Source: a virus
Lineage: Duplodnaviria > Caudoviricetes
Virus record (IMG/VR): IMGVR_UViG_3300024046_000005
Span: 3,842 to 67,841 of that record
DNA: 64,000 bases
Reading direction: 5' to 3' (one strand)
How positions within the stretch are numbered: the stretch's first letter is position 1; each line of letters begins with the position of its first letter. The notes beneath the pieces were generated by a model. That model was not told the origin of the DNA. It ran no database searches and was given only the letters and a program-made list of their open reading frames with translations. Positions 1-64,000 of this stretch are shown one piece after another. The position numbers were made by a program, and so were the translations under genes.

Positions 1-167
1 AGCGCGCGGGCGACGGGCCGACCTGTGACGGCCACGCCCGATAAATCACCAGAATCGTCATGAGCCGCCTGCCACCAAAGGGCACCCACAGGTACGCCAT
101 GATGACGATGGTGGGCGCGGATGAACGCATCGGCTTCCGCTTTTGTAATTGGTCGTAGTTCGATCAT
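1..167 (-). CDS. XF1762-like phage protein, 5' part (runs off window)
   Basis: Manual translation MIELRPITKAEADAFIRAHHRHHGVPVG...GVAVTGRPVARA; HHRHH and GRPVAR motifs; ATG overlaps the upstream TGA. Confidence 0.55.
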   Translation of the reverse strand, partial: MIELRPITKAEADAFIRAHHRHHGVPVGALWWQAAHDDSGDLSGVAVTGRPVARA

Positions 168-379
168 GGGCAGCGCCCTCCCCATGCCGCCTGCAGCGCC
201 GCGAAGCTGGGCGCGGCCGGCCGGCCAGCGGTGGGGTGCGGGTGGCGCAGCGCGTACAGGCGGGCGCTGCAGGCCCGAGGCGATCGGCCCAGGATGGCGC
301 CGATGTCGCGGCGGGGGTGCTGGCCCTGCAGCTTGAGCAGGAGCGCGTCCTGCTCGGGTGTCCAGGCGAGGCCTTTCAT
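164..379 (-). CDS. Small Myb/HTH-like DNA-binding protein
   Basis: WTPEQDALL...IGAILGRSPRACSARLY pattern; coupled to the endolysin stop. Confidence 0.5.
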   Translation of the reverse strand: MKGLAWTPEQDALLLKLQGQHPRRDIGAILGRSPRACSARLYALRHPHPTAGRPAAPSFAALQAAWGGRCP

Positions 380-1002
380 GCGGCACCCTCCACCCGCTCT
401 GCGCAGCGCGCCAGGGGCACATTGCCGATGCGGTGGTCGAGCCAGCCCACGATGAAGCTGGCGTTGGCGTGGCCCTTGGCCAGGATGGAGTAGTAGACGG
501 CCTGCTGCCCATCCAGCAGCTTGAGGGTCAGCTCGCAGGCCTTGACGACACCACGGCGCTGCTGCAGCGCGGAGTAAGCCGCGAGCGTCCGCGTGCCGAT
601 CACTCCGTCGATTGCCGGGGGCGGATAGTCCCGGCCGCCACGGCTCAGGTCGGCCAGGGCGGATTGGAAGGCGCGCACAGCCCGGGCTGGGCCGGCGTTG
701 ACACCGTAGTCCACCAGCTTTGTGCCAACGGCGGGAGACAGGGCCAGCACGCGGTCAAAGCCGGGCGCCTCGATGTAGGTGGCCACGTAGATCTGCTGCG
801 CCATGCCTTCAGGCAGGCTCTGCATGGGGCCGGTGTAGCCGTGCGCGCGGGCGGTCTGCTCGGTGATGCCGTGGTTGGTGGCGCCGCCGGCGTCGTTGGC
901 GTCGTTGACGTAGCCGCCTTCCACGCCCAGCACGCCAGTGACGACGGCGACGACGAGCGCGCCCAGGCCGGCCCACACTTTGGGGTTTCTTGCCGTGGTC
1001 AT
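376..1002 (-). CDS. Endolysin, glycoside hydrolase family 108, with N-terminal hydrophobic (SAR-like) segment
   Basis: EGGYVNDANDAGGATNHGIT catalytic motif; N-terminal WAGLGALVVAVVTGVLGV. Confidence 0.9.
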   Translation of the reverse strand: MTTARNPKVWAGLGALVVAVVTGVLGVEGGYVNDANDAGGATNHGITEQTARAHGYTGPMQSLPEGMAQQIYVATYIEAPGFDRVLALSPAVGTKLVDYGVNAGPARAVRAFQSALADLSRGGRDYPPPAIDGVIGTRTLAAYSALQQRRGVVKACELTLKLLDGQQAVYYSILAKGHANASFIVGWLDHRIGNVPLARCAERVEGAA

Positions 1003-1319
1003 TCGTCCGCTCCCAGGCTGCCCAGGTCAGTCTCGGCAGGCCGGCGGCGCCGCGCTGCGCGGTCTTCCGCGTGCTCTTGATCGCGTCGGGCGTCGCGGCG
1101 CCACTTCCAGACCAGGTACGCCGCCTGCAGCAGTACGAACATGATGGACGCGAGTACAAGCCAGTCGCTCAGCGGCAGGCCCATCATGCGGGCGCCGCCG
1201 GCAGCTGCAGCACCTGGGGTTGCGTGATACCCGGCATTCACCAGGTCGTGCTTCTGCTCTGCGGACAGATGTTGATTGATGCCAAGCAGCACCAGCAGGG
1301 ATGCGAGTCGTTTGTTCAT
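999..1319 (-). CDS. Holin (single-TM type)
   Basis: Directly upstream of the endolysin; TM LSDWLVLASIMFVLLQAAYLVW followed by a basic tail. Confidence 0.65.
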   Translation of the reverse strand: MNKRLASLLVLLGINQHLSAEQKHDLVNAGYHATPGAAAAGGARMMGLPLSDWLVLASIMFVLLQAAYLVWKWRRDARRDQEHAEDRAARRRRPAETDLGSLGADE

Positions 1320-2062
1320 GGTGTCTGTTCAACCCCCGGGAATTGATCGCGACGCGCCCAGGCAGCCTCGCGGGTGATGCTGGTTGTCCAGCTGGCCGGC
1401 GCCTTGAGTACGGTTCCGGGTAAGGCGTACCAGGCCTGCGGCGCAAAGACGCCCGAGAACACGTTGCACACTTCGTAGCCATGACGCTGGCGCAGCTTCC
1501 AACCCAGCAGCAGCTCGGTGTCTGCGATGACTTGCCAGGCGCCGCCCGACTTGAACACCACGACGGACGTGCGCCCCGCTTTGCCGCGCCAAATCTTGTG
1601 GCCCTCGGTTTCGTCCACGGGGCAGCCCAAGCGGTAGGCCAAGCCGGCGCCGCCGTTGCGCCGGTACCAGGCCTTCACAGCCGTGCGGCTGCGCGGATGG
1701 TTGCCAGGCGCCCAATAGCACGCGGCCACGGCCTCTCGGTATTCGTCGGACTGCGGGTCGGGATTCAGCCAGCAGTGCGGCACCGGGCGGCCTGGATTGC
1801 CGGCCCAAGGCACGTTGTCGCCGTGCGCCGTCACGTTCGGAACGGGCTCGATGTCCCAGTCCGCGAGATCAGGGGCCACGTCGGTCAAGCGGTCGTTTTC
1901 CCAGGCCAGCAAATCGGCGATCTGCCCGGTCTTGAACAAACGCACCTTCCACTTGGCCCACGTCAGGCCATTGCACCGGGTCTTGCACTCGGCAAGGGAT
2001 GCAGCTGCAGCCTCGCGCAGCTCTGCAGGCACGCCGGCGATTTCGAGCAAGTCGAGGGTCAT
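1316..2062 (-). CDS. Hypothetical phage protein between tail adhesin and holin
   Basis: 248-aa ORF with coupled ends; a diverged partial copy at 31472-31666 shows mostly synonymous changes, supporting coding. Confidence 0.7.
   Translation of the reverse strand: MTLDLLEIAGVPAELREAAAASLAECKTRCNGLTWAKWKVRLFKTGQIADLLAWENDRLTDVAPDLADWDIEPVPNVTAHGDNVPWAGNPGRPVPHCWLNPDPQSDEYREAVAACYWAPGNHPRSRTAVKAWYRRNGGAGLAYRLGCPVDETEGHKIWRGKAGRTSVVVFKSGGAWQVIADTELLLGWKLRQRHGYEVCNVFSGVFAPQAWYALPGTVLKAPASWTTSITREAAWARRDQFPGVEQTP
1637..1831 (-). repeat. 195-bp inverted repeat, copy 1 (partner 31472-31666)
   Basis: Manual alignment, 183/195 identical. Confidence 0.9.
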
Positions 2063-2763
2063 GCGATGGTTCCGATCGTGTTGCCCCGGGTGCCGCCCAC
2101 CCAGGTGATGAAGGAATCGCCCACGATGGCGCGGCCCGCTGATCGCCCCACAATGCCCGCATTGGCAACGCCAGTGGGATCGTTCGTGGTGCCACTGGCG
2201 CCCGTGGCGCCGTTCTCGCCCCAGGTGCCGCCGTAGCCGCCGGTGCCGCCCTTCGCGGTGTAGGGCGGGAAGCCGCCATCGGTTTGCGTTGTGCCCGCGC
2301 TGCCAGCGGCTCGGGTTTGCGACCCAGCGCTGTCAACACCGTTGCCCGTACCGCCCAAGCCCCCAGTAGCTGTTTTGAAACCGCCGCTGCCGTTGCGCAC
2401 GGTGGCGCTGCCGCCGGTGCCTCCCTGCCCCCCTGGCGCATAGATGTAGCCGAGGTTTTCGACGGTGACCGGCTGCGCGGCGGTCAACGCATCGCCGGAG
2501 GTGCTGCCGGATGCCGCAACGGCACTGACCATGGTGCTGGCGCCGATACGGATTTTCAGGCCGCCGGGAAACGATGCGGCGCCCGCAGTGGGGACGGACA
2601 GCGCGCCGATGGTGGGTGCGGTGATGTTGACGAGCAGCGCACTGATGCCGTTCCAGCCCGCAGCAATCGCCAATGAGCGCAAATTGGGGGCGTAGGCGTG
2701 GCTGGAGAGGGTGAGCACGAATTCCGGCTTTTTAGCCAGCAGGAACAGGACTGCGGGATGCAT
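2059..2763 (-). CDS. Glycine-rich putative receptor-binding adhesin (T-even gp38-like)
   Basis: VTVENLGYIYAPGGQGGTGG and further GGxGG motifs; last gene of the tail module. Confidence 0.55.
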   Translation of the reverse strand: MHPAVLFLLAKKPEFVLTLSSHAYAPNLRSLAIAAGWNGISALLVNITAPTIGALSVPTAGAASFPGGLKIRIGASTMVSAVAASGSTSGDALTAAQPVTVENLGYIYAPGGQGGTGGSATVRNGSGGFKTATGGLGGTGNGVDSAGSQTRAAGSAGTTQTDGGFPPYTAKGGTGGYGGTWGENGATGASGTTNDPTGVANAGIVGRSAGRAIVGDSFITWVGGTRGNTIGTIA

Positions 2764-3722
2764 CAGGACACCCCTCCACCGATCACGCAGTCGCTGGCCG
2801 AGGTGTAGAGCACGACGGCAGTACCGTAGGCCGCGAGCGAGGCGCTGGCCTTGGACGAACCATCGACCAGGCGCATGGTCATGCCCGAGCCAGACGTGAG
2901 GGTGATGGCACTGGCGCTGGTGTTGGTGATGGCGTAGCTCCCGCCCGCCGGGAACACGGATGCGGCGGGCATGGTGAATGCCGCGCTGCGCACGAGGTGC
3001 ATGCCGTTGTCCGCTATGGTGGGCGTGCCGCTGGTGGAGCCTGCGGCCAGCGTGATGGGTTGCCTTTCGTCAAGCGCGGCCTGCTGGGCGGCGGATACCG
3101 GCTTGTCAGCGTCGCTGGTGTTGTCCACGTTACCCAGGCCCACCAGGGCGGGCGATGGCGCGCCGCCGTCTTTGATGACGCCGCCGGTGATGCCGTCGAA
3201 CAGGGCGATATGCCCATCCTGCGCCGAGGGTGGGCCGCTGACGTAAGCGCTGGCGGGCAGGTAAGCGGCCTCCCACGCAGCGCCGCTGTACACGCGCATT
3301 TGATCGGACACGGTGTTGTAGTACAGGGCGCCTGTTTGCAGCGCCCCGCCCTGGTTGTCAGTGGCCGGGTCGCTGGATTTGTCACCGAGGTAGCGCTTGT
3401 CAAAATTCTGGTAGCTGTTGCCGGCGCTGGTGGCGCTGGCATTGGCCTCTGTGGCCTTGCTCGTAGCGATCCCGGCCTGCGTGACGGCCGTATCCTTGGC
3501 TGCCACGGCCACGTCCGCCGCATCGCCGGCCGTTCCAGCGCTTTCGTGGGCAGAGACGGCGTTCGTGTAGGTGGCCGCGATGGCGGCGTTGACCTGCGTG
3601 ACCAACGTGTCCTCGGACTGAAGGCGCGCAAACGCCTTGCTGTCGAATTCCGCCGGAGTGTCGGTCGGTAGCGGCGCGGGCGCCATGGGGTCGATGGTCG
3701 GCGGTGCAATGGGATTGGTCAT
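2763..3722 (-). CDS. Tail fibre/spike-like protein
   Basis: Ala/Thr-rich coiled segment, GALYYNT...MRVY and GLGNVDNTSDADKPVS motifs typical of phage fibres. Confidence 0.65.
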   Translation of the reverse strand: MTNPIAPPTIDPMAPAPLPTDTPAEFDSKAFARLQSEDTLVTQVNAAIAATYTNAVSAHESAGTAGDAADVAVAAKDTAVTQAGIATSKATEANASATSAGNSYQNFDKRYLGDKSSDPATDNQGGALQTGALYYNTVSDQMRVYSGAAWEAAYLPASAYVSGPPSAQDGHIALFDGITGGVIKDGGAPSPALVGLGNVDNTSDADKPVSAAQQAALDERQPITLAAGSTSGTPTIADNGMHLVRSAAFTMPAASVFPAGGSYAITNTSASAITLTSGSGMTMRLVDGSSKASASLAAYGTAVVLYTSASDCVIGGGVS

Positions 3723-4636
3723 GTCAGGCCCTCCAGTTCAAGGTCGCAGTCGGAATAGTCAAAGTAGGAAATCACGATGTCGAAGCTTTTGTAGAAGCCA
3801 TACACCGTGGTCGATTCGTAGCGGGTGGAGCCCATCCACAGGCATGCCCTGGCGCGTACGCTGGAGAGGAAGCGGTGCAGGGAGTCCACCTCGTCAGCGC
3901 CGAGCTGCAGCGTGAAGCTGGCGCGCTTGGCGAAATTGCGCTCGACGACCATCACGTCGCCGAAGTCGTTGCGCTCCTTGCGCGAGTAGTCCTGGATGCC
4001 CAGGCGCGCGCCGTACTTCACGCCCATGGAGAAGCGCCGCGCCTGGCCGAACAGGATCACGCCCACGCCGAGGTCTGCGGTGCCGGTGAAGTCGATGTAC
4101 AGATCCGCCGTGGGGTAGCTGGGCAGGTCGGTCAGGATGGCCTGTGTCGGCGAGCGGCGCTCCCCGAAGTACCAGGCCCACCAGCCCGACTCCAGCGGAT
4201 GGGCGCTCAGGTCGATGGTGCGGTCGTACACGTCCCCGGTGACCGGCGCGACAACCCGCGCACGCATGGCCGTGGCGCCGGAGAGATTGAGCGCGGCCAG
4301 CGCCGTGGCAGCACGGCCCGGGCGCAACTGGTAGCTGATCGCATCCGCCTGCTTGACTTGAGAGCTGACGGACTGGTCGAACGGCTTCCAGCGATTCGTG
4401 GCGCCGACTTCCTGCCAGTTGAGCACGTCCGCGCCGGGCGTGTTGCCGGTGTTGCCGTCCACCAGGCTTTCGTAGACCTTGTGCGCGGACACGACGATGA
4501 CGCGGTCGCCCTGGTCGTACGTGGTGTCGGCATCCCAGGCGTCGTAGTCCGTCTCGGGCACGTTGCAGTCGATCAGCATGGCGTCGGTGAGTGCGACGGG
4601 ATCGACAACGGTGATGGCGTAGGGGCCGGCTGTCAT
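3719..4636 (-). CDS. Minor tail / tail-tip protein
   Basis: Start reassigned to MTAGPYAIT at 4636, overlapping the tape-measure stop; directly follows the tape measure. Confidence 0.65.
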   Translation of the reverse strand: MTAGPYAITVVDPVALTDAMLIDCNVPETDYDAWDADTTYDQGDRVIVVSAHKVYESLVDGNTGNTPGADVLNWQEVGATNRWKPFDQSVSSQVKQADAISYQLRPGRAATALAALNLSGATAMRARVVAPVTGDVYDRTIDLSAHPLESGWWAWYFGERRSPTQAILTDLPSYPTADLYIDFTGTADLGVGVILFGQARRFSMGVKYGARLGIQDYSRKERNDFGDVMVVERNFAKRASFTLQLGADEVDSLHRFLSSVRARACLWMGSTRYESTTVYGFYKSFDIVISYFDYSDCDLELEGLT

Positions 4637-7600
4637 GGCAATGTCTCCTCGCGCGTGGGTGGCAGTCCGTCGCCCTCCCAGCGTTCCAGCAGCTTGGCCA
4701 CGCGCAGGTTCAGTCGCGCGATCTCGCCGGCCTGGGCTTTGTTGTCGTCGCGCAGGGCGCGCAGCTCGGCCACCACGCTGGGGTCGCTGCTGACGACGAT
4801 GGGCGTGGCCCCAATGGCCTGCACCGCAGGCAGCGCGACGGAGATGGAGGACGGTGCGGCGCGTGGCACCGACTTGCCATTGGCGTAGGCGTTGGCGTAG
4901 GCCGCGGTGTCCTGCAGGCTCTGCGCCACGCTGGCGCGCAGGGATTGCAGTTCGTACAGGCTGGCGGCGTTGTTCGCGGCCACGGCCAGCAGCGAATCGC
5001 TGACGCTGGCCAGGCGGCCGGCGGCGTCCTGGTCGCCGGCCCGCGCCATGGCGGTGTCGATCGTGAATTGCGCCTGCCACCAGTCCATACCATGGCCGGC
5101 ATCTTGTGCAATCTCGCCCCGGATCAGCTTGACCTGGTCGAGCAGGCTGGTCGTGATGTCGGCCCAGGCTTCCTTGATGCGCTCGGCGGCTTCGGCCGCT
5201 TCGCGGGCGCTGTTGCTGACGGCGCTGTTGTAGTTGCCGATCGATGTGGCGGCGCGCATCGTCGGGATCTGGATCGATCCGATGGCGTTGCTGATCTCGC
5301 TCAGCAGCCCGGAGCTTTGCAGTTCTTGCATGACCTGCGCGGCCACGCTGACCATTTGCTTGGCTTGCTCCACCACAAGGCCGATGGATGCGGCGCTGAC
5401 GGCTGCGGTCGCGTTGGCGCCGGTCATGGCGGCGGTCACGACAGGGGTGACGATGCCTTGCACCAGGATGTTGCTGATCTGCTGTGCGAATCCGCCGGCG
5501 ATGGCGTTGTAGATGCCATCCTGCACGCTTGCAGCCATGGCGGCGCCGACACTGCCGCCGCTGAAAGTGCCCAGCATGGCGCTGGAGATGGTGCTGGCCA
5601 GGCCGCTGGCGGTTTGCCCCAGGGCCGGCAGAGCGGCCACGGTGGCGTCCACGCTGGTGGTCACGGCGGCAAATGCGGAGTTCAGCTCCAGCAGCGCGGC
5701 GGCGGTTTCTTCGGCCGTCTTGCCGGTGTCCTTGAGGACGATGCTGGTAGTGCCTTCGTCCTGCGCGCTGGCGGCCGCAGCCATGGCCGCCTCGACGGCA
5801 GAGCGGTACTGCGTGCGCGCGCCCATGGAGTCCAGGTCGATATTGACGCCCAGGTCGGAGAGCTGCTTATTGACAGCAGCGCGCGCTGTGGTCAGGCGTT
5901 CGCTCTCGGAATAGAAGTTCTGGTAGTACGAGGACGTGACGGCGTTGAAGTTGTCCAGCCCACCGAGCAGATCGGCAAACCGGTTGGCCGCGTCCGCCCC
6001 AGCCAGGGAGGCGTCGTACAGCGTGAAGCCCAGTGTCTCGAATACGCTGTTGACGTTGGTGATATGGGTCGCCAGCCGGGTCAGCGTGTCGATCGCTTGC
6101 TCGCCGTCGCGCGCGAATTCACTTGCAACGTAATGCGTGCCGGTAATGACTTCTTCGTATTCGCTGTAGATGCCGGGGATGTCGAGGTCGCCGTCGATCG
6201 GGCCGCGATCTTGCCGGGTGCGGCGCACGGTCTCGGTCGTGGTTTCCCAGCGGCCTATGACTTGTTCCGCCAAGGTGTTGTTGGCCGTGGCCAGGGCTTC
6301 GGCGATCTTGGCGGCGGCTTCTTCGGCGGTCAGGCCTTGGGTGTCCACCCCAACCCCGGCGTTCAGGTCGGGGTGTACTTCATCGGTGCCGAACGCCATC
6401 GTGAAGTCGCGCACCTTGTCGCTGCCCAGGCCCAGCGCATCGGCCATGTTGCCCACGTTGTCGCGCAGCTTGTCGTAGGCGGCCTGGATGTCGTCGCTTT
6501 GCTTCTTGGCTGCTGCGAGCATCGGGTCGTAGAGTGCGCGGCGAGCGTTCAGCGTCTCCTGAGTCTCGTAGGCCTCGCGCGATGCGCCTTGGCCCGAGGC
6601 GCGCAGGTCTTCAAGGCGCCGCTCCAGGTCGGCGATGCGCTTGCCTTCGTCTTCGATGCGGAAGTCAGGGCCGGAAAACAGCGTGCCGCCGTCGCGGACG
6701 ACGGTGTACGGTGTCAGGTCGCCATCGCCAAGGGTGCCGCGCAGGCCGCCGCCTACGGTGCGTTTGCTCCTGAATGCACCCAGGGCATTGAGCACCACGG
6801 CAGCGATGGCGGCGTAGGCGCCTGCGGCGTAGCTTGCACCTGCGCCCGCCCCACCCGCGCCGGCGCTGCCAGCCCCCGCTGCCGTGCCGTACGCCCCGTT
6901 GGTCGCCAGCAGGCCATCAATGCCGGTCGCAGTGGTGTTGGCGTACAGCGAACCCGCCATGTTCGCCGTGCTCATCGAGCCGCCCATCCACCCGCCAATT
7001 GCGCCCAGATTCCCGCCGGTAGCCGTGAGCGCGTTGTATGCGCTGTAAGCATTGCTGGCCATACCCAGCGTGCCCATTACTCCATTGCCACCGCCCTGCG
7101 CATTCCCACCAATAAACCCCTGCACCACGCCATTGACAACACCAGACACCGGCGCCATCACAGCGCTGATGATGGGCCGCAGCACCATCGTCTTGAACAT
7201 GTTCTGCACGGCGTCGCGCAGGTTCTCGGCAAAGCCCTTGCCGTCTTCGAAGCCACGCATCAGGGCGTCGGTCAGGCTCTGATTGATCTGGTCGGCGGTC
7301 TTTTGCCATTCGGTCAGCGTCTCGCGTGCAATGGCCGTTTCGGTCTTGACGCGAGCCTTTTGGCGGGCCTTGGCGCGCAGTTCTTCCCTTTTGCGCTCGT
7401 TTTCTTCTGCTGTGCCGTCGAACGTCTGCTTGTCGATCTCGCGCAGCTCCTTCGCCAGCTCCAGTTCGATCTCACGGGCAGCGATGATCTTGCGGCGCTC
7501 CAACTCGGTTTGTCCGATCAGGGACAGTTCTTCCAGCGTGACAACCTGCTGCTCACTCGCCACGGCCAGCGCCTCGTCCATCGAGCGGGCTACCTTGGTG

Positions 7601-9813
7601 TAGTCGGCCTTGTACAAGGCGTCCACGTAGCGCTGCTGTTGGCGCACGGCTTCTTCCATTTTCGCCAGCGCCTCGGGTGACCACGGGCCTGCGTCCTTTT
7701 CGTTCTCCAGGGCCAACTTCATTTGCGCAAGGGTCAGCTCCTCAATGGCTGTCTTGCTCTTGCCGTAGGTGGCGTTGGCGGCCTCCTGCTGGTCGGCGTT
7801 GTTGCCGATGGTGTCGGCGGACTTTTGCAGGGTGTCGAGGTACTTGCGGTATGCCTTTTCGCTGTCCTCTATGGCTTTGGCTTGGCGTTCTTCTTCCGTG
7901 CGGGTGCGCTGTGCCGCTCCCAGCATTTGGGCGACCACCAGCAACGCCTCTTTCTCTTTGCGGGTCTTGGCGTCCAGCTTGCCTGCGAGTTCTTCTTGCA
8001 GCTTCGCGGCAAGGCGCTCGCCTTCCGTGGCCTTCTCTGCCGCTGTGCCGCGCTCGCGCAGGCGGGCGGTGTACTCTTCTTCCAGCTTGATCTTGGCCTG
8101 GATCGCGGCGATTTCGCGCTGTGCAGAAGATTCGGATTGGGCGGTTTGTTTTAGAGCCTTACCAGCAGCGCTTGCATCAAACGTCCTTTTGGCAAGCGCT
8201 GAAACCTCCTCAATGTACTTTTCCTGACTTATAACTCCATTCTTCAGGGCTTCCTCATAAACCTTCAGATCGGCGAAATACTGTTTATTCACCCCGGATG
8301 CGCGCATGCGAACATCCATCAGGGCCTTCTCAGATTCGGCCTGCTGGCGTGCATAGTCCTGATAGGATGCACCACGCGACTTATATCCCGATTGATCGCG
8401 GGGATCACTCCCGGCAGAAACACCTAACAAGGCGTCTTGTGCCGTCTTTGCCTCACGATATTTATCAACCAGCCGCTGTGCATGTGCAAATGCCTCGCGC
8501 AGCATCAGATTGCTACTTTTTTCCGCGCCGGATCGCTTTAACCTATCAAGCTCAGACTCGGCGTCTTTCAGCCTAGTCCCAACGTCCTGGGCTGTATAAG
8601 AAAAGGCGTTTAGTGGATTTACGAAGGCCAGCACGGAACCAGCCCCGGCAATCATTTGCCTAGTAAACCCCTTGCCACTAGCGCGGGCCGCATCCATTGA
8701 ATTAGATACGTCATTCATTGCGTCCGTCAGAATGTTGACCTGACCCGCCCAGAACTGACTTATCCCGGTATCCCCCGCACTTTGCTTTATGCGATCAAAT
8801 GCGTCGTTGAATCTATTTGTTGCCGCATCGAGTCTATTCGCGGCTTTCTCAGCAGAATCTCCGATATTTTCATTGAGTGCTTTTGCAAATTTCGGCAAAA
8901 AGTCATCGGCAATGACTTGGCCTTGCTCCAGCATCTTCCCGAGTTCAGCGGTGGTGACGCCCATTGCGCGCGCCGCGATCTGGAACGCTCCAGGCAAGCG
9001 CTCGCCAAGCTGCCCACGGAGTTCCTCGGCCTGCACCGTTCCCTTGGAGATCATCTGCTGCAAGGCGAGAAGAACCCCGCTGCTCTGCGAAGCAGAAAGC
9101 CCCATCACTGCCGACGCCTTGGCGACGGACTCAAACACATCTCGCGCTTTCCCGCCCTCCAGCGCAGTCCCACGCGCCGCCGCCTGGAATTGCATGTACG
9201 CCTGGGCTGTGCTCTTGAATTCCAGACCAAGTGCGTAGGTGGTATTGCGTAGATAGGCGATTTCCGCCGCGCTCCCACGAGTAGATGCAAAATCCAAACC
9301 GATGCGCAGGCGCTCAACGGCGGCACTAGCTTCATAAAGTGCTGCTATCGCATCTTTTGCGCCCCGAACAATATGGTTTGCGGCGAACAAAGAAGCCCCT
9401 GCTTTCGCAAGGTCAAGAATGGACAGCGAGGAAGCACTTGCAGCATTTCCAACGCCCTTTGTCGCTTCCTCCATCTTGCGCAAATCAGCCAGGGCGGACT
9501 GAAATTTCGAGCGATCCAGCCCCCTGAAATCAAGCTGCAACTCAAATTTCTGGCTTGCGGTTTTGCCAAGCATTTCAAGTTCGCGTGTGGCCTTCTTAAT
9601 TGAGGACAGCATGCGACCCTCTGCGCGTGTCAATTTGTCCGCACCCTTCTCCATGCTTGAACCCATGCCATCAATGGCTAGGCCAGCCTTGCTTGCAGAA
9701 TTGGCAACTACAGACGCCATCCCGGAAGCCTTGCTTCCAAGGCGACTAAATGCCGCTTCTGCCTTTTCGGATGAAACAGTAACTTCGCCTTGTATTGTCA
9801 GATCGGATGCCAT
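4633..9813 (-). CDS. Tail tape measure protein (~1726 aa)
   Basis: Length; Ala-rich helical composition; ELRGQLGERLPGAFQIAARAMG motif; start MASD at 9813. Confidence 0.92.
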   Translation of the reverse strand: MASDLTIQGEVTVSSEKAEAAFSRLGSKASGMASVVANSASKAGLAIDGMGSSMEKGADKLTRAEGRMLSSIKKATRELEMLGKTASQKFELQLDFRGLDRSKFQSALADLRKMEEATKGVGNAASASSLSILDLAKAGASLFAANHIVRGAKDAIAALYEASAAVERLRIGLDFASTRGSAAEIAYLRNTTYALGLEFKSTAQAYMQFQAAARGTALEGGKARDVFESVAKASAVMGLSASQSSGVLLALQQMISKGTVQAEELRGQLGERLPGAFQIAARAMGVTTAELGKMLEQGQVIADDFLPKFAKALNENIGDSAEKAANRLDAATNRFNDAFDRIKQSAGDTGISQFWAGQVNILTDAMNDVSNSMDAARASGKGFTRQMIAGAGSVLAFVNPLNAFSYTAQDVGTRLKDAESELDRLKRSGAEKSSNLMLREAFAHAQRLVDKYREAKTAQDALLGVSAGSDPRDQSGYKSRGASYQDYARQQAESEKALMDVRMRASGVNKQYFADLKVYEEALKNGVISQEKYIEEVSALAKRTFDASAAGKALKQTAQSESSAQREIAAIQAKIKLEEEYTARLRERGTAAEKATEGERLAAKLQEELAGKLDAKTRKEKEALLVVAQMLGAAQRTRTEEERQAKAIEDSEKAYRKYLDTLQKSADTIGNNADQQEAANATYGKSKTAIEELTLAQMKLALENEKDAGPWSPEALAKMEEAVRQQQRYVDALYKADYTKVARSMDEALAVASEQQVVTLEELSLIGQTELERRKIIAAREIELELAKELREIDKQTFDGTAEENERKREELRAKARQKARVKTETAIARETLTEWQKTADQINQSLTDALMRGFEDGKGFAENLRDAVQNMFKTMVLRPIISAVMAPVSGVVNGVVQGFIGGNAQGGGNGVMGTLGMASNAYSAYNALTATGGNLGAIGGWMGGSMSTANMAGSLYANTTATGIDGLLATNGAYGTAAGAGSAGAGGAGAGASYAAGAYAAIAAVVLNALGAFRSKRTVGGGLRGTLGDGDLTPYTVVRDGGTLFSGPDFRIEDEGKRIADLERRLEDLRASGQGASREAYETQETLNARRALYDPMLAAAKKQSDDIQAAYDKLRDNVGNMADALGLGSDKVRDFTMAFGTDEVHPDLNAGVGVDTQGLTAEEAAAKIAEALATANNTLAEQVIGRWETTTETVRRTRQDRGPIDGDLDIPGIYSEYEEVITGTHYVASEFARDGEQAIDTLTRLATHITNVNSVFETLGFTLYDASLAGADAANRFADLLGGLDNFNAVTSSYYQNFYSESERLTTARAAVNKQLSDLGVNIDLDSMGARTQYRSAVEAAMAAAASAQDEGTTSIVLKDTGKTAEETAAALLELNSAFAAVTTSVDATVAALPALGQTASGLASTISSAMLGTFSGGSVGAAMAASVQDGIYNAIAGGFAQQISNILVQGIVTPVVTAAMTGANATAAVSAASIGLVVEQAKQMVSVAAQVMQELQSSGLLSEISNAIGSIQIPTMRAATSIGNYNSAVSNSAREAAEAAERIKEAWADITTSLLDQVKLIRGEIAQDAGHGMDWWQAQFTIDTAMARAGDQDAAGRLASVSDSLLAVAANNAASLYELQSLRASVAQSLQDTAAYANAYANGKSVPRAAPSSISVALPAVQAIGATPIVVSSDPSVVAELRALRDDNKAQAGEIARLNLRVAKLLERWEGDGLPPTREETLP

Positions 9814-9825
9814 TTCGATTTCCCA

Positions 9826-9886
9826 AAAGAAAAGCCCACGGGTATTAGCCGTGGGCTGAAAAAACAAAACCCGCCGAAGCGGGTTT
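9826..9886 (-). terminator. Two tandem hairpins with T-tract upstream of the tape measure gene
   Basis: AGCCCACG/CGTGGGCT (9833-9857) and AAACCCGC/GCGGGTTT (9867-9886). Confidence 0.6.
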
Positions 9887-9903
9887 GAAAACGATAAGCT
9901 AAG

Positions 9904-10194
9904 TTACTGCGGTATCAGTGCAGTTCCACAGTGCTTGCATTTGCGCGCATCCTTGCGAACGAGCTCCCGGCAGTCCGGGCAGTGGACATGTGTCTCTGGG
10001 GTGATGGGATTCCCAAGCTCATCGCGTGGCATCGCAGCCGCACCATGCTTGGGCAACAGAGCAAGGAAGATGCCGCCCAGTAGCGGAGAGATCAAGCAGG
10101 CCAAGATGAACCATCCGAAGCCGGATCGCCCCCTCTTGACGGCAGCAAAACCAACAGCGACAGCCAAACCAACCCAGATCAAGAAATATTCCAT
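9904..10194 (-). CDS. Membrane protein with C-terminal zinc ribbon (moron)
   Basis: Two TM segments, then CPDC...CKHC. Confidence 0.75.
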   Translation of the reverse strand: MEYFLIWVGLAVAVGFAAVKRGRSGFGWFILACLISPLLGGIFLALLPKHGAAAMPRDELGNPITPETHVHCPDCRELVRKDARKCKHCGTALIPQ

Positions 10195-10223
10195 GCCTAC
10201 TCCATCAACGAGGAAACATGGTA

Positions 10224-10736
10224 CTAGATGGTGCAACCCTCATGAAGTCGGCGCTTGGCCGCCAAGTACGCTTCATGTGCTTCATGGGGCGTTTTAAAGT
10301 TGCCGATCTGACGCCACTTGCCAGCGACGTTGATGCAGGCACGCCAGGGCTTGTTCTTCTTGTCATTGCGGTACACGCCAAGCAATCCGCTATCTGTGTT
10401 GCCCCTGGCAGAGCGCAAATTCTGCTGGTTCAGACTAGCATTGGCTTCTCGCAAATTGCTCATACGGTTGTCCGCCCTGTTGCCGTTGATGTGGTCGATC
10501 CATTCGGCGGGCCAATGTCCGGTCACATGGAGCCACGCAAGCCTGTGCGCCTTGTAAGTTCGCCGATCAATGGAAATGAAGGTGTACCCAGTCGGCTCAT
10601 GAAGGCTGCCAGCAACCTTTCCGACCTTCGTTCTATTTGAAGTCCGAACTTTCCACACAAACAGCCCCGTCTCAGGGTCGTAGTGAAGCAGTTCCCTCAG
10701 TCTCTCGGCTGTCAGGTCATTCTTTGGTTTTGTCAT
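10224..10736 (-). CDS. Free-standing HNH homing endonuclease with AP2-like C-terminus
   Basis: HRLAW...IDHINGNRADNRMSNLRE; C-terminal WRACI...IGNF...AHEAY. Confidence 0.88.
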   Translation of the reverse strand: MTKPKNDLTAERLRELLHYDPETGLFVWKVRTSNRTKVGKVAGSLHEPTGYTFISIDRRTYKAHRLAWLHVTGHWPAEWIDHINGNRADNRMSNLREANASLNQQNLRSARGNTDSGLLGVYRNDKKNKPWRACINVAGKWRQIGNFKTPHEAHEAYLAAKRRLHEGCTI

Positions 10737-10799
10737 CGACTTTCCCCCAGGAAAGCTGCGCCCTGCCGGAGTTCCAGCATGGAAGCAGAATGTGAGTGG

Positions 10800-10856
10800 A
10801 ATCAGCTACCAGCGCTTATCTAGCAAGCGCTGGCAGCTATTGAAGTAGTAGCGTCA
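10800..10856 (-). repeat. 57-bp palindromic element, copy A (starts at the rha stop codon)
   Basis: Core CCAGCGCTT-N7-AAGCGCTGG; similar to 12905-12961 and 52970-53026. Confidence 0.75.
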
Positions 10857-11630
10857 GGCGGGCAATGCCTTGGTGCGCCCGCGCTTCAGATAGTCGTCCA
10901 GCGCGCCCAGGTGGGATGCCACGCGCTTGTTCAGCGCATCCAGCATCTCCGGGATGCGCGCCATCGGGATGTGCTGCACCAAGCTGAAATAGTCGTCCTT
11001 GCTGAAACTGACCACAGCCGCATCGCCGGGGATGAGGCGGCTGTGCATGCACCCGCTGTCGGGGCTGAAGCTGACAAGCATGCGTTGCCGCATGACGGCA
11101 TCGGCGATCAAGCCTTGAAGGGCTTCGACTGGTATCGCATCCATGCTCGGGCCGGGCTTGCCTTCCTTCACGGATGTGCGGTAGGCGCTGAAGTAGTCCA
11201 GCGCCACCCGGCGGGCTGCGGCCATCGCCGGGGCGTCGGTCACGTCGATGGCCGGGTTTGCCGGGCGCGTCGTGCGGGCCAGCAGCTCGGCTTCCATCTT
11301 GTTGAAGGCAGCCAAGTAGGCCACTTTCCATTGCATCGCCTCCTTGCCGGTGAATCCCATCGCCAGCAGCGTGAAGCCATCGCGGGTGATGCGGTAGGCG
11401 GTGGCTTGTTGCACGCCGCCCTTGCCGTTGGTGAACTCGGTTTTTACCTCCGCAAAATTGCGGCGGTAATCCTCGGGCAGCTCGGCCAGCAGGTTGCGAA
11501 TGGCGCGCAGCACGGTGTCGTGACGCTTGCCGAAGTGCGCGGCGATCTGGTTGCTGGTAGTGGTGACGTGGCCCTCGATGACTTCGAGGTCAGGGGTTGC
11601 GACGGCAACGGCGGTAGCGGTGTCAGCCAT
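10854..11630 (-). CDS. rha: Rha family phage regulatory protein
   Basis: TTSNQIAAHFGKRHDTVLRAIRNL...YRITRDGFTLLAMGFTGKEAMQWKVAYLAAFNKME; RBS AAGGAG before MADT. Confidence 0.9.
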   Translation of the reverse strand: MADTATAVAVATPDLEVIEGHVTTTSNQIAAHFGKRHDTVLRAIRNLLAELPEDYRRNFAEVKTEFTNGKGGVQQATAYRITRDGFTLLAMGFTGKEAMQWKVAYLAAFNKMEAELLARTTRPANPAIDVTDAPAMAAARRVALDYFSAYRTSVKEGKPGPSMDAIPVEALQGLIADAVMRQRMLVSFSPDSGCMHSRLIPGDAAVVSFSKDDYFSLVQHIPMARIPEMLDALNKRVASHLGALDDYLKRGRTKALPA

Positions 11631-11686
11631 GATGGACTCCTTGACGACTGGCTTGATACCTGCCACCCACTCGACCAAGAGAAGGT

Positions 11687-11758
11687 GGCAGACCGTGCAG
11701 GTTGGTCGACCGGGTCAAGGAACCGGCACCCCCTTTCGGGAGTCCCGCACGGCCCGCC
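11687..11758 (-). ncRNA. c4-type antisense RNA (P1/P7 c4, P4 CI-like cloverleaf)
   Basis: Stems GGCGGGCCGTGCGGG/CCTGCACGGTCTGCC, ACTCCC-GAAA-GGGGGT and GCCGG/CCGGT; loops CCTTGAC and CGACCAA are complementary to sites upstream (11837-11857) and downstream (11639-11678). Confidence 0.8.
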
Positions 11759-11891
11759 AAAACTTGGAGCCGCGCCCGCGCAGCGCGGGAGAAAAAGAAA
11801 AAGCCGCTGACACCAAGAGGCGCGCGGCTTGCTGCGCCTTGACTACCGGGCGACCAAGCCCGCATCCCCGGAGGGATGGCGCAAGTATAGC

Positions 11892-12245
11892 TCAATAGAA
11901 AGACCATATGTCAAACCTTTGAATCGCGCCATGCAGCCCCGTGTCATGCTCGTATATCGAAACCGGCTCGCCAGCAGGCCGCGCAGTGAACTCGCTGCTA
12001 CCACGCATAGCCCCTTCAACCGACCGGATCAGCGTCACAACTTCCATCCGCGTCTGCGCCCACGCAGAAATCTGCATCAACGTCCGCCGAGTCCCTGGAG
12101 CGCTGTTGTCCATTGGATTAATAGACTCACCCCCAATGCTCTGCCAAACCAAATAGGGTGTTCCAATCCCGTATTCCGCAACATCTGGGCGAACATTCGA
12201 GCATATTCCTTTAAGGAGATTAATTAATGCGGACTCCATGCTCAT
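11892..12245 (-). CDS. Second, divergent tail-terminator-like (DUF3168) gene
   Basis: PYLVWQSIGGESI...MQISAWAQT parallels PYVTWQHVGGQAV...IQVNTWADT of 18635-19015. Confidence 0.75.
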   Translation of the reverse strand: MSMESALINLLKGICSNVRPDVAEYGIGTPYLVWQSIGGESINPMDNSAPGTRRTLMQISAWAQTRMEVVTLIRSVEGAMRGSSEFTARPAGEPVSIYEHDTGLHGAIQRFDIWSFY

Positions 12246-12673
12246 CTTTCCACCTCTTTCACAAACCTGCGCTTGATCGCTTCGCGCACTTGCGCCCGTG
12301 TTTCTGCCACCGCGCTCCCAATGAAAGACCGGGCGGGCGCACGGCTATTGCCCATTTCAACCATGAACCCGTAGGGCGCATCTTCTTTGTTGAAACTTAT
12401 GTGATATGTGCTCACATCTTTGTAGCTCCTAGTCTTGCTGAACACTTGATATATGCTGTCTCGAAGGTTGCCTGGGGCATATGGCCCATACTTTCTTCCA
12501 TCAATATAGAAGTAGTGCTCCTTTTCAGAAATGGGAGCATTTATTTTTGCGCGGTCGTAGATTATTTGCGCCCCAGCTTGCGCAGCGGGCCGCGTGGCCG
12601 CATGCAACTTGTCAGCCTCAGCCCTTAACTGCGCCTGGAAGCGTGCCACGTTCATCCGAACATTCATCCCCAT
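12242..12673 (-). CDS. Second, divergent HK97 gp10-like gene
   Basis: GAQIIYDRAK...GNLRDSIY...APYGFMVEMG...PARSFI; parallels 19018-19566. Confidence 0.78.
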   Translation of the reverse strand: MGMNVRMNVARFQAQLRAEADKLHAATRPAAQAGAQIIYDRAKINAPISEKEHYFYIDGRKYGPYAPGNLRDSIYQVFSKTRSYKDVSTYHISFNKEDAPYGFMVEMGNSRAPARSFIGSAVAETRAQVREAIKRRFVKEVER

Positions 12674-12819
12674 AGCACCACCCCGCCCGCCTTGTCTGCG
12701 CCCGCTGCAACCTTGTCGCCCATAGCCTGGGCATCGGCGGCTACCTGCTTGAAGACAGGCGAAGCATCGTTCTGCGCACCGACGACAATTTCGGCGTGCG
12801 GATTGGTTCTTTCTGCCAT
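12664..12819 (-). pseudogene. Probable 5' fragment of another tape measure gene (51 aa)
   Basis: MAERTNPHAEIVVGAQNDASPVFKQVAADAQAMGDKVAAGADKAG resembles TMP N-termini; preceded by double hairpins like the true TMP. Confidence 0.5.
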
Positions 12820-12904
12820 GTGGTTTGCCCAATAAAAAAGCCCCGCGACGTTGGCCGCGAGGCTTGGGGGAATGAAAAAACCGCCCGGAGGCGGTTTGCA
12901 GTTA

Positions 12905-12961
12905 AATCAGGCTGCAGCGCTTATCTGGAAAGCGCATGCAGCTATCAGGTAAGTAGCATCA
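12905..12961 (-). repeat. 57-bp palindromic element, copy B (starts at the ant stop codon)
   Basis: 49/57 identical to the reverse complement of 52970-53026. Confidence 0.8.
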
Positions 12962-14002
12962 AACTGGCATCAGCACTCCGGGAGCGGTCTGCCTAGCGAT
13001 TATTGCGTTGGCCTGACTGGCGCTCCGGCGAGCATGCTTGGCGAACTTCCCAAATGCAGTCTCTGCCATACGGATCAACTGCTCATCGCTCAGTTGGTGC
13101 CCGTCGCCGCGCTCCAGGTTGGCGAAATATTCATCCGGGGTAAGGCAGATTGCATCCATCGCCAGCGGTTTGCAGTAGGCGTCTACCGCTTTGTCCCCCC
13201 AGCTTTTCTTGTGGAAGTACAGCATCCACTGGTCGGTCAGTGCGTCAGGCTTCTTGCCTTCCATCACACACTTGAATACTGCGCGTTGCACCTGGGCCGC
13301 GGCCTGTGAGGCTATGTGGAATGCATGGTCGAGGCGTGCCACGTCGTCAAGGCTCGGTTTCGGCGCTTCGTCCACCAGTTCCCAATCGACCGTGTGCCGG
13401 TTGACGATGGAAATGGCCTCGGTTAGTTCGTGACGCGGAATCTCGCGGTAGCTCACATGGAAGTGGGTCTTGAGCTTCGACCATGCTTGCATGATGAACT
13501 TGCCTTGCACCTTGGTGTCGCTGGTCAGCTTCTTTGCCATGCCCTCCACCATCTGGCGCAGGGTGTCCGCCTCCTCCTTGGTCAGCACGTCGCCGGGGTT
13601 CACCGAGTAGGCGGCACGCGGGTTGATGGCGATGCCGTCGTTCCAGTATTGCCAGAGCACGTCGTCGCACTCATTCTGGTACTCGACCACCTTGGCCCGC
13701 GCTTCCGCGTTCTTGACCTTGCCAGCCTCGATGCCGGAAAGCCAGCCCGGCAACTTCCGCAGCGGCATGCAAAGCATGTCTTGCAGACCGCCAGACGAAG
13801 GTATTCTCAACTCAAGAACACCCCAGCGACGGGCATTGGTCTTGATCTTGGCGTGCTGCCCGTGCCACGTCAGCCCCATGCCGGTGATGATTGGCTTCAT
13901 TGGGGTGTACGGCTGGCTCTCATGCTCAACCACATAGAGGTCAGCGCCGTGGAACGGGACGGTGATTGCGCGGGTAGGTGCTACTTGGGTAGAATTGCTC
14001 AC
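12959..14002 (-). CDS. ant: Antirepressor, P22 Ant N-terminal domain
   Basis: VPFHGADLYVVEHESQPYTPMKPIITGMGLTWHGQHAKIK...LCMPLRKLPGWL...YQNECDDVLWQYW; probable GTG start at 14002. Confidence 0.85.
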   Translation of the reverse strand: MSNSTQVAPTRAITVPFHGADLYVVEHESQPYTPMKPIITGMGLTWHGQHAKIKTNARRWGVLELRIPSSGGLQDMLCMPLRKLPGWLSGIEAGKVKNAEARAKVVEYQNECDDVLWQYWNDGIAINPRAAYSVNPGDVLTKEEADTLRQMVEGMAKKLTSDTKVQGKFIMQAWSKLKTHFHVSYREIPRHELTEAISIVNRHTVDWELVDEAPKPSLDDVARLDHAFHIASQAAAQVQRAVFKCVMEGKKPDALTDQWMLYFHKKSWGDKAVDAYCKPLAMDAICLTPDEYFANLERGDGHQLSDEQLIRMAETAFGKFAKHARRSASQANAIIARQTAPGVLMPV

Positions 14003-14078
14003 GTTGAATCCTTGATTGCGTTCTTGGGTTTTCACACTCGACGCCCCGGTTGCTGCAACTTCCGGGGCGTTTCCTTTT

Positions 14079-14264
14079 TCAGGCTGCGCGGACATTCTTC
14101 TGGCCCTCCTCATTTCTGGTCATTTCGAGCCTCATCACGATCTCCTTGGAGAGCGACCGGAAGCCCGTCTTGGCTTTCTCTCGTAGGTAGCTTTCCAACT
14201 CGTCCGACAGCTTCACACTCACGGGGGAGCGCCGCTTCGGCTGGCCTTCTTCAGGGGCGGGCAT
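14079..14264 (-). CDS. arc: Arc-like ribbon-helix-helix repressor
   Basis: VSVKLSDELESYLREKAKTGFRSLSKEIVMRLE; directly upstream of ant. Confidence 0.8.
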   Translation of the reverse strand: MPAPEEGQPKRRSPVSVKLSDELESYLREKAKTGFRSLSKEIVMRLEMTRNEEGQKNVRAA

Positions 14265-14284
14265 AGAATTCCTTTCGTTCAAAC

Positions 14285-14352
14285 CGTACCAAGTCGGTAC
14301 GCGAACTATTTTAGTACCCTTTGTACTGATTTCAAGTACCTTATTTGTACTT
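14285..14352. promoter_or_regulatory. Operator array between divergent arc-like and XRE genes
   Basis: CGTACC-N5-GGTACG (14285-14301), AGTAC-N5-GTACT (14313-14327), AAGTAC-N7-GTACTT (14334-14352). Confidence 0.65.
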
Positions 14353-14838
14353 ATGGATTTTTCTTCAATGACTGTCGGGCAGCGCATCGCCTACGCTCGT
14401 CAAGCGCGAGGGTGGTCACAGACAGAATTGGGGCGCGCGTGCGAGATGGCCCCCACTCAGGTCAGCCGATATGAAGCTGATCGGGCGGTGCCGCGCCGGG
14501 TCACAACAGCTCGGATCGCTGACGTTCTCGCGGTGCGGTTCCAATGGCTTGTGGCCGGAACAGGAGACATGGAGGAATACGCCACGTCCAAACCGGAGCA
14601 ATGGATGACCTTCTCTATCTCTGGCGAACTGGCAGACCGATTGAAGAACTACGCTATGAAGTCCGGCCTATCGCTGGAAGATGCGCTAGCGGACATCTTG
14701 GACTCTCCCCTGTCGGTGTATGGGCCAGATGATGAAAACCATGGCACCGACCCAGCCCTGTTGAAGGCAACGCCGAGAACACAAATGCGAGTGACCGCGT
14801 TACGTGGCAAGGTGCGGCTGCATCGCCAAGAGCCATGA
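14353..14838 (+). CDS. XRE-family HTH repressor (Mnt-like role)
   Basis: RIAYARQARGWSQTELGRACEMAPTQVSRYE; divergent from arc/ant. Confidence 0.8.
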   Translation: MDFSSMTVGQRIAYARQARGWSQTELGRACEMAPTQVSRYEADRAVPRRVTTARIADVLAVRFQWLVAGTGDMEEYATSKPEQWMTFSISGELADRLKNYAMKSGLSLEDALADILDSPLSVYGPDDENHGTDPALLKATPRTQMRVTALRGKVRLHRQEP

Positions 14839-14934
14839 CGGCCTAGCCATTCCGTTCCAGCAAAGAACGGGCCTTGCGCGGTCAGCGTGTCGCCGTCGCT
14901 GATGCTGACGATGAGTAGGGCAGCGCGTCGGCGA

Positions 14935-15444
14935 TCAAAGATTGTCCGACGAAGCGGCAATCCGCTGATTATAAAAAATAGAAAGTGAGCAACTATTGAT
15001 GGATGGTAAATTCATTCCGAATAATGAAATTGTCGTCTTACCAATAGACCAAGAATAGTCTGTGGACGTGGTGGAACCATCACGCTTCACTGGGGTGCCG
15101 TATTTTGCTATGAGGGCCTCAATGACGGCTTCAGTTGTATGCTGGCATTCGTAACTGTTTTTTGTGGCTTCTAGAGCCAGAGTTACCTGCTCAAGCTTTC
15201 CGCCAAGTAAGTAAAACTCCGCCCTGAATGACTCTCCCACGATTGGGACGCTGGAAATACGATACCGCATCATTGCGCCACTCTTGATCTTCTGGCCTTC
15301 AGTCGGCTCAACTACCCGACCATCAGGATATGAGTTCTTTATGTCGGTCAATGATGCTCCAGCCTCCACATTCCCCCAAAGGGGTTCCGCCATGCTCAAT
15401 GTCGGCACAGCTACAGCCAGAACTGCAAGTAGAACTGATTTCAC
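14935..15444 (-). CDS. Secreted/periplasmic protein (low-GC moron)
   Basis: Signal peptide MKSVLLAVLAVAVPTLSMA; AT-richer DNA. Confidence 0.75.
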   Translation of the reverse strand: MKSVLLAVLAVAVPTLSMAEPLWGNVEAGASLTDIKNSYPDGRVVEPTEGQKIKSGAMMRYRISSVPIVGESFRAEFYLLGGKLEQVTLALEATKNSYECQHTTEAVIEALIAKYGTPVKRDGSTTSTDYSWSIGKTTISLFGMNLPSINSCSLSIFYNQRIAASSDNL

Positions 15445-15459
15445 TCTTCTCTCCTAAAT

Positions 15460-15927
15460 TCAGTAACGCGTGCCGAATTTCTCATCCAGAGCTTTAATAA
15501 AGTCACGCGGCTCATCCATTTCGAAGATCCGGCACAGCGGTTGTTGATCAGGATATGTCCCCCCGCACACCGATTCCCATTTAGCAACGAGTTTGCATTT
15601 TGCAGATGTCGTTTTGTAGTCTTCATTAAAGAATGATCTACCCAACGACAGCCATAAACGATGGAAGTCCTTATCTGACACTGGAGATGCAATTCCAGCA
15701 ACATAGCCGTCATAAAAGAAGCGTTCTTTCCCTACATATGCTCCAAGCCGATTCTTCGCATTGACAAGGCCGCAAACGCTTCCCGGCGCAGCTCCCTGGT
15801 GCATATCAGAAAATTTCGCACCATCCGGGTTATATAGAATTTCCTTGACAGCTTTCTGTGCCTCCCAGTTTCCTTGACAACCGCACAGCACTAGCAACAC
15901 AGCCAACCCGGCAGCAATCTTCTTCAT
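15460..15927 (-). CDS. Lipoprotein (low-GC moron)
   Basis: Lipobox LCG-C; VCGLVNAKNRLGAYVG motif. Confidence 0.8.
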   Translation of the reverse strand: MKKIAAGLAVLLVLCGCQGNWEAQKAVKEILYNPDGAKFSDMHQGAAPGSVCGLVNAKNRLGAYVGKERFFYDGYVAGIASPVSDKDFHRLWLSLGRSFFNEDYKTTSAKCKLVAKWESVCGGTYPDQQPLCRIFEMDEPRDFIKALDEKFGTRY

Positions 15928-16020
15928 GCGTTCTCCTATTCAAGAGGAACAGGATAGCCGATTGCGTTTTACTTCCCGCCCATCGCATGCAGAGCATGGA
16001 CGTGCAGCTGGAGGCGCTGG

Positions 16021-16506
16021 CTATGTCTTGTCCGCCTGCTTTCGCTGACCGATCCCGCGTATCGCCTGGATCATCCCAACCACTGGTAGGCCAAGGAACA
16101 GAGCCGCCACAGCCAAATTCCCTTTCCATATTCCGGCGTAGGCAGCAAGGCCCAACGATGCCGCCGCGATCAAAAAGCCCAGCAGTTGCCCGAGGTAGTC
16201 GCTGGCGAACGAGCCTTGATGGAGCTTGCGCTGAATCTCGGTCATTTCGTCGCGGTGCTTCGCATCGGACTCAAACTGTCGCCTTTCCAGCGCCAGACGG
16301 CTTTCTTGCTGTACCTCGGCCATCCGCAAAATGCGCTCTGCCGCACCAGGTAGAACGGCGTCATACCCGCCCAGCACTTCCGGCGAAGGAATAGGCCCCG
16401 AATGAGCCTTGACCTGCGTATGCGTGTGCGTGACGCTGGAAGTTGCCCCGCCCACCACAGGGGCCGCCGCTCGCACCGTTGGCTTGAGCTTCGCTGCTTT
16501 AGCCAA
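16021..16506 (-). CDS. DUF2335-like membrane protein
   Basis: HSGPIPSPEVLGGYDAVLPGAAERILRMAE plus two C-terminal TMs. Confidence 0.75.
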   Translation of the reverse strand: MAKAAKLKPTVRAAAPVVGGATSSVTHTHTQVKAHSGPIPSPEVLGGYDAVLPGAAERILRMAEVQQESRLALERRQFESDAKHRDEMTEIQRKLHQGSFASDYLGQLLGFLIAAASLGLAAYAGIWKGNLAVAALFLGLPVVGMIQAIRGIGQRKQADKT

Positions 16507-16723
16507 CCCTGGCCGCCTCGGCTATTCCTCGACCAACAGCCTTCCAGTCGTCGGCAACGCTGCCCCGTTTACGCTGCGGAAGGGGCTTGAATGCAAGGTC
16601 GGCGGGCTTGCCGCACTCGATTTCGAACGTGCCAAAGAGCATCACTGGCGCTCCTAGGCCCTTCAACAACCCGCGCTTGAATGCTTGTGCGCGGGTACTG
16701 TTTGCCTTGACAACTACAGACAT
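16499..16723 (-). CDS. Small hypothetical protein upstream of DUF2335
   Basis: 74-aa ORF overlapping the DUF2335 start; AFKRGLL...DDWKAVG. Confidence 0.6.
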   Translation of the reverse strand: MSVVVKANSTRAQAFKRGLLKGLGAPVMLFGTFEIECGKPADLAFKPLPQRKRGSVADDWKAVGRGIAEAARVG

Positions 16724-16860
16724 ACGCACTCCTATTGATCCTGGCGATATTAGCAGAACACCATAAAGGCGGTCGCCACCTTGCAATAGGATGGAAGGCT
16801 AGGAGAAGGAGACGCCATGGCTACAGACCCCACCCGTAGCCAGACCCAGAACGCGCCGCC

Positions 16861-17142
16861 CTACTTCGCCTTCTCGCCCATGGCCTCCAACGCTCCACGC
16901 TCCAAGGTGCGAACGTCGGCAAAGAGTTCGTCACGCTTGTCTCGCGCCAGCCCCAAGGTGCGGATGCAGGCCAGCACGGCGGTGTAGTCCAGGCCCGTTG
17001 CCCCGGCCATACCCGTGCGCCATTGGGTTGCGCAGTATTCCAAGAAGAAATTAATAGCGGGCCAGTTCTCGGGCCAGACTTCGATTTCTTCTGTATAGGC
17101 GGGCATTTGGGCAAGTTTCGCCAGCTTGCCCGCCATCTTCAC
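16861..17142 (-). CDS. DUF1799-like C-terminal part of the frameshifted tail assembly chaperone (gpT equivalent)
   Basis: VWPENWPAINFF...TQWRTGMAGATGLDYTAV; the -1 frame is open from the slippery site at 17208-17214. Confidence 0.8.
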   Translation of the reverse strand: MKMAGKLAKLAQMPAYTEEIEVWPENWPAINFFLEYCATQWRTGMAGATGLDYTAVLACIRTLGLARDKRDELFADVRTLERGALEAMGEKAK

Positions 17143-17204
17143 GTTGCCAAATCCCCCATGATCGCCATTGGGGGTTTTCTTGTACAGGGCTTTGGCAACG
17201 TCCG

Positions 17205-17660
17205 TTAGTTTTTTGCGCGGTTGCCCGAAATAGCGTCGTGGTACTTCTGGTGCGCCACTTGCTGGATGCCGGGGTATTTCGAGATCAGGTCTTTGATGGC
17301 GTCGTCGGTAAATTCATCGTCCAATTCCCACCCGCAGGCAACCTCGCGCACCAGGCCAACTGCCGTTTGCAGCGCCTTTTCCATGTTGTTCTGCACTTCG
17401 GCTTCGTTAAACGCGACGGGCTTGGCCTTGCGTTTGGCCTTGCCTGCTGCAGCTTCGGCATCGGCCTGGGCCTTCTCAGCGTTCTCGATGCTGGCGTTGG
17501 CTTCGTCCGTCACCCGCTTGATGTAGATGGGGTGCCAGTCGCGCAGTGTGCGGCCGATGGCGGTGAAGGTGATTTCCACGTCGTTGCCAGCGAGGTCTTG
17601 GGTTTCGATGGTCAGAGGAAAGTTGGCGGGTGCGCCAGCCAGGGTCTTGAGCTTTGCCAT
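17205..17660 (-). CDS. Tail assembly chaperone (gpG equivalent)
   Basis: Follows the major tail gene; ACGWELDDEFTDDAI; ends in slippery GCA AAA AAC TAA. Confidence 0.8.
   Translation of the reverse strand: MAKLKTLAGAPANFPLTIETQDLAGNDVEITFTAIGRTLRDWHPIYIKRVTDEANASIENAEKAQADAEAAAGKAKRKAKPVAFNEAEVQNNMEKALQTAVGLVREVACGWELDDEFTDDAIKDLISKYPGIQQVAHQKYHDAISGNRAKN
17208..17214 (-). other. -1 ribosomal frameshift slippery site A AAA AAC
   Basis: X XXY YYZ heptamer; the -1 frame reads KLTDVAKALYKK... in frame with 16861-17142. Confidence 0.8.
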
Positions 17661-17815
17661 AGTGGTCTTTCGCGGGAGAGAGGAAACGCCCGTGCCCGAC
17701 CCCGCCGCTTCCCGCGAAAGAAGCGAACGGGGCCGGATCGGTGCTGGGGCGCCCGGCGAGCGGGCAAGAAAACCCGCCGCGCGGGATGCGGGGCGGGCTG
17801 TAGTGGCGTGGGCGC

Positions 17816-18469
17816 TTAGGCGTCCACGTAGGTGCTGACCATGCCCAGGAACGAGCAGGACACATTCACCTTCATCACGTCCTGGCTGGCCATCTGCGGC
17901 ACGCCGGACTTCTGCAGGAAGCCATACGCGTACAGCTTCGCGCCGCCGGGAATCAGGAACTTGAACGCGACGCGCTGCGACAGGCGGCGGCTGATCTTGT
18001 CCATGGCCTTCTGGTCAACGCGCGACGGGTCGAAGCCCAGCGTGAAGTCGATACCCGAGGCCTCGAAGCCGGCAGGCAGGACGATGGAGTTGCGACGGGC
18101 CAACGGGCTGACGGTGATGTCGCGACGGCCGCCGCCGGTGTTGTTGACTTCCAGCACCTGGCCGATCTCCTGCCAATCGGTGACGAGTTGCAGGGAACCC
18201 GCCGAAGCGGAGCCGCTGGGGAACCACTCGGTGTCCGAGGTATCCAGGTCTTCCAGCTCAACGGTGTCGGTGTCAACGTTGGCCGCGCGCCAGATGGATT
18301 CACTGGCGTCTTCCCAGCCGTTGATCAGCAGCAACTCGCCGCCGTTGCTGAAACCGTGCGCCGTGGAACTGGCGACGGCCGGATCGGCATTGGAGACAGA
18401 CGTGACGGTCTTTTTGGTGCCGAAAGTGGTGGAGTAGAAGAACTTGCTTCCAACTGCGGTCAAGTACAT
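17816..18469 (-). CDS. Major tail (tube) protein
   Basis: Position between terminator and chaperones; WQEIGQVLEVNNTGG tube-type motif. Confidence 0.82.
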   Translation of the reverse strand: MYLTAVGSKFFYSTTFGTKKTVTSVSNADPAVASSTAHGFSNGGELLLINGWEDASESIWRAANVDTDTVELEDLDTSDTEWFPSGSASAGSLQLVTDWQEIGQVLEVNNTGGGRRDITVSPLARRNSIVLPAGFEASGIDFTLGFDPSRVDQKAMDKISRRLSQRVAFKFLIPGGAKLYAYGFLQKSGVPQMASQDVMKVNVSCSFLGMVSTYVDA

Positions 18470-18634
18470 GGCATGGGCCTTTCGAGAAAGCCCGCGTGGC
18501 GGGCGTTGAGATGACGCCCGGAACGGGCACGAAAAAAGCCGCTCGGATCGCTCCGAAGCGGCTTGCTGGGTTGGCCTTTACGGCCAGAAATGAAAAAGCC
18601 CGCTCAGTGGCGGGCTGTGGTTGTCAGTAGCGGG

Positions 18635-19015
18635 CTACCTCGCGCCCCACACGGTGAATGTCTGTAGCGCCCCTTGCAGTACGCCGGGCTCTTGGCCTTC
18701 GTCGCCCTCGATGTAGGCATCAGAGGGTTCTTCCATGGGCCTGGCCGTGAAATGGACGCCCGGGTCGATCTTGCAAAGTTCTTCCTCGATGTCTCGCAGA
18801 AGGTCAAACGCTGCCTTCTTGGTGTCGGCCCAGGTGTTCACCTGGATCTGCGCGTTGCGAAAACCTGGGGCCGTGTTGTCGTACCAGCGCACCGCCTGGC
18901 CGCCAACGTGCTGCCAGGTCACATAGGGCCGCGCCGTGCCGAACGGTGCCGTGGGCGTTGATACCCGCGTGCAGTGCTTGCGGATGCGGGTCAACAGTTC
19001 GTCTTCAAGTGCCAT
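18635..19015 (-). CDS. Tail terminator (DUF3168-like)
   Basis: Position; PYVTWQ...IQVNTWADT. Confidence 0.78.
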   Translation of the reverse strand: MALEDELLTRIRKHCTRVSTPTAPFGTARPYVTWQHVGGQAVRWYDNTAPGFRNAQIQVNTWADTKKAAFDLLRDIEEELCKIDPGVHFTARPMEEPSDAYIEGDEGQEPGVLQGALQTFTVWGAR

Positions 19016-19017
19016 GT

Positions 19018-19566
19018 TCAGGCCCCGTAGTAGCTGATGCGCTGGATTTGGGCTTTCAGCTCTTTTTCCATGGCCGCCTGGGCTTCAGGCAGTGCCGCAT
19101 AGGCGCGGCGGATGAAGGCATAGCCGGGGCGCTGGATCGGATTCGCCAGCGGGCGCTTTTTGTCCGTCTTCCACTCGCCCTTGTTGTTGATGTAGGCCGC
19201 ATAACGCTGCACCCAGCCGTGTTCCAGCAGTCGGCCATGTGGGGCCTTGGTGACGTTCCACGAAATACGGTACATGGCGCGCTTGCCTTCTTTGGATTCC
19301 TTGTCCATGTAGGCGTGGTAGATCGAATCGCGCAGGTTGCCGGTTTTGATGCCCATGCCTGCGACGTTCAGCTTCACACGCTCATAGATCACACGCGCCC
19401 CTGCATATGCCACAGGCCGGATGGCTTCCTTCACTGATTCATCGAGCTTTTCAAGGTAGTCGGCTATCCCGTCGATGCCGCTGGTGTCCACGTAGAAGCT
19501 CTGCGTCTTGGCGCCAGACAGCGGCTGGCGCTTGCTGCGGGAGATCAGATTGCGTCCGTTCGCCAT
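19018..19566 (-). CDS. HK97 gp10-like tail completion protein
   Basis: GIKTGNLRDSIY...APHGRLLEHG...PGYAFIRRAY. Confidence 0.8.
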   Translation of the reverse strand: MANGRNLISRSKRQPLSGAKTQSFYVDTSGIDGIADYLEKLDESVKEAIRPVAYAGARVIYERVKLNVAGMGIKTGNLRDSIYHAYMDKESKEGKRAMYRISWNVTKAPHGRLLEHGWVQRYAAYINNKGEWKTDKKRPLANPIQRPGYAFIRRAYAALPEAQAAMEKELKAQIQRISYYGA

Positions 19567-19892
19567 TACGTCACCTGCACACACACCAAATCGGTGTATT
19601 CGCGTTGCTGAAAATCTGGCAGCACCGCCTTGATTTCGTAGGTCGCACCGCCGGCCAGAACGCGCATACCGGCATCAATGCCTGCGCGGAACCGGATGCG
19701 GATCGAAGCGCGTACTTCACTCGTAGGCCTGTCGGACTTGATCGACTCAGAGCCGGAGAGGTGGCGCACATTGGCCCATACCTTGGCGACTTCTTCCCAT
19801 CCCTCGGGCAGCGGTTCGCCCCAATCGTTGGTGCCGCCCGTGCGCTTCTGGATGGTGATGCGGGTATTTAGGGTGCCGGCGTTCAGGCTCAT
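19566..19892 (-). CDS. Head closure / head-tail adaptor
   Basis: LNAGTLNTRITIQK...VWANVRHLSGSE...IRIRFRAGIDAGMRV. Confidence 0.88.
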   Translation of the reverse strand: MSLNAGTLNTRITIQKRTGGTNDWGEPLPEGWEEVAKVWANVRHLSGSESIKSDRPTSEVRASIRIRFRAGIDAGMRVLAGGATYEIKAVLPDFQQREYTDLVCVQVT

Positions 19893-20455
19893 AGCTCGTC
19901 CTCCAGCACCCCGATACGGATGCACTCCAGCGCGGTTGCGCGGGAGCAGTTCACGACCTCGGCCCCGGCATGCTTTGCGAACTGCACGGCCTTGGCGTAC
20001 TGCGCGGGCCACTTGTCCACGCTCTGCGCATTCTTCAGCGGCGCCGGGTGATCCTCGTGCCAATGCTTTTTCTCGCCTGCCTTGCAGTCGGCACCAAGCA
20101 GGATGATCTTTGCCACCCCGAACCTCGCCGCCAACGCCAACGCACATGCGCCTGAATTGCCCGCCAGTGGTATCCAGCCCATGCCATGGATTGGCTCTGC
20201 GCCGAATGCGTTGGTCTTGGGCTGCATGCTGTAGCACAGGCCTTTGAACCCGGTGGCTTCGATTTCCTCGCTGTGTAGTCGCCACCATTCACGGTCGTGA
20301 CCGAATAGCACGTCGGCCCATGGGGCGAGCCTGAACGTGGTGTTCGTGACGATGGTCTTGTGGCCGCTGGCCCGCACTTTCTCGCAGTCGTCAGCGGTCA
20401 GGCTCGGGCCGGAGCAGATGACGACTGCCGTTTGCCCTGTCCAATCGGGTTTCAC
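19889..20455 (-). CDS. Glycosyltransferase-like (MptE/DUF115-like fold) protein inside the head-tail module
   Basis: VVICSGPSL, VTNTTFRLAPWADVLFGHD, NSGACALALA..FG...IILLGAD motifs. Confidence 0.6.
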   Translation of the reverse strand: MKPDWTGQTAVVICSGPSLTADDCEKVRASGHKTIVTNTTFRLAPWADVLFGHDREWWRLHSEEIEATGFKGLCYSMQPKTNAFGAEPIHGMGWIPLAGNSGACALALAARFGVAKIILLGADCKAGEKKHWHEDHPAPLKNAQSVDKWPAQYAKAVQFAKHAGAEVVNCSRATALECIRIGVLEDEL

Positions 20456-20832
20456 GCTACCGTTGAGCGCCGAAGCGCATTCAGCAGAGCCGTGGCACCC
20501 ATGCCAAGCGTGTACCCATTGCCTACTACCACCCCGGCGTCCTTGCCGTCGCGGTAGCGGTACTGCTGTGCAAGTTCGATCAGCGTTGCCGCCTTCACCA
20601 CAGGCTTGACCACTGGGCCGTCCGAGTCGATTTCCACTTCTGGCACGCCATCGCTGTCCGTCACCACGTCACCGTTGGAGTCGGTCAGCAGCACGCAGGC
20701 CCGCCATTCGTCCTTGAGCCACAGCAGCACCGCCTGGCTGACGGCAGGGATCATGACGTTTAGCCATGCATCGTCGTCGTCGCCGTCGATGCGGATATGG
20801 TGCTTGGCTTCTTCCGGGGTGCAGAGGTTCAC
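20452..20832 (-). CDS. Head-tail connector (HK97 gp6-like)
   Basis: TPEEAKHHIRIDGDDDDAWL...VKAATLIELAQQYRYR. Confidence 0.88.
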   Translation of the reverse strand: MNLCTPEEAKHHIRIDGDDDDAWLNVMIPAVSQAVLLWLKDEWRACVLLTDSNGDVVTDSDGVPEVEIDSDGPVVKPVVKAATLIELAQQYRYRDGKDAGVVVGNGYTLGMGATALLNALRRSTVA

Positions 20833-22181
20833 TTGTCGCCCTCCGGGTCGCCCAGCTTGATCGGCGGCTCTGGGCCGTCCTTCACGCGCTTGATCGTGGA
20901 TTCACCGTCCCGGCCCTTGCGCACGAACAGCGTCCAGTCGTCGCGGTTTTCGTAGCCGGGCCGGCTGGAAGTGTCACGCTTGGCAACGTACATCTGCCCG
21001 TCCAGCGTCCATGCCTCGCAAGCCTTGGCCTTCGTGCCGTCGCGCCAGTAGCCGCCAGGCTGGATGCCGCCTGCGGGATAACACAGTTCCTTGGTCTTGC
21101 CCGCGCACGATGCCTTGATGCTGATCTCGTGCGTGTCTGGCAGGTACTCCACGTCCAGCGCATCGAGGCTCAGGCCGTCCTCGCCATCCTTCCCGACGAC
21201 ACGGCCCAGGTTCTTCACCTCGCCATTGGTCAACGTGACCAGCAGGCAGTCGTCGCGGTCGATCATCGCTCCGGCCAGTCCGACGCCATCGGCGGGCTTG
21301 GTGATGGTGGAAACCGCCTTCTCGATCTCGGCGCGGATCATCGGGGCAACATCGTCCACGGTGACACTCTTGCCATCCTGGGGCAGTTCGATGGCTTCAA
21401 CGGCCTTCTTGGCCGCATCACGCAACTCGTCAGTGTCGGCATGCACCTTTTCGACGGCGGCGTTCACCTGAACCTGCATGCCCTTGATGGCCTCATCGAT
21501 CACGGGTCGCACGTCGTCCAGAGTCACGGACTTCCCATCTTCGGGCTGCTTGATGGACGCCGCCATCGCTTCGACGCGCTTGATCGCCTCGCCGACCTGC
21601 TCGATAGCTGCCTTGGCGTCAAGTTCAATGCGAACCACCGACTCCTTGATGACAGGCTGCACGTCGTCCAGGGTGATGGACTTGCCATCCTCCGGCTGCC
21701 GAAGCTCGCCCACGGCCTTGAACAGAGCGTCGCGGGCGGCTTCTGCCTGCTGCAATGGTTCAGCAATGGCCTGATCTGCATCGGCGCGCAATTGCTTGAT
21801 CGCCTCGTCCAGCAGTGGGCGCACGTCCTCAACCGTGACGCTCTTGCCATCCTGTGGCTTGGGCAATACAGCAACAGCTTCGGCAACCATCGACTTGATG
21901 ACGGCAGGATCGGCGTCCTTTCCATCCCTTGCGGGCGGGATGGCCTTCACGGCTTCATCGACCAGGGCGCGCACGGCCGCCATGTCGGCGTCCTTGCCGT
22001 CTTTGGGCGTAGGGATCGAGGAAACGGCCTTGCTCACTTCATCGGCCACCAGGGCGGCCACGTCTGGGCGATCGGCAAGCTGCTTTTCCAACTCGGCGAT
22101 CTTGGCGTATAGCGGGGCAACCGCTTTCTTGATGGCCTCGCCCATGGCCTGGCCGAACAATTCGGGGTCAAACATGGGCAA
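20829..22181 (-). CDS. Repeat-rich head-associated protein
   Basis: Repeats P(K/Q/E)DGKS(V/I)T(V/L)(E/D)DV x4 and DGKDAD x2; between portal and connector. Confidence 0.7.
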   Translation of the reverse strand: MPMFDPELFGQAMGEAIKKAVAPLYAKIAELEKQLADRPDVAALVADEVSKAVSSIPTPKDGKDADMAAVRALVDEAVKAIPPARDGKDADPAVIKSMVAEAVAVLPKPQDGKSVTVEDVRPLLDEAIKQLRADADQAIAEPLQQAEAARDALFKAVGELRQPEDGKSITLDDVQPVIKESVVRIELDAKAAIEQVGEAIKRVEAMAASIKQPEDGKSVTLDDVRPVIDEAIKGMQVQVNAAVEKVHADTDELRDAAKKAVEAIELPQDGKSVTVDDVAPMIRAEIEKAVSTITKPADGVGLAGAMIDRDDCLLVTLTNGEVKNLGRVVGKDGEDGLSLDALDVEYLPDTHEISIKASCAGKTKELCYPAGGIQPGGYWRDGTKAKACEAWTLDGQMYVAKRDTSSRPGYENRDDWTLFVRKGRDGESTIKRVKDGPEPPIKLGDPEGDK

Positions 22182-23550
22182 ACTCCATGGTCTTGTTCAA
22201 GGCCGCGATGGCCTTTTGCGTAGCGATGAACTTCTTGGCCTCATCAATCGCGGCCTTGTCCTCATCGCTGATGGCCGGGGCAGGATCGACCGTTGGGCGG
22301 GCAACCACGTTCAGCCGAGCCTGCTCCAGCGGGATGTCCTGCTGCTGCATGTACACCGTGTCTCCACCTTCCAGCGCGGGGCGATTGAAGCGCGCCCGCC
22401 CCTCGTTTGGCGTCTCAACGCCACCGCCAACCAGCTTTGTCGCTACTTCGGCGCGCTTTCCTTCATCCATACGCAGCAGCGGCTCCAGATCAAGCTCAAC
22501 GCCCATCGGGCGGGTAATCCGAAGGCCGTCATCCAGCAACAGTTCCATGTGCTCGATGTGCGTTTGCAAGGCGTCGGCGTAGTAGAGATGATTCAGGCCA
22601 TCGACACCCAGGCCGGAAGGGATGGTGCCAATGCCAACCTTGAACGGGGGGATGCCGAATGGCTGGCAAATCTGCTGATCCGAGTAGCCCATCTGTTCAA
22701 CCATCTGGGAGTCGATGGACTTCATGGCGAACGGCGTGAACTTCATGTCCGCACCGATGACCGCGATTTTCCCGGAGTTGTTGCCGGCGAAGTTCTCGCT
22801 CCAATACTTCTGCACTTCCTTCGCGTCGTCGTCGCTCATGCCCGCCGGGGCGGTCAAGATACCGCCCGGCTGTGCGTTGTTCGCAAAGAACTCCGTGGCC
22901 GATCGCATGATCTTCATGTTCTTCATCGCAGGCCAGTGTGCGGCGGCCAACGGCGGAACCCCGATCAGCGGATGGTGAATCGTCATGCAGCGGTCGTGGA
23001 TGATCTCGCTGGCAGGGACGATCAGTTGCTCTGCCGGATAGCCGTCAGGCAGGGTGTTCAGGTTGTCCGTCTGGAGCTGGTAGAACACCGCGCCAGAATC
23101 AGAAACCATAGGCAAGACCTTCTCTGGGTCAAGCACATACAGCGCGTTGACCACGCCACGATCATCGCGGCGTTTGAGGATGTAGGCATTACCGTTCACC
23201 AGCTTCGTCAGCATCCAGTATTCGCGGAACTGCGCTGCTGTCTGGAAGCTGTTGGGCTTGCGCAGCACAGGGGAGTAAGCCGGGTTCTCGACTTCGATCC
23301 ACACGCCTGAGCGGTCGCGTTGCCGAAGCGAAAACGGCAGCTTGCCAATGTCCGATGCAATGCGCGAGATGCAGGCGTACAGAGTCGGATACGTGACCAG
23401 ATCGCCCTGCTTTTCCTCGGCGTTCTTCTGCCAGGCGCCCGCGAATGGTTCGCTGATGATCCGCCACGCATTACGCCACGTACCACCAACGGCATTCAGC
23501 GCCTTCTGAGCGCCGTTGCGGGAAATCTCCAACCCGACAGAGACTTTCAC
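22168..23550 (-). CDS. Portal protein, HK97 family
   Basis: LRKPNSFQT..QFRE...LVNGNAY; EIIH; IGVPPL; ICQPFGIPP; TPNEGRARFN. Confidence 0.93.
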   Translation of the reverse strand: MKVSVGLEISRNGAQKALNAVGGTWRNAWRIISEPFAGAWQKNAEEKQGDLVTYPTLYACISRIASDIGKLPFSLRQRDRSGVWIEVENPAYSPVLRKPNSFQTAAQFREYWMLTKLVNGNAYILKRRDDRGVVNALYVLDPEKVLPMVSDSGAVFYQLQTDNLNTLPDGYPAEQLIVPASEIIHDRCMTIHHPLIGVPPLAAAHWPAMKNMKIMRSATEFFANNAQPGGILTAPAGMSDDDAKEVQKYWSENFAGNNSGKIAVIGADMKFTPFAMKSIDSQMVEQMGYSDQQICQPFGIPPFKVGIGTIPSGLGVDGLNHLYYADALQTHIEHMELLLDDGLRITRPMGVELDLEPLLRMDEGKRAEVATKLVGGGVETPNEGRARFNRPALEGGDTVYMQQQDIPLEQARLNVVARPTVDPAPAISDEDKAAIDEAKKFIATQKAIAALNKTMEFAHV

Positions 23551-23906
23551 GCCGCGCTCCGCAGGGCCTCGCGCAGCTTCTCGGCGCCAGCGCGGGCATG
23601 CACCTTTACGCCTCGCTCTTTCGCCAGTTCGCGCAGCGCGTCAGCGTCCAGTTCCTCCAGCCCGTCACCTTTGTCTTGCTGGATCTTGGCGTTCTCGGCC
23701 TTGATGTACGCATCGACTTCCTCGACGGTGCGCGGGTCATCGGTGCCGGGAAATGCTGGCTGCACATCGGCCTTCACGACCTTCGGCGTATCGGCCATGT
23801 CGCGGGTGATGTAGCTGCCCTTGCCCAGGCGTTGCAGCAGTTCGGCATGACGATGGTTCAACAGTTGCTTGCGGCCACTGTTGAATGTGAAGATGGCGTT
23901 TGGCAT
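23547..23906 (-). CDS. Small head-region protein with C-terminal HeH/Rho-N-like motif
   Basis: Start MPNA; LEELDADALRELAKERGVKVHARAGAEKLREAL. Confidence 0.6.
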   Translation of the reverse strand: MPNAIFTFNSGRKQLLNHRHAELLQRLGKGSYITRDMADTPKVVKADVQPAFPGTDDPRTVEEVDAYIKAENAKIQQDKGDGLEELDADALRELAKERGVKVHARAGAEKLREALRSAA

Positions 23907-23977
23907 GTAGCTTTCTCCGTTGGAGTCGTCTTGCAAAAAGGGCCGCCCGAAGGCAGCCCCTTGAACCTGACGGCTGA

Positions 23978-25375
23978 TTAGCTGCTGGCGGGCACCATGC
24001 CAGCGCAGGCATCCCAGTTGACGGTGGCCCACACCACGGCAGCGGCGCGACGCTTTTGCCAGTTGATGAAGCGCTCCACCAGGAATGCCACGCTGTTCGT
24101 CTGGAACATGCTCACGACCTGAGCAGCAGTCGGCGTGGTGCTGTTGGAGCTGGGGGCGTCGTCCATCACCAGCGATGCCTGATCGGACATGGCAACTTGC
24201 ACACCGCCTTCATCACCCAGGAAGATTTCATCGCCCTTGATGAGCATCACCACGTTGGATGCCACGTATTGCGACGTGAACACCGGCAGGCCCGCGAAGG
24301 TGCCGCCCGTGGGCGTGACGCCGGGGAATGCCGGGCCGCCAGCGAGGTTGGTTGCCATCGACAGATCGACAGCCACAGCCTCGGGCATCACCCAGAACGC
24401 GCCGGACACGGTGAGGTTGTTGCCCACCAGCGCCTTGAGCATGGTTGCCACGTCGCAGCGGATGCCTTCGACGGTGCCATCACCAGTCAGCACGGTGGCA
24501 GACACGCCGTTGCGAATGCCTGCGGGGGTAGAGCCGGAGACGGCGGCAGAGTCGCTCACGAATGTACCGTCGATGGCCGCACCGACTGCGCGGGACAGTT
24601 CGTCACGGATGAGGGCGTCGGCTGCCACGGAAGCGCGGCCCAGCATTTCCTTGGTGGCTGCGGCGATGGCCGCGACCTTCAGAGGTTCCAGCTTGGCCTT
24701 CGTGTACGTCCATTGGGTCAGGGGCTTGGCAGAACCTTCCGCCGTCCACTTGGCTGCACCGGCAGAGCCTTGGATCAGCACCGGAGTGTCGAACGGCAGG
24801 CTGCGCAGCTTGCCGCTGATCTGGCCCAGCACGGAACGGGCGCGCAGGTATTCCACGAAGTCGGCGAAGTACGCGCCGCCATCGAGGATCAGGTTCCCGG
24901 CCCAGGTGGAGCTACCAGTATTGGCGGCGGGTACGGCGGCCTTGGTCAGCGTTGCAACCAGCTTTTCGTCGTCCGGGTACACGGACTTGGCGATTTGCAC
25001 CGGATCCATGTGTTCGACGTGGGCGATGGCCTTGACACGGGCCACACGGGCGAAGCCCATGCCTGCGTCCAGCTTCTGGGTGTTCTTCACCGTCACCGGC
25101 ACGCGATCGGAGCCGCCGGCGGCCGGACGGTCGGTCTTGTCCTTGGTGTCCACGGCTTTGGCCGATGCTTTGTCGATGTCGGCCAGCTTCGACAGACGTG
25201 CGATGTCCGCATCCAGGCGCTTGATCTCGCCGTCCAGGGTGTCGAATTGCTCGGCTTCGGCGTTGTCCATCGAACGGCCTTCGTCGATGGATTTCTGCGC
25301 CACGGCCTTCAGTTCTTCGGCCTTGGCTTCACGGGTAGCCTTCAGCGCGGCCACTTGCTCGGCAAACGTCTTCAT
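23978..25375 (-). CDS. Major capsid protein, HK97 fold with N-terminal delta/scaffold domain
   Basis: Coiled-coil N-terminus; AAKWTAEGSAKP; LEPLKVAAI; QTNSVAFLVERFINW. Confidence 0.93.
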   Translation of the reverse strand: MKTFAEQVAALKATREAKAEELKAVAQKSIDEGRSMDNAEAEQFDTLDGEIKRLDADIARLSKLADIDKASAKAVDTKDKTDRPAAGGSDRVPVTVKNTQKLDAGMGFARVARVKAIAHVEHMDPVQIAKSVYPDDEKLVATLTKAAVPAANTGSSTWAGNLILDGGAYFADFVEYLRARSVLGQISGKLRSLPFDTPVLIQGSAGAAKWTAEGSAKPLTQWTYTKAKLEPLKVAAIAAATKEMLGRASVAADALIRDELSRAVGAAIDGTFVSDSAAVSGSTPAGIRNGVSATVLTGDGTVEGIRCDVATMLKALVGNNLTVSGAFWVMPEAVAVDLSMATNLAGGPAFPGVTPTGGTFAGLPVFTSQYVASNVVMLIKGDEIFLGDEGGVQVAMSDQASLVMDDAPSSNSTTPTAAQVVSMFQTNSVAFLVERFINWQKRRAAAVVWATVNWDACAGMVPASS

Positions 25376-25500
25376 GACGTGTCCTTTCAGAAACGAAAAA
25401 ACCGCCACGAGGGCGGTTCAGATATAAAAAAACCGCCCGGAGGCGGTTGCGGCTTTGGCGACTCAGCGGCCTTTCAGCGGCGAATCGAAGGCAGCGCGGT

Positions 25501-26094
25501 TCACTTCAAGCGAACGGCGCCGTTGAGGGTTTTCGTTTGGGGGTTGATGAGTTGCACCGGGCCGGATCGCCGGGCGCCGTAATCCAGTGACTTGATTTGC
25601 TGGATAACATCACGCGGCAGCGCGCCGCAGGACATCGATTTCACCTGCGTGATAACAGCCTCGGACAGCGCGGGAACGGAAACGCTGCTCAGCTCGTAGA
25701 TTTCGATCTCTTGGAAGTCGATCCCGCCGTCTTCCTTGAATGCGTACTTGATCGGCCGGAAGCCGATGGACACTCCACGTACCAATCCGTGCTTGATCTC
25801 GCCCCACGCGGTATCCACGCGATCTTTCAACGGGCCAGGGTCTGCGATCACAGGAATCTCGGCTTCAAACTCGATTCCCTTTGCTGTCGGATTGCTGAAT
25901 TTGGCAAGGCCAATCGGCTCGCCATGACGGTGCTGATGCAAAAGCGGGAGCGGGTTCTTGAACTGGGCGCCAAGCGGGTTGATGTTGTCACCGTCGCGGT
26001 CGGTGGCGGGCGTGGTCGCCCAACCGGAAAATACGCGGCGGCCATCATCGAGCGCTTTGACGACAAATGCGGCGTATGCGCGTTGGTTGTTCAT
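25501..26094 (-). CDS. Prohead maturation protease (HK97 gp4-like)
   Basis: LLHQH..PIG; GVSIGF; YELSSVSVPA. Confidence 0.9.
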   Translation of the reverse strand: MNNQRAYAAFVVKALDDGRRVFSGWATTPATDRDGDNINPLGAQFKNPLPLLHQHRHGEPIGLAKFSNPTAKGIEFEAEIPVIADPGPLKDRVDTAWGEIKHGLVRGVSIGFRPIKYAFKEDGGIDFQEIEIYELSSVSVPALSEAVITQVKSMSCGALPRDVIQQIKSLDYGARRSGPVQLINPQTKTLNGAVRLK

Positions 26095-26210
26095 AGTCTT
26101 CCTTCCATCTGCGCGAGCCTGGCCTTCGCCTTCTCACACAGCTTCGTCAGCCCCTTGGCACACAGCCACGCCACCAGCTTCCGTTGTCGGTTGATGCAGC
26201 CTGGGCACAT
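26091..26210 (-). CDS. 39-aa basic Cys-containing ORF (below the ORF-track cutoff)
   Basis: RBS GGAGA; MCPGCINRQRKLVAWLCAKGLTKLCEKAKARLAQMEGRL; stop overlaps the protease ATG. Confidence 0.55.
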   Translation of the reverse strand: MCPGCINRQRKLVAWLCAKGLTKLCEKAKARLAQMEGRL

Positions 26211-26212
26211 GG

Positions 26213-27898
26213 TTATCTCCCCGCTACTGCGAGAACGAGTTTCTTCCGGCATGGAGCCGGGTTCAACGCCATGAGGGACACGGCATTGAAGGTGGACATG
26301 AGCGGGTCAATCTTGGCTTTGCCCGCCATCTGCTTGGTGATCGACACCGCGTTTCCGTGGTCTTCCACCTTTGCATTGCCGGCGCACCATGCCATCAATG
26401 GTTGTCCACAATGCACCATGCCCCCACCAGCCAGCTTTCGCTCGCAGGTTTTGATGGCCCCATTCAGTCTCCAACCTTGACTGACGCCGATGATGTGCTC
26501 CATCGTGATCTTGCGCTCCGGCGAAACCAGCGCATCAACAATGTCCCCAATCCCCGCAGCATCAACGCCGATGGCCTGCTTCTCGGGAAGCAGCTTTGCG
26601 TCCCTGACCTTGCAAACCAGGTCAGCAACCTGTGTCACGTCGTCACCTGGGCGGCTGACGATGGTGATATCGCCGTCCCGCTCGAAGTCACGCAACCTCG
26701 GAGCGATGTCCTTTCTGCGCTTCAGGACGATCTCATGCGCCCAAGCGTGCGCCCAATGCAACCATCGGCCCGTTCCTGCCTCTCGGCCCAATACAGTCAG
26801 CCCGAGCAAGTCATCCAGGCCGCCGCCGTCAATCCCCACTACTGCAACTTCACACCTGGCAAGAAGTCCATCCAGCGTTAGGCAGCGCTCTGCTGCGTCA
26901 GACCAGAAATCGGCACCCGCCCACCGATCGGATCGAAGATTCAGGCCAATCTCAACGTTCAGGTGCTTGGCCATGAACTGTTGAAACGCCCCGTCCGTTT
27001 TGTGCTGTACCTTCTTCAGTTGGTCTTCCAGCCACTCTGCAGACACCGAGCGCCCGATGTTCGGATTGGTGATATAGAAGTTCTCCGGCAGCAAATAGCC
27101 TTTCGACTTCAACATCGCATCCGGGAATTCGTACAGCACGCCCAGAGTCTTGCGATCTTCGGTTTTGCCGTCGCGCACATTGCGCCAGTAGTTCAGCTTT
27201 TCTTTGAATACGCCTGCGGGCGGTTCGTCGCTCTGCGTTGTGAGGTAAATCACCCACCCTTCGTCGCGTGATACCTGTCCGCCAAGAGCTTCCATGAACA
27301 TGGCTTCAGCATTCGACTTCTTGCCGAACAACCAGAGTTCGTCCACCAATACCCTGCCAGATTTTTTCCCGGAGACTGTCTCAGTATCTGCCGCCACCAC
27401 CTTCAAGCTATTGCGCGTCACCCGATGGGTGATGGTGCGAATGTGATCCTGAACGTGGAAAATGGCAGATAGTTCATCATCAGCCCGCACCATGGCGGCA
27501 GCTGGCTTGAAACTGTTATCGGCCACTTCTTTTGTTGGGGCCAGGATCAGGTGCTCTTCTTCCTCGCGCCAGCATAGGACTGTTGCCGTCAACATGATCC
27601 CGGCTGCAATGGTGGATTTCGTATTTTTCTTCGAGATCAGCAACCCATATTCACGGATTAATTGCTTGCCGGTTTCCGATTCATAGGCGCCAAAGATTGC
27701 CCCCACAAAATCGAATACCCATTGCTCGGAGCATTCGCCGAATGTCGGCCGCCCAGGAAGATCAACAACCCGCAGTTCCTTGAAGATCGCCAGCGCCTGC
27801 TGCGCTTGATCAGCAAAGATTGGGGGCGGGATGATGGAGCGGCGTTCGACCAACCTGCTTTCCCAGTCCTTGCAGGCCGTCGTCCATTGCATCATCAA
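26213..27898 (-). CDS. terL: Terminase large subunit
   Basis: ISKKNTKST Walker A-like; VLVDELW Walker B; VGIDGGGLDDL; KIDPLMS. Confidence 0.93.
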   Translation of the reverse strand: MMMQWTTACKDWESRLVERRSIIPPPIFADQAQQALAIFKELRVVDLPGRPTFGECSEQWVFDFVGAIFGAYESETGKQLIREYGLLISKKNTKSTIAAGIMLTATVLCWREEEEHLILAPTKEVADNSFKPAAAMVRADDELSAIFHVQDHIRTITHRVTRNSLKVVAADTETVSGKKSGRVLVDELWLFGKKSNAEAMFMEALGGQVSRDEGWVIYLTTQSDEPPAGVFKEKLNYWRNVRDGKTEDRKTLGVLYEFPDAMLKSKGYLLPENFYITNPNIGRSVSAEWLEDQLKKVQHKTDGAFQQFMAKHLNVEIGLNLRSDRWAGADFWSDAAERCLTLDGLLARCEVAVVGIDGGGLDDLLGLTVLGREAGTGRWLHWAHAWAHEIVLKRRKDIAPRLRDFERDGDITIVSRPGDDVTQVADLVCKVRDAKLLPEKQAIGVDAAGIGDIVDALVSPERKITMEHIIGVSQGWRLNGAIKTCERKLAGGGMVHCGQPLMAWCAGNAKVEDHGNAVSITKQMAGKAKIDPLMSTFNAVSLMALNPAPCRKKLVLAVAGR

Positions 27899-27901
27899 CC
27901 C

Positions 27902-28213
27902 TTAAATCTTCTTCCCACCAGCAGCAACCAATTTCGGCGGCGCGGCGGTCGCAAACCGTCCGGCAACGCGCTTCGCAGCTTCGTTGCTCTGCTCTTTCTT
28001 GCCTACCTCGCCCTTCTTGGCATGGATGTAGGGCATTAACGCCTTGGCAGCATCAACCCTCAGCTTCGCGTCCGTTCCGCTGTCGTTCATCACCGCCCGA
28101 AGAAACTTCTCCGGGTCGTCATATATCGCCGACAACTGCAGAATCGTCGGCTCTTTCGGCTTGCGGCCAGCCCCGGGACGGGCTCCACCGCTCTGCCCTT
28201 TTACTCCGGCCAT
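27902..28213 (-). CDS. terS: Terminase small subunit
   Basis: GGARPGAGRKPK...PEKFLRAVMND...RVDAAKALMPYIH; directly upstream of terL. Confidence 0.85.
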   Translation of the reverse strand: MAGVKGQSGGARPGAGRKPKEPTILQLSAIYDDPEKFLRAVMNDSGTDAKLRVDAAKALMPYIHAKKGEVGKKEQSNEAAKRVAGRFATAAPPKLVAAGGKKI

Positions 28214-28239
28214 TGCAGCTCCATTTGAATCAGCTTGAT

Positions 28240-28320
28240 TGAGGGATTTTTTCTGCGCGTGAGGGACAACGGGGTTTCCCCACCGAAGCCATCCGGCCTT
28301 TTGACCATCCCCCCCTTACC
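28240..28320 (-). other. Probable cos (packaging) region
   Basis: Non-coding, between the HNH cluster and terS; GGGGGGATGGTCAAAAG...CACGCGCAGAAAAAATCCC resembles HK97-type cos regions; cut site not determined. Confidence 0.45.
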
Positions 28321-28338
28321 AGATCACGCCACAGCAGC

Positions 28339-28551
28339 CTATCTGCCAGCGTCCAAGGGGTTATGGTGGGTTTGAGCTGTCGTAGCGCTACGGGGCGTTA
28401 TTGGCCTCGGCGCTTGTTTGCACAGGGGTGCCGTGATCGCCATCGCCTCCTCGATGGCCTTGCGCATATCGCGCCGGTCAGTCCAGGCGATCAGCCAGCC
28501 CATGGCGGCGAAGCATGCCACGCACCCCAGCACGATCCATAGTGCGTCCAT
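28339..28551 (-). CDS. Small membrane protein
   Basis: N-terminal TM ALWIVLGCVACFAAMGWLIAW. Confidence 0.5.
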   Translation of the reverse strand: MDALWIVLGCVACFAAMGWLIAWTDRRDMRKAIEEAMAITAPLCKQAPRPITPRSATTAQTHHNPLDAGR

Positions 28552-28553
28552 CG

Positions 28554-28901
28554 TCAGGCCATGCCTATGCGGGCGCGCTCTCCAGCCTCACGGGCCGTCT
28601 TCTCTGCATGGCAAGCGATGCAGCGGCATCGACGGTTTGAATCGTCGTCCAGCCCACCAGCCCACAGCGGCACCTCATGATCCAGCTCGAAAGCCTGCTC
28701 CGTGCCTGGCGTGATGTCCACCAGCGCGCCGCAGTCAACGCAGTGGGCGCCGTCGCGGAGCCACACGCGGCGGCGTGTCTCCATTAGTGCGCGGCCTCTC
28801 TCGCGTGTTGTTGATCCATCGCGGGGGATGGGTTGTGCTGGCTGGATGCGGGCGGCGGGCAGCGACTGGATGCGGGGCTTGAGGGTTTGCAGGCGGGGCA
28901 T
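28554..28901 (-). CDS. HNH endonuclease (HK97 gp74-like terminase accessory)
   Basis: CVDC...ELDHEVPLWAGGLDDDSN...CIACHAEKT; next to terS. Confidence 0.85.
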   Translation of the reverse strand: MPRLQTLKPRIQSLPAARIQPAQPIPRDGSTTRERGRALMETRRRVWLRDGAHCVDCGALVDITPGTEQAFELDHEVPLWAGGLDDDSNRRCRCIACHAEKTAREAGERARIGMA

Positions 28902-29143
28902 CAGTTCGCCCGCCCGTAGCAATGGAAAAGGCATGGCCTGGGTTCGGCGCCCTGAATTGCATAGATCGACCTGAACCGAATGCGCTCACCTGCAATGCGC
29001 CCTTGTGCATCGAGCTTGGGCGGGTTGTCGCACACCTTAATCCAGCCGGCGCGCGTGTTGATCTCTAGCACCCAGTCAATGCGCTGGCGTGAGTCAACGT
29101 CATAGACCAGCGCACCCAAGGCGTTTGCATGGTTGTAAAGCAT
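28901..29143 (-). CDS. Hypothetical phage protein
   Basis: 80-aa ORF at the start of the late operon. Confidence 0.55.
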   Translation of the reverse strand: MLYNHANALGALVYDVDSRQRIDWVLEINTRAGWIKVCDNPPKLDAQGRIAGERIRFRSIYAIQGAEPRPCLFHCYGRAN

Positions 29144-29349
29144 TGGCTATCCAATCAGCACCCCTTCGGGCTCCCACGCGGGAGGGGTGGGCCGTTGTCT
29201 GTGCGCCAGTCTTGACCGCGACAGCTCGCGGCGGAGATTCCGCGCCCGTCAAACCACTCGGGGCGAGGCCAGTGCTGGCTACTGGGAAGGCTGGTCGCCC
29301 TTCTGGCTATACGATGGAGTTCTCACACAACCATCGCCAGGAGGGCGCA

Positions 29350-29742
29350 ATGAAAATCGAAGTCAAGGATGGGAAAGTCGCGCTGCAAATCAACGGCGAG
29401 TTCAACTCAGAGGAACTCCGTCAGCTTCTTCATCAAATTGGCGATGCCCGATCCACGATTGCTGATGACCCGCAAACTCTTGCTGCTGGCAACGTTGAGG
29501 TGAAGGCCGTGGCGTTTCCACCCTATTGGACGGAGCACAGCGAGAACACCAAGAACCAAACGCTGTTTGCGTTCAGGCACCCTGCCTTTGGTTGGCTCGG
29601 CTTTCTCTTGTCTCCCGTAGAGGTTGCTCGATTGATCGGCTACTTCGGCAACCAGTTGGTGCGCGGGGCCACCATTGCAGAGGCTGGGGCAGCCACCGAT
29701 GTGCAGCCGGATCAGATCAGAGGCGGCGGCTTGCTGCACTGA
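29350..29742 (+). CDS. Hypothetical moron protein (opposite strand)
   Basis: RBS GGAGG, start MKIEVKDG, 130 aa. Confidence 0.65.
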   Translation: MKIEVKDGKVALQINGEFNSEELRQLLHQIGDARSTIADDPQTLAAGNVEVKAVAFPPYWTEHSENTKNQTLFAFRHPAFGWLGFLLSPVEVARLIGYFGNQLVRGATIAEAGAATDVQPDQIRGGGLLH

Positions 29743-29833
29743 ATGCATCGCAGTCTCCAATAGGTTGCCACCACCGAGGGCATGGCGTCCCTGGCGGTTT
29801 GAGGCGTGGTGGATGCGCCCTGGTGGTGGCGGA

Positions 29834-29870
29834 AACGAAAAAGCCCCGGCGCATCACTGCATCGGGGCTT
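29834..29870 (-). terminator. Intrinsic terminator downstream of the late promoter (tR'-like)
   Basis: AAGCCCCG/CGGGGCTT stem with T-tract on the minus strand. Confidence 0.65.
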
Positions 29871-30004
29871 CAAAAATTTTGGGCGAGTTCTGCCGTCGCT
29901 AATCTACCCCATGACTGTTAAACCGGCCTGGTGACCAGCGCTGGGGGCGTTCGGCAGAGATTCGCGGGCGACAGCCTTAGCAGGCTGTGCATTCGACGAG
30001 TGCA

Positions 30005-30032
30005 ATTGTATCTCGACCGCCACAAAACGCAA
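30005..30032 (-). promoter_or_regulatory. Putative late promoter (pR'-like)
   Basis: TTGCGT-N16-TACAAT on the minus strand, ~135 bp upstream of a terminator and the late genes. Confidence 0.55.
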
Positions 30033-30076
30033 TAATAGGTGTTTCTACCTATGAAAAGAACTTGCCGAGGAGTCAC

Positions 30077-30613
30077 ATGATGCAAGTTTCTGAATTCGCC
30101 CTCTCAACCCCTGAGCACGGAGTGCTGAGCCGTGAGTCGTCCCGCGCAGCCGCCGAAACAGCGGCTGCGCGGTACACACCGCCGCTGCAGGGCTACACCA
30201 TCACCGAGGAGCTGCGCCCCGCCGCTGCGCGCGGCTTGTGCGTGGCCGTCGGCGGCCTGCACCGCACTTGGGAGCTCGTAGCTTGCGACGCAGACCCTGC
30301 ATGCGGCCTCTACCCCGTCACCGAGCGCGCAGCTTTAGCCTTGGGCATCGGTGGGCATGTCGGTATCTTGCGCGCCCCCGGAATCGTGACGCTCAAAAGC
30401 GAGCTGCAGGATCAGCCCGAGATCGAGGAGCAGGCCACAATCAACACAACGCACAACCAGCCATGGAGCGCTGGCCGGCTTGCCGCCCGCGCTGTCGCGG
30501 CTGCAGCCCTAGGGGTGAGCGAAGCCCCGGCATGGGAGTCGCAAGAGTACGGCCCCGCCCTGCGGCGACTGCTATACGAGCGCTATGAGCGCCGCGCATA
30601 CACAGCATATTGA
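30077..30613 (+). CDS. Hypothetical protein; candidate anti-defence gene (aca2-like operon)
   Basis: RBS GAGGAG; 178 aa; two genes upstream of the aca2-like gene. Confidence 0.65.
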   Translation: MMQVSEFALSTPEHGVLSRESSRAAAETAAARYTPPLQGYTITEELRPAAARGLCVAVGGLHRTWELVACDADPACGLYPVTERAALALGIGGHVGILRAPGIVTLKSELQDQPEIEEQATINTTHNQPWSAGRLAARAVAAAALGVSEAPAWESQEYGPALRRLLYERYERRAYTAY

Positions 30614-30644
30614 GCGATTCACGGACTGGATGGAGGCGCAACAA

Positions 30645-30959
30645 ATGCAGCAGATCGCCCACATCACTATCCCGGACGGATTGACCTTTGCCGACCTACG
30701 CCTGGCCCGCGATCCCGCGACCGGCGATGTGTCATTTGACACGACTATCGTTGAGCGCATTGAGCAAGCAAGCGGCCTGCCCAAGGGCTTTTTCATGAGC
30801 CAGCCCGAGGATGCGCTGGCCGCCGTCGTCACCGAGTGGTACGTGCACCACCTGGCTGCGGGCGGCGAGCGCGATCCCGTCGCCGATGACCTGATCGCCG
30901 AGGTGCGCGCTGAGGACGCGGCAGGCCAGCACCATAGCCACAAGCCGGGGCGAGCATGA
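30645..30959 (+). CDS. Small acidic protein; candidate anti-CRISPR
   Basis: RBS GGAGG; 104 aa with 17 D/E vs 8 K/R; stop overlaps the aca2-like ATG. Confidence 0.65.
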   Translation: MQQIAHITIPDGLTFADLRLARDPATGDVSFDTTIVERIEQASGLPKGFFMSQPEDALAAVVTEWYVHHLAAGGERDPVADDLIAEVRAEDAAGQHHSHKPGRA

Positions 30960-31426
30960 CCCCCGCCGAACTCAAAACCATCCGGGAGGCTGTCGGCCTT
31001 TCGGTGCCTGACCTCGCCGCGCTGGCTGGCGTCCAAGAGCGCACCGTGCGATATTGGGAGAGCGGGCGCACCGCCGTGCCCGACGATGTGCAGGCGCTGG
31101 TGCTGCGCCTTGACGATCTGCTGGCGCAGCAGGCACAGCACGCCGTGGCCGTGGTGCGCGAGCAGGCCCAGGCCATGGGCAGCATGCCCGAGTCCATCAC
31201 GCTTCTTCGCTACCGGGAGACAGATGATCTATGGCACTACCGTCCAGACTTCCGCCCGCTTCCCGTCACAACACACGCAGCCCTGCTGGCTCGATGCCGC
31301 GCAGCGCTGGCTGATCTGCATGTGCAGACCCGCATCGTGTACATGGAGCCGCAGCAGTATCAGCAGTGGCTAGCAGGGCGGGCCGACAGCGAGGCCATGC
31401 GCGCTGCGTGGGCGGCAGAGCAGTAG
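30956..31426 (+). CDS. aca2: Aca2/YdiL-like (DUF1870) HTH repressor
   Basis: MTPAELKTIREAVGLS...YWESGRTAVPDDV...LLRYRETDDL matches the remembered Aca2 pattern MTNKELQAIR...YWESGRSAVPDDV. Confidence 0.75.
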   Translation: MTPAELKTIREAVGLSVPDLAALAGVQERTVRYWESGRTAVPDDVQALVLRLDDLLAQQAQHAVAVVREQAQAMGSMPESITLLRYRETDDLWHYRPDFRPLPVTTHAALLARCRAALADLHVQTRIVYMEPQQYQQWLAGRADSEAMRAAWAAEQ

Positions 31427-31456
31427 CCAGGCGTACAGCCACAAGCCGGGCCGCGC

Positions 31457-32170
31457 ATGACGCCTACATCCACGGCCCACGGCGACAACGTGCCTTGGGC
31501 CGGCAATCCAGGCCGCCCGGTGCCGCACTGCTGGCTGAATCCCGACCCGCAGTCCGACGAATACCGCGATGCCGTGGCCGCGTGCTACTGGGCGCCCGGC
31601 AACCATCCGCGCAGCAAGACCGCCGTAAAGGCCTGGTACCGGCGCAACGGCGGCGCCGGCCTGGCCCTGGGCGCCGCAGTGGCCGGCGCTGGCGCCTGGT
31701 GGGTACAAGGCCAGCGCTACGGGCTGCAGGTCGAGCAGCTCAAGCACCAGCACACCAGCGCCGAGCTGGCCGGCGCGCGCAAGGCCGCGCGCGACATGGC
31801 GCAATTCCAGAAAGGACTGACCGATGCATTCCACAACTTCCAGGCCACCAGCCAGCGAAACGCCGCTGCGCAGCAAAACCTTGACCGCAGCCTGCGCGAC
31901 CTGCGCGGCACTACTGCAAGCCTGCGCGGCGACTTCGCAGCCCTGCCCGAGCGCATCGCCGGCGCTGCCCAGCCCGCCCTCGCTCAGTACGCCAGCACCT
32001 GCACAGCCGTACTCGCAGAGCTGGCGGATCGAGGTACAAGACTGGCAGAACGCGGTGCAGCAATCGCGCACGCGGCTGATGGCCACGCCGCTGACGCCGC
32101 GCTGATGCGCGACGCCTGGCCGCGCGCGGCGGCTACGCCCGAGGATGGGGCGCTGTCGCGCATTGATTAG
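31457..32170 (+). CDS. Chimeric ORF: fragment of a 1316-2062 homolog fused to an Rz-like inner-membrane spanin
   Basis: First ~70 aa match 1316-2062; then TM LALGAAVAGAGAWWV, coiled coil, and C-terminal ADGHAADAALMRDAWP. Confidence 0.7.
   Translation: MTPTSTAHGDNVPWAGNPGRPVPHCWLNPDPQSDEYRDAVAACYWAPGNHPRSKTAVKAWYRRNGGAGLALGAAVAGAGAWWVQGQRYGLQVEQLKHQHTSAELAGARKAARDMAQFQKGLTDAFHNFQATSQRNAAAQQNLDRSLRDLRGTTASLRGDFAALPERIAGAAQPALAQYASTCTAVLAELADRGTRLAERGAAIAHAADGHAADAALMRDAWPRAAATPEDGALSRID
31472..31666 (+). repeat. 195-bp inverted repeat, copy 2 (partner 1637-1831)
   Basis: 183/195 identical; 8 synonymous and 2 conservative codon changes. Confidence 0.9.
31824..32105 (+). CDS. Rz1-like outer-membrane spanin embedded in Rz (+1 frame)
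   Basis: Lipobox LQA-C, then Pro-rich linker PCPSASPALPSPPSLSTPAP; fully nested in the Rz-like ORF; start uncertain. Confidence 0.72.
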   Translation: MHSTTSRPPASETPLRSKTLTAACATCAALLQACAATSQPCPSASPALPSPPSLSTPAPAQPYSQSWRIEVQDWQNAVQQSRTRLMATPLTPR

Positions 32171-32190
32171 GGTTTGTCCTGATAAATTAC

Positions 32191-32220
32191 TTGCCAAAAT
32201 ACACGCAATGCGTATATAAT
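32191..32220 (+). promoter_or_regulatory. Strong sigma70 promoter with palindromic operator
   Basis: TTGCCA-N18-TATAAT; operator ATACACGC-AAT-GCGTATAT at 32199-32217. Confidence 0.78.
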
Positions 32221-32285
32221 CAATGCCATGGTGATCGAGATTGATCGCCACCGGCGCCTCCCGGAATGAGGGGTAGGAGAGAAAA

Positions 32286-32474
32286 ATGTACGCAGTCACC
32301 AACGCATTCGAAATCCGCGAATCCCTCAAGGCCATGGGCGCCAAGTGGGACGGCCAGCGCAAGGCCTGGATCATCACCCAAGCCATGCTCGACAAGTGCA
32401 TGGCTCGCACTCAAGCCTATGGGATGGCATGGTGCAAGGGCTGCTGGGCCAAGGCTCAAGTGGAGGCGATCTGA
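32286..32474 (+). CDS. 62-aa hypothetical; candidate anti-defence protein
   Basis: RBS AGGAG; first gene after the strong promoter. Confidence 0.7.
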   Translation: MYAVTNAFEIRESLKAMGAKWDGQRKAWIITQAMLDKCMARTQAYGMAWCKGCWAKAQVEAI

Positions 32475-32647
32475 TGACCATCGCCCAAATCCGCGCCGCC
32501 TTGATCGTCAAATTCGGCGCCCGCATGTACCGCATCACGCGCGACGGGGAAATCCACGTCCATGGCGTGATGCCAAACACCCAAATAGTCGGCTGGTATC
32601 TGTATGGGTACGTTGGCGACGCAGAAACAGAGGCTCGCCTGCAATGA
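32474..32647 (+). CDS. 57-aa hypothetical; candidate anti-defence protein
   Basis: TGATG coupling; MTIAQIRAALIVKFGARMYRITRDGEIHVHG. Confidence 0.65.
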   Translation: MTIAQIRAALIVKFGARMYRITRDGEIHVHGVMPNTQIVGWYLYGYVGDAETEARLQ

Positions 32648-32868
32648 CCAACCGCGCCCGACTCACGGTCACGCTCGGCGGACCCTGGCGCCTCTACCAG
32701 CACCAGCCGCCACCCGGATGGCAGATGCTGGGCACCGTGCAGCTCGGCATGGAGATAGGCGCGCTGGGCCGCTCGCCTGTTGGCGTGCTTGCAATGCTCA
32801 ACGCGGGCGCGGTGCGCTCGCTCGATCAGCGCAAGGCACGCGCGGCGCTGGAGGCTGCGGCGTCATGA
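32644..32868 (+). CDS. 74-aa hypothetical; candidate anti-defence protein
   Basis: ATGA coupling at both ends; MTNRARLTVTLGGPWRLYQH. Confidence 0.65.
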   Translation: MTNRARLTVTLGGPWRLYQHQPPPGWQMLGTVQLGMEIGALGRSPVGVLAMLNAGAVRSLDQRKARAALEAAAS

Positions 32869-33047
32869 CAAGCCCCACCCCCGATGCTATCCGCGCCGCC
32901 CGCGCCGCTACCGGCCTGACGCAAACCCAGGCGGCCGCGCTGATCTACTGCACCCTGCGCGGCTGGCAGGACTGGGAAGCTGGCAAGCGGGCCATGCACC
33001 CGGCTTTTTTTGAGCTTTTTTTGCTCAAGACGCAAAAAAGTGCTTGA
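32865..33047 (+). CDS. 60-aa XRE HTH, Aca-like operon repressor
   Basis: PDAIRAARAATGLTQTQAAALIYCTLRGWQDWEAGKRAMHPAFFELF; last gene of a small-gene operon. Confidence 0.8.
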   Translation: MTSPTPDAIRAARAATGLTQTQAAALIYCTLRGWQDWEAGKRAMHPAFFELFLLKTQKSA

Positions 33048-33072
33048 CGAATGCACGCGATGCGTGCATAAT
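33044..33072 (+). promoter_or_regulatory. Strong sigma70 promoter with palindromic operator
   Basis: TTGACG-N17-CATAAT; operator ATGCACGC-GAT-GCGTGCAT at 33051-33069. Confidence 0.8.
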
Positions 33073-33138
33073 ACAGTCATGGGTTCAGGAAAGAACCCAC
33101 CGCCCCGGCGGCTTCCGGGTCTCAAGCCGGAGAACATC

Positions 33139-33324
33139 ATGTCCACCACCTACCGCGCCGCATACTGGGTCGCTGCTGATTGCTCGGGCGACGTGCGCCT
33201 GACCACCGAAGACCAAGCCCATCTGTCTGACGCTGAGCTGATGGCTGCCGCCTTGGCGGAAGCCAAAGCCAACGGCCTGGAAATCGGCGACGGCGAAGTG
33301 CTCATCGGCGACTACACAGAATGA
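33139..33324 (+). CDS. 61-aa strongly acidic protein; candidate anti-CRISPR
   Basis: RBS GGAG; 12 D/E vs 3 K/R; first gene after the operator-controlled promoter. Confidence 0.7.
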   Translation: MSTTYRAAYWVAADCSGDVRLTTEDQAHLSDAELMAAALAEAKANGLEIGDGEVLIGDYTE

Positions 33325-33590
33325 CCTTTCGCGTCTACCTGCGCTCACCCGATCAGCGGGTGAGTGACAAAACCACCACGGGCAGCCCCGATGCCGCCCG
33401 CGCGGCCTTTGCCGACCTGGTGGCCCGCGTTGACCTGGACGGGCAGCGCCTGCTGGCCGTGCTCAACGCCGATGGCCGGCCCATCGCGCACCACGATTTC
33501 AGCAAGCCGGCGCCGCCCGCGCCTGGCAGCGACCCCGCACACTGGTGGCGTGGCCGTATCCAGGCCATAGACCTGGACCGCGCCGGCTGA
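33321..33590 (+). CDS. 89-aa hypothetical protein
   Basis: ATGA coupling with the upstream gene. Confidence 0.65.
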   Translation: MTFRVYLRSPDQRVSDKTTTGSPDAARAAFADLVARVDLDGQRLLAVLNADGRPIAHHDFSKPAPPAPGSDPAHWWRGRIQAIDLDRAG

Positions 33591-33591
33591 C

Positions 33592-34515
33592 ATGGCCCGC
33601 CCATCGCGCTTTGACCCAGCGCACGATCAACTGATCGGTACCGACAGCGACCAGGCCATTGCCGACCGCCTGGGCGTCACGCGCAGCACTGTCGCCGCGC
33701 GCCGGGTGCAGCTCGGCGTTGCCGCTGCGCGCGCACGCCGAATCTGGACGTCACAAGAGGACGCGCTGCTCGGGCGCGACACCGATGCCAGCATCGCGCA
33801 CAAATTGGGCCGATCCCACGCATCCGTCACACAGCGGCGCATCGCGCTGGGCGTGCCGCCAGTCTCTCTTGAGCAGCGTCGTGCATTGCGCATGCGCACA
33901 CGCGCCGACGTGCTGGCCTACCTTGCCGGCGACATCATCACCTGCCTGATCTGTGGCAGGCCGTGCAAATCCGTGGGGCACCACGTGCGCCAGGCCCACG
34001 GCATCAGTGCACGTGAATACAAGCAGCAATTCGGCCTGCCGCTGTCGCGCGGCATCGAGGCCGAGTCAGTGCGCCAGGCGCGCTCTGATGCCATGCGCGC
34101 CACCCGTGCCGCCGGCCGAATGCCGCAGACACCGCCGCCAGTGGACGCGCAGCGCCGCGGAAAATCACCGTACAAAATGGCGCGCGTCACCGCTGCAGAT
34201 GTGGGCCGGGTCATGCATCGTCTGCAGGCCGGCGAAACGCTGACCGAAGCGTGCGCTTATCCAGGCATGCCTAGCTGGTCTGCCGTGCACAGCGCCTTGC
34301 ATGCCGACGAGGGTCTACAAGCGAGATTTGATGCGCTCGTAGAGAGCCTGCCATTTGCGCAGCAGGCCCGCATGAAGAAGCTTGGCGCACGCTTTGCTGC
34401 TGCCTGCGATGCTCTCTCCGATCTGACGTGCAAGGCAGCAGCGCAGCAGCTCGGTGTGAGCGATGATGTCGTCAGGCGGCACAGGGTGCGGGAAAAGAGC
34501 CTGGATGGCGCATAA
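33592..34515 (+). CDS. Multi-HTH protein with a Ros/MucR-like zinc finger
   Basis: Two ~40-aa HTH repeats (IADRLGVTRSTVAARRVQLGV / IAHKLGRSHASVTQRRIALGV); ITCLICGRPCKSVGHHVRQAHGISAREYKQQFGLP; C-terminal HTH. Confidence 0.7.
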   Translation: MARPSRFDPAHDQLIGTDSDQAIADRLGVTRSTVAARRVQLGVAAARARRIWTSQEDALLGRDTDASIAHKLGRSHASVTQRRIALGVPPVSLEQRRALRMRTRADVLAYLAGDIITCLICGRPCKSVGHHVRQAHGISAREYKQQFGLPLSRGIEAESVRQARSDAMRATRAAGRMPQTPPPVDAQRRGKSPYKMARVTAADVGRVMHRLQAGETLTEACAYPGMPSWSAVHSALHADEGLQARFDALVESLPFAQQARMKKLGARFAAACDALSDLTCKAAAQQLGVSDDVVRRHRVREKSLDGA

Positions 34516-34701
34516 CTGCTGATTGGCCACAAACCACCCCTGTAGTGGGAACACCCAGGCGCTAAACAGGGGGTGTAGCGGCATCGCGCCAGAACTGCAA
34601 ACATAGGGAGTCGTGGGATTTTTTGGGAAACCAAATACCCCCTGTGGCGGCATCGCACCGGATCTCCAAGCCACCCCTGTGAGGGAATCTAGCGCGATGT
34701 T

Positions 34702-35259
34702 TCAGCGCCCAGAAATATCCCGCAAACTGCGATGCATCTGGCCTCGCGCGCGCTGCAGGCAATCATCGAGGTAGTTCGCCGCCCGCTTCCCGATTTCTCT
34801 CTGCGGCACTCGTGCCTCGCCCGATCCGCCGCACCGGCTGCATTGCTTGGCCGACAGCCGCGCAGTTCCTGGAACCACGTCAAATTTTCGGCCTTCGCAT
34901 TTTGCGCAAACGCGATGCAGCCACCATGCGATGATGGTCAGCGCTGCTTCCGTCGGGTGTTCGTGCCCCCACTCGTGCAGCTTGATCGCGAGCTGCGCCT
35001 TGACGCTGGGAAGTGTCTTGAGTTGACCCATGAGCAGGATGGCATCGGTGGCAGACATCCCCTGTATCCGCATGGGCCTGCCGTATTCGCTGGCGAGGCG
35101 AAGCAGAGCACTACCCAAGCGCGCGGGCGACCATGCAGCGGCGGTGCACACGTCCACGTCGGACACTGGCGCATGGTCGCGTGTATCCATGCGCAGATTG
35201 TCGGACAAGATTGCAGTCGTATAGCGTTCGTCGGTGCGGATGGGGTTGTCTTGGATCAT
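34702..35259 (-). CDS. Q-like late antiterminator
   Basis: Last gene of the PR operon after ninG; CAKCEG...CSRCGGSG zinc motif. Confidence 0.65.
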   Translation of the reverse strand: MIQDNPIRTDERYTTAILSDNLRMDTRDHAPVSDVDVCTAAAWSPARLGSALLRLASEYGRPMRIQGMSATDAILLMGQLKTLPSVKAQLAIKLHEWGHEHPTEAALTIIAWWLHRVCAKCEGRKFDVVPGTARLSAKQCSRCGGSGEARVPQREIGKRAANYLDDCLQRARGQMHRSLRDISGR

Positions 35260-35750
35260 GCCAGTCCTTTCAGGAACTCGCGGAACTGTCGCGCCGTGTT
35301 GACTGTCTCGGCATCCTTGGCCCGTTCTTCCTCGATGGTCAGGGCGGCGTTTTCGATCTCATCGGCCATGGCGCGCATCTTCTTGGCGATGCCGGACAAC
35401 AGGTCGATGGCGGATGCTGGCTTGTCGTTCTTCACGATGGTGGTTTTGGGTTCAACGGACACAGAGGACTCCTTCGGCTTGGCGGATTCGGTGGCGCCGG
35501 CAGCGGGCTGGGCGGATACGGTGACGCGGCGGTAGGTGCCGCTGTTGTTGGTCTTAACGATCCCAGCATCAACCAGGCAATTCAGACAGCCACGCAAGAC
35601 ATGCATGTCCACGTTGCTGCGCGTGTCGCGGTGCAGAGCTTGAGCAATTTGCAAGGGCGTCCAAAGCTCGTTAATGGGTACAAACTGGAATACCTTCTGC
35701 GCGATGCTGCTCTGGCCTGCCAGCTTCTGTTTCTGCTTTTCGGGGGTCAC
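35256..35750 (-). CDS. Hypothetical wHTH/coiled-coil protein
   Basis: ORF coupled to ninG (probable GTG start). Confidence 0.6.
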   Translation of the reverse strand: MTPEKQKQKLAGQSSIAQKVFQFVPINELWTPLQIAQALHRDTRSNVDMHVLRGCLNCLVDAGIVKTNNSGTYRRVTVSAQPAAGATESAKPKESSVSVEPKTTIVKNDKPASAIDLLSGIAKKMRAMADEIENAALTIEEERAKDAETVNTARQFREFLKGLA

Positions 35751-36316
35751 GTAGCGCTCCTTTTCATTTCCTTGAGCTTGGCCTTGTAGGTATCGCGGAT
35801 CGATCGGAGTTCGTCGGCTGTCCACTTGTGCGGTCGGTTATCAGCCTCCAGGGCCTCCACCCTGGCCAGGCCGATACGCTCGATAAGCCTTGCCCGATAC
35901 TCCAACGCATTGCCCGCAAGGTAGCGGTTGTCCTGTTTCGATTGGGCATGGCAGTTGTCCTCGTGATAGCGAAGATGCGATGCAGCCCCACGGCTGCGAT
36001 AGTGGCCTGCATCTACCTGGTTGCCAGACCAATCCAGCGGGCGACCAGAGCTGATGCATGGATACCCGGCCTGACGGTCGCGTTCTCGGATGTAGGCCAT
36101 GAAAGCCTTGTCTGCCTCCGCTATCAAAACGGGGATGGTCTTGATGGCTTCCTTGCGCGTCTTGACCTTGGCGCGCTCCTCCACCTTCGCTTGCTTGACC
36201 TTGCGGACAGCGCAGCGTGGAGAGCAAACCGATTGCATAGGCTTCGTGGGCATGTATGTCTTGGCGCACACCGGGCACGGGCGGGGCTTGGGAGTGAAGG
36301 GCTTCACTGAAAACAC
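35747..36316 (-). CDS. ninG: NinG/Rap-like recombination endonuclease
   Basis: CPVC...YIRERD..PCISSG...DAGHYRSRGAASHLRYHEDNCHAQ..N. Confidence 0.88.
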   Translation of the reverse strand: MFSVKPFTPKPRPCPVCAKTYMPTKPMQSVCSPRCAVRKVKQAKVEERAKVKTRKEAIKTIPVLIAEADKAFMAYIRERDRQAGYPCISSGRPLDWSGNQVDAGHYRSRGAASHLRYHEDNCHAQSKQDNRYLAGNALEYRARLIERIGLARVEALEADNRPHKWTADELRSIRDTYKAKLKEMKRSAT

Positions 36317-36552
36317 TCCCGTATCTCTTGAGTCACGGATCTGATGATTGGCCGCAGGACGATTTCTGCAAGGCTCTTGCGGAACGCATTTCGCATGGCA
36401 ACCGCCATGGTCTTGTGGCCAGCGAACACCGCCTCCATGGATTCAGCAATGGCCAGACTGATGCCGTTTTGCATTGCCCTAAGCCGGATATAGGCCAGCG
36501 GGTTGCCCTTGGAAGATGCGCGCATGAGGCGAAGTTTCTGGCGCTTGGTCAC
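36304..36552 (-). CDS. Small hypothetical protein
   Basis: 82-aa ORF between ninB and ninG. Confidence 0.45.
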   Translation of the reverse strand: MTKRQKLRLMRASSKGNPLAYIRLRAMQNGISLAIAESMEAVFAGHKTMAVAMRNAFRKSLAEIVLRPIIRSVTQEIRECFQ

Positions 36553-37007
36553 TGTTCGCCCTCCCATGCCTTGAACTGCATGCTGTGCTCCGCGCCGAAG
36601 GCATACAGCCATTCGATGAAGGCCCGCGCCAGTTTGATCGTGAAATCGCGGGACTGGATGCCCATCAGCACCACCTCGCCGCGCAGCCCCCGGCCCATGC
36701 GCATATCGCCGAACTTGGCCCACTCGCCAGCCAGGTCAGGATCGTCCCGTGTGTCAATGCGGAACGCTGAAATCAGGATGCGCTTGGCGTCTTCCTTGTC
36801 CGCCAAGTCCCCGCCGATTTGCTCGCTGATCTGCGCGATGAGACTGTGGAAGTGCCGGTTATGGTTGTCACGTCGGGTTTCCGGCTTGATTTCCAGCACC
36901 AGCCGATGCCCCGTCATCAGCCAGGCCTTAGCCATAGTCCATGCGTGCATCAGCGCTTTGTGCGCTTGCACCGGTTCGATCAGCGAGAGTGTGATCCGCT
37001 CGCTCAT
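36549..37007 (-). CDS. ninB: NinB/Orf-like recombination accessory protein
   Basis: RRDNHNRHFHSLIAQISEQ...QSRDFTIKLARAFIEWLYAFGAEH. Confidence 0.8.
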   Translation of the reverse strand: MSERITLSLIEPVQAHKALMHAWTMAKAWLMTGHRLVLEIKPETRRDNHNRHFHSLIAQISEQIGGDLADKEDAKRILISAFRIDTRDDPDLAGEWAKFGDMRMGRGLRGEVVLMGIQSRDFTIKLARAFIEWLYAFGAEHSMQFKAWEGEQ

Positions 37008-37201
37008 GATGCGGCGTCCATCGCAAAAAGATCGCCAGTCTGCGTATCGCGCTTGACCGGCAGCCGGCCAAACAGCGACGGCTTGCGCGGCTTGCACTCG
37101 ATCAGCCCCATGGCTTTTGCGCACTTCGGCCCGAGCACACGCCCGCCGATGGTGGCCGCAGGATCGCGCAGGATCAGCCTGCCGCATCTTGCGCATCTCA
37201 T
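37004..37201 (-). CDS. Small zinc-finger-like protein
   Basis: MRCARCGR...LGPKCAK. Confidence 0.6.
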   Translation of the reverse strand: MRCARCGRLILRDPAATIGGRVLGPKCAKAMGLIECKPRKPSLFGRLPVKRDTQTGDLFAMDAAS

Positions 37202-37398
37202 TCGACCTTTCCTTTCGCGTCGATTCCCTCGATGGCCCGGGCAAGGTACACGGCCTTGTCCAACGTCTCTTCCAACGCGTGCTGTAGCCACTGGCGCAGG
37301 GACAGTGGGTTGTCTGCCACCGTGGTGCCGTACTTGGCAATACCGAGCTGCTGGCGCTTGGCGATCAACTCACACACGCGGCGCTCTGTGCCGGTCAC
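37198..37398 (-). CDS. Small phage protein, possibly MazG-like nucleotide hydrolase fold
   Basis: RQQLGIAKYGTT...WLQHALEETLDKAVYL. Confidence 0.5.
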   Translation of the reverse strand: MTGTERRVCELIAKRQQLGIAKYGTTVADNPLSLRQWLQHALEETLDKAVYLARAIEGIDAKGKVE

Positions 37399-37583
37399 AG
37401 CGATTCCCGCCTCGTATCCGGCCTGTACCCGCTGGCCTTGATTCGCCTCTGCACTTCGGTCAGCAGTCCCTCGAATGCCGGCTCCTTGTCCAGCTCCCGC
37501 GCTCGATTGCGGCTGTACTCCCACCAGCCTGGCGTCAGGGCGAGTCGCGTCAGGTGCTCCACCTGTTTGTCGAACTCGGTCAT
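37395..37583 (-). CDS. Small hypothetical protein
   Basis: 62-aa ORF downstream of dnaB. Confidence 0.55.
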   Translation of the reverse strand: MTEFDKQVEHLTRLALTPGWWEYSRNRARELDKEPAFEGLLTEVQRRIKASGYRPDTRRESL

Positions 37584-37586
37584 GCA

Positions 37587-38951
37587 TCAAAAATCCTCCG
37601 CATACGTGTTCACAGCCGCCTTCTTGCCCGGCGCTGTAAGCGGCTGCGTCGATTCCGTCCAGCGCTGGTACTGGCCCTCGAAATGCAGCGCAACCTCCCC
37701 AGTCCGGCCGCCACGGGCCTTCGCAACATCCAGGCCGTTGAGCGTGTAGGCATCGTGCTTCTGGTGGCGCCACATCAGCATCACCACGTCGGCGTCCTCC
37801 TCGATGGCGCCAGACTCTTTCAGGTCGGCCAGCACCGGGCGGCCAGACATGCGCTTTTCCACCTCGCGGTTGAGCTGCGAAAGCGTCAGGATCGTGATGC
37901 CCAGTTGCTTGGCCAGCGACTTCAAGCCGCGCGAGATTTCTTCGAGCTGGTGATGGCGCGACAGCTTCGGGTTGGCAGAGCTGCATAGCTGGATGTAGTC
38001 GAGCACCAGCAGCTTGATGTCGTGCTTGCGCTTGAGCATTCGCGCCTTCGCAGCGATCTCCGGCAGCGTCATGGCCGCCTGCTGGTCGAAATACAGCGGC
38101 AGGCCGCGCATCCGTTCCACGGCTTCTGACAGGCGCGTCCACTCGTCATCGACCAACTTGCCCGTCTGGTAACGCTCGTAGTCGATCCGGCCAACGTTGC
38201 AGAGCGCGCGGTCGGTCATTTCCTCGTTCTCCATCTCCATCGAGAACATGGCCGCAGCGTGGCCGTCCATCGCCAAGTTGACCGCGATCTGCTCTGCAAG
38301 CGACGACTTGCCCACGCTCGGGCGCGCGGCCAGGATCATCTGCTTGCCGGGCTTGAGCCCACCCCCAAGCCTGCGGTCGAGCCCCGGGATGCGCGTCGGG
38401 ATACCCGGTTGAGTAACCCCATCGGCCAGCGCCTGGATACGGTCAATCGCACCCGCGACGTAGGCCTCGATGGATTGCGGCTGCGTGCGCGCGGCAGGCT
38501 GCGCAACACGCTCCAGGGTGGACTGTGCCTGTGCAATCCGGTCAACCACCGGCAGGGATTCGTCCGCCGCGATCCCGCGCACCTCGGCGGCGGCGCGCTG
38601 CAACTGACGGGCCAGCGCATGGTCGGCAACGATGGCCGCGTGCTGGCGCAGCACACGCAGGCCGACAAACGCCTGCGTGCACAGGTGCAATGCCGCCATG
38701 GCGTCGTCCGCATCGGCGGCGCGCAGCACCTCGTACACCGCAACCAGGTCAACGGGTTTGCCGGCCAGCACCAGCGTTTCGATCGCGCTCCACGCCGATG
38801 CGTACAGGCCCACCGCGAAGGACTCCGCGTGCAGCGTTTCTGCCACCGCGTCGTACGCCTCGACCCCGGCGACCAGCAGCGCGCCAATCACGCCGGCCTC
38901 GGCTTCTGGCGAGCAGTGCAGCAGCTCTGTCGGCAGGTCAAGCGGGTTCAT
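37587..38951 (-). CDS. dnaB: Replicative DNA helicase, DnaB family
   Basis: ILAARPSVGKS; FSMEM; LVLDYIQL; LSQLNREVEKR; DLKESGAIEEDADVV. Confidence 0.95.
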   Translation of the reverse strand: MNPLDLPTELLHCSPEAEAGVIGALLVAGVEAYDAVAETLHAESFAVGLYASAWSAIETLVLAGKPVDLVAVYEVLRAADADDAMAALHLCTQAFVGLRVLRQHAAIVADHALARQLQRAAAEVRGIAADESLPVVDRIAQAQSTLERVAQPAARTQPQSIEAYVAGAIDRIQALADGVTQPGIPTRIPGLDRRLGGGLKPGKQMILAARPSVGKSSLAEQIAVNLAMDGHAAAMFSMEMENEEMTDRALCNVGRIDYERYQTGKLVDDEWTRLSEAVERMRGLPLYFDQQAAMTLPEIAAKARMLKRKHDIKLLVLDYIQLCSSANPKLSRHHQLEEISRGLKSLAKQLGITILTLSQLNREVEKRMSGRPVLADLKESGAIEEDADVVMLMWRHQKHDAYTLNGLDVAKARGGRTGEVALHFEGQYQRWTESTQPLTAPGKKAAVNTYAEDF

Positions 38952-39864
38952 GGGCTTCCTCCTCGTGGCGTGCCGCGATGCGGGCGTCCAGCGCCTGCTT
39001 GCGCAGCAGCCCCTTCGATGTCCACTGCACCCCGCCGCCATCCTCGGCAAAGAACCACAGCCCGAACCAGCTGTCCTTCACGCAGTTGGCGAAGTGGGCG
39101 GGCCAGTCGCGGTAGCGCTTGGCGCGGTACTGCGCGTCGTCGGTGTAGCGCTCCCGGAACGCGATCCATGCGATCTGCAGCATCTCGTCGGTGATGCCGG
39201 CATCTGCCGCCCAGTTGCGGATCGCATGGCCATCCGGGACAGGCTTTGCGCCGACGGCTTTGCACTCGGCCAGGTAGGCCGACAGCGTGGTGTCCGGGCG
39301 TTTTGCCTTCGGCGGCTTGACGGCGGGAGGGGGCGGCGCGTTAGCGCTCTCCCCTTCTGAACGTAGTGAAGAAGGGGTATTACTCTTATCTGTATCTTTA
39401 TCTAGCGTGACATTGCGTGACATTGCGTGACATGCATTTGTCCCGTTGCCGTCCTCATTTGTCACGGCGCCATCGGTAGCCTCATTTTTAGTAGCATTCT
39501 TCTCGCGCTGGCGTTGGTCTCTCTTGCGTTCAGTAGCCGACCTCACGCCGCGCTCTACATCTCCAGCATCTTCCCTTTTGGGCTGCCGGGTATCCCAAGA
39601 TCGCAGCCTCATGCCATCCAGAACACGCCCCTGCATTGCCTCAAGAATTGCCGCAATCTGCTGTTCGTCACAGTCCAGCGCGCTCGCCAAATCTTCATGC
39701 GTGACAGTCGCGTGACCTCGCGTGACATTGCGTGACGCATCAACCATCAGGTGCAGGAAAACAGACAACACCAGAGAAATGGGTTGCTTTGAAACGCGCG
39801 CGACCGTCCGCCATTTCGGGTCATTGGGCATCTCATGCCACAGGCGCAGCCACTCGTTTGCCAT
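38938..39864 (-). CDS. Phage replication initiator
   Basis: WLRLWHEMPNDPKWRTVAR N-terminus; upstream of dnaB; RYRDWPAHFANCV C-terminus. Confidence 0.75.
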   Translation of the reverse strand: MANEWLRLWHEMPNDPKWRTVARVSKQPISLVLSVFLHLMVDASRNVTRGHATVTHEDLASALDCDEQQIAAILEAMQGRVLDGMRLRSWDTRQPKREDAGDVERGVRSATERKRDQRQREKNATKNEATDGAVTNEDGNGTNACHAMSRNVTLDKDTDKSNTPSSLRSEGESANAPPPPAVKPPKAKRPDTTLSAYLAECKAVGAKPVPDGHAIRNWAADAGITDEMLQIAWIAFRERYTDDAQYRAKRYRDWPAHFANCVKDSWFGLWFFAEDGGGVQWTSKGLLRKQALDARIAARHEEEAHEPA

Positions 39865-40079
39865 CAGCGCCTCGCTTTCCGTGCGGCAAATCGCGTCGCC
39901 CTGCGCGCCTCGACCTGGGCATACATTTCACGCTGCGCCCGACGCATTCCGTCACGATCACCCACGACATGGGCGATCTGCATATCCAGGTCAGCGACGA
40001 TGGCAGATGCCTTGCGGCGCTCGTCAATCAAGCGCACAAGGGTTGCGTCTTGCGCTGTGGGGCGGGGGATGGCCTGCAT
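39864..40079 (-). CDS. Small hypothetical protein
   Basis: 71-aa coupled ORF. Confidence 0.55.
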   Translation of the reverse strand: MQAIPRPTAQDATLVRLIDERRKASAIVADLDMQIAHVVGDRDGMRRAQREMYAQVEARRATRFAARKARR

Positions 40080-43000
40080 CAGGCGACCTCCAACTCCAGC
40101 ACATCGAACAGCGATGGCATCGTGGCCTCGCGCTCTGCCGCCCGCAGGTAATGCACTTGATCCATAAAGTACCCCGCATTCAGCTCAGAACCGCCGCCGC
40201 GACGGCCTTTGAGGATGGCTCGGTAGGGCACGGTGCCCAGGCCGCAGAATGGGTCATAGACCAGCTCGCCGGGATTGCTGTAGCGCTCGATCAGCCGATC
40301 CACGATGCCAAACTGAAGAGGGCAGATGTGTTTCTCCACAGCGCGTTTCGATTGGTCACTGTTCAACGTCAACATACGCGGCACGTCGTGCCACACGTCA
40401 GGATGGTGACTACCAGGTGCCAAGCTCATGAAGGTGGACGGCAGTGCGCCACGGGCTTCCAGTTCCTCGCCAATGCGAACATGAAAGTCGTAGTCATAAA
40501 TCTGCTGCAAGCTGTACTTGGTGAACAGGCTGGCCAGCTTGTCGGGGCCAAGTCCTGCCAGTTCATCCGCCGTGATCTGGCGGTTGCCGCCATCGCGCCA
40601 GAAAGCGTGGGCGTCAATCTGCCAATGTGCTCGGGTGTATTCGTCCTTGGACTTCTTCACAGGCACGTCGGCATAGCCCTTTGTGCGGTCGGTCTGCGGC
40701 TTACGGAACAGCACGATGTATTCGGGCGAGCCAACGCCCATCTTGGTGCCGTCCTTGCACTGCTCGCTCCACCCCAAGCGGTAGGTCTGGTTGTTCTCGC
40801 GCACAACGTCAGTCACGACCGTGATAAGGCCCATGTAGTCGAAACCATGCTTGCACCCGTGCATGATGGCTTCGCAGTGAAACGGGCTGACCGTGGGCGC
40901 ACCAGCGCCGGTCACGTTGCCAAACAAGATGCGATCCTTGACGTGGCAGGCGTAGATGCGGCCTGGCTTCAAGATGCGCAGCAACTCGGGCGTGAGGTGA
41001 TCCATTTGCGCCCAGAAGTGGTCATTGCTTTCGGTATGGCCGAAGTCGTTGTAGCTGGGGCTGTATTCGTAGTGGTTGGCAAACGGGATGGACGTGACGA
41101 TCAGGTCAACGTGGTTCTCCGGCTGGAGCTTTGCTTCTTCAACGCAGTCGTTGTTCGCCACGGTGAACAGGTCGCTCTTGACCTCGATGCGCTGGATTCC
41201 GATGGAGCGCGCCAAGGTTTCTTGCATGGCGAGATGGTTCAATCCGTATTGCTTGATGATGCCGGTCATGTTTTTCACCATTTCGTCGTGTTGTGCCCAC
41301 TTCGTTTGCAGGGTGCGCAAGACCTCGCGCTCGGCCTCGCTGTAGACGATGTGAATGTCACAGGCTCGCTCTTGGCCGTAACGCTGGATGCGATGGACGG
41401 CCTGAATCAGGTCATTGAACTTGTAGGTCACGCCGACAAAGACAGCCTTGTTGCATTGCTGTAGATTCAAGCCTTGGCCCAGCATCACCGGCTTGCCGAT
41501 CAGCGCGTATGTCTTGCGGTCACGCCACTCTTGAATGCGGCGTTCAGCCTCTTCTGTGGTCAGAGATCCGTGCACCGAAGAGAACGACAGTCCACGAGCG
41601 GTCAGGGTTTGCTCGATGGCGTCCTGTTCGGCGTTGAGGTCGCACCAGATGACGATCTGGTCAGATACTCGATTGCCCTCTTCAGTAGATCTGGGTTGTC
41701 CAGAAAATGGCCCAGGCCGAAGTTGCACCGATGGCATAGCAGCCCCCTGACCTTCCCTGTCGAATGGCAGTGATCCACCGACAAAGACCTCTCCGCCTTG
41801 CCTTGCTGGCGAACTCCCGTTCGACTCACGCCACATATCGCGCATCCGCCGTTCTGCGCACTCAGCATCTCCGCATACTGCTTCGAGGTGATCCCGAACT
41901 CGGCTTTCAGCCTGCCCGACCTTTTCACATGAGGGTTCTTGGCATTGAACTCCCTTGCTTGCGCTTTCGTTTTCTCCCGATGCTCCGCATCGAGTGCATA
42001 CCGCTCTCGGCGTTTTCTGGATCGCTCTGCCTTCTCCGCTTCTGTCAATACCTTCCGCTGGTACGTCTTTAGGTACTCGGCCATGTACGCCTTTCTCCGC
42101 GCCTGCTTCTCGCCCGAAGCCAGATGCTTCGTCGCGTGGTAGTGCGCCAACTTGCGCGCACGCTCCCGCTCCTTGTTCTGGTCGTGATAAGCCCTGTTGT
42201 ATGCAGACTTGGCTTCCTTTGAGATACCCATCGATAACACTCCCCATGGCGGCAATTCGGGCAGGCAGGCTGTCGCGCTTCTCTGCGGCTGCGGCACTCA
42301 AACTCAGCGCAGGGTCTTGGAACATCAGCGCCTGGCCGTCGCGGTCGGCACCAGCCAGCGTGTAGTCCGTGGGCACCTCGTGATAGACCACTTCGATAGG
42401 CGGCAGGTCATAGCCTTCATCGCTGTAGCCCAGGTCGCTGGGGTATTGAATGAACACCGCCCAACTCGATACCCACAACCAGAATTCTTCGGTCTTGTGT
42501 GGGTACAAGGTCAAGTTTCCTGCTTTCTCGCTGTCGCGCTGGAAGAAGCGCGTCAGGGCTTGGCCCGTATCCATCACGCCAAGGAACCCGGCATAGTGGA
42601 TCAGCTCCTTGAAGCGGTTGGGGCTTGGCGTTGCCGTGTTGACCAGCTTGAATTCCACTGACTCGAACAGAGGCAAGAACTCTTGATAGGTCTTGCTGCC
42701 GAAGCTGCGCAGCACGCTAGCTTCATCCAAGCTCACAGCCTTGAACAAGGCAGGATCGAGCTTGCCGTCGCGGACGGTTTCGTAGTTGGTGATGTAGAGG
42801 GACTGGCCCGGAACAATCTCGGCGGCAGCGCGGATGAAGCTCAGGTTGATGCCCAACATTGCCGCATCGCGGATCAGCTCTTGCCGCACCCCCAGCGGGC
42901 ACACGATCAAGCCTAGGCCACCCTCAGCGCCAATGATCTGCCGCAGCCACTCGCACTGCATGACGGACTTGCCCAAGCCGAACTTTGCGAAGATGGCGCG

Positions 43001-43141
43001 ATTGCCGCCATGTACCGCCCAGCGCACGATGTCGCGCTGGAACGAGAACAGCTTGGGGTGGATCGCCGCAGGCTCCAAGCTCACGCCTTTGAAGCTTGCC
43101 ATCTTGATCTTGGCCCGCAGGAAATCTTCATATGTACCCAT
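40079..43141 (-). CDS. SF2 (SNF2-like) helicase fused to an N4-C/N6-A DNA methyltransferase, with a ~185-codon insertion
   Basis: GLGKS, LDEAS, TATPSPN, GQGLNLQ...HRIQRYGQ helicase motifs; VTSIPF and YDPFCGLGT MTase motifs. Confidence 0.88.
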   Translation of the reverse strand: MGTYEDFLRAKIKMASFKGVSLEPAAIHPKLFSFQRDIVRWAVHGGNRAIFAKFGLGKSVMQCEWLRQIIGAEGGLGLIVCPLGVRQELIRDAAMLGINLSFIRAAAEIVPGQSLYITNYETVRDGKLDPALFKAVSLDEASVLRSFGSKTYQEFLPLFESVEFKLVNTATPSPNRFKELIHYAGFLGVMDTGQALTRFFQRDSEKAGNLTLYPHKTEEFWLWVSSWAVFIQYPSDLGYSDEGYDLPPIEVVYHEVPTDYTLAGADRDGQALMFQDPALSLSAAAAEKRDSLPARIAAMGSVIDGYLKGSQVCIQQGLSRPEQGAGACAQVGALPRDEASGFGREAGAEKGVHGRVPKDVPAEGIDRSGEGRAIQKTPRAVCTRCGASGENESASKGVQCQEPSCEKVGQAESRVRDHLEAVCGDAECAERRMRDMWRESNGSSPARQGGEVFVGGSLPFDREGQGAAMPSVQLRPGPFSGQPRSTEEGNRVSDQIVIWCDLNAEQDAIEQTLTARGLSFSSVHGSLTTEEAERRIQEWRDRKTYALIGKPVMLGQGLNLQQCNKAVFVGVTYKFNDLIQAVHRIQRYGQERACDIHIVYSEAEREVLRTLQTKWAQHDEMVKNMTGIIKQYGLNHLAMQETLARSIGIQRIEVKSDLFTVANNDCVEEAKLQPENHVDLIVTSIPFANHYEYSPSYNDFGHTESNDHFWAQMDHLTPELLRILKPGRIYACHVKDRILFGNVTGAGAPTVSPFHCEAIMHGCKHGFDYMGLITVVTDVVRENNQTYRLGWSEQCKDGTKMGVGSPEYIVLFRKPQTDRTKGYADVPVKKSKDEYTRAHWQIDAHAFWRDGGNRQITADELAGLGPDKLASLFTKYSLQQIYDYDFHVRIGEELEARGALPSTFMSLAPGSHHPDVWHDVPRMLTLNSDQSKRAVEKHICPLQFGIVDRLIERYSNPGELVYDPFCGLGTVPYRAILKGRRGGGSELNAGYFMDQVHYLRAAEREATMPSLFDVLELEVA
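41602..42231 (-). CDS. Endonuclease VII-family homing endonuclease nested out of frame in the helicase-methylase
   Basis: FGITSKQYAEMLSAQNGGCAICG...LSVDHCHSTGKVRGLLCHRCNFGLGHFLDNPDLLKRAIEYL. Confidence 0.9.
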   Translation of the reverse strand: MGISKEAKSAYNRAYHDQNKERERARKLAHYHATKHLASGEKQARRKAYMAEYLKTYQRKVLTEAEKAERSRKRRERYALDAEHREKTKAQAREFNAKNPHVKRSGRLKAEFGITSKQYAEMLSAQNGGCAICGVSRTGVRQQGKAERSLSVDHCHSTGKVRGLLCHRCNFGLGHFLDNPDLLKRAIEYLTRSSSGATSTPNRTPSSKP

Positions 43142-43142
43142 A

Positions 43143-43325
43143 TCACCCCCTCGGCGGCGTAGCCAGCCACGGCCATGCGTAGCCCTTCGGGGCGTTAGGC
43201 ATGGATGCGTTGGTGATAGGGCCATCCACGGGCGCCGTGAGTTTTACGCGGGTGATGGATGGGATGCCTTGGGGTGCAAGAGTTGCAGCCTTGCGTCCGT
43301 TGGAGTTGAGAACTTTTTGGGTCAT
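43143..43325 (-). CDS. Small hypothetical protein
   Basis: 60-aa ORF coupled to the cII-like gene. Confidence 0.4.
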   Translation of the reverse strand: MTQKVLNSNGRKAATLAPQGIPSITRVKLTAPVDGPITNASMPNAPKGYAWPWLATPPRG

Positions 43326-43690
43326 TGCACGACCCCATCCAGTTGCTGCAACATAGCCTGCAGTTGGGCCTTCATGGCCTCTACCTGCTTGATGCCCTTG
43401 TTCTGCAGCTCAGGCGCCAGGAAGCGTTCAACGAGGTACAGCACAGGGGTTTTGTCCCCGGTCTTCTCGATGTAGCGTTCCAGGCTGTCCACACTGAAAT
43501 GACGCGACGCGTCTTCGGATATCTGCACAGACAAGTTGCTAGGCGCTTGGTCGAGGTCGATGGCAACGCGCTTAAGCCCGCGCTGGTAGACGCCACTGGC
43601 GACGCATTCGCGCAAAGAGCCGTACCGGTCAATCAGGCCGGGCTCGAAGTTGAGGGTCAATTGGGCAGGCTGGATAACTGCTGATGGCAT
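43322..43690 (-). CDS. CII-like regulator
   Basis: Downstream of cro; QLTLNFEPGL...KRVAIDLDQAPSNLS. Confidence 0.6.
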   Translation of the reverse strand: MPSAVIQPAQLTLNFEPGLIDRYGSLRECVASGVYQRGLKRVAIDLDQAPSNLSVQISEDASRHFSVDSLERYIEKTGDKTPVLYLVERFLAPELQNKGIKQVEAMKAQLQAMLQQLDGVVQ

Positions 43691-43882
43691 TTCGTATCTC
43701 CCGATATCACCGGTTATCAGTGGTGGGCCAAACAATGGAGGCCATGAACACGAACAGAAAAGTGCCCAACACCGAAGCGCCGGGCAAAGGCCGCCAGACG
43801 GCGGCACTGGAGGGATGGGGTGCTCGCCCGCCCTTGGCCTACGATGCAAGCTCTCACACCAGCATCGCCAAGGAGGACGGAC

Positions 43883-44137
43883 ATGAACGAAATCGAGCAG
43901 CTGCGCGAAGAACTGAACACACTCACAGCTCGCTCCTGGGCGCAGGAAGCGCTGTTGTTGCATCTCGCACAACGCGCAGGGGTTGTCGGTCTTTGGGAGA
44001 CGGATGGGCTGGAGACGGTAGCGTCAGAACTTCGCGACCGTCTGCGTTATTCGTCGCTGACGGATCTACAGATCGAGCTCTTTGGGCAAGAAATGCAACG
44101 CCTGCTGAAACAGCTTCACGACGCTGGCGATCCCTGA
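43883..44137 (+). CDS. Small opposite-strand hypothetical protein
   Basis: RBS AGGAGG; 84 aa. Confidence 0.6.
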   Translation: MNEIEQLREELNTLTARSWAQEALLLHLAQRAGVVGLWETDGLETVASELRDRLRYSSLTDLQIELFGQEMQRLLKQLHDAGDP

Positions 44138-44142
44138 TGTGT

Positions 44143-44379
44143 TCATGCATCGGTGCCCTCCCCTGCCCTTGCGGGTTCGCTGCGGGATGGTGCAGTAGCT
44201 GCATCAGCATCAGCGCCTTCCAGCGCATCAGGGCGCACCGCCCTCAAATACATCATTCGCGCCTTGGGAATGCCGCTTTTCTTCCAGTCGCTGACCGACG
44301 GCATACGCACCCCGAACATGCGGGCCACCTCGGCGGTGTCACCCAGCGCCTCAATGACCTTGATTGCGTGTGGATTCAT
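44143..44379 (-). CDS. cro: Cro-like repressor
   Basis: VIEALGDTAEVARMFGVRMPSVSDWKKSGIPKAR; divergent from cI. Confidence 0.85.
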   Translation of the reverse strand: MNPHAIKVIEALGDTAEVARMFGVRMPSVSDWKKSGIPKARMMYLRAVRPDALEGADADAATAPSRSEPARAGEGTDA

Positions 44380-44386
44380 GCCCCGC

Positions 44387-44450
44387 ATTGTCAGGCATAA
44401 CTAACCATCAAGTCAACCATAACTTACATCACTATTGTTAGGATTGCCTT
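44387..44450. promoter_or_regulatory. OR/PR region
   Basis: Minus-strand TTGACT-N18-GACAAT; operator ATTGTCAGGCATAACTAACCAT (44387-44408) plus two weaker copies. Confidence 0.7.
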
Positions 44451-45161
44451 ATGTCGCTATCCGACCGGCTGCACCTTGTTTTTGAAAAAAACCCCAAGCT
44501 CACCCAGGCAGGGCTGGCGCGTGCGTGCGACATATCCCGTGCGTCCGTGAACGCTTGGGTCAGAGGCCCCACGGAAAGCATCGACGGCAAGTACCTCACT
44601 ACTGCGGCCGCATACCTCGGAGTGACACCGCACTGGCTTTCTACTGGGCGCGGCGACATGGTTGCTGCTTCCACCACCTCCAACGTCATCGCCCTGCACC
44701 CAGACGACAACTTGCCGGATAACATGGTGCAGATTCCCGAGTACCGCGTGAAATTCAGCGGCGGCAATGGCACCGTGGCCATGACCTACGAGTTGGCCGA
44801 AGAAGTAGAGCCAGCCACCTACCGCCTATCGTGGATGCAGCGCATGCGCCTGAACCCGGAGAAACTCAAGCGCTTCAAGGTCAAGGGCGACAGCATGGAG
44901 CCCCTGCTGTACAGCGGCGACTCCGTGCTGGTGAACCTAGCAGAAAACGACATCAAAGAAATATTGGACGGCAAGGTGTACGCCATCCGCTACGGCAACG
45001 AGCTACGGGTCAAACGCCTGTACCGACGCCTCGATGGCGGCCTGACCCTGCGCAGCTACAACCCCGAGCACAAAGACGAAGACCTGACACCCGATCTGGT
45101 GGCCCAGCACATCACCGTGATTGGCCGTGTCAGGGACAAAAGCGGTGCGGGCGGGCTGTAG
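44451..45161 (+). CDS. cI: CI repressor (HTH plus S24 peptidase)
   Basis: TQAGLARACDISRASVNAW; VKGDSMEP...VKRL. Confidence 0.93.
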   Translation: MSLSDRLHLVFEKNPKLTQAGLARACDISRASVNAWVRGPTESIDGKYLTTAAAYLGVTPHWLSTGRGDMVAASTTSNVIALHPDDNLPDNMVQIPEYRVKFSGGNGTVAMTYELAEEVEPATYRLSWMQRMRLNPEKLKRFKVKGDSMEPLLYSGDSVLVNLAENDIKEILDGKVYAIRYGNELRVKRLYRRLDGGLTLRSYNPEHKDEDLTPDLVAQHITVIGRVRDKSGAGGL

Positions 45162-45170
45162 GAGAGAGAC

Positions 45171-45611
45171 TTGATCGCCGCCCTGCTCTGCCTGGTTGTC
45201 GGCATATCGGACGGCGACACCCTCACCGCACGCTGCGGCGAGCCTGGCGCCTATGAGCAGATCAAGGTGCGCCTGGCAGCTATCGATGCACCGGAATCAC
45301 GCCAGCCCTTCGGTCAGAAATCGCGCCAGCACCTGGCGCAATTGTGCTTCCAGCAGCAGGCCACTATTACCCCGAAATCACGAGACAGGTACGGGCGCAC
45401 CGTGGCAGACGTGGAATGCCGGGGTCAGGATGCTGGAACGGAACAAGTTAAGGCGGGAATGGCCTGGTACTACGTCAAATACGGCAGGGGATACGAGCAC
45501 CTGCAAACGGTCGAGCGCGATGCGCGGACAGCGCGGCGCGGGCTGTGGGCCGACGAGGAACCCGTGCCGCCATGGGATTGGCGAAAATCGAAGAAGGAAC
45601 GGAAACCATGA
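45171..45611 (+). CDS. Thermonuclease (SNase) family protein
   Basis: VGISDGDTL...VRLAAIDAPE..QPFG...DRYGRTVA...GMAWYY...RGLW. Confidence 0.92.
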   Translation: MIAALLCLVVGISDGDTLTARCGEPGAYEQIKVRLAAIDAPESRQPFGQKSRQHLAQLCFQQQATITPKSRDRYGRTVADVECRGQDAGTEQVKAGMAWYYVKYGRGYEHLQTVERDARTARRGLWADEEPVPPWDWRKSKKERKP

Positions 45612-45826
45612 AACCAGCGCCTCTACTCCAATACACCACCGTCCGCGCCCGCATCGCAGACGGCAAGCCCCTCATTGGCATCAAGCACACAGCCAAGGGC
45701 GCGGATGGTGCAGAGGTCAAGCACGACTGGATCGAGATGTCACCAGACACAGCGCGGGGGCTCATCAAGACGCTGCAGGAGTCGCTGGCAGAACTGGACA
45801 ATGGCACTCAGCCAGCAAGGGCATGA
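45608..45826 (+). CDS. Small hypothetical protein
   Basis: 72-aa ORF coupled to the nuclease (ATGA). Confidence 0.5.
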   Translation: MKPAPLLQYTTVRARIADGKPLIGIKHTAKGADGAEVKHDWIEMSPDTARGLIKTLQESLAELDNGTQPARA

Positions 45827-45908
45827 GGTGGGGAACGGTTGATCTTGCGCCGGGCGCGCCGAGGCATCTTGCCATGCCACAACCAAAACAACCTATGGAG
45901 TGGGCAGT

Positions 45909-46295
45909 ATGCGGCGCGACTTAGACCTTGTTCGAGAAATCCTGCTCTGGATGGAAAGCCTAGAGGAAGGTAGCGCAGCGAACCAAGAACCAGAAATTCC
46001 AGAGCGAACCGCCGAGGAGATTGGATTTCACGCACACCTGATGGCTCAGGCTGGGCTGATCACTGCAGCCGACATCGGGGGCTCGTTCGCATTGACGCCA
46101 CAGGCCATGCCCATGAGCATCACATGGCAGGGCTACGAATTCCTGGATGCCTCGCGCGATGACACCATCTGGCAGAAGGCCAAACGAACCGTTCTTGCCT
46201 CCGGTGCAAGCATCGCATTCAATCTACTGCTGGAGTATCTGAAGGAGGAGGGAAAGAAGCGTCTAGGATTTTCCGGAGCGCCGCCCAGCAATTGA
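45909..46295 (+). CDS. DUF2513-like protein
   Basis: MRRDLDLVREILL...ITWQGYEFLDASRDDTIW. Confidence 0.8.
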   Translation: MRRDLDLVREILLWMESLEEGSAANQEPEIPERTAEEIGFHAHLMAQAGLITAADIGGSFALTPQAMPMSITWQGYEFLDASRDDTIWQKAKRTVLASGASIAFNLLLEYLKEEGKKRLGFSGAPPSN

Positions 46296-46604
46296 AGTAG
46301 CACGTCGCACCGTGCTCAATGAAGCGCCTGCCGAACGCATCATCTGGCGGTTGCATCGCGGCGACTTGAAAGGCCAGCCGCGCCCTCCGCGCCATCTCGT
46401 CGGCTGCAGCTTCAAGCGCCGCTAGAGCCGCACCGTTCATTTCCATCATGGGAGCTGACGTTCTCGCCGACTCCCGCCCATCAACAAGCACCAACTCTTC
46501 ACCAACTTTCAGCTCACCCGTCTCGGTGGGCTTTTTTTCGTCTTCATGTTGGGCGGGCATGGGGAGAGTGTAGCGGAGTTGTCAGTTTTAGCTGTCGAAT
46601 TCAC

Positions 46605-46634
46605 TTGACACGATTGTTAGTTATGCCTGACAAT
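46605..46634 (+). promoter_or_regulatory. PL promoter with OL operator
   Basis: TTGACA-N18-GACAAT; 46613-46634 is 21/22 identical to the reverse complement of the OR operator. Confidence 0.8.
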
Positions 46635-47044
46635 ACACCCATCGCACCACACAAGCAAAACACCCCCGGCAAGCGATCCGAAGCCGGTAAGCCCTACAGG
46701 AAGCAGCGGGCGGGGTTAGGCCAGAAGGCCGCAGCGAAGTGATGCGATTGGGGTCAATCCATCGAGAGCAGCCCGACAGCGCCCATTAACACAGCCATGG
46801 ATACAGCCGCACCACGGAAGCGGCCCGCCCCAGCAGTCACGCGGCGGAAGCAAAGCGGCTCACGGCCCGTCTGCAAAAAACGGGGCACGAAGCAAGACAC
46901 CACGGCGGCGAATAGTGATTCGCCACAAAGGCGCCAGGCCGAAGCGGGAGCCCGACTACTCGGGGTGATGTCCGCCAGCCCCTCTCACGAGGGGCCGAAC
47001 CACAGCCTTGCGCGCAGGGCTGTGGTTTGAACAAGGAGAGCAGC

Positions 47045-47233
47045 ATGGAAGCAAAGCACACTCCGGGGCCGTGGTACGTGGTTCCGTACAACAACGGATA
47101 CGAAGACCGCGAGACGCTGCAGCATCGTGACAGCCCGATCCAGCGGCCGTCTTTCTGTTTCAACACAGAGGTTGGCTACGGCCAAGCGGAGGCAGATCGG
47201 CGCAATGCCGCTGCCGTCAAGTCCACCCAGTAA
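47045..47233 (+). CDS. Small early phage protein
   Basis: RBS AAGGAG; KHTPGPW motif common in phage early proteins. Confidence 0.65.
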   Translation: MEAKHTPGPWYVVPYNNGYEDRETLQHRDSPIQRPSFCFNTEVGYGQAEADRRNAAAVKSTQ

Positions 47234-47269
47234 CCCCACTCCCCGGCAGTGCCGGCCAAGGGAAGCGCA

Positions 47270-47467
47270 ATGCCCTACTACCAAGTGACCGTGACCGCGA
47301 GCGTTCTGATGCTTGTTCGAGCCGATGATGAAGACGATGCAGCTCAAGTCGCATATGAGGAAGTGAATTTCTATTCGGCGGGCGTCAAGGATATATCGGA
47401 GCCGAAGCTGCTGAGCGCGGACGACTTTGATCGCATGCGCCGTCACGCTGACCAGATTCTCAATTGA
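47270..47467 (+). CDS. Small early phage protein
   Basis: YYQVTVTASVLMLVRADDEDDA. Confidence 0.6.
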   Translation: MPYYQVTVTASVLMLVRADDEDDAAQVAYEEVNFYSAGVKDISEPKLLSADDFDRMRRHADQILN

Positions 47468-48116
47468 TCCCCCGTCCGCCCTGGCGACGTAAAAGGCCAG
47501 GGCCATCAATAGCGCGCATTGTGGTTGACGACCGAACGCTCCAGCCTAGTCAACGGGAGTGGCAGTGCGGGCTATTGATGGTGGATGCGAAGCCCTCCGT
47601 TACGCCGAAAGCGTGCGTAGCTCGGTGGAGCATGTGTGGCGCCTGGCGGCCCGCTTGCATCGAACTGCATGACCACCCCGGGAAAGCAGCGGGGACTATC
47701 AACCAACCTCACTCACTGAAAGCTCGCTACCGCAGTCCCGCGAGCTATGCGCCGCCTTTGCGCAAAGCGGATGAAATTGGGATCGAGTGGGGTTGGTTGA
47801 TGGTGAAGCCGATACAGCACATCGAAGGCACGCTCTGGCGCTCGGCCGCTCCACCGTCACGGTGGCGTCCAGCATCCCTTAACAACGGGTGTAGCCAAAA
47901 CGTTGAGCCGGTAGGCGTGCTCCCTGTCGATAGCCATCACGCGAAATAACTGTGAAAGCAGGAGAACGGACGGGGCGAAACGCCGTCGCTGGATTCGTAA
48001 CCAGCACCATCATTGAAGCGGCGGCGTGAGGTAGCAGTCACGTCCATGCACTGATCCTGCGGACTGGGCAGATAGAGAACCCAGCACCTAGCCGGTAAAG
48101 CCCGGCCCGCTTCAAT

Positions 48117-48190
48117 GATGGTGAATGGCAGCGCTAGGGATTCCTGCTTGCAGGCCGAAACGCGAGGCGGTTCAAGTCCGCCCACCATCA
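48117..48190 (+). ncRNA. tRNA-like structure (acceptor stem plus T arm; non-canonical D/anticodon region)
   Basis: GATGGTG/CACCATC 7-bp stem; GGCGG-TTCAAGT-CCGCC T arm; 74 nt; no canonical anticodon arm and no encoded CCA. Confidence 0.45.
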
Positions 48191-48471
48191 ACCCGCGCAG
48201 TGTGATTCAAGGCGTTGCCCAAAAGCTGCGTCTCGGGGTGCCAAGCCTTGAATTACCCAATCGTCCGGGCCGCGCGCCGGAGCTGGAACCGTAACCAGCA
48301 CTATCAAGAGCGGGTCGGGGGTTCCTGGCCGTGTGCGCAGCGAGTGGAAGCCTCGCACCAATCCTCCCCTGAGCGGACGCCACGCCGCTCCTTGCCCCGA
48401 TGTCGGGGCTTTTTTATTCCACCGCCAGCCGCCCACCGAGGCGGTTTTCTTTCCCTCAACCGGAGCACGTT

Positions 48472-49062
48472 GTGCACATCACCATCAACCACCCAACCTT
48501 CAATTTCGGCCTCGCGCCCAGCGCCATGGATCGCGCGTTCTTCGCTGCGCTAATGCCCACTACTGACAACGATCCCGACACCCCTGCCCCTGCGCCCGCC
48601 CAGGCCATTGCAGGCCGCCCGCAGATCGGCGAATACTGGCCCGGCCAGGGCGGCATCTACGCAGGCGATTTTCGCGCTGGCGATGGTTCTATCTACGGTC
48701 TGATCGTCGCCCAGGATCAGGACATTGGCACAGCCGCCTGGGGGTCGAACGGCGAGCTCGACCTGAGCAACTGGGATGGCCTGACTAACACCAAGGCACT
48801 GCTAGACAACTGCCCCGCCGCCAAGCTGGCCTCCGGCTACACCCGCGACGATCACAGCGACTTCTACCTGCCCGCGCGCCGCGAGCTGCTGCTAGGCGCG
48901 GCCAATCTGCACGACACCTTCGGCACCGAGAGCTGGTACTGGACCAGCACGCCCCGTGCCGAGCACTACGCCTGGGCGGTCGATTTCGAGACCGGGAACA
49001 CGCCCAGCTTCACCCGGTACAACGAGTTCCGGGTCCGCCCCTTCCGCAGATTCATCTATTAA
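48472..49062 (+). CDS. DGR target protein 1 (DUF1566/C-type-lectin-like C-terminus)
   Basis: RBS GGAG plus GTG; IGEYWPGQGGIYAG, YLPARRELL, WYWTST; ends with VR1. Confidence 0.88.
   Translation: MHITINHPTFNFGLAPSAMDRAFFAALMPTTDNDPDTPAPAPAQAIAGRPQIGEYWPGQGGIYAGDFRAGDGSIYGLIVAQDQDIGTAAWGSNGELDLSNWDGLTNTKALLDNCPAAKLASGYTRDDHSDFYLPARRELLLGAANLHDTFGTESWYWTSTPRAEHYAWAVDFETGNTPSFTRYNEFRVRPFRRFIY
48970..49048 (+). repeat. DGR variable repeat VR1
   Basis: 69/79 identical to TR; all 10 mismatches at TR adenines. Confidence 0.97.
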
Positions 49063-49101
49063 GCCCTTCGCCCCTTTCTTCCCCCCACAGCAGGAACATC
49101 T

Positions 49102-49512
49102 ATGACCACCGAAACCCAAGCGACCATCCCCGCTATCAACCAGCCGTGGCCCGAGCAGGGCGGCATCTACATCGGCTCGCGCCTCATCAACGGCGTCGTG
49201 CATCACGTCGTCATCGCTGACGGCGGCACAGCGCACGACCTTGAAGACCAGGCGGCCAAGGACGCCCAGGGCGTGCAGTTCGGAGAAATCAACGGGCATA
49301 GCGACTGGCATGCCGGCGACCAGGAAGACGTGATGCTGGCCTACATCAACGCCCGGGAGCACTTCGAGCCCACCTACTACTGGAGCCGCAGCGAGCACCA
49401 CGGCTGGCCCTGGGCGGTCGATTTCGAGTACGGAGACACGACCACCTTCTACCGGCACGACGAGTTCCGGGTCCGCCCCTTCCGCAGTTTTCCCGATTCA
49501 TCCATTCAGTAA
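49102..49512 (+). CDS. DGR target protein 2 (paralog of target 1)
   Basis: INQPWPEQGGIYIG, YYWSRSE; ends with VR2. Confidence 0.88.
   Translation: MTTETQATIPAINQPWPEQGGIYIGSRLINGVVHHVVIADGGTAHDLEDQAAKDAQGVQFGEINGHSDWHAGDQEDVMLAYINAREHFEPTYYWSRSEHHGWPWAVDFEYGDTTTFYRHDEFRVRPFRSFPDSSIQ
49408..49486 (+). repeat. DGR variable repeat VR2
   Basis: 69/79 identical to TR; all 10 mismatches at TR adenines. Confidence 0.97.
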
Positions 49513-49515
49513 TTC

Positions 49516-49530
49516 GCGGGCGTAGCCCGC
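49516..49530 (+). promoter_or_regulatory. DNA hairpin downstream of VR2 (DGR target-recognition element)
   Basis: GCGGGC-GTA-GCCCGC, 30 nt after VR2. Confidence 0.7.
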
Positions 49531-49536
49531 CACGGC

Positions 49537-49998
49537 ATGGCACTCCACACTGATACCGAGATCTACCGGGCCACCTACGACTTGACCAAGATGGTCACAG
49601 CCTACGTGGCCAACATGGAGAGGAACTACAGGGCGGACTTCGGCGCCGAGTTGCGCAGGCGGTGCATGACGCTGGTCATGCGCACCTACGAAGCCAACAC
49701 CTCCGACGACAAGCCGCCCATCCTGCGGCGGATGCGCCAGGAGGTGGAGGCGGTCAACCTGTCGCTGCGCCTTGCCAAAGACCTCAAGCAGATCTCGCCC
49801 AAGCAGTACGGCAACGCCATCGCCCTCACCGCGAGCATAGCCAAACAGGCCACAGGGTGGCAGAGGCATTCGGAGAGTGCGCTTGTCGCCGAGTCGTCAC
49901 GGCGGCCCGGCCAATGCGCCATGGAATCTGGTCGAGCCGCTGGAGCACAACCCCACCGACAGGCGCAGCAGGGATATCAGCGGCAGCAGCCGGAGTGA
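49537..49998 (+). CDS. avd: DGR accessory variability determinant (four-helix bundle)
   Basis: IYRATYDL...LRLAKDLKQISPKQY...SIAKQATGW; between the targets and TR/RT. Confidence 0.88.
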   Translation: MALHTDTEIYRATYDLTKMVTAYVANMERNYRADFGAELRRRCMTLVMRTYEANTSDDKPPILRRMRQEVEAVNLSLRLAKDLKQISPKQYGNAIALTASIAKQATGWQRHSESALVAESSRRPGQCAMESGRAAGAQPHRQAQQGYQRQQPE

Positions 49999-50054
49999 TC
50001 CCGCGCAGTCCGCCCGCTGAGCCATTCGGCGGGCCGACGTGATGAGTTCGACAG

Positions 50055-50133
50055 ACCTGGGCGGTCGATTTCGAGAACGGAAACACGAACAACAACAACC
50101 GGAACAACGAGTTCCGGGTCCGCCCCTTCCGCA
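50055..50133 (+). repeat. DGR template repeat TR
   Basis: 79 bp, 23 adenines including 8 AAC codons; lies between avd and RT; preceded by hairpin 50012-50034. Confidence 0.97.
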
Positions 50134-50152
50134 TATTCCACCGAGAGCTTCT

Positions 50153-51334
50153 ATGGATTCTGGCTACTCAATCGGGAAGCTGGTACAGGCCTACGAGGAC
50201 TGCAAACGGCACAAGCGGACCACCGCGAGCGCCCTGCACTTCGAGCAGCGCCTGGAGCACAACCTGATGGAGCTGCACGAGCGCCTGCTGGACGGCAGCT
50301 ACCGCCCTGGGCGCTCCATCTGCTTCGCGATCAGCCGCCCACGGCCGCGCGAAGTGTGGGCCGCGAGCTTCCCAGACCGGATCGTGCATCACCTAGTCTA
50401 CAACCAGATCGCCGACCGATTCCAGCGGCGGTTCATCGCGGACTCGTGCGCCTGCATCCCCGGACGCGGCACGCTGTACGCTGTAAAGCGTCTCGAAAGC
50501 AAAGTGCGCAGTCAGACGCAGAACTGGAGCCGCCAAGGCTTCTACCTGAAATGCGATTTGGCCAATTTTTTCGTCAGCATCGACAAGCGCAAGCTGTGGC
50601 CGCTGCTGGTCGATCAGATCCATGAGCGCTGGTGGCGCGGCCTCACCAAGACCGTGCTGTTCCACGATCCGCGCGAGGACTTCGAGTTGCGCGGCAGTCC
50701 GGAGACGCTGGCCGCCGTGCCCGCACACAAGCGCCTGATGAATGCCGACCGCTACCACGGGCTGGCAATCGGCAACCTGCCGTCGCAGTTCTGTGCCAAC
50801 GTGCTCTTGAACGAGCTGGATCAGCACGTCAAGCACCGCATCCGCGCCCGGCACTACACGCGCTACGTAGACGACATGGTGCTGCTGCACGAATCGCCCG
50901 ACTGGCTCAACGCCGCGCTGGCCGACATCAACGCCTTCTTGCCAGGGTTGGGCCTCGCGCTCAACCCTCGCAAGACCGTGCTGCAGCCCATCGACAGGGG
51001 CATCGACTACGTGGGCCAGGTCATCCTGCCCTGGCGGCGCGCCACCCGCCGCCGCACGCTGCGCCAGGCCTTGGAGCGGCTGGGAGACATGCCCGACGAG
51101 GACGTGTACGCCAGCGGCAATAGCTACCTTGGCCTTGTACGCCAGGCCAGCCACAGCCACCACGAGCAATCCCTGATCTGCCGCGCCCTGCTCAAACGCG
51201 GGCACGCAGTCGATGGGCTGCACTTCAACAAAGCATTCCGCCGACGATCCGTAGGCAGTGATGCAGCAACGACAAGCCCGCCCCCAGCGGGCTTTTTTAC
51301 GCCCAGGAGCCAACGATGCACACAGACCTCGTAG
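50153..51334 (+). CDS. DGR reverse transcriptase
   Basis: RPREVWAASFPDRIVHH, LKCDLANFFVSID, GLAIGNLPSQFCAN, YTRYVDDMV, IDYVG; start MDSGYS after TR. Confidence 0.95.
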   Translation: MDSGYSIGKLVQAYEDCKRHKRTTASALHFEQRLEHNLMELHERLLDGSYRPGRSICFAISRPRPREVWAASFPDRIVHHLVYNQIADRFQRRFIADSCACIPGRGTLYAVKRLESKVRSQTQNWSRQGFYLKCDLANFFVSIDKRKLWPLLVDQIHERWWRGLTKTVLFHDPREDFELRGSPETLAAVPAHKRLMNADRYHGLAIGNLPSQFCANVLLNELDQHVKHRIRARHYTRYVDDMVLLHESPDWLNAALADINAFLPGLGLALNPRKTVLQPIDRGIDYVGQVILPWRRATRRRTLRQALERLGDMPDEDVYASGNSYLGLVRQASHSHHEQSLICRALLKRGHAVDGLHFNKAFRRRSVGSDAATTSPPPAGFFTPRSQRCTQTS

Positions 51335-51708
51335 ACATTGACCTGGCCCGCCACCTGCGCCAAGTGGACAAGCAAGATGCATTCGACGCATGGATGCAGC
51401 AGCAAGCAGCGGACGAATGCCAGCGCGCAAAGAAAGTGCTGGCCGACCCGCAAGTATGGGATTGGCACGGCCCGGCGCACGTCCTGCAAACCACAGAGCA
51501 AACCCCCTACAGCGCCGACGAAGCACTGCTGGAGGCACGCGAATACAGCGCCGAGGTCAACCGGCTCTATGCAGAGCTGCTGGCCAGCGACGCGGCCAAG
51601 GAACTGCGCGCTGCAGTCGCCGCAGACTGGGCGGATCGGATGTGGGAAACGAGAACTCAGTGGGAAATAGAGGCTGCTGCGCTACAGCATCCATCAGCGA
51701 ACTCTTGA
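51316..51708 (+). CDS. Hypothetical phage protein
   Basis: RBS AGGAG; 130 aa. Confidence 0.65.
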   Translation: MHTDLVDIDLARHLRQVDKQDAFDAWMQQQAADECQRAKKVLADPQVWDWHGPAHVLQTTEQTPYSADEALLEAREYSAEVNRLYAELLASDAAKELRAAVAADWADRMWETRTQWEIEAAALQHPSANS

Positions 51709-51785
51709 GAAGGTGCTTTCACGTAAATCCCCCAAGTCATTTGGTGCGGATTTTTCATAGAGCGCACATAAACCAAACAGGCCAC

Positions 51786-52895
51786 ATGAACACGAAGCAC
51801 GTTATTTCCGTCTCAGGCGGCAAGGACAGTACGGCGACCCTGCTGCTAGCGCTGGAGCGTTGCCCCGCCGGCTCCGTGGTGCCCATCTTCTGCGACACGG
51901 GCAACGAACACGCACAGACCTACGCTTATCTCGATTACCTCGAAGGCGCGCTGGGCGTGAAGGTTCACCGGCTGCGCGCGGACTTCACCAAGGAACTGGC
52001 GGCGAAGCGCCGATTCATCGCCCGCGACGTGCGCCACGCGCGCGAATACCGCAAGGTGCCAAAGACCGACCGCGCCGGGAATCCGGTGTGGCTGCGCGAC
52101 AAGGCCGGGGCGGTGCGCCTGTTCCCGGTTCTGGATGACGATGGCCAGCCCACGGGCGAGCTGGCGCCGCGCCAGGCGTGGGGGTGGGATGGTGGCCGCA
52201 GGGTGCGCTGGTCGAACAAGGCCAAGCGGCGCGCGCTGTCGGTGATGTACCCGAGCGGCAATCCGTTCCTCGATCTGTGCATGTGGAAGGGGCGCTTTCC
52301 CTCGCGCAAGGCGCAGTTCTGCACCGAGGAACTGAAGCGCAACATGGCCGTGGGCTTTCAACTCGATTTGATGGAAGCCGGGCACCGCGTGGTCAGTTGG
52401 CAGGGGGTGCGCCGCGACGAATCGGAGAACCGCCGCCACGCCAAAAAGGTGGAGCGCGTGGGGCGCGGGCTGTGGATCATGCGGCCCATCGTGGCATGGA
52501 CGGCAAAGCAGGTTTTCGACTTCGCAGCCGCCCGCCACATCCACCCCAACCCGCTCTATCTGCAAGGCATGAGCCGGGTGGGCTGTATGCCTTGCATCAA
52601 TTGCAAAAAGGCCGAGCTGCGCCAGATCGCCGCGCGCTGGCCGGAGCATCCAGAGCGCATTGCCGACTGGGAGCGGATAGTCGGGATGTGCAGCAAGCGC
52701 GGCTTCTCCACCTTTATGACTGCTGGCAACATTCCCGAAAAGGATAGACGTCTAATATTCGCCGACCTGAATATCTGGGCGCGCATTTTGTGGAGCAAGA
52801 CCAGCCGGGGCGGAAAGCAGTTCAACCTGCTGGACGAGGTGGAATACGACGGCGCTGGCGGTTGTAGTAGCTCCTACGGCCTCTGCGAGCAATAG
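51786..52895 (+). CDS. PAPS-reductase-family (PP-loop) protein
   Basis: ISVSGGKDSTA, CDTGNEH, QGVRRDESENR, GMSRVGCMPCI. Confidence 0.9.
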   Translation: MNTKHVISVSGGKDSTATLLLALERCPAGSVVPIFCDTGNEHAQTYAYLDYLEGALGVKVHRLRADFTKELAAKRRFIARDVRHAREYRKVPKTDRAGNPVWLRDKAGAVRLFPVLDDDGQPTGELAPRQAWGWDGGRRVRWSNKAKRRALSVMYPSGNPFLDLCMWKGRFPSRKAQFCTEELKRNMAVGFQLDLMEAGHRVVSWQGVRRDESENRRHAKKVERVGRGLWIMRPIVAWTAKQVFDFAAARHIHPNPLYLQGMSRVGCMPCINCKKAELRQIAARWPEHPERIADWERIVGMCSKRGFSTFMTAGNIPEKDRRLIFADLNIWARILWSKTSRGGKQFNLLDEVEYDGAGGCSSSYGLCEQ

Positions 52896-52969
52896 CGATC
52901 GCTGCCCCAGCCGACATAGTCAGCGCCTGCATGCGCCGCCTGCAGCAGCGCGTCCCGCGTTTAGCCGCC

Positions 52970-53026
52970 TGACGCTACTTACCTGATAGCTGCAAGCGCT
53001 TACCTGATAAGCGCTACAGGCCAATT
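52970..53026 (+). repeat. 57-bp palindromic element, copy C
   Basis: TGACGCTACTTACCTGATAGCTGCAAGCGCTTACCTGATAAGCGCTACAGGCCAATT. Confidence 0.8.
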
Positions 53027-53093
53027 TCATTCAAAACCGTCCACGGCTGCCAGCGCGCAGCCTGGGCGAAGCCTTGCCGAAAGGAGCCCCTGC

Positions 53094-53417
53094 ATGATCC
53101 GCATCCCCCTACCCGAAGGGCACAACGACACCACCGAGGTATTCAGGCGCCAAAGCCATGCACTGTGCAACGCCCAAGAGGCACAGGCACTCCACCCCTG
53201 GCACGCGCCGCTGGCACTGCGCTTGTTCTACGTGCTCCTGCAATGGGGCTGGCTGGCCGTCCCCATCACCCTGGCCGTGCTGGTGCTGACCGGCTGCCAG
53301 CTCAACGACGACGCGATTTCAAGGGCAGTCTTTGCCGACGCCCAGGCCGCGCCGGGGGAAGTCGCCCAGGCCCAGAGGATCGAGCGCATCACCGCCATGG
53401 TGGAGGCCAGCCAATGA
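53094..53417 (+). CDS. Small membrane protein
   Basis: RBS AAGGAG; hydrophobic LFYVLLQWGWLAVPITLAVLVLTG. Confidence 0.6.
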   Translation: MIRIPLPEGHNDTTEVFRRQSHALCNAQEAQALHPWHAPLALRLFYVLLQWGWLAVPITLAVLVLTGCQLNDDAISRAVFADAQAAPGEVAQAQRIERITAMVEASQ

Positions 53418-53524
53418 CCGCAGCGCGACTCAAGGACGCCTGGCAGCTCTACCTGATCTACCGGCAGTGCCACAGCCCGCTCAAGGCCGCGCGCTACGCC
53501 TGGATCGTCTCCGGTGGGTAAGCC

Positions 53525-53725
53525 ATGGCCTGCCCCACTGGAAAGGTGCAGCACACCTATGCCAGCGCTGTGAGAGCAGCGCAGCGCGCCAGGCGCAACC
53601 GCGACCAGACATTGACCGAATACCGCTGCGCCCTATGCGGCGCGTGGCACGTCGGCACACCCAACGGGCTGAAAAAACCCGTCAAGACCATCAACCCGAA
53701 TCACCAAATGGGAGATTTCACATGA
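53525..53725 (+). CDS. Small zinc-binding phage protein
   Basis: CPTGKVQHTY...YRCALCGAWHV. Confidence 0.65.
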   Translation: MACPTGKVQHTYASAVRAAQRARRNRDQTLTEYRCALCGAWHVGTPNGLKKPVKTINPNHQMGDFT

Positions 53726-54336
53726 GTGTCTACAAAGCCATCAACGCCGTGCAGGCCGACCTCGCAAAAGTCGGCATCGCCAAGGATCGCCGGGCGCCGC
53801 AATTCGTATTCCGTGGCATTGACGACGTGTTCAACGTCCTGTCCCCCCTGCTCGCAAAGCATGGCCTGTGCATCCTGCCGCGCGTCATCGAGCACCAGCA
53901 GACCGAGCGTCAAACCGCCAAAGGCACGGTGCTGTTCTACACCGTCATCAAGGTGGAGTTCGATTTCGTCGCTGCAGAGGACGGGTCGAAGCACACCATC
54001 ACCACCGTGGGCGAGGCCATGGATTCCGGCGACAAGAGCAGCAACAAGGCCATGTCCGCCGCCTACAAATACGCCGCGCTGCAAGCCTTCGCCATTCCGA
54101 CCGAGGCTGACAACGACCCGGACGCGTACACACACGAAGTCGCTGCAGCCCTGCCCGCCATCGTCATCGACGGAATGCGCGGCGCCGCCATGCAAGGCAC
54201 AGCAGCACTGCAAAAAGCCTTCAAGAACAACAGCAAAACGCCAGGGTTCGCCGAATGGTGGGGCATCCACAGCGCCGACCTGAAAGCCGCAGCCGCCCAA
54301 GCCGACCAGCCGGAGGCACAACATGCAGCAGCGTGA
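53722..54336 (+). CDS. erf: ERF-family ssDNA annealing protein
   Basis: FRGIDDVFNVLSPLLAKHGL...GEAMDSGDKSSNKAMSAAYKYA...DPDA. Confidence 0.9.
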   Translation: MSVYKAINAVQADLAKVGIAKDRRAPQFVFRGIDDVFNVLSPLLAKHGLCILPRVIEHQQTERQTAKGTVLFYTVIKVEFDFVAAEDGSKHTITTVGEAMDSGDKSSNKAMSAAYKYAALQAFAIPTEADNDPDAYTHEVAAALPAIVIDGMRGAAMQGTAALQKAFKNNSKTPGFAEWWGIHSADLKAAAAQADQPEAQHAAA

Positions 54337-54940
54337 AGAAGCGTGGTACCGGGCCAGACTTGGACGCCTCACAGCCTCGCGCATGGCCGACGTGCTGGCC
54401 AAAACCAAAACTGGCTACAGCACCAGCCGCGAGAACTACGCCATGGAACTAGCCTTGGAGCGCATCACCGGCCAGCGACAAGAAGGCTTCACGTCCGCCG
54501 CGATGCAGTGGGGCACCGACACCGAACCGGCGGCGCGCTCTGCATACGAAATGCACGCCGGCGTGCTGGTGCAAGAAGTGGGCTTTGTCCCGCACCCCGA
54601 TATCGCCATGAGCGGCGCATCGCCCGATGGGATGATCGCATCGGACGGCCTGCTGGAGATCAAGTGCCCCGACAGCAAGCAGCACTTGAGCTACCTGCGC
54701 GGCAAGACCCCGCCCAAGAAATACCAGCCGCAAATGCTCTGGCAACTGGCCTGCACCCGCAGGCAGTGGTGCGACTTCGCCAGCTACGACCCCAGGATGC
54801 CCGAAGGCCTGCAGCTCTTTGTCGTGCGGTTCACCCCGTCTGTAGACGAACTGGCGACGGTTGAAGCCGAGGCACGCGCGTTCCTAGAGGAAGTCGCGGC
54901 CATCGTGCAGGAAATCGAGACACTGAAGAAAGCCGCCTGA
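54323..54940 (+). CDS. YqaJ/lambda-exonuclease-family nuclease
   Basis: WYRARLGRLTASR...MQWGTDTEPAAR...GASPDG...LEIKCP...QMLWQL. Confidence 0.92.
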   Translation: MQQREEAWYRARLGRLTASRMADVLAKTKTGYSTSRENYAMELALERITGQRQEGFTSAAMQWGTDTEPAARSAYEMHAGVLVQEVGFVPHPDIAMSGASPDGMIASDGLLEIKCPDSKQHLSYLRGKTPPKKYQPQMLWQLACTRRQWCDFASYDPRMPEGLQLFVVRFTPSVDELATVEAEARAFLEEVAAIVQEIETLKKAA

Positions 54941-55344
54941 TGCCCGTCCCGCCCACCACCCGCGACGCCATCATCCAGGCACTGCGCGACTGCGGACCCA
55001 TGACCGCTGTAGAGATCGCGCAGCACCTGGGGGTACCCCGCCACCGCGTCGAATCGGCCATCGTCACTGCAAGGAAGAACTGGCCGGGCCGGTATCTGCG
55101 TGTCATCCGCTACCGGCAACAAACTGGGGTCAGCGGGCGCGAGGCAGCCGTCTACAGCGCAAGCCGTGGCCCTGATGCCCCGCGACCGAGCTTCGACCGT
55201 GCGGCATCCCGCCACGCCTACTACCTGCGCAACCGCGCAATCCTGGCCGTAGAGCGCCAGCGCCGCAAAGGGGTGCAGGCCACGTGGCTGACCGGCCTGA
55301 TGGCGCTAGAGCAGCGCAATCACTCAACCCAACAGGCCGCGTAG
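54940..55344 (+). CDS. HTH-containing hypothetical protein
   Basis: IIQALRDCGPMTAVEIAQHLGV. Confidence 0.65.
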   Translation: MPVPPTTRDAIIQALRDCGPMTAVEIAQHLGVPRHRVESAIVTARKNWPGRYLRVIRYRQQTGVSGREAAVYSASRGPDAPRPSFDRAASRHAYYLRNRAILAVERQRRKGVQATWLTGLMALEQRNHSTQQAA

Positions 55345-55356
55345 AGCGGCTTTTTC

Positions 55357-56277
55357 ATGGGACAAACTATGTTCAAGAATCTGATCTTCTACCGTATCGC
55401 ACCTCAATGGCAGGCGGACATCAGCGCCGCCACCGAGGGCCTGGAGAAGACTCCCTTCACGGAATGCAGCGCCACGCAGGAGAAATCTGCGGGCTGGGTT
55501 CCGCCGCGCGGCGAAGAGCACGGCGCCCTTGTGGAATCGGTGGGCGGCCAGTGGATGCTGCGCTTCAAGATCGAGTCCAAGACCATCCCCAGTGAAGTGC
55601 TGGCGCGCAAGGTCAAGGAAAAGGCCGAAGCCATCGAGCGGGATACGGGCCGCAAGCCGGGCAAGAAGGAAACCCGCGACCTGAAGGACGAAGCCAAGCT
55701 GGATCTGCTGCCGATGGCGTTCACCAAGCAAAACGCCACGTGGGTATGGATCGACCCACGCGCAAACCTGCTGGCCATCGACGCCACCGCCCAAGGCCGG
55801 GCCGACGAGATCACCGCCGCGCTGGTCGAAGCGTTGCCCGGCCTGTCGCTGGCACTGCTGGACACGCAGACCAGCCCGCAGGCGGCCATGGCCCACTGGC
55901 TGGTGACGCAGGAACCACCGGCGGGCTTCTCCATCGACCGCGAGTGCGAGCTGAAAAGCACCGGCGAGGACAAAGCCGTGGTGCGCTATGGCCGTCACCC
56001 GCTGGACATTGAGGAAGTGCAAGCCCACATCCAGGCCGGCAAGCTGCCCACCAAGCTGGCCATGAGCTGGGAAGACCGCGTGTCGTTCCTGCTGACCGAA
56101 GGCCTGCAGGTGAAGAAGCTCGCATTCCTGGACACGGTGTTCGAAGGCCGGGCGCAGGACGACAGCGGTTTCGACGCCGACGTGGCCATCGCCACAGGCG
56201 AGCTGGTGCGCATGATTCCGGCCCTTATCGAGGCACTGGGCGGCGAAGGTCGTCAAGGCATGGGAGAAGGCACATGA
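55357..56277 (+). CDS. rdgC: Recombination-associated protein RdgC
   Basis: MFKNLIFYR...GWVPPRG...KLPTKLAMSWEDRVSFLLTE. Confidence 0.93.
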   Translation: MGQTMFKNLIFYRIAPQWQADISAATEGLEKTPFTECSATQEKSAGWVPPRGEEHGALVESVGGQWMLRFKIESKTIPSEVLARKVKEKAEAIERDTGRKPGKKETRDLKDEAKLDLLPMAFTKQNATWVWIDPRANLLAIDATAQGRADEITAALVEALPGLSLALLDTQTSPQAAMAHWLVTQEPPAGFSIDRECELKSTGEDKAVVRYGRHPLDIEEVQAHIQAGKLPTKLAMSWEDRVSFLLTEGLQVKKLAFLDTVFEGRAQDDSGFDADVAIATGELVRMIPALIEALGGEGRQGMGEGT

Positions 56278-56720
56278 CTACCTCCCCTGCAAGCATCGCC
56301 GCAGCTCTGCACGGCCTGGAGTACCCGCTGAGCATCCCCAAGGAACTCGCCGCCGAAGCGAAGGCTGCAGGCATCGTCATCGTGTACGGCGCCAGCGATG
56401 ACCTGATGGAGTTCGATGGCGCATTCCGCGACGAGATTGGCGCCTACGACGGCACCGAGGCACTGATTGATGCCAATGGCGTACTTCCATCCTGGGAGAG
56501 CGCTAGCGAGGACGAAGAAGCGGCACGCGACTATTTCGAGCGCAAGCCCAAGGTTCGCACCATCGAAGCGGTATGGAGTCCCGATGAACCCGATGGCGCA
56601 AGCTGGGCCTACAAGACCGACATTCCCCACGTCACGTTCGACGTGATGGAGGACGGCGAAATCTACTGCCGCGGCATTGTGTTCGCGCTGACCGACATCG
56701 ACGCCCATGCCGTCACCTGA
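56274..56720 (+). CDS. Conserved phage protein
   Basis: VIVYGASDDLMEFDGA...IPHVTFDVMEDGEIYCRGIVF. Confidence 0.7.
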   Translation: MTTSPASIAAALHGLEYPLSIPKELAAEAKAAGIVIVYGASDDLMEFDGAFRDEIGAYDGTEALIDANGVLPSWESASEDEEAARDYFERKPKVRTIEAVWSPDEPDGASWAYKTDIPHVTFDVMEDGEIYCRGIVFALTDIDAHAVT

Positions 56721-56764
56721 ACCAAAGCCCCCACGGGCCTTTCTTTTGCCCCACAGGACACCCC

Positions 56765-57187
56765 ATGCACCTCGAAATCTGCAAGCTGCACCCCAATGCA
56801 GCCACCCCCACCTACGGCACAGCCGGCGCAGCGTGCTTTGACCTCTACGCCGCAGAAACCACCACCATCCCACCGCGCGGCAGAGCAGCCGTCACCACTG
56901 GTTTGGCTGTAGCCCTGGAACCCGGATACGGCATCGAAATCCACGGGCGCAGCGGCCTGGCATTCCGCCACGGAATCATCGCGTTTGGCGGCCAGGTGGA
57001 CAGCGACTTTCGCGGCCCCGTTCAAGTGCTGCTGATCAACACCAGCGATCAGGAATACACCATCGAGCAGGGCGACCGCGTGGCACAGGGCCGGGTCGTC
57101 TACTCGCCCAGGGTGACCTTCATCGAGTGCGAGCAACTGACCCTGACCGAGCGCGGCCAGGCCGGATACGGGAGCACAGGCCATTGA
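56765..57187 (+). CDS. dut: dUTP diphosphatase
   Basis: AACFDL, GRSGLA, GQVDSDFRG, GDRVAQ, RGQAGYGSTG. Confidence 0.93.
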   Translation: MHLEICKLHPNAATPTYGTAGAACFDLYAAETTTIPPRGRAAVTTGLAVALEPGYGIEIHGRSGLAFRHGIIAFGGQVDSDFRGPVQVLLINTSDQEYTIEQGDRVAQGRVVYSPRVTFIECEQLTLTERGQAGYGSTGH

Positions 57188-57630
57188 CAGCCACACGCAA
57201 ACAGCGCCGCTGGAGCCGCGATCCGACTGCCGCCTTGAGATTGCTGCACGGCGCGCGGACATTCGACCCGGCAAGCAACACCGACGCGCACCTGCGCACC
57301 CGCGCCAGCCTGGAGCGGCTACTGGACGGCACGGGCGACACGGACGATTTCAACCGCGTCGCCATCGCGCTCAATCTCGCGAAAGTGCGCGCGCTCGAAA
57401 TCGACCCCACCCTGGCCGATGCGATCGAGGCATCGCAAGACGCCATGACCGCGCTGCGCAGGCGGTTTGAGCGCTGGGGCAAGTGGGATGCAACACCAGC
57501 AGAGCGCGAGTGCATCACGTATGCCATCGACGCCAACGAAGTGATTGTGGACGCCAGCACGCCCTTGCAGATGGAGCGCGCCGCGCGCGTGGTGCTGGAC
57601 GTGCACGCCAAACAACGGGAGAAATCATGA
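57184..57630 (+). CDS. Hypothetical phage protein
   Basis: ~148 aa; start uncertain (TTG overlapping the dut stop). Confidence 0.6.
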   Translation: MTATRKQRRWSRDPTAALRLLHGARTFDPASNTDAHLRTRASLERLLDGTGDTDDFNRVAIALNLAKVRALEIDPTLADAIEASQDAMTALRRRFERWGKWDATPAERECITYAIDANEVIVDASTPLQMERAARVVLDVHAKQREKS

Positions 57631-57868
57631 CGGAACCGAAGGAACCCACGGCCAAGCAATGGAAGCGCCGCGCGCTGCAGGAGGCGCGGGAAGCCATTGT
57701 GTGGGCGTTGGAGCAGCAGGGGTGATCGTCCATCCTCATGCTTGGGGCGATGGTAGCCCCCATCTCGGTACATCCCACGGAAACTGCCCAACGTACCGAA
57801 ACCCCTAGCCCCACGCGCACTTACCAACCGAGCCCCGCCATTGAGTGGGGCTTTTCTTTGGGACGGAA

Positions 57869-59605
57869 ATGCTCACACCCCAATTCATTTTGGCGTTGTC
57901 CGCCAAGCTGGTCATCGACCTGTTCGCCGGCGGCGGCGGCGCATCCACCGGCATTGAGCAGGCCATCGGCCGCCATGTGGACGTGGCGATCAACCATGAC
58001 GCCGACGCCATCGGCATGCACAAGGTCAACCATCCGCAGACCCGGCACTACCGGGCGGACGTTTGGGAAGTTGACCCGCTGGTCGTCACGCACGGCACCC
58101 CCGTGGGCCTGCTGCACGCCTCGCCTGACTGCACCCACCACAGCCAGGCCTTGGGCGGCCAGCCGCGCAGCCAGGAAATCCGATCCCTCGCCTGGGTAGT
58201 GCACCGCTGGGCCGGCAAAGCCCGGCCGGATGTCATCACCCTGGAGAACGTCGAGCAAATGCTGCTGTGGGCTCCGCTGGTCGCCAAGCGCGATCCAGCC
58301 ACCGGCCGCGTCATCACGCTGGACAAGGTGACCGACCCGGCCACGGGCAAGACTGCATACCGCGTGGCCGATCCCGGCGAAGTCGTTCCCAGGCACAACC
58401 AATTTCTAGTGCCCTGCAAGAAGCGCGTGGGCCACAACTGGCGCAGGTTCGTGGAAGGGCTGCGCGCCATGGGCTACAAGGTCGAATGGCGCGTCATCTG
58501 CAATGCCACGCTGGGCGCGCACAGCACACGCACGCGCCTGTACATGGTGGCGCGCTGCGATGGCCTGCCCATCGTATGGCCAGAGCAGACGCACGCCCGC
58601 AAACCCACCAGCAAGCTCAAGGCCTTCCGGCCGGCGGCCGAATGCATTGACTGGAGCATCAAGGGCACCAGCATCTTCAACCGCAAGAAGCCGCTGGCCG
58701 AGGCCACGATGCACCGCATCGCCTACGGAATGCGCAAGTTCGTGCTGGAGAGCGATGACCCGTACATCGTAGAGAACGTGGCGCACGCTTTCACGCCTGT
58801 GACGCACACCCGGGACATCGCCTACGACGTGGCCGACTCGATGCGCACCATCACCACTGCCAAGGGCGGGGAAACGGCACTCATGTCCGCCTATCTGGTG
58901 CAGATGGGGTATGGGGAGCGAGACGGCCAAGCGCCGCGTGTCCTTGATCCTGGCCTGCCGCTAGGCACGGTCACGGCGGGTGGCAACAAGTTCGGCATCG
59001 GCACCGCGTTCATGGTGCAGGCCAACGGCGGCTTCAACACAACGCCCGCCCGCGATCTGCGCGATGGCATGTCCACCGTGACCACCAGCGGCAGCCAGCA
59101 GCAGCTTGTGACAGCGCATCTGACGACGCTGCGCCACCACAGCACGGGCCGCGATCTGCGCGAACCCATTGCGACCGTGGCAGCCGGCGGCGAGCACCAC
59201 GCCCTGGTGCAGTACGAACTCAGCCAGGACGACGAAGCAGGCGCGCTGCGCTGCGCTGCGTTCTTGATGCGCTATCACGCCAACGGCGGCCAGTGGGCCG
59301 ACCTGCGCGACCCGATGACCACCGTCACCACGCACGACCGCCTGGCGCTGGTGACGGTGTGGCTCAAGGGCGAACCGTGGGTGATCGTGGACATCACGCT
59401 GCGCATGTTGGTGCCGCGCGAACTCTACAACGCCCAGGACTTCCCGCCCGGCTACGTGATCGACCGCACCGCCAGCGGGAAGCCGCTGACGAAGACCGCC
59501 CAGGTGCGCATGGCGGGCAACAGCGTTAGCCCGTTGCCCATGCGGCTGATCGTAGCTGCGAACTACTCCGAGGCTGCCAACGGCAAAGCCCGCAAGGTGG
59601 CATAG
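57869..59605 (+). CDS. DNA cytosine-5 methyltransferase
   Basis: DLFAGGGG (I), ASPDC (IV), LENV (VI), RTRLY (VIII), RMLVPREL, MAGNSV (X). Confidence 0.92.
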   Translation: MLTPQFILALSAKLVIDLFAGGGGASTGIEQAIGRHVDVAINHDADAIGMHKVNHPQTRHYRADVWEVDPLVVTHGTPVGLLHASPDCTHHSQALGGQPRSQEIRSLAWVVHRWAGKARPDVITLENVEQMLLWAPLVAKRDPATGRVITLDKVTDPATGKTAYRVADPGEVVPRHNQFLVPCKKRVGHNWRRFVEGLRAMGYKVEWRVICNATLGAHSTRTRLYMVARCDGLPIVWPEQTHARKPTSKLKAFRPAAECIDWSIKGTSIFNRKKPLAEATMHRIAYGMRKFVLESDDPYIVENVAHAFTPVTHTRDIAYDVADSMRTITTAKGGETALMSAYLVQMGYGERDGQAPRVLDPGLPLGTVTAGGNKFGIGTAFMVQANGGFNTTPARDLRDGMSTVTTSGSQQQLVTAHLTTLRHHSTGRDLREPIATVAAGGEHHALVQYELSQDDEAGALRCAAFLMRYHANGGQWADLRDPMTTVTTHDRLALVTVWLKGEPWVIVDITLRMLVPRELYNAQDFPPGYVIDRTASGKPLTKTAQVRMAGNSVSPLPMRLIVAANYSEAANGKARKVA

Positions 59606-59771
59606 CGCCACGCCCACCCCGACCGACTGGCACGCCGACAGGAAAAAACATGACTGAACAACCCCAGCCCCCCACCCAACCACCCATCAAGCGCTGCGGC
59701 AGCTGCGGCGCTCCTGTCCACAAAGAGCCGGCGCCGGGTGAAGGCCTGCCGTGCGGCCACTAAGGAACACC

Positions 59772-60395
59772 ATGACCGCAATCCACGACGCGATCCGCCT
59801 ACTGAAAGACGCAGCGCAAGAGCTGATCGAGGGCATCAGCATCAAAGGCGTGCCCGACTTCGCTGGAGAACCCGACACGGCCAAGGCCTACGACGAAACC
59901 ATGGACGTAGTGCGCAGGCTGGAACATATCGCCGCGTGCGCCCCCAACGGCATCGGGCGCGACGATACCGTGCACGGGGTGACCTACTACACGGCGGCGC
60001 AGATCGAGCAGGCCGCAGCGAAGCAGGCAGAAGCGATAGCTGTTCTGATCGCCCACGCAGAAGGCCGAATTGCCCACAACTACAACGACGACCACTGCCC
60101 TGGTGGCCTCAGCAGCGCTGATTCGCGCGCTCCAGACTGCCCTGTGTGCAAAGCGCTGATGGCGTGCACCGCCCTCGCCTCCCCTGGAGCGGTAGCGGCA
60201 GAGCCGACAGGATGGCAGCCGATAGAGACGGCGCCGAAAGACGGAGAAATCATCCTATTGGCGTCCATCACAGATGCCTATGTGATGGTGCGCGAAGGGC
60301 GCTGGGACGCGAAGACGGGCAGATGGTCATGGCCGTGGATCAGCGACATCTCGCCCACGCTTTGGATGCCCATTCCCCTAGTACCCAAGGAGTGA
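59772..60395 (+). CDS. Hypothetical phage protein
   Basis: C-terminal WQPIETAPKDG...PTLWMPIP motif. Confidence 0.65.
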   Translation: MTAIHDAIRLLKDAAQELIEGISIKGVPDFAGEPDTAKAYDETMDVVRRLEHIAACAPNGIGRDDTVHGVTYYTAAQIEQAAAKQAEAIAVLIAHAEGRIAHNYNDDHCPGGLSSADSRAPDCPVCKALMACTALASPGAVAAEPTGWQPIETAPKDGEIILLASITDAYVMVREGRWDAKTGRWSWPWISDISPTLWMPIPLVPKE

Positions 60396-60398
60396 ACC

Positions 60399-60782
60399 AT
60401 GACCGATGACCAACTGGACGAGATAGCTCGCGCGGCTTTTGAACGCCACAACGGCCGACCGCATCCATGGGAAGGTGCGCTTCCATGGGTTATCTCCGCA
60501 ATGCGCGATGCGGCAACACCTGCGCGACTTGCATCCGACTATCGGAGCATGAAGGTCGATTCCTCCGGGCTGTTTCTCCAAGCATGCAATGCCTTGAAAC
60601 ACGGTGGTAGGGAGCCTGGCCTTGCAGAGCTGCTGCGCCAACTGCAAGAACACCTTACCGAGCTTGGGCGGCGCTGGTATGCCGGAGATGCAACTGTGGT
60701 CGATGAATTTCTCCAGCTTTACTGCATTGACTCCCCAGGCCGGGAAGCTCTCAAGCTGAAGGAGTCTGCCAATGCCTCATGA
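60399..60782 (+). CDS. Hypothetical phage protein
   Basis: RBS AAGGAG; 127 aa. Confidence 0.65.
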   Translation: MTDDQLDEIARAAFERHNGRPHPWEGALPWVISAMRDAATPARLASDYRSMKVDSSGLFLQACNALKHGGREPGLAELLRQLQEHLTELGRRWYAGDATVVDEFLQLYCIDSPGREALKLKESANAS

Positions 60783-60913
60783 CGCCGTAGAGCTACTGCG
60801 CGCACTGGTTGATGCCCTGGACAACGCATTCATCAGTTCCTGGCAATCCACTGCCGCTTGGCAAGCACAGCTTGATGCTGCGCGGGCCTGGCTGAACGAC
60901 AAGGAGCCCTCCA

Positions 60914-61933
60914 ATGATCAATGAACCCAAGACCATCGCAGGCCCCACTGGAATCTGGGCCTGCAAGATCGGCGAAACCAAAGCCGCTTTGCCCGCCGGA
61001 GCTGACGCGCCGATGCGTGCCGCAGTGGAACACGCCTACCGCGAGCTGACCGGCGAAGAAGCCGCGTTCACTTTCAGCGGTTGGAGTGCTGAGTTGACCG
61101 AGGGCGAGCGTGCTGTGGTGGAGAACCGGCTGCCACAAAGCCCGAACACCACCCCGGCAGAGCGGGACTATCCGCCGCTGCCAGGAAAAGAAATCCCGTC
61201 CTATAGCCAGGATGCACTCATGATGGTGCGAGCTTCTGAACTGCGCGCCTACTACGACCTGGGCCGCGAGGCTTGGGCGCGGGACTATGAGGCCGGCTAC
61301 TCGTCCAAGCAACTGGCTGTGATGGTGCTTTCCGACTGCGGCCACAGCAGCGACTACACACCTTTGCTCAACAGGGTGGCGGGCCGGATTGACCGACATG
61401 TCGAGTGGCTGCTGACAGCAGCACCCCAGCCACCAGTGCAAGCGCAGGAGCCCCTGAACCTCAAATGCAAGTCCACGCAAAAGCGACTTGCAACGCTGTG
61501 GGGCTTTGTCCCTGCGCAAGCGCAGGAGCAGGAGCCATTTGGCTACTTCCGCGCCGGGCCGGACGGCTGGACGGATTGCGCAGAAACCGACGAGGGTGCC
61601 ATCGCACTGTACGAGCTTCCGCAAGCAGCACGCGACGTGCTGGCCGAGCGTCAGCGCCAGATCAGCGCCGAGGGCTGGACGCCGGAGCACGACGACGCAC
61701 ACAACGACGGAAGCCTTGCACGGGCCGCCGCCGCATACGCTGCGCAGTCTCTCGCGGCCGAAGACGCAGAATTGGAGTGCGGCCCGACTCCGTGGTGGCC
61801 GTGGGGGCGGAGTTGGTGGAAGCCCGCTTCGCGCCGCCGCATGTTGGAAAAGGCCGGCGCTCTGGTTCTGGCCGAAATCGAGCGTCTGGATCGAGCCGCC
61901 GCCCGCGCCCAGGCCAAGGAAGGAGGCGAGTGA
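60914..61933 (+). CDS. Composite hypothetical phage protein
   Basis: C-terminal ERQRQISAEGWTPEHDD...RRMLEKAGALVLAEIERLDR motif common in phage proteins. Confidence 0.65.
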   Translation: MINEPKTIAGPTGIWACKIGETKAALPAGADAPMRAAVEHAYRELTGEEAAFTFSGWSAELTEGERAVVENRLPQSPNTTPAERDYPPLPGKEIPSYSQDALMMVRASELRAYYDLGREAWARDYEAGYSSKQLAVMVLSDCGHSSDYTPLLNRVAGRIDRHVEWLLTAAPQPPVQAQEPLNLKCKSTQKRLATLWGFVPAQAQEQEPFGYFRAGPDGWTDCAETDEGAIALYELPQAARDVLAERQRQISAEGWTPEHDDAHNDGSLARAAAAYAAQSLAAEDAELECGPTPWWPWGRSWWKPASRRRMLEKAGALVLAEIERLDRAAARAQAKEGGE

Positions 61934-62367
61934 TGCCCATCAGGCCAGAGAACAAGGCGCGCTACCCGAGCAACTGGAAGCAGATCAGGGCGCGCATCCT
62001 GGCGCGCGCTGGCAACTGCTGCGAGTGGTGCCACGTCCCGAACAAGGCCCGCATCACACGTGGCACCGGCAGCGATGGGGAAACCTACATGGACGCTGGC
62101 GCGAACGTGTGGTGCGCCAACACAGGCGAGCACCTCGGCCAGACGCACATGTCGAACTACGAATGCAACGGCAAGTGGATCAACGTGGTGCTGACCATTG
62201 CCCACCTTGACCACCAGCCGGAGAACTGCTCCGACGCCAACCTGCGCGCGCTGTGCCAGCGCTGCCACCTGAAGCATGACCGCGAGCACCACGCCGCCAC
62301 GGCCAGAGCGACGCGACATGCACGCAAGGCCGTGGGCGATCTATTCACGGAAGGAGCCCCAAAGTGA
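61933..62367 (+). CDS. HNH-like nuclease
   Basis: YPSNWKQIR...CEWC...LTIAHLDHQPENC...LRALCQRCHLKHD. Confidence 0.8.
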   Translation: MPIRPENKARYPSNWKQIRARILARAGNCCEWCHVPNKARITRGTGSDGETYMDAGANVWCANTGEHLGQTHMSNYECNGKWINVVLTIAHLDHQPENCSDANLRALCQRCHLKHDREHHAATARATRHARKAVGDLFTEGAPK

Positions 62368-62768
62368 CTGACACCACAAGCGCAGCGCCGAGCGAGCGCG
62401 AGCAGTTTGAAGCGCACATGCGATCACTGAACCCTTGCGTGAGGTTAGCCCGCCAGCGTGAAGTCCTGGGAGGGTACTACCGCACGACGACCGTGCAGCG
62501 GGCGTGGGAACTGTGGCAAGCCGCCCGCCGCGCCCAGCCCACGCCACCGGCTGTAGTCAATGTTGCATGGAAGCTGGGCGATGCGCTGCAAGACGAACAG
62601 AAGAAAACCGCCAAGCTGCAAGCCGAGATCATCAGACTGCGCGGCCTGCTGCGAGATTACCTGAGGGCGACAACAGCGCACCACCAGAGCCCGAACGACA
62701 TTCCCATCCAAGCACGGTACGTGCGGGCTCGGGATGCGGCGCTTGAAGCCCTGGGGGATGCACCATGA
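62364..62768 (+). CDS. Hypothetical phage protein
   Basis: 134-aa coupled ORF. Confidence 0.55.
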   Translation: MTDTTSAAPSEREQFEAHMRSLNPCVRLARQREVLGGYYRTTTVQRAWELWQAARRAQPTPPAVVNVAWKLGDALQDEQKKTAKLQAEIIRLRGLLRDYLRATTAHHQSPNDIPIQARYVRARDAALEALGDAP

Positions 62769-63103
62769 CCCAAGATGAAATCCTCACCATGGCGCTGGAA
62801 GTATCCGGTGCAGAAATCAATGGCTATCGATACGGGCCGAATGGCCGCGAACCGCTGTACGGCGTGCCTATCGAGACAGAAGACGGTTTCGAGTACGAGC
62901 CGTTCAAACCACCATCATGGCTTTCGGCGTTCGCTGCCCTGGTAGCAGAACGCGAGCGCGAGGCTTGCACGAAGGTGTGCGAAGACATCGAGGACGAGTA
63001 CCAGCGCACCGAGGGCATGAGGTGCCCCGAACTGAAGTCTGATGCACAGACGGGTGCTTCTGACTGTGCTGCCGCCATCCGAGCAAGGAGCAGCCATGGC
63101 TGA
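62765..63103 (+). CDS. Hypothetical phage protein
   Basis: 112-aa coupled ORF; EREACTKVCE...CAAAIRAR motif. Confidence 0.6.
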   Translation: MTQDEILTMALEVSGAEINGYRYGPNGREPLYGVPIETEDGFEYEPFKPPSWLSAFAALVAEREREACTKVCEDIEDEYQRTEGMRCPELKSDAQTGASDCAAAIRARSSHG

Positions 63104-63455
63104 AGAATCAAACATCCGCCAGTTCCCAGGCGCGGAGGTTCCCGAGCAAACGCTGTCCGTTACACGCAGGCCCTTCGGGTTCTGCGCTCACGAGAAGATC
63201 ACTCTCGATGAGCACAGCCGCACCGTACGCTGTGCGGCCTGCGAGAAGGTGTTTGATCCGTTCAACTTCCTGCAGAACGAGGTGCACCGGCTGCAGGAAG
63301 CTTGGGAGCAGCACCGGCAGGTGAGAGCCAACCTGGGCGATCTCATTGACCGAGTAGAAGCCTTGAAGAAGGAAGAAGCACGTTTGAAGGGGCGGATCAA
63401 AACAGCGAAGGCCAAGGTAGAGCCGGCCATCAACGTGCGGAACCGCGAACTATGA
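63096..63455 (+). CDS. Zinc-binding coiled-coil phage protein
   Basis: RBS AAGGAG; CAHEKI...CAAC...DPF. Confidence 0.6.
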   Translation: MAEESNIRQFPGAEVPEQTLSVTRRPFGFCAHEKITLDEHSRTVRCAACEKVFDPFNFLQNEVHRLQEAWEQHRQVRANLGDLIDRVEALKKEEARLKGRIKTAKAKVEPAINVRNREL

Positions 63456-63585
63456 GCACAGCATCCCGACGTAGCCGCACCCGTAGAGACCGGTGCGAAC
63501 CCTACCCAGAGCCCTCAGACGAGGGCTTTTTCACGTCTACCCTGCCCTGCCACCGCGCAGGGCTGCTTACTTCTGGAGCCCCAAC

Positions 63586-64000
63586 ATGAGCAAACCCCTC
63601 GCCGTCATCGGCAAGATCATCGAAACCGCGCCCATCGAGGGCGCAGACCGCATCCAGCAGGCCATCGTTGTGTGCGGCGCATCCGGCAAGTGGACGGGTG
63701 TTGTCGGCAAGGATATTGCTGTGGGCGACACAGTGACCGCGTTCCTGCAGGATGCCATCCTGCCGCCCGATCCGAGCTGGGCCTTCATGGAAAAGCACCA
63801 TTGGCGCGTGCGCATGGCCCGCTTCAAGGGCGTACCAAGCGAATGCGTCATCATTCCTGGCGCGCCCGACATGCCGCCCGGCACCGACCTGACCGAAGTC
63901 CTGGGCGTCACCAAGTACGAAAAACCCATCCCCTCCAGCATGAGCGGCGATGCCGTGGGCGCATTCCCTAGCTTCATCCCCAAGACCGACGAGCCGAACT
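63586..64000 (+). CDS. ATP-dependent RNA ligase, DRB0094-like (5' part; runs off window)
   Basis: Manual translation MSKPLAVIGKIIETAPIEGADRIQQA...RVRMARFKGVPSE...LGVTKYE...FPSFIPKTDE. Confidence 0.8.
   Translation, partial: MSKPLAVIGKIIETAPIEGADRIQQAIVVCGASGKWTGVVGKDIAVGDTVTAFLQDAILPPDPSWAFMEKHHWRVRMARFKGVPSECVIIPGAPDMPPGTDLTEVLGVTKYEKPIPSSMSGDAVGAFPSFIPKTDEPN

Follow-up and report, generated by a model that had tools for sequence, protein, structure and literature searches.

What is the island of genes that lies in reverse orientation between the early and late genes of this lambdoid Comamonadaceae prophage, and do its small products act against bacterial immunity? Within the window, by which we mean the whole 64,000-nucleotide stretch analysed, a preliminary description had placed here a three-unit island of stacked acr-aca-like operons. 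The listed plus-strand ORFs and the two unit promoters were found at the coordinates given below, and the stacked architecture was upheld, since Aca-family matches were obtained together with a homologue beside an acr-type gene. All listed island ORFs have a coding-type GC1/GC2/GC3 pattern and conserved homologues elsewhere, and the junctions between ORFs are operon-like overlaps of 1–4 nt. We conclude that this accessory region is a mosaic, and we consider it probable that, taken as a whole and including anti-defence cargo, it is best explained as a set of self-repressed cargo operons of the acr-aca type. Its borders are as follows.

29350–29742, plus strand: 130-aa ORF left of the island start given previously, island membership uncertain (ORF list)
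34516–34701, no strand: intergenic region where MucR307 and the Q-like gene converge (sequence)
34702–35259, minus strand: Q-like zinc-finger protein, right border of the island (phrog_127)

The 130-aa ORF has GC1/2/3 values of 0.64/0.42/0.65 and an SD-like GGAGG before the ATG at 29350, and gave no family match. Two 27-nt direct repeats (34574–34600 and 34643–34669; D9, 81%) occupy the convergent region, for which no Rfam or tRNA match was obtained. The minus-strand ORF at the right border, which comes after NinB, NinG and phrog_4405, is present as described, but its assignment to Q is weak, with a phrog_127 match (E 6.6e-5) that covers just 29 residues. A pR' promoter proposed at 30005–30032 (minus strand, TTGCGT-16-TACAAT) has a -35 element that scores only 3/6, and it falls below the promoter-scan pass.

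The regulatory logic of the island is clearest in unit 2.

32191–32220, plus strand: promoter P2, TTGCCA-18-TATAAT, 11/12 (promoter scan)
32199–32217, plus strand: palindrome TAcACGCAaTGCGTaTA in the P2 spacer, predicted Aca10 operator (co-occurrence with Aca10 homologues)
32226–32285, plus strand: 5' leader whose first hairpin lies within a few nt of the predicted 5' end, with a second hairpin before the SD (RNAfold)
32286–32474, plus strand: p62, 62-aa cargo protein (ORF list)
32474–32647, plus strand: p57, 57-aa cargo protein (ORF list)
32644–32868, plus strand: p74, 74 aa, basic (pI 11.6), conserved cargo (ORF list)
32865–33047, plus strand: 60-aa HTH repressor of the Aca10 family, closing unit 2 (7XI5, HTH_31)

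When Aca families were searched, the 60-aa HTH protein was matched to PDB 7XI5, the Aca10 of P. citronellolis (E 1.1e-18, residues 3–58, ∼60% identity), which binds a 19–21-bp palindrome overlapping its own promoter (PMC9410881). The DNA-binding arginine is retained (R42, the counterpart of R44), and HTH_31 is matched at 28.4 bits (cut-off 27). Given this homologue and the co-occurrence of the operator with Aca10 genes in other contigs, unit 2 is, on the evidence of its sequence, an aca10 operon. As for its cargo, p62 and p57 have homologues of 85% and 86% in L020; p62 approaches DUF5710 (PF18974; 23.3 bits, under the cut-off of 26.5) and has no PDB match, while p57 has no Pfam match and a single weak PDB row (CalC, 1zxf, E 0.051). 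Seven IMG/VR loci related to p74 (53–84% identity) are spread across different phage types, and DNA-binding (HTH-like) proteins usually follow it there; p74 itself gave no Pfam match and one weak PDB row (Sec61 beta, 2wwb, E 0.45).

Unit 3 begins where unit 2 ends, with the -35 of its promoter overlapping the aca10 stop codon.

33044–33072, plus strand: promoter P3, TTGACG-17-CATAAT, 10/12 (promoter scan)
33051–33069, plus strand: palindrome ATGCACGCgatGCGTGCAT in the P3 spacer (motif search)
33078–33138, plus strand: 5' leader with the same two-hairpin layout, stem GGGUUC/GAACCC (RNAfold)
33139–33324, plus strand: p61, 61 aa, strongly acidic, opening unit 3 (ORF list)
33321–33590, plus strand: p89, 89 aa, partner of p61 (ORF list)
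33592–34515, plus strand: MucR307, 307 aa (ROS_MUCR, HTH_23)

A promoter scan of 9 kb returned just two sites, each directly upstream of unit 2 or unit 3. Because shuffled sequences also give a mean of 2.0, the number of sites is not significant, and the weight rests on the promoter positions and the common operator. The motif ACGCNATGCGT has two matches in 64 kb (expected 0.33), one in each promoter spacer, a count reached in 2 of 100 shuffles. In the predicted operator of the window ACGC and GCGT are 3 bp apart, whereas the tested pcAca10 site has 7 bp, and it is from co-occurrence only that we infer Aca10 binding to the window palindromes. Both leaders are structured, at -12.2 kcal/mol (z -2.7) for unit 2 and -10.4 kcal/mol (z -2.3) for unit 3, with different stem sequences. 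The second half of the unit 3 leader is near-identical in L146, L120, L016, L010 and L012, and a 5'-proximal hairpin occurs in all 11 folded units (two of them from the window), again with differing stems. An RNA leader motif has been predicted for aca10 operons, and Aca proteins are reported to control neighbouring aca-less operons (PMC13551039); the unit 2 leader fits that motif. Aca10 control, the leader motif and Aca control of neighbouring operons are already published.

The co-occurrence is seen in IMG/VR contigs beyond the window. Among 116 contig stretches bearing the shared operator/-10 motif ACGCRATGCGTNNATAAT, 14 encode an Aca10 homologue (41–86% identity), always on the same strand and downstream, 236–2648 bp from the motif. 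The cargo between operator and aca10 differs in nearly every contig. In L050, where the operator is the same as that of the window, an AcrIC5-family gene (37.6 bits to PF22147, cut-off 27; PDB 7yhr, E 1.4e-6) stands directly before the Aca10-like homologue, which links this frame to a known Acr family. Behind its lysis cassette L020 has two operator-cargo-aca10 units in a row, of which the first has p62-p57-p74 and one extra gene as cargo, and in L100 the frame encloses non-Acr-like cargo, a MoxR-type AAA ATPase set.

Unit 3 has the operator and leader type of unit 2 but no aca10 gene. MucR307, which consists of two N-terminal HTH repeats, a Ros/MucR zinc finger (ROS_MUCR E 1.4e-12) and a TerS-like C-terminal HTH, and which also matches HTH_23, has 3606 library matches; its C-terminal part is 43–46% identical to MucR proteins of 217–226 aa. 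Along with p74 (pI 11.6) and the DUF5710-like p62, it has a DNA-binding or regulatory look rather than that of an inhibitor. The preliminary description had made the MucR/HTH protein the terminal regulator of unit 3. A DNA-binding protein does end the unit, but it is not the unit's Aca, since unit 3 bears an Aca10 operator without its own aca10, and in L227 a related promoter and leader are followed by p61, MucR and Aca10 homologues, in that order, as one operon. Most likely, unit 3 is an aca-less satellite of unit 2, whose Aca10 would repress it in trans.

Unit 2 comprises a strong sigma-70 promoter with a 17–19-bp palindrome in its spacer, a structured leader and p62-p57-p74, with aca10 last. 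By analogy with characterised Aca systems, the two operons most likely work as follows. On entry, the unrepressed promoters would give a burst of cargo expression; as Aca10 builds up, RNA polymerase would be occluded and both P2 and P3 shut, and in the lysogen a low maintenance expression would remain.

The small uncharacterised cargo genes are, on the same analogy, good candidates for inhibitors of bacterial immunity. The best anti-defence candidate of the island is p61 (pI 4.07; 12 D/E against 3 K/R), whose 12 homologues (56–74% identity) accompany four different DNA-binding partners (L145, L146, L142 and L227); several cargo genes of related contigs are likewise small, acidic first genes. 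PDB and atlas searches gave no lead for p61. A 60% homologue of p89 lies immediately behind the p61 homologue in L146, where the pair is found with another HTH and another operator, and L019 has a partial match; against the PDB, p89 gave nothing below E 1 (three rows, E 1.1–2.0). At least some cargo proteins, foremost p61 with p89, most likely inhibit host defence, be it CRISPR-Cas or other. As described before, none of the window's cargo proteins has a match to a known Acr or anti-defence family (Pfam, PHROGs, NCBIfam, PDB). The earlier count of 'up to seven' inhibitors is too high, as p124 is the shortened form of a protein from a putative RHH family, p74 is basic and the 237-aa gene is lysis-related. 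A PADLOC search of the island for defence families gave no match above noise, which speaks against the island being a defence system.

The absence of known-Acr matches among the cargo also fits a rival reading, in which the units are self-repressed accessory cassettes, of moron or regulatory type, that play no part in anti-defence. On this reading p74, p62 and MucR307 would alter transcription in the host or the phage, for instance through lysogenic conversion or counter-silencing, and Aca-type repressors would merely curb cargo toxicity. The conservation of the basic p74 across phage types and its HTH-like neighbours, the multi-domain DNA binder MucR307 with its thousands of relatives, the RHH domain read by eye in long forms of p124 and the MoxR-like cargo of L100 all fit this explanation. 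However, an AcrIC5-family gene occupies the same regulator-operator frame in L050, Aca10 was first defined beside acrIC6 and acrIC7 (PMC7913775), and the exchange of cargo within a fixed frame, with small acidic first genes, is typical of anti-defence loci. We regard the moron explanation as unlikely, though it is the most serious competitor of the acr-aca reading.

A third cassette of this general type is unit 1, whose control region differs from the others and is ill defined.

29988–30004, no strand: 17-bp inverted repeat TGCATTCGaCGAgTGCA, next to weak, divergent hexamers that resemble promoter elements
30077–30613, plus strand: p178, 178 aa, first gene of unit 1 (ORF list)
30585–30959 (124 aa) or 30645–30959 (104 aa), plus strand: p124, acidic, pI 4.9 (ORF list)
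30956–31426, plus strand: Aca2/DUF4447-family HTH protein, 156 aa (PF08965, PDB)

The 156-aa protein passes Pfam Aca2_YdiL (PF08965, 28.5 bits, cut-off 23.8) and also matches HTH_31, with DUF4447 below its cut-off (25.7 against 27.2); PDB matches are to Aca2 (8w35/7vjo, E ∼7e-7, residues 1–55) and to the SO3848 structure 2ox6 (E 1.2e-5, residues 4–156), and eight related IMG/VR loci were found. It presumably autorepresses unit 1. The label Aca2-like thus suits the protein, but neither the canonical Aca2 sites IR1/IR2 nor a consensus promoter was found in unit 1. The repeat TGCATTCGaCGAgTGCA, which occurs once in the window when no mismatch is allowed (expectation 0.26 at ≤3 mismatches), is a possible operator for unit 1 and/or a leftward promoter; its half-site spacing differs from that of ZF40 Aca2 IR1/IR2. 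The relative in L008 has both ZF40-type sites. p178 has 13 homologues (44–79% identity), no Pfam or PDB match and a poor AF2 model (pLDDT 55). p124 is a short member of a widespread family (>200 homologues, 62–78% identity) whose long forms bear an extra N-terminal domain opening with HLRIPxxxKxxW...LTDWI, which, read by eye, resembles a ribbon-helix-helix (RHH); the p124 model (pLDDT 70) gave no fold match.

In L012, L013, L014 and L016 the p178-p124 module lies immediately 5' of the small terminase gene TerS and co-oriented with it (in L016 as [88 aa]-p178-p124-HTH70-TerS). This arrangement, the unusual conservation of the p124 family and the putative RHH domain of most of its members would suit a late or packaging-region module that regulates or assists terminase or late transcription and was inverted here by recombination. 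But in L010 the module sits at a prophage end adjoining host genes, remote from any terminase gene; the gene preceding p124 and the DNA-binding gene behind it vary between phages; the p124 cassettes of L010, L012 and L016 share the operator-promoter-leader frame of Aca10-type units; the N-terminal part of p178 occurs fused to a p61-like domain (P0132); and unit 1 in the window points away from the late genes. We consider such a role improbable. Least credible, with hardly any likelihood left to it, is that the units resemble toxin-antitoxin modules, with HigA2-/MqsA-like HTH proteins neutralising small toxins encoded upstream: Aca10 does resemble HigA2 antitoxins (PMC9410906), the 60-aa protein has weak PDB and NCBIfam matches to antitoxins and the cargo-first, HTH-last order is that of HigBA, but no toxin family was detected in any cargo protein, each unit encodes two or three unrelated cargo proteins, the HTH gene stays constant while cargo is replaced wholesale between phages, and one cargo gene (L050) is of the AcrIC5 family.

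Units 1 and 2 are separated by lysis-related sequence.

31426–31464, plus strand: leftover 3' end from a second p124-family member (QAYSHKPGRA-stop, then ATGAC; direct repeat)
31457–32170, plus strand: chimeric Rz/Rz1-like ORF, 237 aa (phrog_5777)
31824–32105, plus strand: nested proline-rich Rz1-like o-spanin frame, lipobox uncertain (ORF list, sequence inspection)

The three units described previously are real, but the island is interrupted by this stranded fragment and by recombination scars; likewise, units 2 and 3 end in a DNA-binding protein, but unit 1 does not strictly do so, as the 237-aa ORF follows. Residues 2–70 of that ORF (phrog_5777, E 1.6e-11) copy residues 74–140 of a late 248-aa gene (1316–2062, minus strand), with which it forms an inverted repeat (I1, 195 nt, 94%; BLASTP, 88% over 76 aa). 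The remainder is a transmembrane and coiled-coil Rz-like i-spanin, and the ORF is 73% identical to the Rz region behind the endolysin in L020, where an equivalent nested Rz1-like frame is present. An assembly artefact at the chimeric junction is excluded by contig X5 (31195–31847) from an independent sample, which bridges it. The fragment is probably the leftover of recombination with a related phage. Recombination scars lie on both flanks of unit 1. The 31426–31464 remnant, which was translated by eye and compared with the C-termini of p124 homologues, represents a cassette-exchange scar; it forms a direct repeat with 30925–30963 (D4, 39 nt, 79%, spacing 501).

The plus-strand island at ∼30035-34700 had been presented in the preliminary description as three stacked acr-aca-like units, each closed by a DNA-binding protein, between Q and the late promoter. 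Unit 1 consists of p178, p124 (proteins are named by their length in aa) and a 156-aa HTH protein of the Aca2/DUF4447 family, unit 2 of p62, p57, p74 and a 60-aa HTH protein, and unit 3 of p61, p89 and MucR307, a 307-aa Ros/MucR and HTH protein (33592-34515, +). All of the ORFs named in that description lie where they had been placed, and each has a coding GC pattern and conserved homologues, but the unit list had overlooked a 237-aa ORF between units 1 and 2 (31457-32170) and a 130-aa ORF to the left (29350-29742, +).

In a phmmer search of the PDB, the 60-aa HTH protein of unit 2 matched 7XI5 with an E-value of 1.1e-18 and ∼60% identity over 56 residues (residues 3-58 aligned to 5-60), and it scored 28.4 bits against HTH_31, for which the cut-off is 27. 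The 7XI5 protein is Aca10 of P. citronellolis, the repressor of acrIC7-acrIC6-aca10, which binds a 19-21-bp palindrome overlapping its own promoter and requires R44 as a critical residue for binding (PMC9410881). R42 of the 60-aa protein is aligned opposite Aca10 R44, that is, the DNA-contacting Arg is kept. On sequence grounds, we conclude that unit 2 is an aca10 operon. The 60-aa protein also gave a sub-threshold NCBIfam match (39.9 bits, cut-off 70) to VC1465/XafT, the Xer recombination activation factors. An unannotated Aca10-like ORF with 61.5% identity was seen in the cultured Ralstonia phage Raharianne (MT740745.1, 7071-7226; L231 2501-2656 in our locus set), as the last gene of an opposite-strand, three-gene mini-operon.

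A scan of 9 kb for sigma-70-like promoters returned just two sites, located exactly 5' of units 2 and 3.

Predicted promoters of the island
32191-32220, + strand: P2, 11/12 consensus match, upstream of unit 2
33044-33072, + strand: P3, 10/12 consensus match, upstream of unit 3

The spacers of both promoters contain ACGCNATGCGT, which has no other occurrence in the 64 kb. Inside these spacers are palindromes of 17-19 bp, whose sequence and spacing are unlike those of the tested Aca10 IR2 (ATACGCTCATTGAGCGTAT). Compared with acrIC7-acrIC6-aca10 of P. citronellolis (7XI5; PMC7913775, PMC9410881), the window has in common a terminal HTH_31 repressor of 60-65 aa (∼60% identity, with a counterpart of R44), a 17-21-bp palindrome within a strong promoter, and small cargo genes placed ahead of an aca gene at the end. 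In contrast, the predicted operator is ACGC-N3-GCGT here and ACGC-N7-GCGT there, with a different sequence, the cargo has no relation to acrIC6 or acrIC7, the host belongs to the betaproteobacterial Comamonadaceae, and the operator is duplicated on an adjoining aca-less operon.

As a test of the predicted operator, IMG/VR was scanned with the operator and -10 motif ACGCRATGCGTNNATAAT, which gave 116 matches, mostly by chance and in AT-rich contigs. An Aca10 homologue (41-86% identity) is encoded by 14 of the contigs with matches, in every case 236-2648 bp downstream of the operator and co-oriented with it, making 15 operator-aca10 pairs. This co-occurrence is the basis for predicting that Aca10 acts at the operator. 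The cargo between operator and aca10 is different in almost every contig, and many of its genes are small and acidic. The preliminary description had called for a guilt-by-association analysis, and the association is borne out in contig L050, where the Aca10 operator frame carries an AcrIC5-family protein (PF22147, 37.6 bits against a cut-off of 27; 7YHR, E 1.4e-6). This unit has the window's operator, and its Aca10 homologue shares 60% identity with that of the window; unlike L050, the window has no AcrIC5, and the regulator family is tied to anti-CRISPR by association only. The literature named beside unit 2 and L050 in assessing Aca10 was that on acrIC6 and acrIC7 (PMC7913775) and on AcrIF17 (PMC9410906). 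In another contig, L020, p62-p57-p74 and one extra gene are followed by aca10 and then by a second operator-cargo-aca10 unit, both units lying directly after holin, endolysin and Rz/Rz1 in the orientation of the late genes. Since ACGCRATGCGTNNATAAT retrieved 14 further contigs with a downstream Aca10 homologue, most of them with other cargo, it offers a cheap guilt-by-association probe in the search for new inhibitors. A separate observation concerns L100 (573-3069; IMG/VR 3300044994_000219), in which the Aca10 operator and leader precede a MoxR-type AAA ATPase, a 482-aa acidic protein, a double zinc-ribbon protein and aca10; this cargo is far larger than typical Acrs and unlike them.

P3 has the operator of P2 and a leader of the same type, and its operon, p61-p89-MucR307, is without aca10. 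We therefore predict that unit 3 is most likely a satellite of unit 2. For acr loci, a single Aca governing an adjoining aca-less operon has been described (PMC13551039), as has identical cargo under different regulators (PMC9410906). In contig L227, a related promoter (ACGC-N5-GCGT) and a near-identical leader are followed by homologues of p61 (42% identity), MucR (45%) and Aca10 (65%), in that order. In L146, the p61-p89 pair follows a P3-type leader, with both the operator and the HTH different, and L145 has a p61 unit on the opposite strand, flanked by terminase and replication genes, which is also the arrangement in the window. MucR307 had been proposed as the 'Aca' of unit 3. Because of the Aca10-type operator at P3, the contexts in these three contigs and the published parallels, it is better read as cargo or as a co-regulator. 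Residues 104-170 of MucR307 match the Ros/MucR domain (PF05443; Pfam ROS_MUCR, 48.2 bits against a cut-off of 25.4). It differs from Ros/MucR regulators in its fusion partners, two HTH repeats at the N-terminus and a TerS-like HTH at the C-terminus, in being encoded by a phage of a betaproteobacterium, and in its place within an operon with predicted Aca10 control. A pattern scan of IMG/VR for MucR307 relatives found none.

The leaders of units 2 and 3, taken from ∼6 nt after the -10, each form two hairpins, the first at nt 3-5 and the other ahead of the SD. This layout was also seen in nine related units folded at full length, and the nt 3-5 hairpin was present in 11/11 folded units (including both window leaders), with z-scores between -0.15 and -3.7. 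The stems are unlike in sequence (GGUGAUCG/UGAUCGCC, GGGUUC/GAACCC, GGACAGC/GUUGUCC and others). Aca-governed neighbouring operons and 5' UTR RNA motifs have been reported for Aca1, Aca2 and Aca14 and predicted for Aca10 and Aca12, and binding of Aca10 to the RNA motif was not detected (PMC13551039). The hairpins described here correspond to the motif predicted for aca10 operons in that study. As in those systems, one Aca gene is found with a tandem pair of operator-bearing promoters, an RNA hairpin starts just past the predicted TSS and the spacing between leader and start codon is conserved; the difference is that window-type stems vary widely while the operator is fixed.

The regulator of unit 1 was compared with Aca2 of acrIF8-aca2 from Pectobacterium phage ZF40 (7B5J/7VJO). 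The 156-aa HTH protein passes Pfam Aca2_YdiL (PF08965; 28.5 bits against a gathering score of 23.8, residues 1-90) and, as in ZF40, its gene is the last one for a regulator in an operon of small genes. Solved Aca2 chains align to it at residues 1-55, the Aca2 HTH, or 1-72 alone (E 7e-7 to 4e-6), whereas over its full length it is nearer to DUF4447/SO3848 than to Aca2 (2ox6, E 1.2e-5; PF14590, 25.7 bits against 27.2). Neither a ZF40-type IR1/IR2 pair (TTCG..CGAA half-sites) nor a consensus promoter was found upstream of p178, where the only candidate was TGCATTCGaCGAgTGCA, a 17-bp IR with half-sites 1 bp apart, beside weak hexamers. This IR (29988-30004) was rejected as a canonical Aca2 site in view of its half-site spacing of 1 bp, compared with 6 bp and 9 bp in ZF40. 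A further difference from ZF40 is the lysis-gene fragment after the unit 1 regulator. By comparison, a 52%-identical homologue in L008 has ZF40-type IR1 (GTTCGCAAGTGCGAAC) and IR2 (ATTCGCGATTGGCGCGAAT) in the canonical places. At L008 5105-5155, GTTCGCAAGTGCGAAC lies in the promoter spacer and ATTCGCGATTGGCGCGAAT begins directly behind the CATGG of the leader; this locus and the Aca10-type units have the -10, acagtCATGG and hairpin frame in common. Inspection of the ORFs and tblastn searches with the island proteins revealed no recognised Acr beside homologues of the 156-aa protein in eight related loci. The nearest relative of the 156-aa HTH gene (71% identity) occurs twice in L002 (3564-4031 and 6769-7236), 3.2 kb apart, and L002 also has a p74 homologue (1284-1532).

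Within unit 1, p124 is a member of a large family in which long forms have an N-terminus, absent in the window form, that we read by eye as a putative RHH. In other phages, p124 stands between a variable, often acidic gene and a variable small DNA-binding gene, with the promoter and leader frame of Aca10 units, and this module is placed just upstream of TerS or at the prophage end. In P0132, a 133-aa protein from a Logan contig, the N-terminal ∼75 residues of the p178 family are joined to a p61-like domain, a natural fusion that links the cargo of units 1 and 3.

The window covers bases 3842-67841 of a 67.8-kb IMG/VR virus record whose left end carries host genes. The record is that of a prophage. 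Its host is a Comamonadaceae member, since one of the left-end genes encodes a cysteine synthase with 85-86% identity to the enzymes of Hydrogenophaga, Giesbergeria and Comamonas. The genome layout is lambdoid.

Gene order of the lambdoid layout
44451-45161, + strand: cI-like S24 repressor
after the repressor, - strand: early operon with DnaB, NinB, NinG, phrog_4405 and a weakly Q-like zinc-finger protein (34702-35259)
beyond the plus-strand island, - strand: late genes, with an 80-aa ORF, HNH, small terminase (27902-28213), structural genes and GH108 endolysin (376-1002)
L015 2975-3544, left of the window in the record, - strand: the phage's own Rz/Rz1, 189 aa with a nested 80-aa lipoprotein, beyond the endolysin and followed by host genes

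The Q-like protein has a weak match to phrog_127, limited to 29 residues (E 6.6e-5), and none to the Q families of Pfam; the placement of its gene after NinB, NinG and phrog_4405 fits the lambdoid position of Q at the end of the nin region. The island had no blastn match among 50,697 GenBank phages, and neither Rfam nor a tRNA scan gave a hit within 27-36.5 kb. The stretch is present in metatranscriptome run X3, solely as even-depth contigs over the whole 10 kb; DNA carry-over is possible and the run is neutral on transcription.

Several features of the island point to a mosaic build. Behind the Aca2-like gene stands a 39-nt copy of the 3' end of p124, which reads QAYSHKPGRA-stop, and the 237-aa ORF combines an Rz/Rz1-like unit with 195 nt that repeat part of the late gene at 1316-2062 in inverted orientation and at 94% identity. 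As the phage has its own Rz/Rz1 at L015 2975-3544, the Rz-like gene of the island is a second, displaced copy. That the 237-aa ORF is an assembly artefact was rejected, since a contig from an independent sample (X5, 31195-31847) bridges the junction. In the ant-metagenome sample X4, contigs end at 31123 and resume at 31472; 31124-31471, the Aca2-like gene segment, is absent, and a variant without it may therefore circulate. Because of the p124 3'-end copy, the chimeric ORF with its bridged junction and the X4 gap, the island has the look of a hot spot, put together from parts found elsewhere behind the lysis cassette or before TerS. In islands of this kind the promoter, operator and leader form a fixed frame that is retained together with the terminal regulator, and swaps of cargo, and even of regulators, take place at short conserved joints, examples of which are the p124 3'-end repeat and the stranded Rz fragment.

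Two further readings, to which jointly we give only a slim chance, concern MucR307 and the right edge of the island. p61 accompanies a MucR/Ros zinc-finger-HTH fusion in two unrelated phages, and MucR307 together with the acidic p61 might form an Aca10-timed counter-defence effector that acts on DNA, e.g. by silencing or un-silencing host defence loci, instead of binding a defence protein. The second reading starts from 27-nt direct repeats at 34574-34600 and 34643-34669 (81%, 69 bp apart), which lie immediately downstream of the Q-like gene, in the 186 bp between this gene and the convergent MucR307. The repeats might act as late-promoter or Q-loading elements, and a late promoter among them would send Q-modified late transcription antisense through the whole 4.6-kb island. 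Were this so, the phage would have a built-in timer shutting off the anti-defence genes late in infection.

Searches of Pfam, PHROGs, NCBIfam and PDB sequences with p178, p124, p62, p57, p74, p61 and p89 gave no known Acr, and no defence or anti-defence family was found in the cargo proteins with Pfam, PHROGs, PDB, PADLOC and NCBIfam. On the island, PADLOC returned HTH-level noise alone, on the Aca2-like protein, and NCBIfam sub-threshold HTH matches alone. With the p124 model (pLDDT 70), Foldseek against the PDB gave no E-value below 0.9 and a wide VIA search a best Z of 2.8, which is noise; the p178 model, with a pLDDT of 55, was too poor to search. In the ESM Atlas, p61 fell only in unnamed clusters, below 0.85. 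Published work already covers Aca10 and the logic of its operator, the leader motif and multi-operon control; the island has useful candidate genes. The Comamonadaceae are, to our knowledge, a host group without characterised Acrs, and for their phages the island offers concrete candidate anti-defence genes, which we rank with p61 and p89 first, p62, p57 and p74 second, and p178 and p124 third.

This phage is contained in several ant-metagenome runs from 2018, and the ant-metagenome samples with the prophage are those of runs X1, X2 and X4-X6. Elsewhere in the window, a 99-nt repeat is present in three copies (at 48971, 49409 and 50056, within 48971-50154), with many differences where the third copy has A; the pattern is that of a diversity-generating retroelement, with a template and two variable repeats.

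Follow-up and report, generated by a model that had tools for sequence, protein, structure and literature searches.

The window analysed here, a 64,000-nt stretch of DNA from a Caudoviricetes virus, contains a long open reading frame (ORF) for a fused helicase and DNA methylase, in which a second, shorter gene is nested on the same strand. The locus is composed of the following features:

40079..43225, minus strand: host ORF (1048 aa when counted from its first ATG), coding for an SNF2-like helicase with an N6/N4 DNA methylase joined to it
42232..43141, minus strand: helicase N-lobe (RecA-like lobe 1), which groups by clade with the closest relatives that lack the insertion
41660..42208, minus strand: insertion as read in the host frame, residues 340-522, joining the two helicase lobes
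41348..41659, minus strand: donor-type 3' flank, C-lobe residues 523 to ~626, of a clade that differs from the rest of the gene
40166..41110, minus strand: N6/N4 DNA methylase domain of the host (PF01555, residues 706-1020)
41602..42231, minus strand: gene for a 209-aa Endonuclease VII-family protein, nested in the host ORF and shifted to its +1 frame
41722..41844, minus strand: predicted catalytic and zinc core of the nuclease (C130-x2-C133, D153-H154-x-H156, C166-x2-C169-N170)
42240..42245, minus strand: GGGGAG, resembling a Shine-Dalgarno site, 8 nt ahead of the ATG of the nuclease

The host protein is 59-83% identical to its homologues, matches phrog_16 at 1.4e-126 and contains a Pfam Helicase_C domain (residues 521-617) ahead of the methylase domain. 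Since the alignments to homologues begin at residue ~29-32, the ATG at 43141 is the likely host start. By alignment with insertion-free homologues, the insertion comprises 184 codons (552 nt) at host residues ~339-522 and occupies the inter-lobe linker, between ...SVIDGYLKGSQ and QIVIWCDLN; the host ORF runs across it uninterrupted. The frame of the nested ORF follows from the coordinates (43225-42231 = 994 = 3x331+1). It extends past the insertion into host sequence by 19 codons plus the stop codon, and there the end of the nuclease is the +1 reading of the conserved host QIVIWCDLNAEQ block. A preliminary description of this DNA had proposed a 209-aa Endonuclease VII ORF in another frame of the helicase-methylase ORF, some 185 inserted codons crossed without a stop, and a nuclease end (AIEYL) that meets the point where the helicase restarts. 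ORF calls, the PF02945 match and the alignment bear out this anatomy.

The nested ORF matches Endonuclease_7 (PF02945) over residues 107-191 with an E value of 1.8e-24 (85.8 bits against a cut-off of 23.6), and its best match among the PHROG endonuclease VII families is phrog_2914 (1.9e-34). Among PDB sequences it matches Hpy99I (3.9e-8) and T4 endonuclease VII (2e-3). Alignment to these two proteins marks the catalytic and zinc residues, which are kept in all 10 lineages aligned; we take their roles to be those of the corresponding residues in published T4 endonuclease VII structures. With this profile and these intact predicted catalytic residues, the nested protein belongs to the Endonuclease VII (His-Me finger) family. 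By sequence, T4 endonuclease VII (gp49) and Hpy99I have the beta-beta-alpha-Me catalytic and zinc core in common with it. However, the former is a junction resolvase and the latter a restriction enzyme, both encoded by ordinary genes, whereas the window nuclease is nested and has an additional basic N-terminal region of ~110 residues, conserved inside its own clade.

A Shine-Dalgarno-like core is found at positions -14..-6 of the nuclease start in 10 of 12 lineages, as against 17% of background positions, and in every lineage a stop closes the nuclease frame 3-46 codons upstream of the ATG. The closed upstream frame and the gene's own Shine-Dalgarno site point to independent initiation rather than to a fusion with the N-lobe, and separate expression of the nuclease is plausible. 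Across 10 lineages the substitution fractions at the three nuclease codon positions are 0.33/0.30/0.54, and the mean amino-acid identity of the nuclease frame is 57%, that of the host frame 34%. Substitutions track the codon pattern of the nuclease, which is therefore the constrained frame: it is under purifying selection, and the peptide read in the host frame evolves almost freely.

That host-frame peptide is nevertheless kept free of stops by selection. For a gene with this protein sequence and this codon composition, 6.5-7 stops would be expected in the host frame across the window insert, yet there are 0 (P = 5e-5 by synonymous-codon permutation; P = 5e-4 by resampling with host codon usage). 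The third same-strand frame, which served as control, contains 7 stops, matching expectation. The avoidance can be read directly from the nuclease codons: the first 190, which reach to the conserved AIEYL, include 26 with a final T and 59 that start with AA, AG or GA, and none of these 59 comes after a T-ending codon. The earlier suggestion that so long a run would be improbable without selection was thus well founded.

A related nuclease lies at the same site in 13 further lineages, and the host ORF is continuous in all of them as in the window. Host-frame stops, named beforehand as the observation that would count against the dual-coding reading if they were common in homologous insertions, occur in 0/13 of these lineages, which were found by a search seeded by nuclease similarity that under-samples decayed or stop-bearing copies. 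Nine of the lineages have the same site and register, with nucleases 49-74% identical and a GC content of 0.49-0.59. When metagenome and genome contigs were scanned with the nuclease, most matches were distant, free-standing Endonuclease VII genes; three nested helicase cases (L181, L182, L189) were added, each with an open host frame and with site and register unchanged. Gordonia phage Squiddly gp64 also has a nested nuclease and an open host frame, in the opposite register. In the register that places the host at nuclease +2, 5-10 host-frame stops would be expected, but all 12 lineages tested, some of them of 49-51% GC, have 0, while the control frame in those lineages always has the expected number. 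The permutation P is <= 6e-4 in the same-register lineages except L189 (3e-3); L182, where the contig ends within the nuclease, lies outside this test. Nucleases diverge among the 14 lineages down to 38-49% identity, with ORF and catalytic residues intact in all. The lineages share ancestry, so that 14/14 open frames are not 14 independent events. In contig L177 a host-frame stop occurs downstream, within the C-lobe; this is a low-coverage contig and the stop may be an error.

The peptide encoded by the insert in the host frame is rich in G, R, E, A and S and poorly conserved. Disorder-promoting residues make up 75% of it, versus 54% of the remaining protein. AlphaFold2 gives a pLDDT below 50 for residues 338-519 and of 72-95 for the flanking lobes, from an alignment that is shallow at the insert (9 of 48 sequences carry it), which may partly explain the low values. 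The insert is thus predicted to form a disordered loop. Pfam returned only a chance PHD match to it at E <= 10, and no relatives of residues 335-525 were found among 5.8 billion proteins; the peptide diverges too fast for this, and those relatives that carry the insert are on short contigs. The first residues of the insert (GSQV) weakly resemble those that follow it (SDQIV), which recalls a remark in the paper on the ShiLan domain. We discarded this resemblance as evidence, as it is too weak and inconsistent across lineages.

The insert is patchily distributed. It is absent from ~75 of 80 viral-contig homologues, from Arthrobacter phage Gorpy gp73 and from the nearest relative (L003), which is empty and has 88-93% identical flanks. 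The empty site codes for QIILWCDLN in the L041/Gorpy type and for HFVIWHDLE in the L003 type. Beside the insert, the C-lobe of the window's host gene is of a foreign type. Compared with L003, this gene is 88% identical in the N-lobe, 44% in the C-lobe tract and 86% and 93% downstream; compared with the L041/Gorpy clade, the corresponding values are 62-66%, 69-80%, and 47-50% and 74-75%. In a nucleotide sliding window the affinity flips at ~41660 and ~41350. L165 shares the foreign-clade C-lobe of the window. The L167 lineage has the same mosaic C-lobe independently, as judged against its empty relatives L274-L278 (77-82% identical), and the host clades of the two mosaic cases are 43-47% identical to each other. 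Homing with co-conversion would be expected to produce such a mosaic C-lobe, here found in two independent host clades, although it could stem from ordinary recombination between conserved blocks and not from nuclease-driven co-conversion. Mobility of the insert is supported indirectly by these sequence comparisons, in that relatives differ in carriage and a donor-type flank adjoins the insert.

The nuclease could instead be a domesticated, vertically kept phage gene, used for instance to resolve branched DNA or to keep out co-infecting relatives, with the empty alleles as losses. Phage annotations list Endonuclease VII family members as ordinary resolvases, the nuclease frame is under purifying selection, and the intact nucleases in 14/14 lineages, with no decaying copies seen, would suit such a gene, although the search favoured intact copies. 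As no lineage is visibly decaying, long-term maintenance fits at least as well as the classical homing cycle of invasion, decay and loss. However, relatives with 77-93% identical flanks differ in carriage of the insert in two separate host clades, and the foreign-type tract lies beside the insert in both; loss cannot produce such a tract. Besides, in L271 a related nuclease is free-standing between separate helicase and methylase genes, as free-standing homing endonucleases are. We consider domestication unlikely, while giving it some weight.

A second alternative is that the insert is removed from the RNA by an unrecognised self-splicing intron or other processing, the open frame being incidental. 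Introns carry many phage homing endonucleases, and covariance models can miss divergent introns. However, Rfam at E <= 10 gave no intron family on 40000-43400, the four matches being chance ones (three microRNA or lncRNA models and one ribosomal-protein leader). Moreover, the nuclease ORF fills the insert and passes its 3' end into the host, so there is no space in it for a ribozyme core. Both points speak against a group I or group II intron-encoded endonuclease. An intein is not supported either: Hint and intein families of Pfam do not match the host-frame insert at E <= 10, and none of the splicing motifs (N-terminal Cys/Ser, TxxH, C-terminal HN followed by Cys/Ser/Thr) is visible in it, in agreement with the preliminary description, which had seen no intein signatures. 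Clear inteins are found, for contrast, in L162 and in Pacc40/L067. A free-standing homing endonuclease that splits its host gene was excluded by the unbroken host ORF. In a metatranscriptome library (X3), an 11.4-kb contig is identical to 40000-43300, with the insert present and no joint; being assembled, and from an RNA library that may contain DNA, this contig is evidence neither that the locus is transcribed nor that splicing is absent. The same insert-bearing form occurs in DNA runs from ant metagenomes, and none of these sequencing runs yielded an empty allele or a spliced form. Since RNA removal would also leave stop avoidance in more than 10 lineages without explanation, we regard it as very improbable.

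Could the host frame be open by chance in GC-rich DNA, or the host gene be already dead? The window is 62% GC and has many long spurious ORFs. The register in which the host is nuclease +1 is naturally stop-poor, with a probability of no stop of 0.46-0.55 for Squiddly and 0.08-0.17 for L162, and some free-standing high-GC homologues have open shadow frames. Four high-GC loci with open shadow frames were set aside as background, since they are without any host gene. Nevertheless, the 5-10 stops missing from each of a dozen diverged lineages in the other register, even at about 50% GC, and present in their control frame, indicate that openness is selected and not a by-product of composition, and a dead host is at odds with the strong conservation of the flanking helicase and methylase sequence. 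Chance openness or a dead host is therefore scarcely credible. As for a translational hop over the insert or a frameshift, yielding a loop-less helicase or an N-lobe/nuclease fusion, we dismiss both almost entirely: T4 gene 60 couples the insertion of a mobile element with a 50-nt bypass, but to our knowledge a hop of 552 nt has no precedent and would make the open frame needless, and the fusion was dropped because the nuclease frame is closed just upstream of its ATG. Thus, of the three mechanisms that the preliminary description had put forward, dual coding with a tolerated loop is favoured by stop avoidance in the window and 13 other lineages, while splicing and bypass are disfavoured, since there would be no point in avoiding stops unless ribosomes translate through the insert in the host frame.

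We propose, with a probability of roughly 0.8, that a homing gene of the Endonuclease VII (His-Me finger) family, mobile now or until recently, occupies the variable inter-lobe linker of a helicase-methylase that is translated through it as a tolerated loop. The host gene would survive because the insert preserves the frame and contains no stops, so that a full-length helicase-methylase with a disordered loop of ~184 residues, apparently tolerated by the protein, would be produced. The nuclease would be made separately, from its own Shine-Dalgarno site and ATG in the +1 frame. It may then cut empty alleles near the block coding for the conserved QI(I/V)(I/L)WCDLN, and by repair of the double-strand break the recipient would acquire the insert along with ~310 bp of the helicase sequence downstream.

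It is tempting to extend this homing reading, although we do so tentatively and would rather bet against it. The mobile unit may be a cassette of ~0.9 kb that comprises the nuclease and the ~105-residue core of the downstream RecA2 lobe and replaces the resident lobe in a divergent helicase-methylase gene, since lobe replacement is seen twice in host clades that are so far apart. Such a cassette would bring its own compatible, perhaps cleavage-immune, 'exon', and together with stop avoidance it could persist for long as a stable dual-coding module, outside the cycle of invasion, decay and loss.

If the homing reading holds, the locus shows a route by which a selfish nuclease can reside inside a working gene without the aid of an intron or intein: it keeps the frame, avoids stops and adds a disordered loop in a tolerant linker. 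The family is also a clean quantitative case of selected frame openness, and the locus offers a natural test bed for the evolution of overlapping genes and for co-conversion during homing. Annotation routinely misses nested genes of this kind, an example being the one concealed in the annotated gp64 helicase ORF of Squiddly. Wherever an insertion in a phage helicase, methylase, polymerase or intein looks 'unrecognisable', it should be read in all frames.

Hidden out-of-frame endonucleases in this gene family were described by Arsenault, Gosselin and Gogarten (Genes 2025, PMC11855218). The mobility strategy that the preliminary description called poorly described is fairly so called, but it had thus been published for the same gene family, and it is not a new kind; nuclease family, site and frame differ here. 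The window element is absent in close homologues, leaves the host frame stop-free and has no detected splicing element, features that place it among the hidden endonucleases. Like the ShiLan domain and the 'hidden HNH' of Pacc40 gp60 (PMC11855218), it is a same-strand, out-of-frame endonuclease in an open phage methylase or helicase-methylase ORF, with no detectable intron or intein features, a peptide predicted to be disordered and a patchy distribution across near relatives. The window host protein and Pacc40 gp60 are true homologues. However, the nuclease belongs to the Endonuclease VII family (PF02945) in the window, whereas it is I-HmuI-like HNH in ShiLan and PacI/AP2-like in Pacc40. The site is the inter-lobe linker before QIVIWCDLN in the window and after PSDI in the N-lobe in Pacc40, and the window nuclease is at host +1, as against the 'third frame' of ShiLan. 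An SD-like site precedes the gene in most window-type lineages, while leaderless GTG initiation was proposed in PMC11855218; that work is without a statistical test of stop avoidance, which the window family has. What makes these elements one kind is architecture and not common descent; the nucleases differ in family assignment, and the Pacc40 site differs as well.

Two other systems are close to the window element. The same nuclease family is also found overprinted on intein frames that have to remain open, the terminase intein of L162 being an example. However, there the carrier intein self-splices from the protein and the nuclease is in the naturally stop-poor register (host +2), whereas the window nuclease is at host +1 and its insert has no Hint domain, so that the shadow peptide should remain in the mature helicase. 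The free-standing phage homing endonucleases, for which co-conversion of flanking markers has been described (PMC2988022, PMC6083498), include T4 seg/mob, MobA with gene 60, mobE in Aeh1 nrdA, and F-CphI; they too are nucleases without intron or intein beside conserved DNA-metabolism genes, and F-CphI has the Endonuclease VII catalytic motif (PMC2988022, PMC6083498). Nucleases of the seg/mob, mobE and F-CphI type lie between genes or split their host into two ORFs, whereas the host ORF of the window is continuous and dual-coded.

As the preliminary description had claimed, a nuclease gene lies in another frame of the same strand inside a host ORF that remains open:

40079..43225, minus strand: helicase-methylase host ORF, 1048 codons
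41602..42231, minus strand: nested Endonuclease VII-family ORF, 209 codons, in frame +1 inside the host ORF

Both Pfam Endonuclease_7 (1.8e-24) and several endonuclease VII families of PHROGs match the nested ORF, and its protein sequence matches two enzymes of solved structure, Hpy99I (3.9e-8) and T4 endonuclease VII (2e-3). Aligned to these two enzymes, it retains the cysteines for zinc and the catalytic D-H-x-H...N residues. The host protein contains Helicase_C (residues 521-617) and N6_N4_Mtase (residues 706-1020) domains by Pfam, matches phrog_16 'DNA helicase' (1.4e-126) and belongs with actinobacteriophage helicase/methylases (Gorpy gp73, SiSi gp65, Tiff81) and many uncultured viral contigs, nearly all ~830-860 residues long. 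The host protein probably starts at the ATG at 43141, since homologues align only from about residue 29-32. Alignment with insertion-free homologues, as first suggested, places a 184-codon insertion at host residues ~339-522, against an initial estimate of ~185. The insert occupies a short variable spacer leading from a helix (EKRDS..ARIA..V) to the strand that opens the second RecA-like lobe (QIVIWCDLN). The closest relative, L003, lacks it and has flanks 88-93% identical. At the 5' edge stands the nuclease ATG and at the 3' edge its conserved end, AIEYL, where the helicase had been said to resume; the nuclease tail and stop codon are the host's conserved block read in +1.

The gene content suggests a temperate tailed phage: the window also encodes tape measure protein, portal, capsid, large terminase, DnaB and an S24/HTH repressor. 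Its C-5 cytosine methylase, together with the N6/N4 methylase of the host ORF, gives the phage two DNA methylases.

44143-45161, 37587-39864, 51390-52895 and 57845-59605: context genes, comprising the S24/HTH repressor and a small Cro-like ORF as a divergent pair, DnaB with a replication-protein-like ORF upstream (the latter with no Pfam match), a PAPS-reductase-domain protein and the C-5 cytosine methylase

A stop-free run of this length had been thought unlikely without selection, and permutation bears this out. When the nuclease protein was kept fixed and its synonymous codons were permuted 20,000 times, 6.5 host-frame stops were expected on average in the insert and none is observed, only 1/20,000 permutations being stop-free; resampling codons from the host gene's usage gave P = 5e-4. 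The third same-strand frame, used as control, holds 7 stops against 5.7-7.1 expected. A host-frame stop requires a nuclease codon ending in T followed by one starting with AA, AG or GA. Among the 190 nuclease codons that lead up to AIEYL, 26 are of the former kind and 59 of the latter, and that order never occurs. Across ten aligned lineages, differences at the three nuclease codon positions are 0.33, 0.30 and 0.54, and amino-acid identity averages 57% for the nuclease frame versus 34% for the host frame; of the two, the nuclease is therefore the protein under constraint. The host-frame peptide is, on sequence grounds, nearly unconstrained except for a ban on stops. It matches no Pfam family at E <= 10 and has no relatives in a search of 5.8 billion proteins. 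Disorder-promoting residues make up 75% of it, and AlphaFold2 (48 sequences, the alignment being shallow across the insert columns) gives pLDDT < 50 at host residues 338-519 and 72-95 in the flanking lobes.

Protein search placed the nuclease in a clade of ~27 clusters, 49-74% identical to it over the full length. Contigs were fetched for nine clusters, and all nine lineages have the same helicase site and frame register, with the host frame open from N-lobe into C-lobe. Even at GC down to 0.49-0.51, 5-10 host-frame stops were expected and none observed (permutation P <= 6e-4), the control frame containing stops as expected throughout. Frequent host-frame stops in homologous insertions had been named as a finding that would refute the proposal, and these other lineages do not carry them. 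Three more distant cases on metagenome contigs (L181, L182, L189) have hosts of a helicase-only subfamily. In Gordonia phage Squiddly, a 39%-identical nuclease occupies the same inter-lobe site:

L001:2072-3949: Squiddly gp64 (MN096370), annotated helicase, with a nested 176-aa Endo VII ORF at L001:3001-3531 (record 42083-42613), frame +2

Gordonia phage Malisha (OP434458) gives an equally good nuclease match under an annotated helicase, the frames having been read in Squiddly alone; public annotations of both phages omit the nested gene. In Squiddly's register (nuclease = host +2) host-frame stops are naturally rare, the chance of having none being 0.46-0.55, so its open frame alone proves little. 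The L189 and Squiddly nucleases are 45% identical and share one helicase site in different registers (host = nuclease +2 and +1, respectively), therefore implying separate insertions or later compensating indels. A low-coverage contig (L177:1-1601) is open through the nuclease and has a stop at 1053 inside the C-lobe, which may reflect misassembly or decay of the host gene.

The nuclease is probably translated from its own Shine-Dalgarno-led start. GGGGAG lies 8 nt 5' of its ATG in the window, and a similar core occurs at -14..-6 in 10/12 lineages versus 17% of background positions. In all lineages a stop closes the nuclease frame 3-46 codons upstream of the ATG, which also argues against a frameshift fusion of N-lobe and nuclease.

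Dual coding, RNA splicing and translational bypass had all been proposed. Stop avoidance and the open lineages support dual coding; neither splicing nor bypass accounts for selection on the open frame. Public runs yielded one RNA-library contig and several DNA contigs, all insert-bearing and without joints, showing neither transcription nor absence of splicing. DNA identical to window 40000-43300 occurs in several 2018 ant-metagenome runs, a possible origin of the window DNA, and in one 2022 metatranscriptome library (11.4-kb contig). An intron is disfavoured, as no Rfam intron model matched at E <= 10 and the ORF leaves a ribozyme no space. Hint blocks are absent, and Pfam at E <= 10 found no intein signature in the host-frame insert, as initially noted. 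The functional steps (translation through the insert, nuclease activity, target site and homing) are all inferred.

The helicase-methylase gene of the window is a mosaic. The window and L003 are 88% identical in the N-lobe, 86% after residue 630 and 93% in the methylase, and just 44% at residues 523-630. Comparison with a second clade (L041, Gorpy and others) shows the reverse, with 62-66%, 47-50% and 74-75% in these three regions and 69-80% in that tract. In a nucleotide sliding window, identity switches at the insert and at ~41350, and the closest nuclease lineage (L165/L166) shares the mosaic. Homing with asymmetric co-conversion would leave such a trace. It may also stem from ordinary recombination between two conserved blocks, EKRDS and SEAERE. 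In no insertion-free allele of the comparison set do first-clade flanks accompany a second-clade C-lobe. L167, whose host clade is 43-47% identical to the window's, is an independent second case: it matches its empty relatives L274-L278 at 80-93% identity, save for 105 residues after the insert at 51-53%. Nuclease and adjacent lobe seem to travel together. A free-standing relative may represent the state ancestral to the nested form:

L271:1943-4979: 186-aa Endo VII relative, 37% identical, as a free gene flanked by an SNF2 helicase gene and a separate N6/N4 methylase gene

The suggestion of a poorly described mobility strategy is fair, but hidden out-of-frame endonucleases are already published for this gene family (Arsenault, Gosselin and Gogarten, Genes 2025, PMC11855218). 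That paper also describes a second one in Pacc40 gp60, a homologue of the window host, after PSDI in the N-lobe and ~55 residues upstream of the window site. Related arrangements are:

L180:5102-9127: Pacc40 gp60, helicase-methylase with a hidden nuclease after PSDI and an intein between EKHV and CPLQF
L162:1525-3930: large-terminase gene with an intein (C...VVSHN, before T) and a nested 198-aa Endo VII gene at 2415-3011

Inteins of the helicase-methylase family sit at another site, between HV and CPLQF in the methylase (Pacc40 and L067). The family is an invasion hotspot, with at least three distinct sites (N-lobe after PSDI, inter-lobe Endo VII, methylase intein). A further ~350-residue insertion occurs in L075. 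In L162 the intein frame is open, and its middle ~190 codons read the Endo VII gene out of frame, the architecture reported in bioRxiv 10.1101/2025.01.02.630785; a 2026 preprint describes an overprinted-nuclease intein of this kind in cyanobacterial dnaX. The window element belongs to the recently described kind of hidden out-of-frame endonucleases, and differs from the published cases in its Endo VII-type nuclease without any intein, its inter-lobe site, its +1 register, which needs active stop avoidance, its predicted Shine-Dalgarno-led starts and an apparent co-transfer, seen more than once, of the neighbouring helicase lobe.

Follow-up and report, generated by a model that had tools for sequence, protein, structure and literature searches.

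An intact DGR in a PL-type early operon most likely diversifies two small soluble proteins, T1 and T2, that are made early and are not part of the virion; we consider this reading probable. The DGR lies in a 64,000-nt stretch of DNA (hereafter, the window) that spans positions 3842-67841 of IMGVR_UViG_3300024046_000005, a linear record of 67,841 nt rated 86% complete. The source is a dormant, lambda-like temperate phage, and its host is a Comamonadaceae bacterium. There is direct support for the anatomy of the DGR, for the fold of T1 (as a model), for the position of the cassette in the operon and for the conservation of that position.

A complete DGR with two target genes

The cassette runs T1, T2, Avd, TR, RT on the + strand. 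T1 (48472-49062) and T2 (49102-49512) carry VR1 (48971-49048) and VR2 (49409-49486), respectively, and are followed by the gene for the Avd accessory protein (49537-49998), the 78-nt template repeat (TR; 50056-50133) and the gene for the DGR reverse transcriptase (RT; 50150-51334). Avd matched phrog_3206 ('Avd protein of DGR'; E 1.2e-25) and the Pfam family bAvd (PF22296; 4.8e-10), the latter at 40.3 bits against a cut-off of 40. RT matched RVT_1 in Pfam (2.6e-14) and phrog_1423 (1.4e-106); its ORF is open from 50039, and the likely start is the ATG at 50150. An RT-15 RNA motif (Rfam RF03018; 49877-50058, +) scored 135 bits, well over its gathering score (82; E 7e-33), spanning the 3′ end of avd and the spacer and reaching the first bases of TR. 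The same motif was present in all seven RT-bearing related loci tested, phage Magia among them (L004, L006, L012, L026, L071, L081 and L102), and, as far as sequence can tell, it appears to form a conserved 5′ portion of the clade's DGR RNA. We conclude that the DGR is intact and belongs to an RT-15 clade of Burkholderiales and Pseudomonas phages.

VR1 and VR2 each differ from TR at nine positions, and all 18 mismatches fall at TR adenines. With 22 A in the 78 nt of TR, the chance of all 18 mismatches falling at A is ~(22/78)^18. Translated in frame, TR reads WAVDFE-N-G-N-T-NNNN-R-NN-EFRVRPFR and includes eight AAC codons; the residues encoded by VR1 and VR2 differ from each other at the majority of these eight AAC-templated positions. 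TR, VR1 and VR2 end in a shared GC-rich block, GGGTCCGCCCCTTCCGCA, beyond which they diverge. A 6-bp hairpin 3′ of VR2 had an energy no better than that of shuffled sequence, and no hairpin was found 3′ of VR1.

We searched the whole 67,841-nt record for further VRs, using a pattern that left every TR adenine free and allowed up to three mismatches elsewhere. Since the pattern matched only VR1, VR2 and TR, there is no remote VR in the tail genes. The search thus agrees with the sequence-only reading, made before this analysis, that the tail/adhesin genes lack VR-like sequence, and it revealed no VR copy in the part of the record outside the window, a possibility which that reading had raised for structural genes.

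Predicted fold and properties of T1 and T2

The two targets are as small as first described, at 196 and 136 aa, and their coordinates hold. T1 begins with a conserved segment of 45 aa, which a Pro/Ala linker joins to a DUF1566/Lcl_C-type C-type-lectin (CLec) domain; T2 is a CLec domain with almost no N-terminal extension. Translation of T1 starts at a GTG at 48472, with GGAG 6 nt upstream. The JGI, ENA and Logan gene calls arrived at this start independently, which is also backed by conservation of the N-terminus among homologues.

T1 (9.2e-7, 29.6 bits) and T2 (1.4e-4, 22.5 bits) both matched the Pfam family Lcl_C/DUF1566 (PF07603) at scores below its gathering score of 34.9; a precomputed collection table assigns PF07603 to a protein identical to T1 and to most of its homologues. 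phrog_4245 matched T1 (4.3e-26) and T2 (1e-11), with the match limited to the C-terminal 170 of the 583 profile positions, and, for the Lcl C-terminal-domain fold, a profile hit had an E of 0.0024. An AlphaFold2 model of T1, built from a 137-row alignment, reached a pLDDT of 89.7 and a pTM of 0.77; a model from a 24-row alignment (pLDDT 43.6) was discarded. The top structural match of the T1 model was the Legionella Lcl-CTD (8q4e; Foldseek E 8.7e-7), with a VIA Z of 14.2 and an rmsd of 3.6 Å at 28% identity over 119 residues. Next came a Bacteroides fimbrial protein (Z 12.0) and the fibre-tip domain of Bdellovibrio Bd2740 (Z 11.0), and canonical C-type-lectin-like domains followed at Z ~9. We conclude that T1, as modelled, has a C-type-lectin fold of the Lcl C-terminal-domain type. 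T2 is 38% identical to T1, and the start of the T1 domain aligns with T2 from near residue 10; on its sequence matches and this alignment, T2 is likewise a predicted CLec domain.

VR1 encodes residues 167-192 of the 196 in T1, and when homologous proteins are aligned, it is the columns encoded by the VR that are hypervariable. Homologues are numerous: those of T1 of 190-200 aa number 646, and the T1 profile reaches 7952 representatives at E ≤ 0.001. The N-terminal 45 residues are modelled as a short strand-like motif and one helix (pLDDT ~75), within a low-complexity segment of ~50 aa. As the sequence-only reading had it, there are no fibre repeats: T1 is one CLec domain with an N-terminal tail of ~50 aa, free of tandem repeats, and neither T1 nor T2 has an Mtd-like N-terminal anchor, a trimerisation domain or fibre repeats.

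Both proteins have a pI of 4.8, and T1 has one Cys and T2 none. No signal peptide, lipobox or twin-arginine motif was found in either by inspection. The highest 19-residue Kyte-Doolittle means are 0.91 for T1 and 1.19 for T2, none above 1.2; both proteins are acidic and hydrophilic, in keeping with the earlier claim that they lack a signal peptide or TM segment. Virion proteins likewise lack signal peptides, and for that reason a protein without a signal may still attach to the particle after its assembly.

A lambda-type early-left operon

A cI-like repressor gene with HTH and S24 peptidase domains (44451-45161, +; Pfam Peptidase_S24 2.9e-19, HTH_3 1.3e-6) and a cro-like gene (44143-44388, -) diverge from one control region, in which a PR-like promoter/operator (TTGACT-N18-GACAAT; 44387-44416, -) precedes the cro-like gene. 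A staphylococcal-nuclease homologue and a DUF2513 gene lie 3′ of cI, followed by a terminator-like hairpin (46511-46540, +) that closes this cI-SNase-DUF2513 unit and by a promoter-like site (TTGACA-N18-GACAAT, 10/12; 46605-46634, +). The latter, a PL-like early promoter, is an inverted copy of 44387-44416, located 2.2 kb away and identical at 27 of 30 bases (90% identity). Operator-like repeats were found at 44390-44405, 44412-44427 and 44430-44449. Together, 44387-44449 and 46605-46634 are, by their sequence, a predicted OR/OL-type operator set.

Because a scan for sigma-70 promoters returned two sites against 2.0 expected by chance, the PL call rests on identity to the PR region. Twin PL/PR promoters are the arrangement of lambdoid phages. 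Given that 46605-46634 copies the PR region in this pattern, the PL call holds. The targets had been placed ~1.9 kb downstream of PL; T1 is 1.87 kb downstream, from a promoter backed by its 27/30 match to that of cro. The cI/cro intergenic region also contains three copies of a GTCAGGCATAACTAAC-like word.

PL and T1 are separated by two small genes, an ORF-poor stretch of 0.9 kb and a tandem pair of terminator-like hairpins. The first hairpin (48394-48416, +) is GCCCCG-ATGT-CGGGGC followed by TTTTTTATT, and the second (48427-48454, +) is AGCCGCC-CACCGA-GGCGGTT followed by TTCTTTCC; the pair ends ~20 nt 5′ of the T1 ribosome-binding site. With two terminators before T1, expression might be very low.

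The genes 3′ of RT encode PAPS-reductase-like, Erf, YqaJ exonuclease, RdgC, dUTPase and C5-methylase proteins. We conclude that the cassette lies in a PL-type early-left operon of the lambda type, with a cI/cro pair, a shared operator and recombination genes downstream. The tape-measure, tail-fibre, holin and endolysin genes occupy 376-9867 on the opposite strand, and the tail, head and lysis genes all run opposite to the cassette. The linear gap between the DGR targets and the tail genes is ~44 kb. Measured the other way round on a circularised genome, across the int/att end, it would be ~20 kb; the originally reported separation of 45 kb is therefore sound as a linear distance and too large if the genome is circularised. 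The record's own integrase gene lies outside the window.

Several further features of the window were noted. The first ORF after PL (46797-47030, +) encodes 77 aa with an arginine-rich N-terminus, and the ORF-poor stretch comprises 0.9 kb within 47470-48460, with the two terminators at its end. The 77-aa ORF and the ORF-poor stretch could be an antitermination module of the N/nut or put type. The 77-aa ORF, a 161-aa ORF in the ORF-poor stretch and a 130-aa ORF after RT had no PHROG match, and because these small ORFs lack such a match, an N-type antiterminator stays a guess. We considered the 2.2 kb upstream of T1 as part of the cassette and rejected this, as the sequence is not conserved beside T1 in other loci. 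The PAPS-reductase-like gene (51786-52895, +; PF01507, phrog_424) lies directly 3′ of RT and has ~80% DNA identity to genes of the Acidovorax phages Alfacinha1 and Alfacinha3. It alone gave matches, in Acidovorax phages, in a near-DNA search of phage records, and no such gene was found beside the DGR in related loci. The C5-methylase homologue of the window (57845-59605) lies 6.5 kb beyond RT, and a C5-cytosine methylase gene directly follows RT in at least six related loci (L030, L036, L037, L047, L083 and L093). Finally, the gene for the 1744-aa tape-measure protein has, immediately upstream, a gene for an HNH endonuclease (phrog_99) and two genes for Ant/Rha-like regulators (10224-14113, -); homologues of the HNH endonuclease recur near the DGR in several related loci, e.g., L031, L040 and L062.

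The position of the cassette is conserved in related loci

We took 94 related loci from viral and genome collections and compared them by means of tblastn probes, ORF calling and all-against-all clustering. RT is present in 65 loci, 57 of which have at least two targets and 11 at least three. As hosts, the records give Acidovorax, Comamonas, Delftia, Alicycliphilus, Castellaniella, Achromobacter, Trinickia, Limnobacter and Gallionella, together with many Pseudomonas. In close loci, T2 orthologues lie directly 3′ of T1 and share 51-84% identity.

The cassette is on the + strand in all 94 loci. Among the 50 loci with 9 kb or more of upstream sequence, 30 have a cI-like repressor gene there on the same strand; counted from RT, a cI homologue lies 4-12 kb upstream on the same strand in 43 related loci. 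Predicted genes of at least 100 aa between cI and RT are mostly on the cassette strand (244/292), and CII and cro lie beyond cI on the opposite strand. Recurrent neighbours are YqaJ, Erf, SSB, RdgC, SMC-like ATPase, DUF2303, ParB-like proteins, C5-methylases and lambda-type integrases, the integrases being downstream of the cassette. Probes made from the tail and capsid genes of the window had no match within 10 kb of the cassette in the 94 loci, and late-gene matches near the cassette were confined to endolysin and holin homologues in a single locus, L060. The early-operon layout generalises to ~90 related loci. Terminator-like hairpins with a perfect stem were found before the first target in 15 of the 95 regions compared, nearly all from the closest subgroup, and before 119 of 1244 control genes.

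Two phages, L071 and L086, are near-identical: none of the 340 nt compared upstream of the VR is changed, as against 20 of 85 nt within it. Judged by these differences and by the hypervariable VR columns, the DGR family appears to be active. No VR variants of the window phage itself are on record.

A tail-sheath scan found a sheath gene in 1 of 33 records, and the window has none. Because so few records have a sheath, independence of the cassette from tail type rests mainly on Magia.

Two side observations concern the early arms of related phages. A Castellaniella prophage has a Proteo-phage-1 RNA (RF03044; L012, 4862-4939, +) in its early arm, ~5 kb upstream of its DGR targets. T1-like DUF1566 genes occupy the same early-left position in the cultured Pseudomonas phages vB_Pae_U9 (L099), Medea1 (L100) and PAN70 (L101), in which no closely related RT was found; in U9, the annotated CDS under the T1-like match is on the opposite strand.

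Comparison with known DGRs

RTs 53-62% identical to that of the window are encoded by Burkholderia phages Magia, vB_E192a and vB_PL1, by Pseudomonas phages Haboob, phPA-G, Cruim01, SC_8_H2H8_2017 and LPPA56, and by Shewanella phage vB_Sb_QDWS. Magia (Burkholderia cenocepacia, MT701587; PMC7883833), whose RT is 58% identical, has an annotated order like that of the window: Cro, immunity repressor, gp57, nuclease, RecT, ATPase, terminator, gp47, gp46, Avd, RT, integrase. As in the window, small lectin-fold targets, Avd, the RT-15 RNA and RT lie in series; gp57 and gp47 are lectin-fold proteins, and the annotated terminator precedes gp47. The authors of the Magia genome reported its DGR and short targets of 120-150 aa with no other domains (PMC7883833). 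The two phages also differ. Magia, a myophage, has a single remote target (gp57) near the repressor, whereas the targets of the window are in tandem, its 196-aa T1 has an extra N-terminal segment, its host belongs to another family, and its S24-type repressor and PL/PR twin promoter set it apart. A tblastn search with T1 at E ≤ 1e-3 did not recover the Magia targets.

The window shares its components with the mtd-avd-TR-brt cassette of Bordetella phage BPP-1, namely a C-terminal VR in a CLec fold, Avd, TR and RT, as well as adenine-specific mutagenesis and AAC-rich template codons. Mtd is a trimeric protein of the tail-fibre tip, encoded among tail genes (PMC5758913). T1 and T2, unlike Mtd, are single-domain proteins encoded in an early-left operon, and Lcl-type and canonical CTLDs, not Mtd, ranked highest in the Foldseek and VIA comparisons of T1. 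The best structural match of T1, the Legionella pneumophila Lcl-CTD, falls into CLec2 'category d' of Wu et al., who found about half of DUF1566-class targets to be short and domain-only (PMC5758913). Lcl and LdtA, the latter representing DUF1566-type DGR targets, are exported surface proteins (LdtA being a lipoprotein), whereas T1 and T2 lack an export signal and are encoded by phage early genes.

A non-structural DGR target has been described in Quimbyvirus, where a second target is encoded away from the structural module, amid genes for methyltransferases and nucleases, and a role in phage-host conflict was proposed for it (Benler et al. 2021, PMC8008677). Quimbyvirus, unlike the window, retains a tail-side target, has a Bacteroidetes host and has an RT split over three frames; in the window, both targets are non-structural and adjoin RT. 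Roux et al. class viral targets only as 'structural' or 'unknown' (PMC8144416). We conclude that neither the element nor the idea is new, the layout being widespread and already present in published phage genomes. The contrast with the classical phage DGR drawn by the sequence-only reading was therefore overstated in its novelty, as the layout occurs in Magia (PMC7883833) and the idea of a non-structural target in Quimbyvirus (PMC8008677). Its description of the function as uncharacterised was fair. Our literature search found no characterisation of, or experiment on, small phage DUF1566 early proteins. The papers on Medea1, the P. syringae phages Aurca01/Cruim01 and PhiPan70 contain no mention of a DGR and no virion proteomics.

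Proposed function of the targets

We propose that loss of the repressor, upon induction or in a fresh infection, would allow PL to fire, and that read-through of the two terminators would then yield TR RNA, RT, Avd, T1 and T2. Adenine-mutagenised cDNA would replace VR1 and VR2, so that in each C-type-lectin domain eight positions templated as Asn, on one face, would be randomised. T1 and T2 would act as soluble early proteins in the infected cell, or be released at lysis, and the progeny would carry a library of binders to be put to trial at the next infection. T1, T2, Avd and RT would thus be silent in the lysogen and made only after repressor loss and terminator read-through; expression would presumably be early and the site of action cytoplasmic. 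The original interpretation, that a hypervariable surface acts inside the host early in infection or induction, draws partial support from small, signal-less, non-fibre CLec targets in an early operon, far from the tail genes and with no remote VR.

More specifically, the DGR might serve as an anticipatory, antibody-like counter-measure, with an intracellular pair of binders, different in each progeny genome, that neutralises host proteins relevant to defence or takeover. We regard such an anti-defence role for T1 and T2 as tentative and, on balance, doubtful. If it were true, binders driven by PL would be present within minutes, infection would be established by those variants that chance to neutralise the variable proteins of a new host, and host range would be switched inside the cell rather than at adsorption.

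Alternatively, T1 and T2 may be accessory components of the virion (decoration proteins, fibre-tip adaptors or secondary receptor-binding proteins, for example) whose genes merely chance to adjoin RT in the early arm and which, once made in the cytoplasm, dock onto the particle, in which case the DGR would serve tropism switching. DUF1566/CLec domains cap long tail-fibre-like proteins of other phages, as the 583-residue phrog_4245 profile illustrates, and the N-terminal 45 aa of T1 are conserved among homologues and could be an anchor or docking peptide. More generally, every phage DGR target studied by experiment is an adhesin (PMC5758913, PMC8144416). Nevertheless, the targets belong to an early operon under repressor control, whose strand is not that of the late genes, with no match to a tail or capsid probe of the window within 10 kb in ~90 loci, and the cassette occurs alike in a myophage (Magia) and in phages that lack a sheath. 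T2 has no anchoring N-terminal segment, and that of T1 is unlike any structural protein of the window: compared with all window proteins, tail proteins included, it showed no resemblance (best E 0.09). We therefore consider a place in the virion unlikely.

T1 and T2 could also be expressed in the lysogen, as cytosolic hypervariable binders that sense proteins of incoming phages for defence or superinfection exclusion. They are encoded on the same strand as cI, and in lambda, rex and sieB lie between cI and the recombination genes. Such a recognition role has been proposed for DGRs in general by Belalov et al. (PMC10053308), and a preprint proposes intracellular DGR-diversified sensors for cellular DGRs (bioRxiv 10.1101/2023.09.22.558884). 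This explanation is weakened by the layout of the operon, since the terminator at 46511-46540 closes the cI unit and two further terminators lie 5′ of T1; moreover, PL should be repressed in the lysogen because it carries a PR-type operator. There is also no effector domain in or beside T1 and T2, and the flanking genes vary among loci. A role as sensors in the lysogen is thus improbable. Least probable of all, binders freed at lysis might act outside the cell, coating receptors or debris and so sparing progeny, or binding environmental or host-surface glycans, as the closest solved relatives are extracellular adhesin domains (Lcl-CTD, the Bacteroides fimbrial protein and the Bdellovibrio Bd2740 fibre tip), but early timing and terminator-limited expression are a poor fit to a stoichiometric role there.

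Implications

On the preferred reading, in which the DGR diversifies early, non-virion proteins, tiny soluble early proteins are what a large, conserved clade diversifies, one made up of temperate phages of Comamonadaceae, Alcaligenaceae, Burkholderia and Pseudomonas. Since the targets are early and soluble across the clade, in contrast to the adhesins studied so far, this suggests that targeted hypermutation also serves a step after DNA entry. Cultured relatives (Magia, Haboob, phPA-G and Cruim01) make the function directly testable. DGR surveys that use criteria based on structural genes (PMC5758913) would tend to score such cassettes as non-phage, so that the share of 'cellular' DGRs may be overestimated. 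In several of the RT-bearing phages, the RT is annotated as 'retron-type'.
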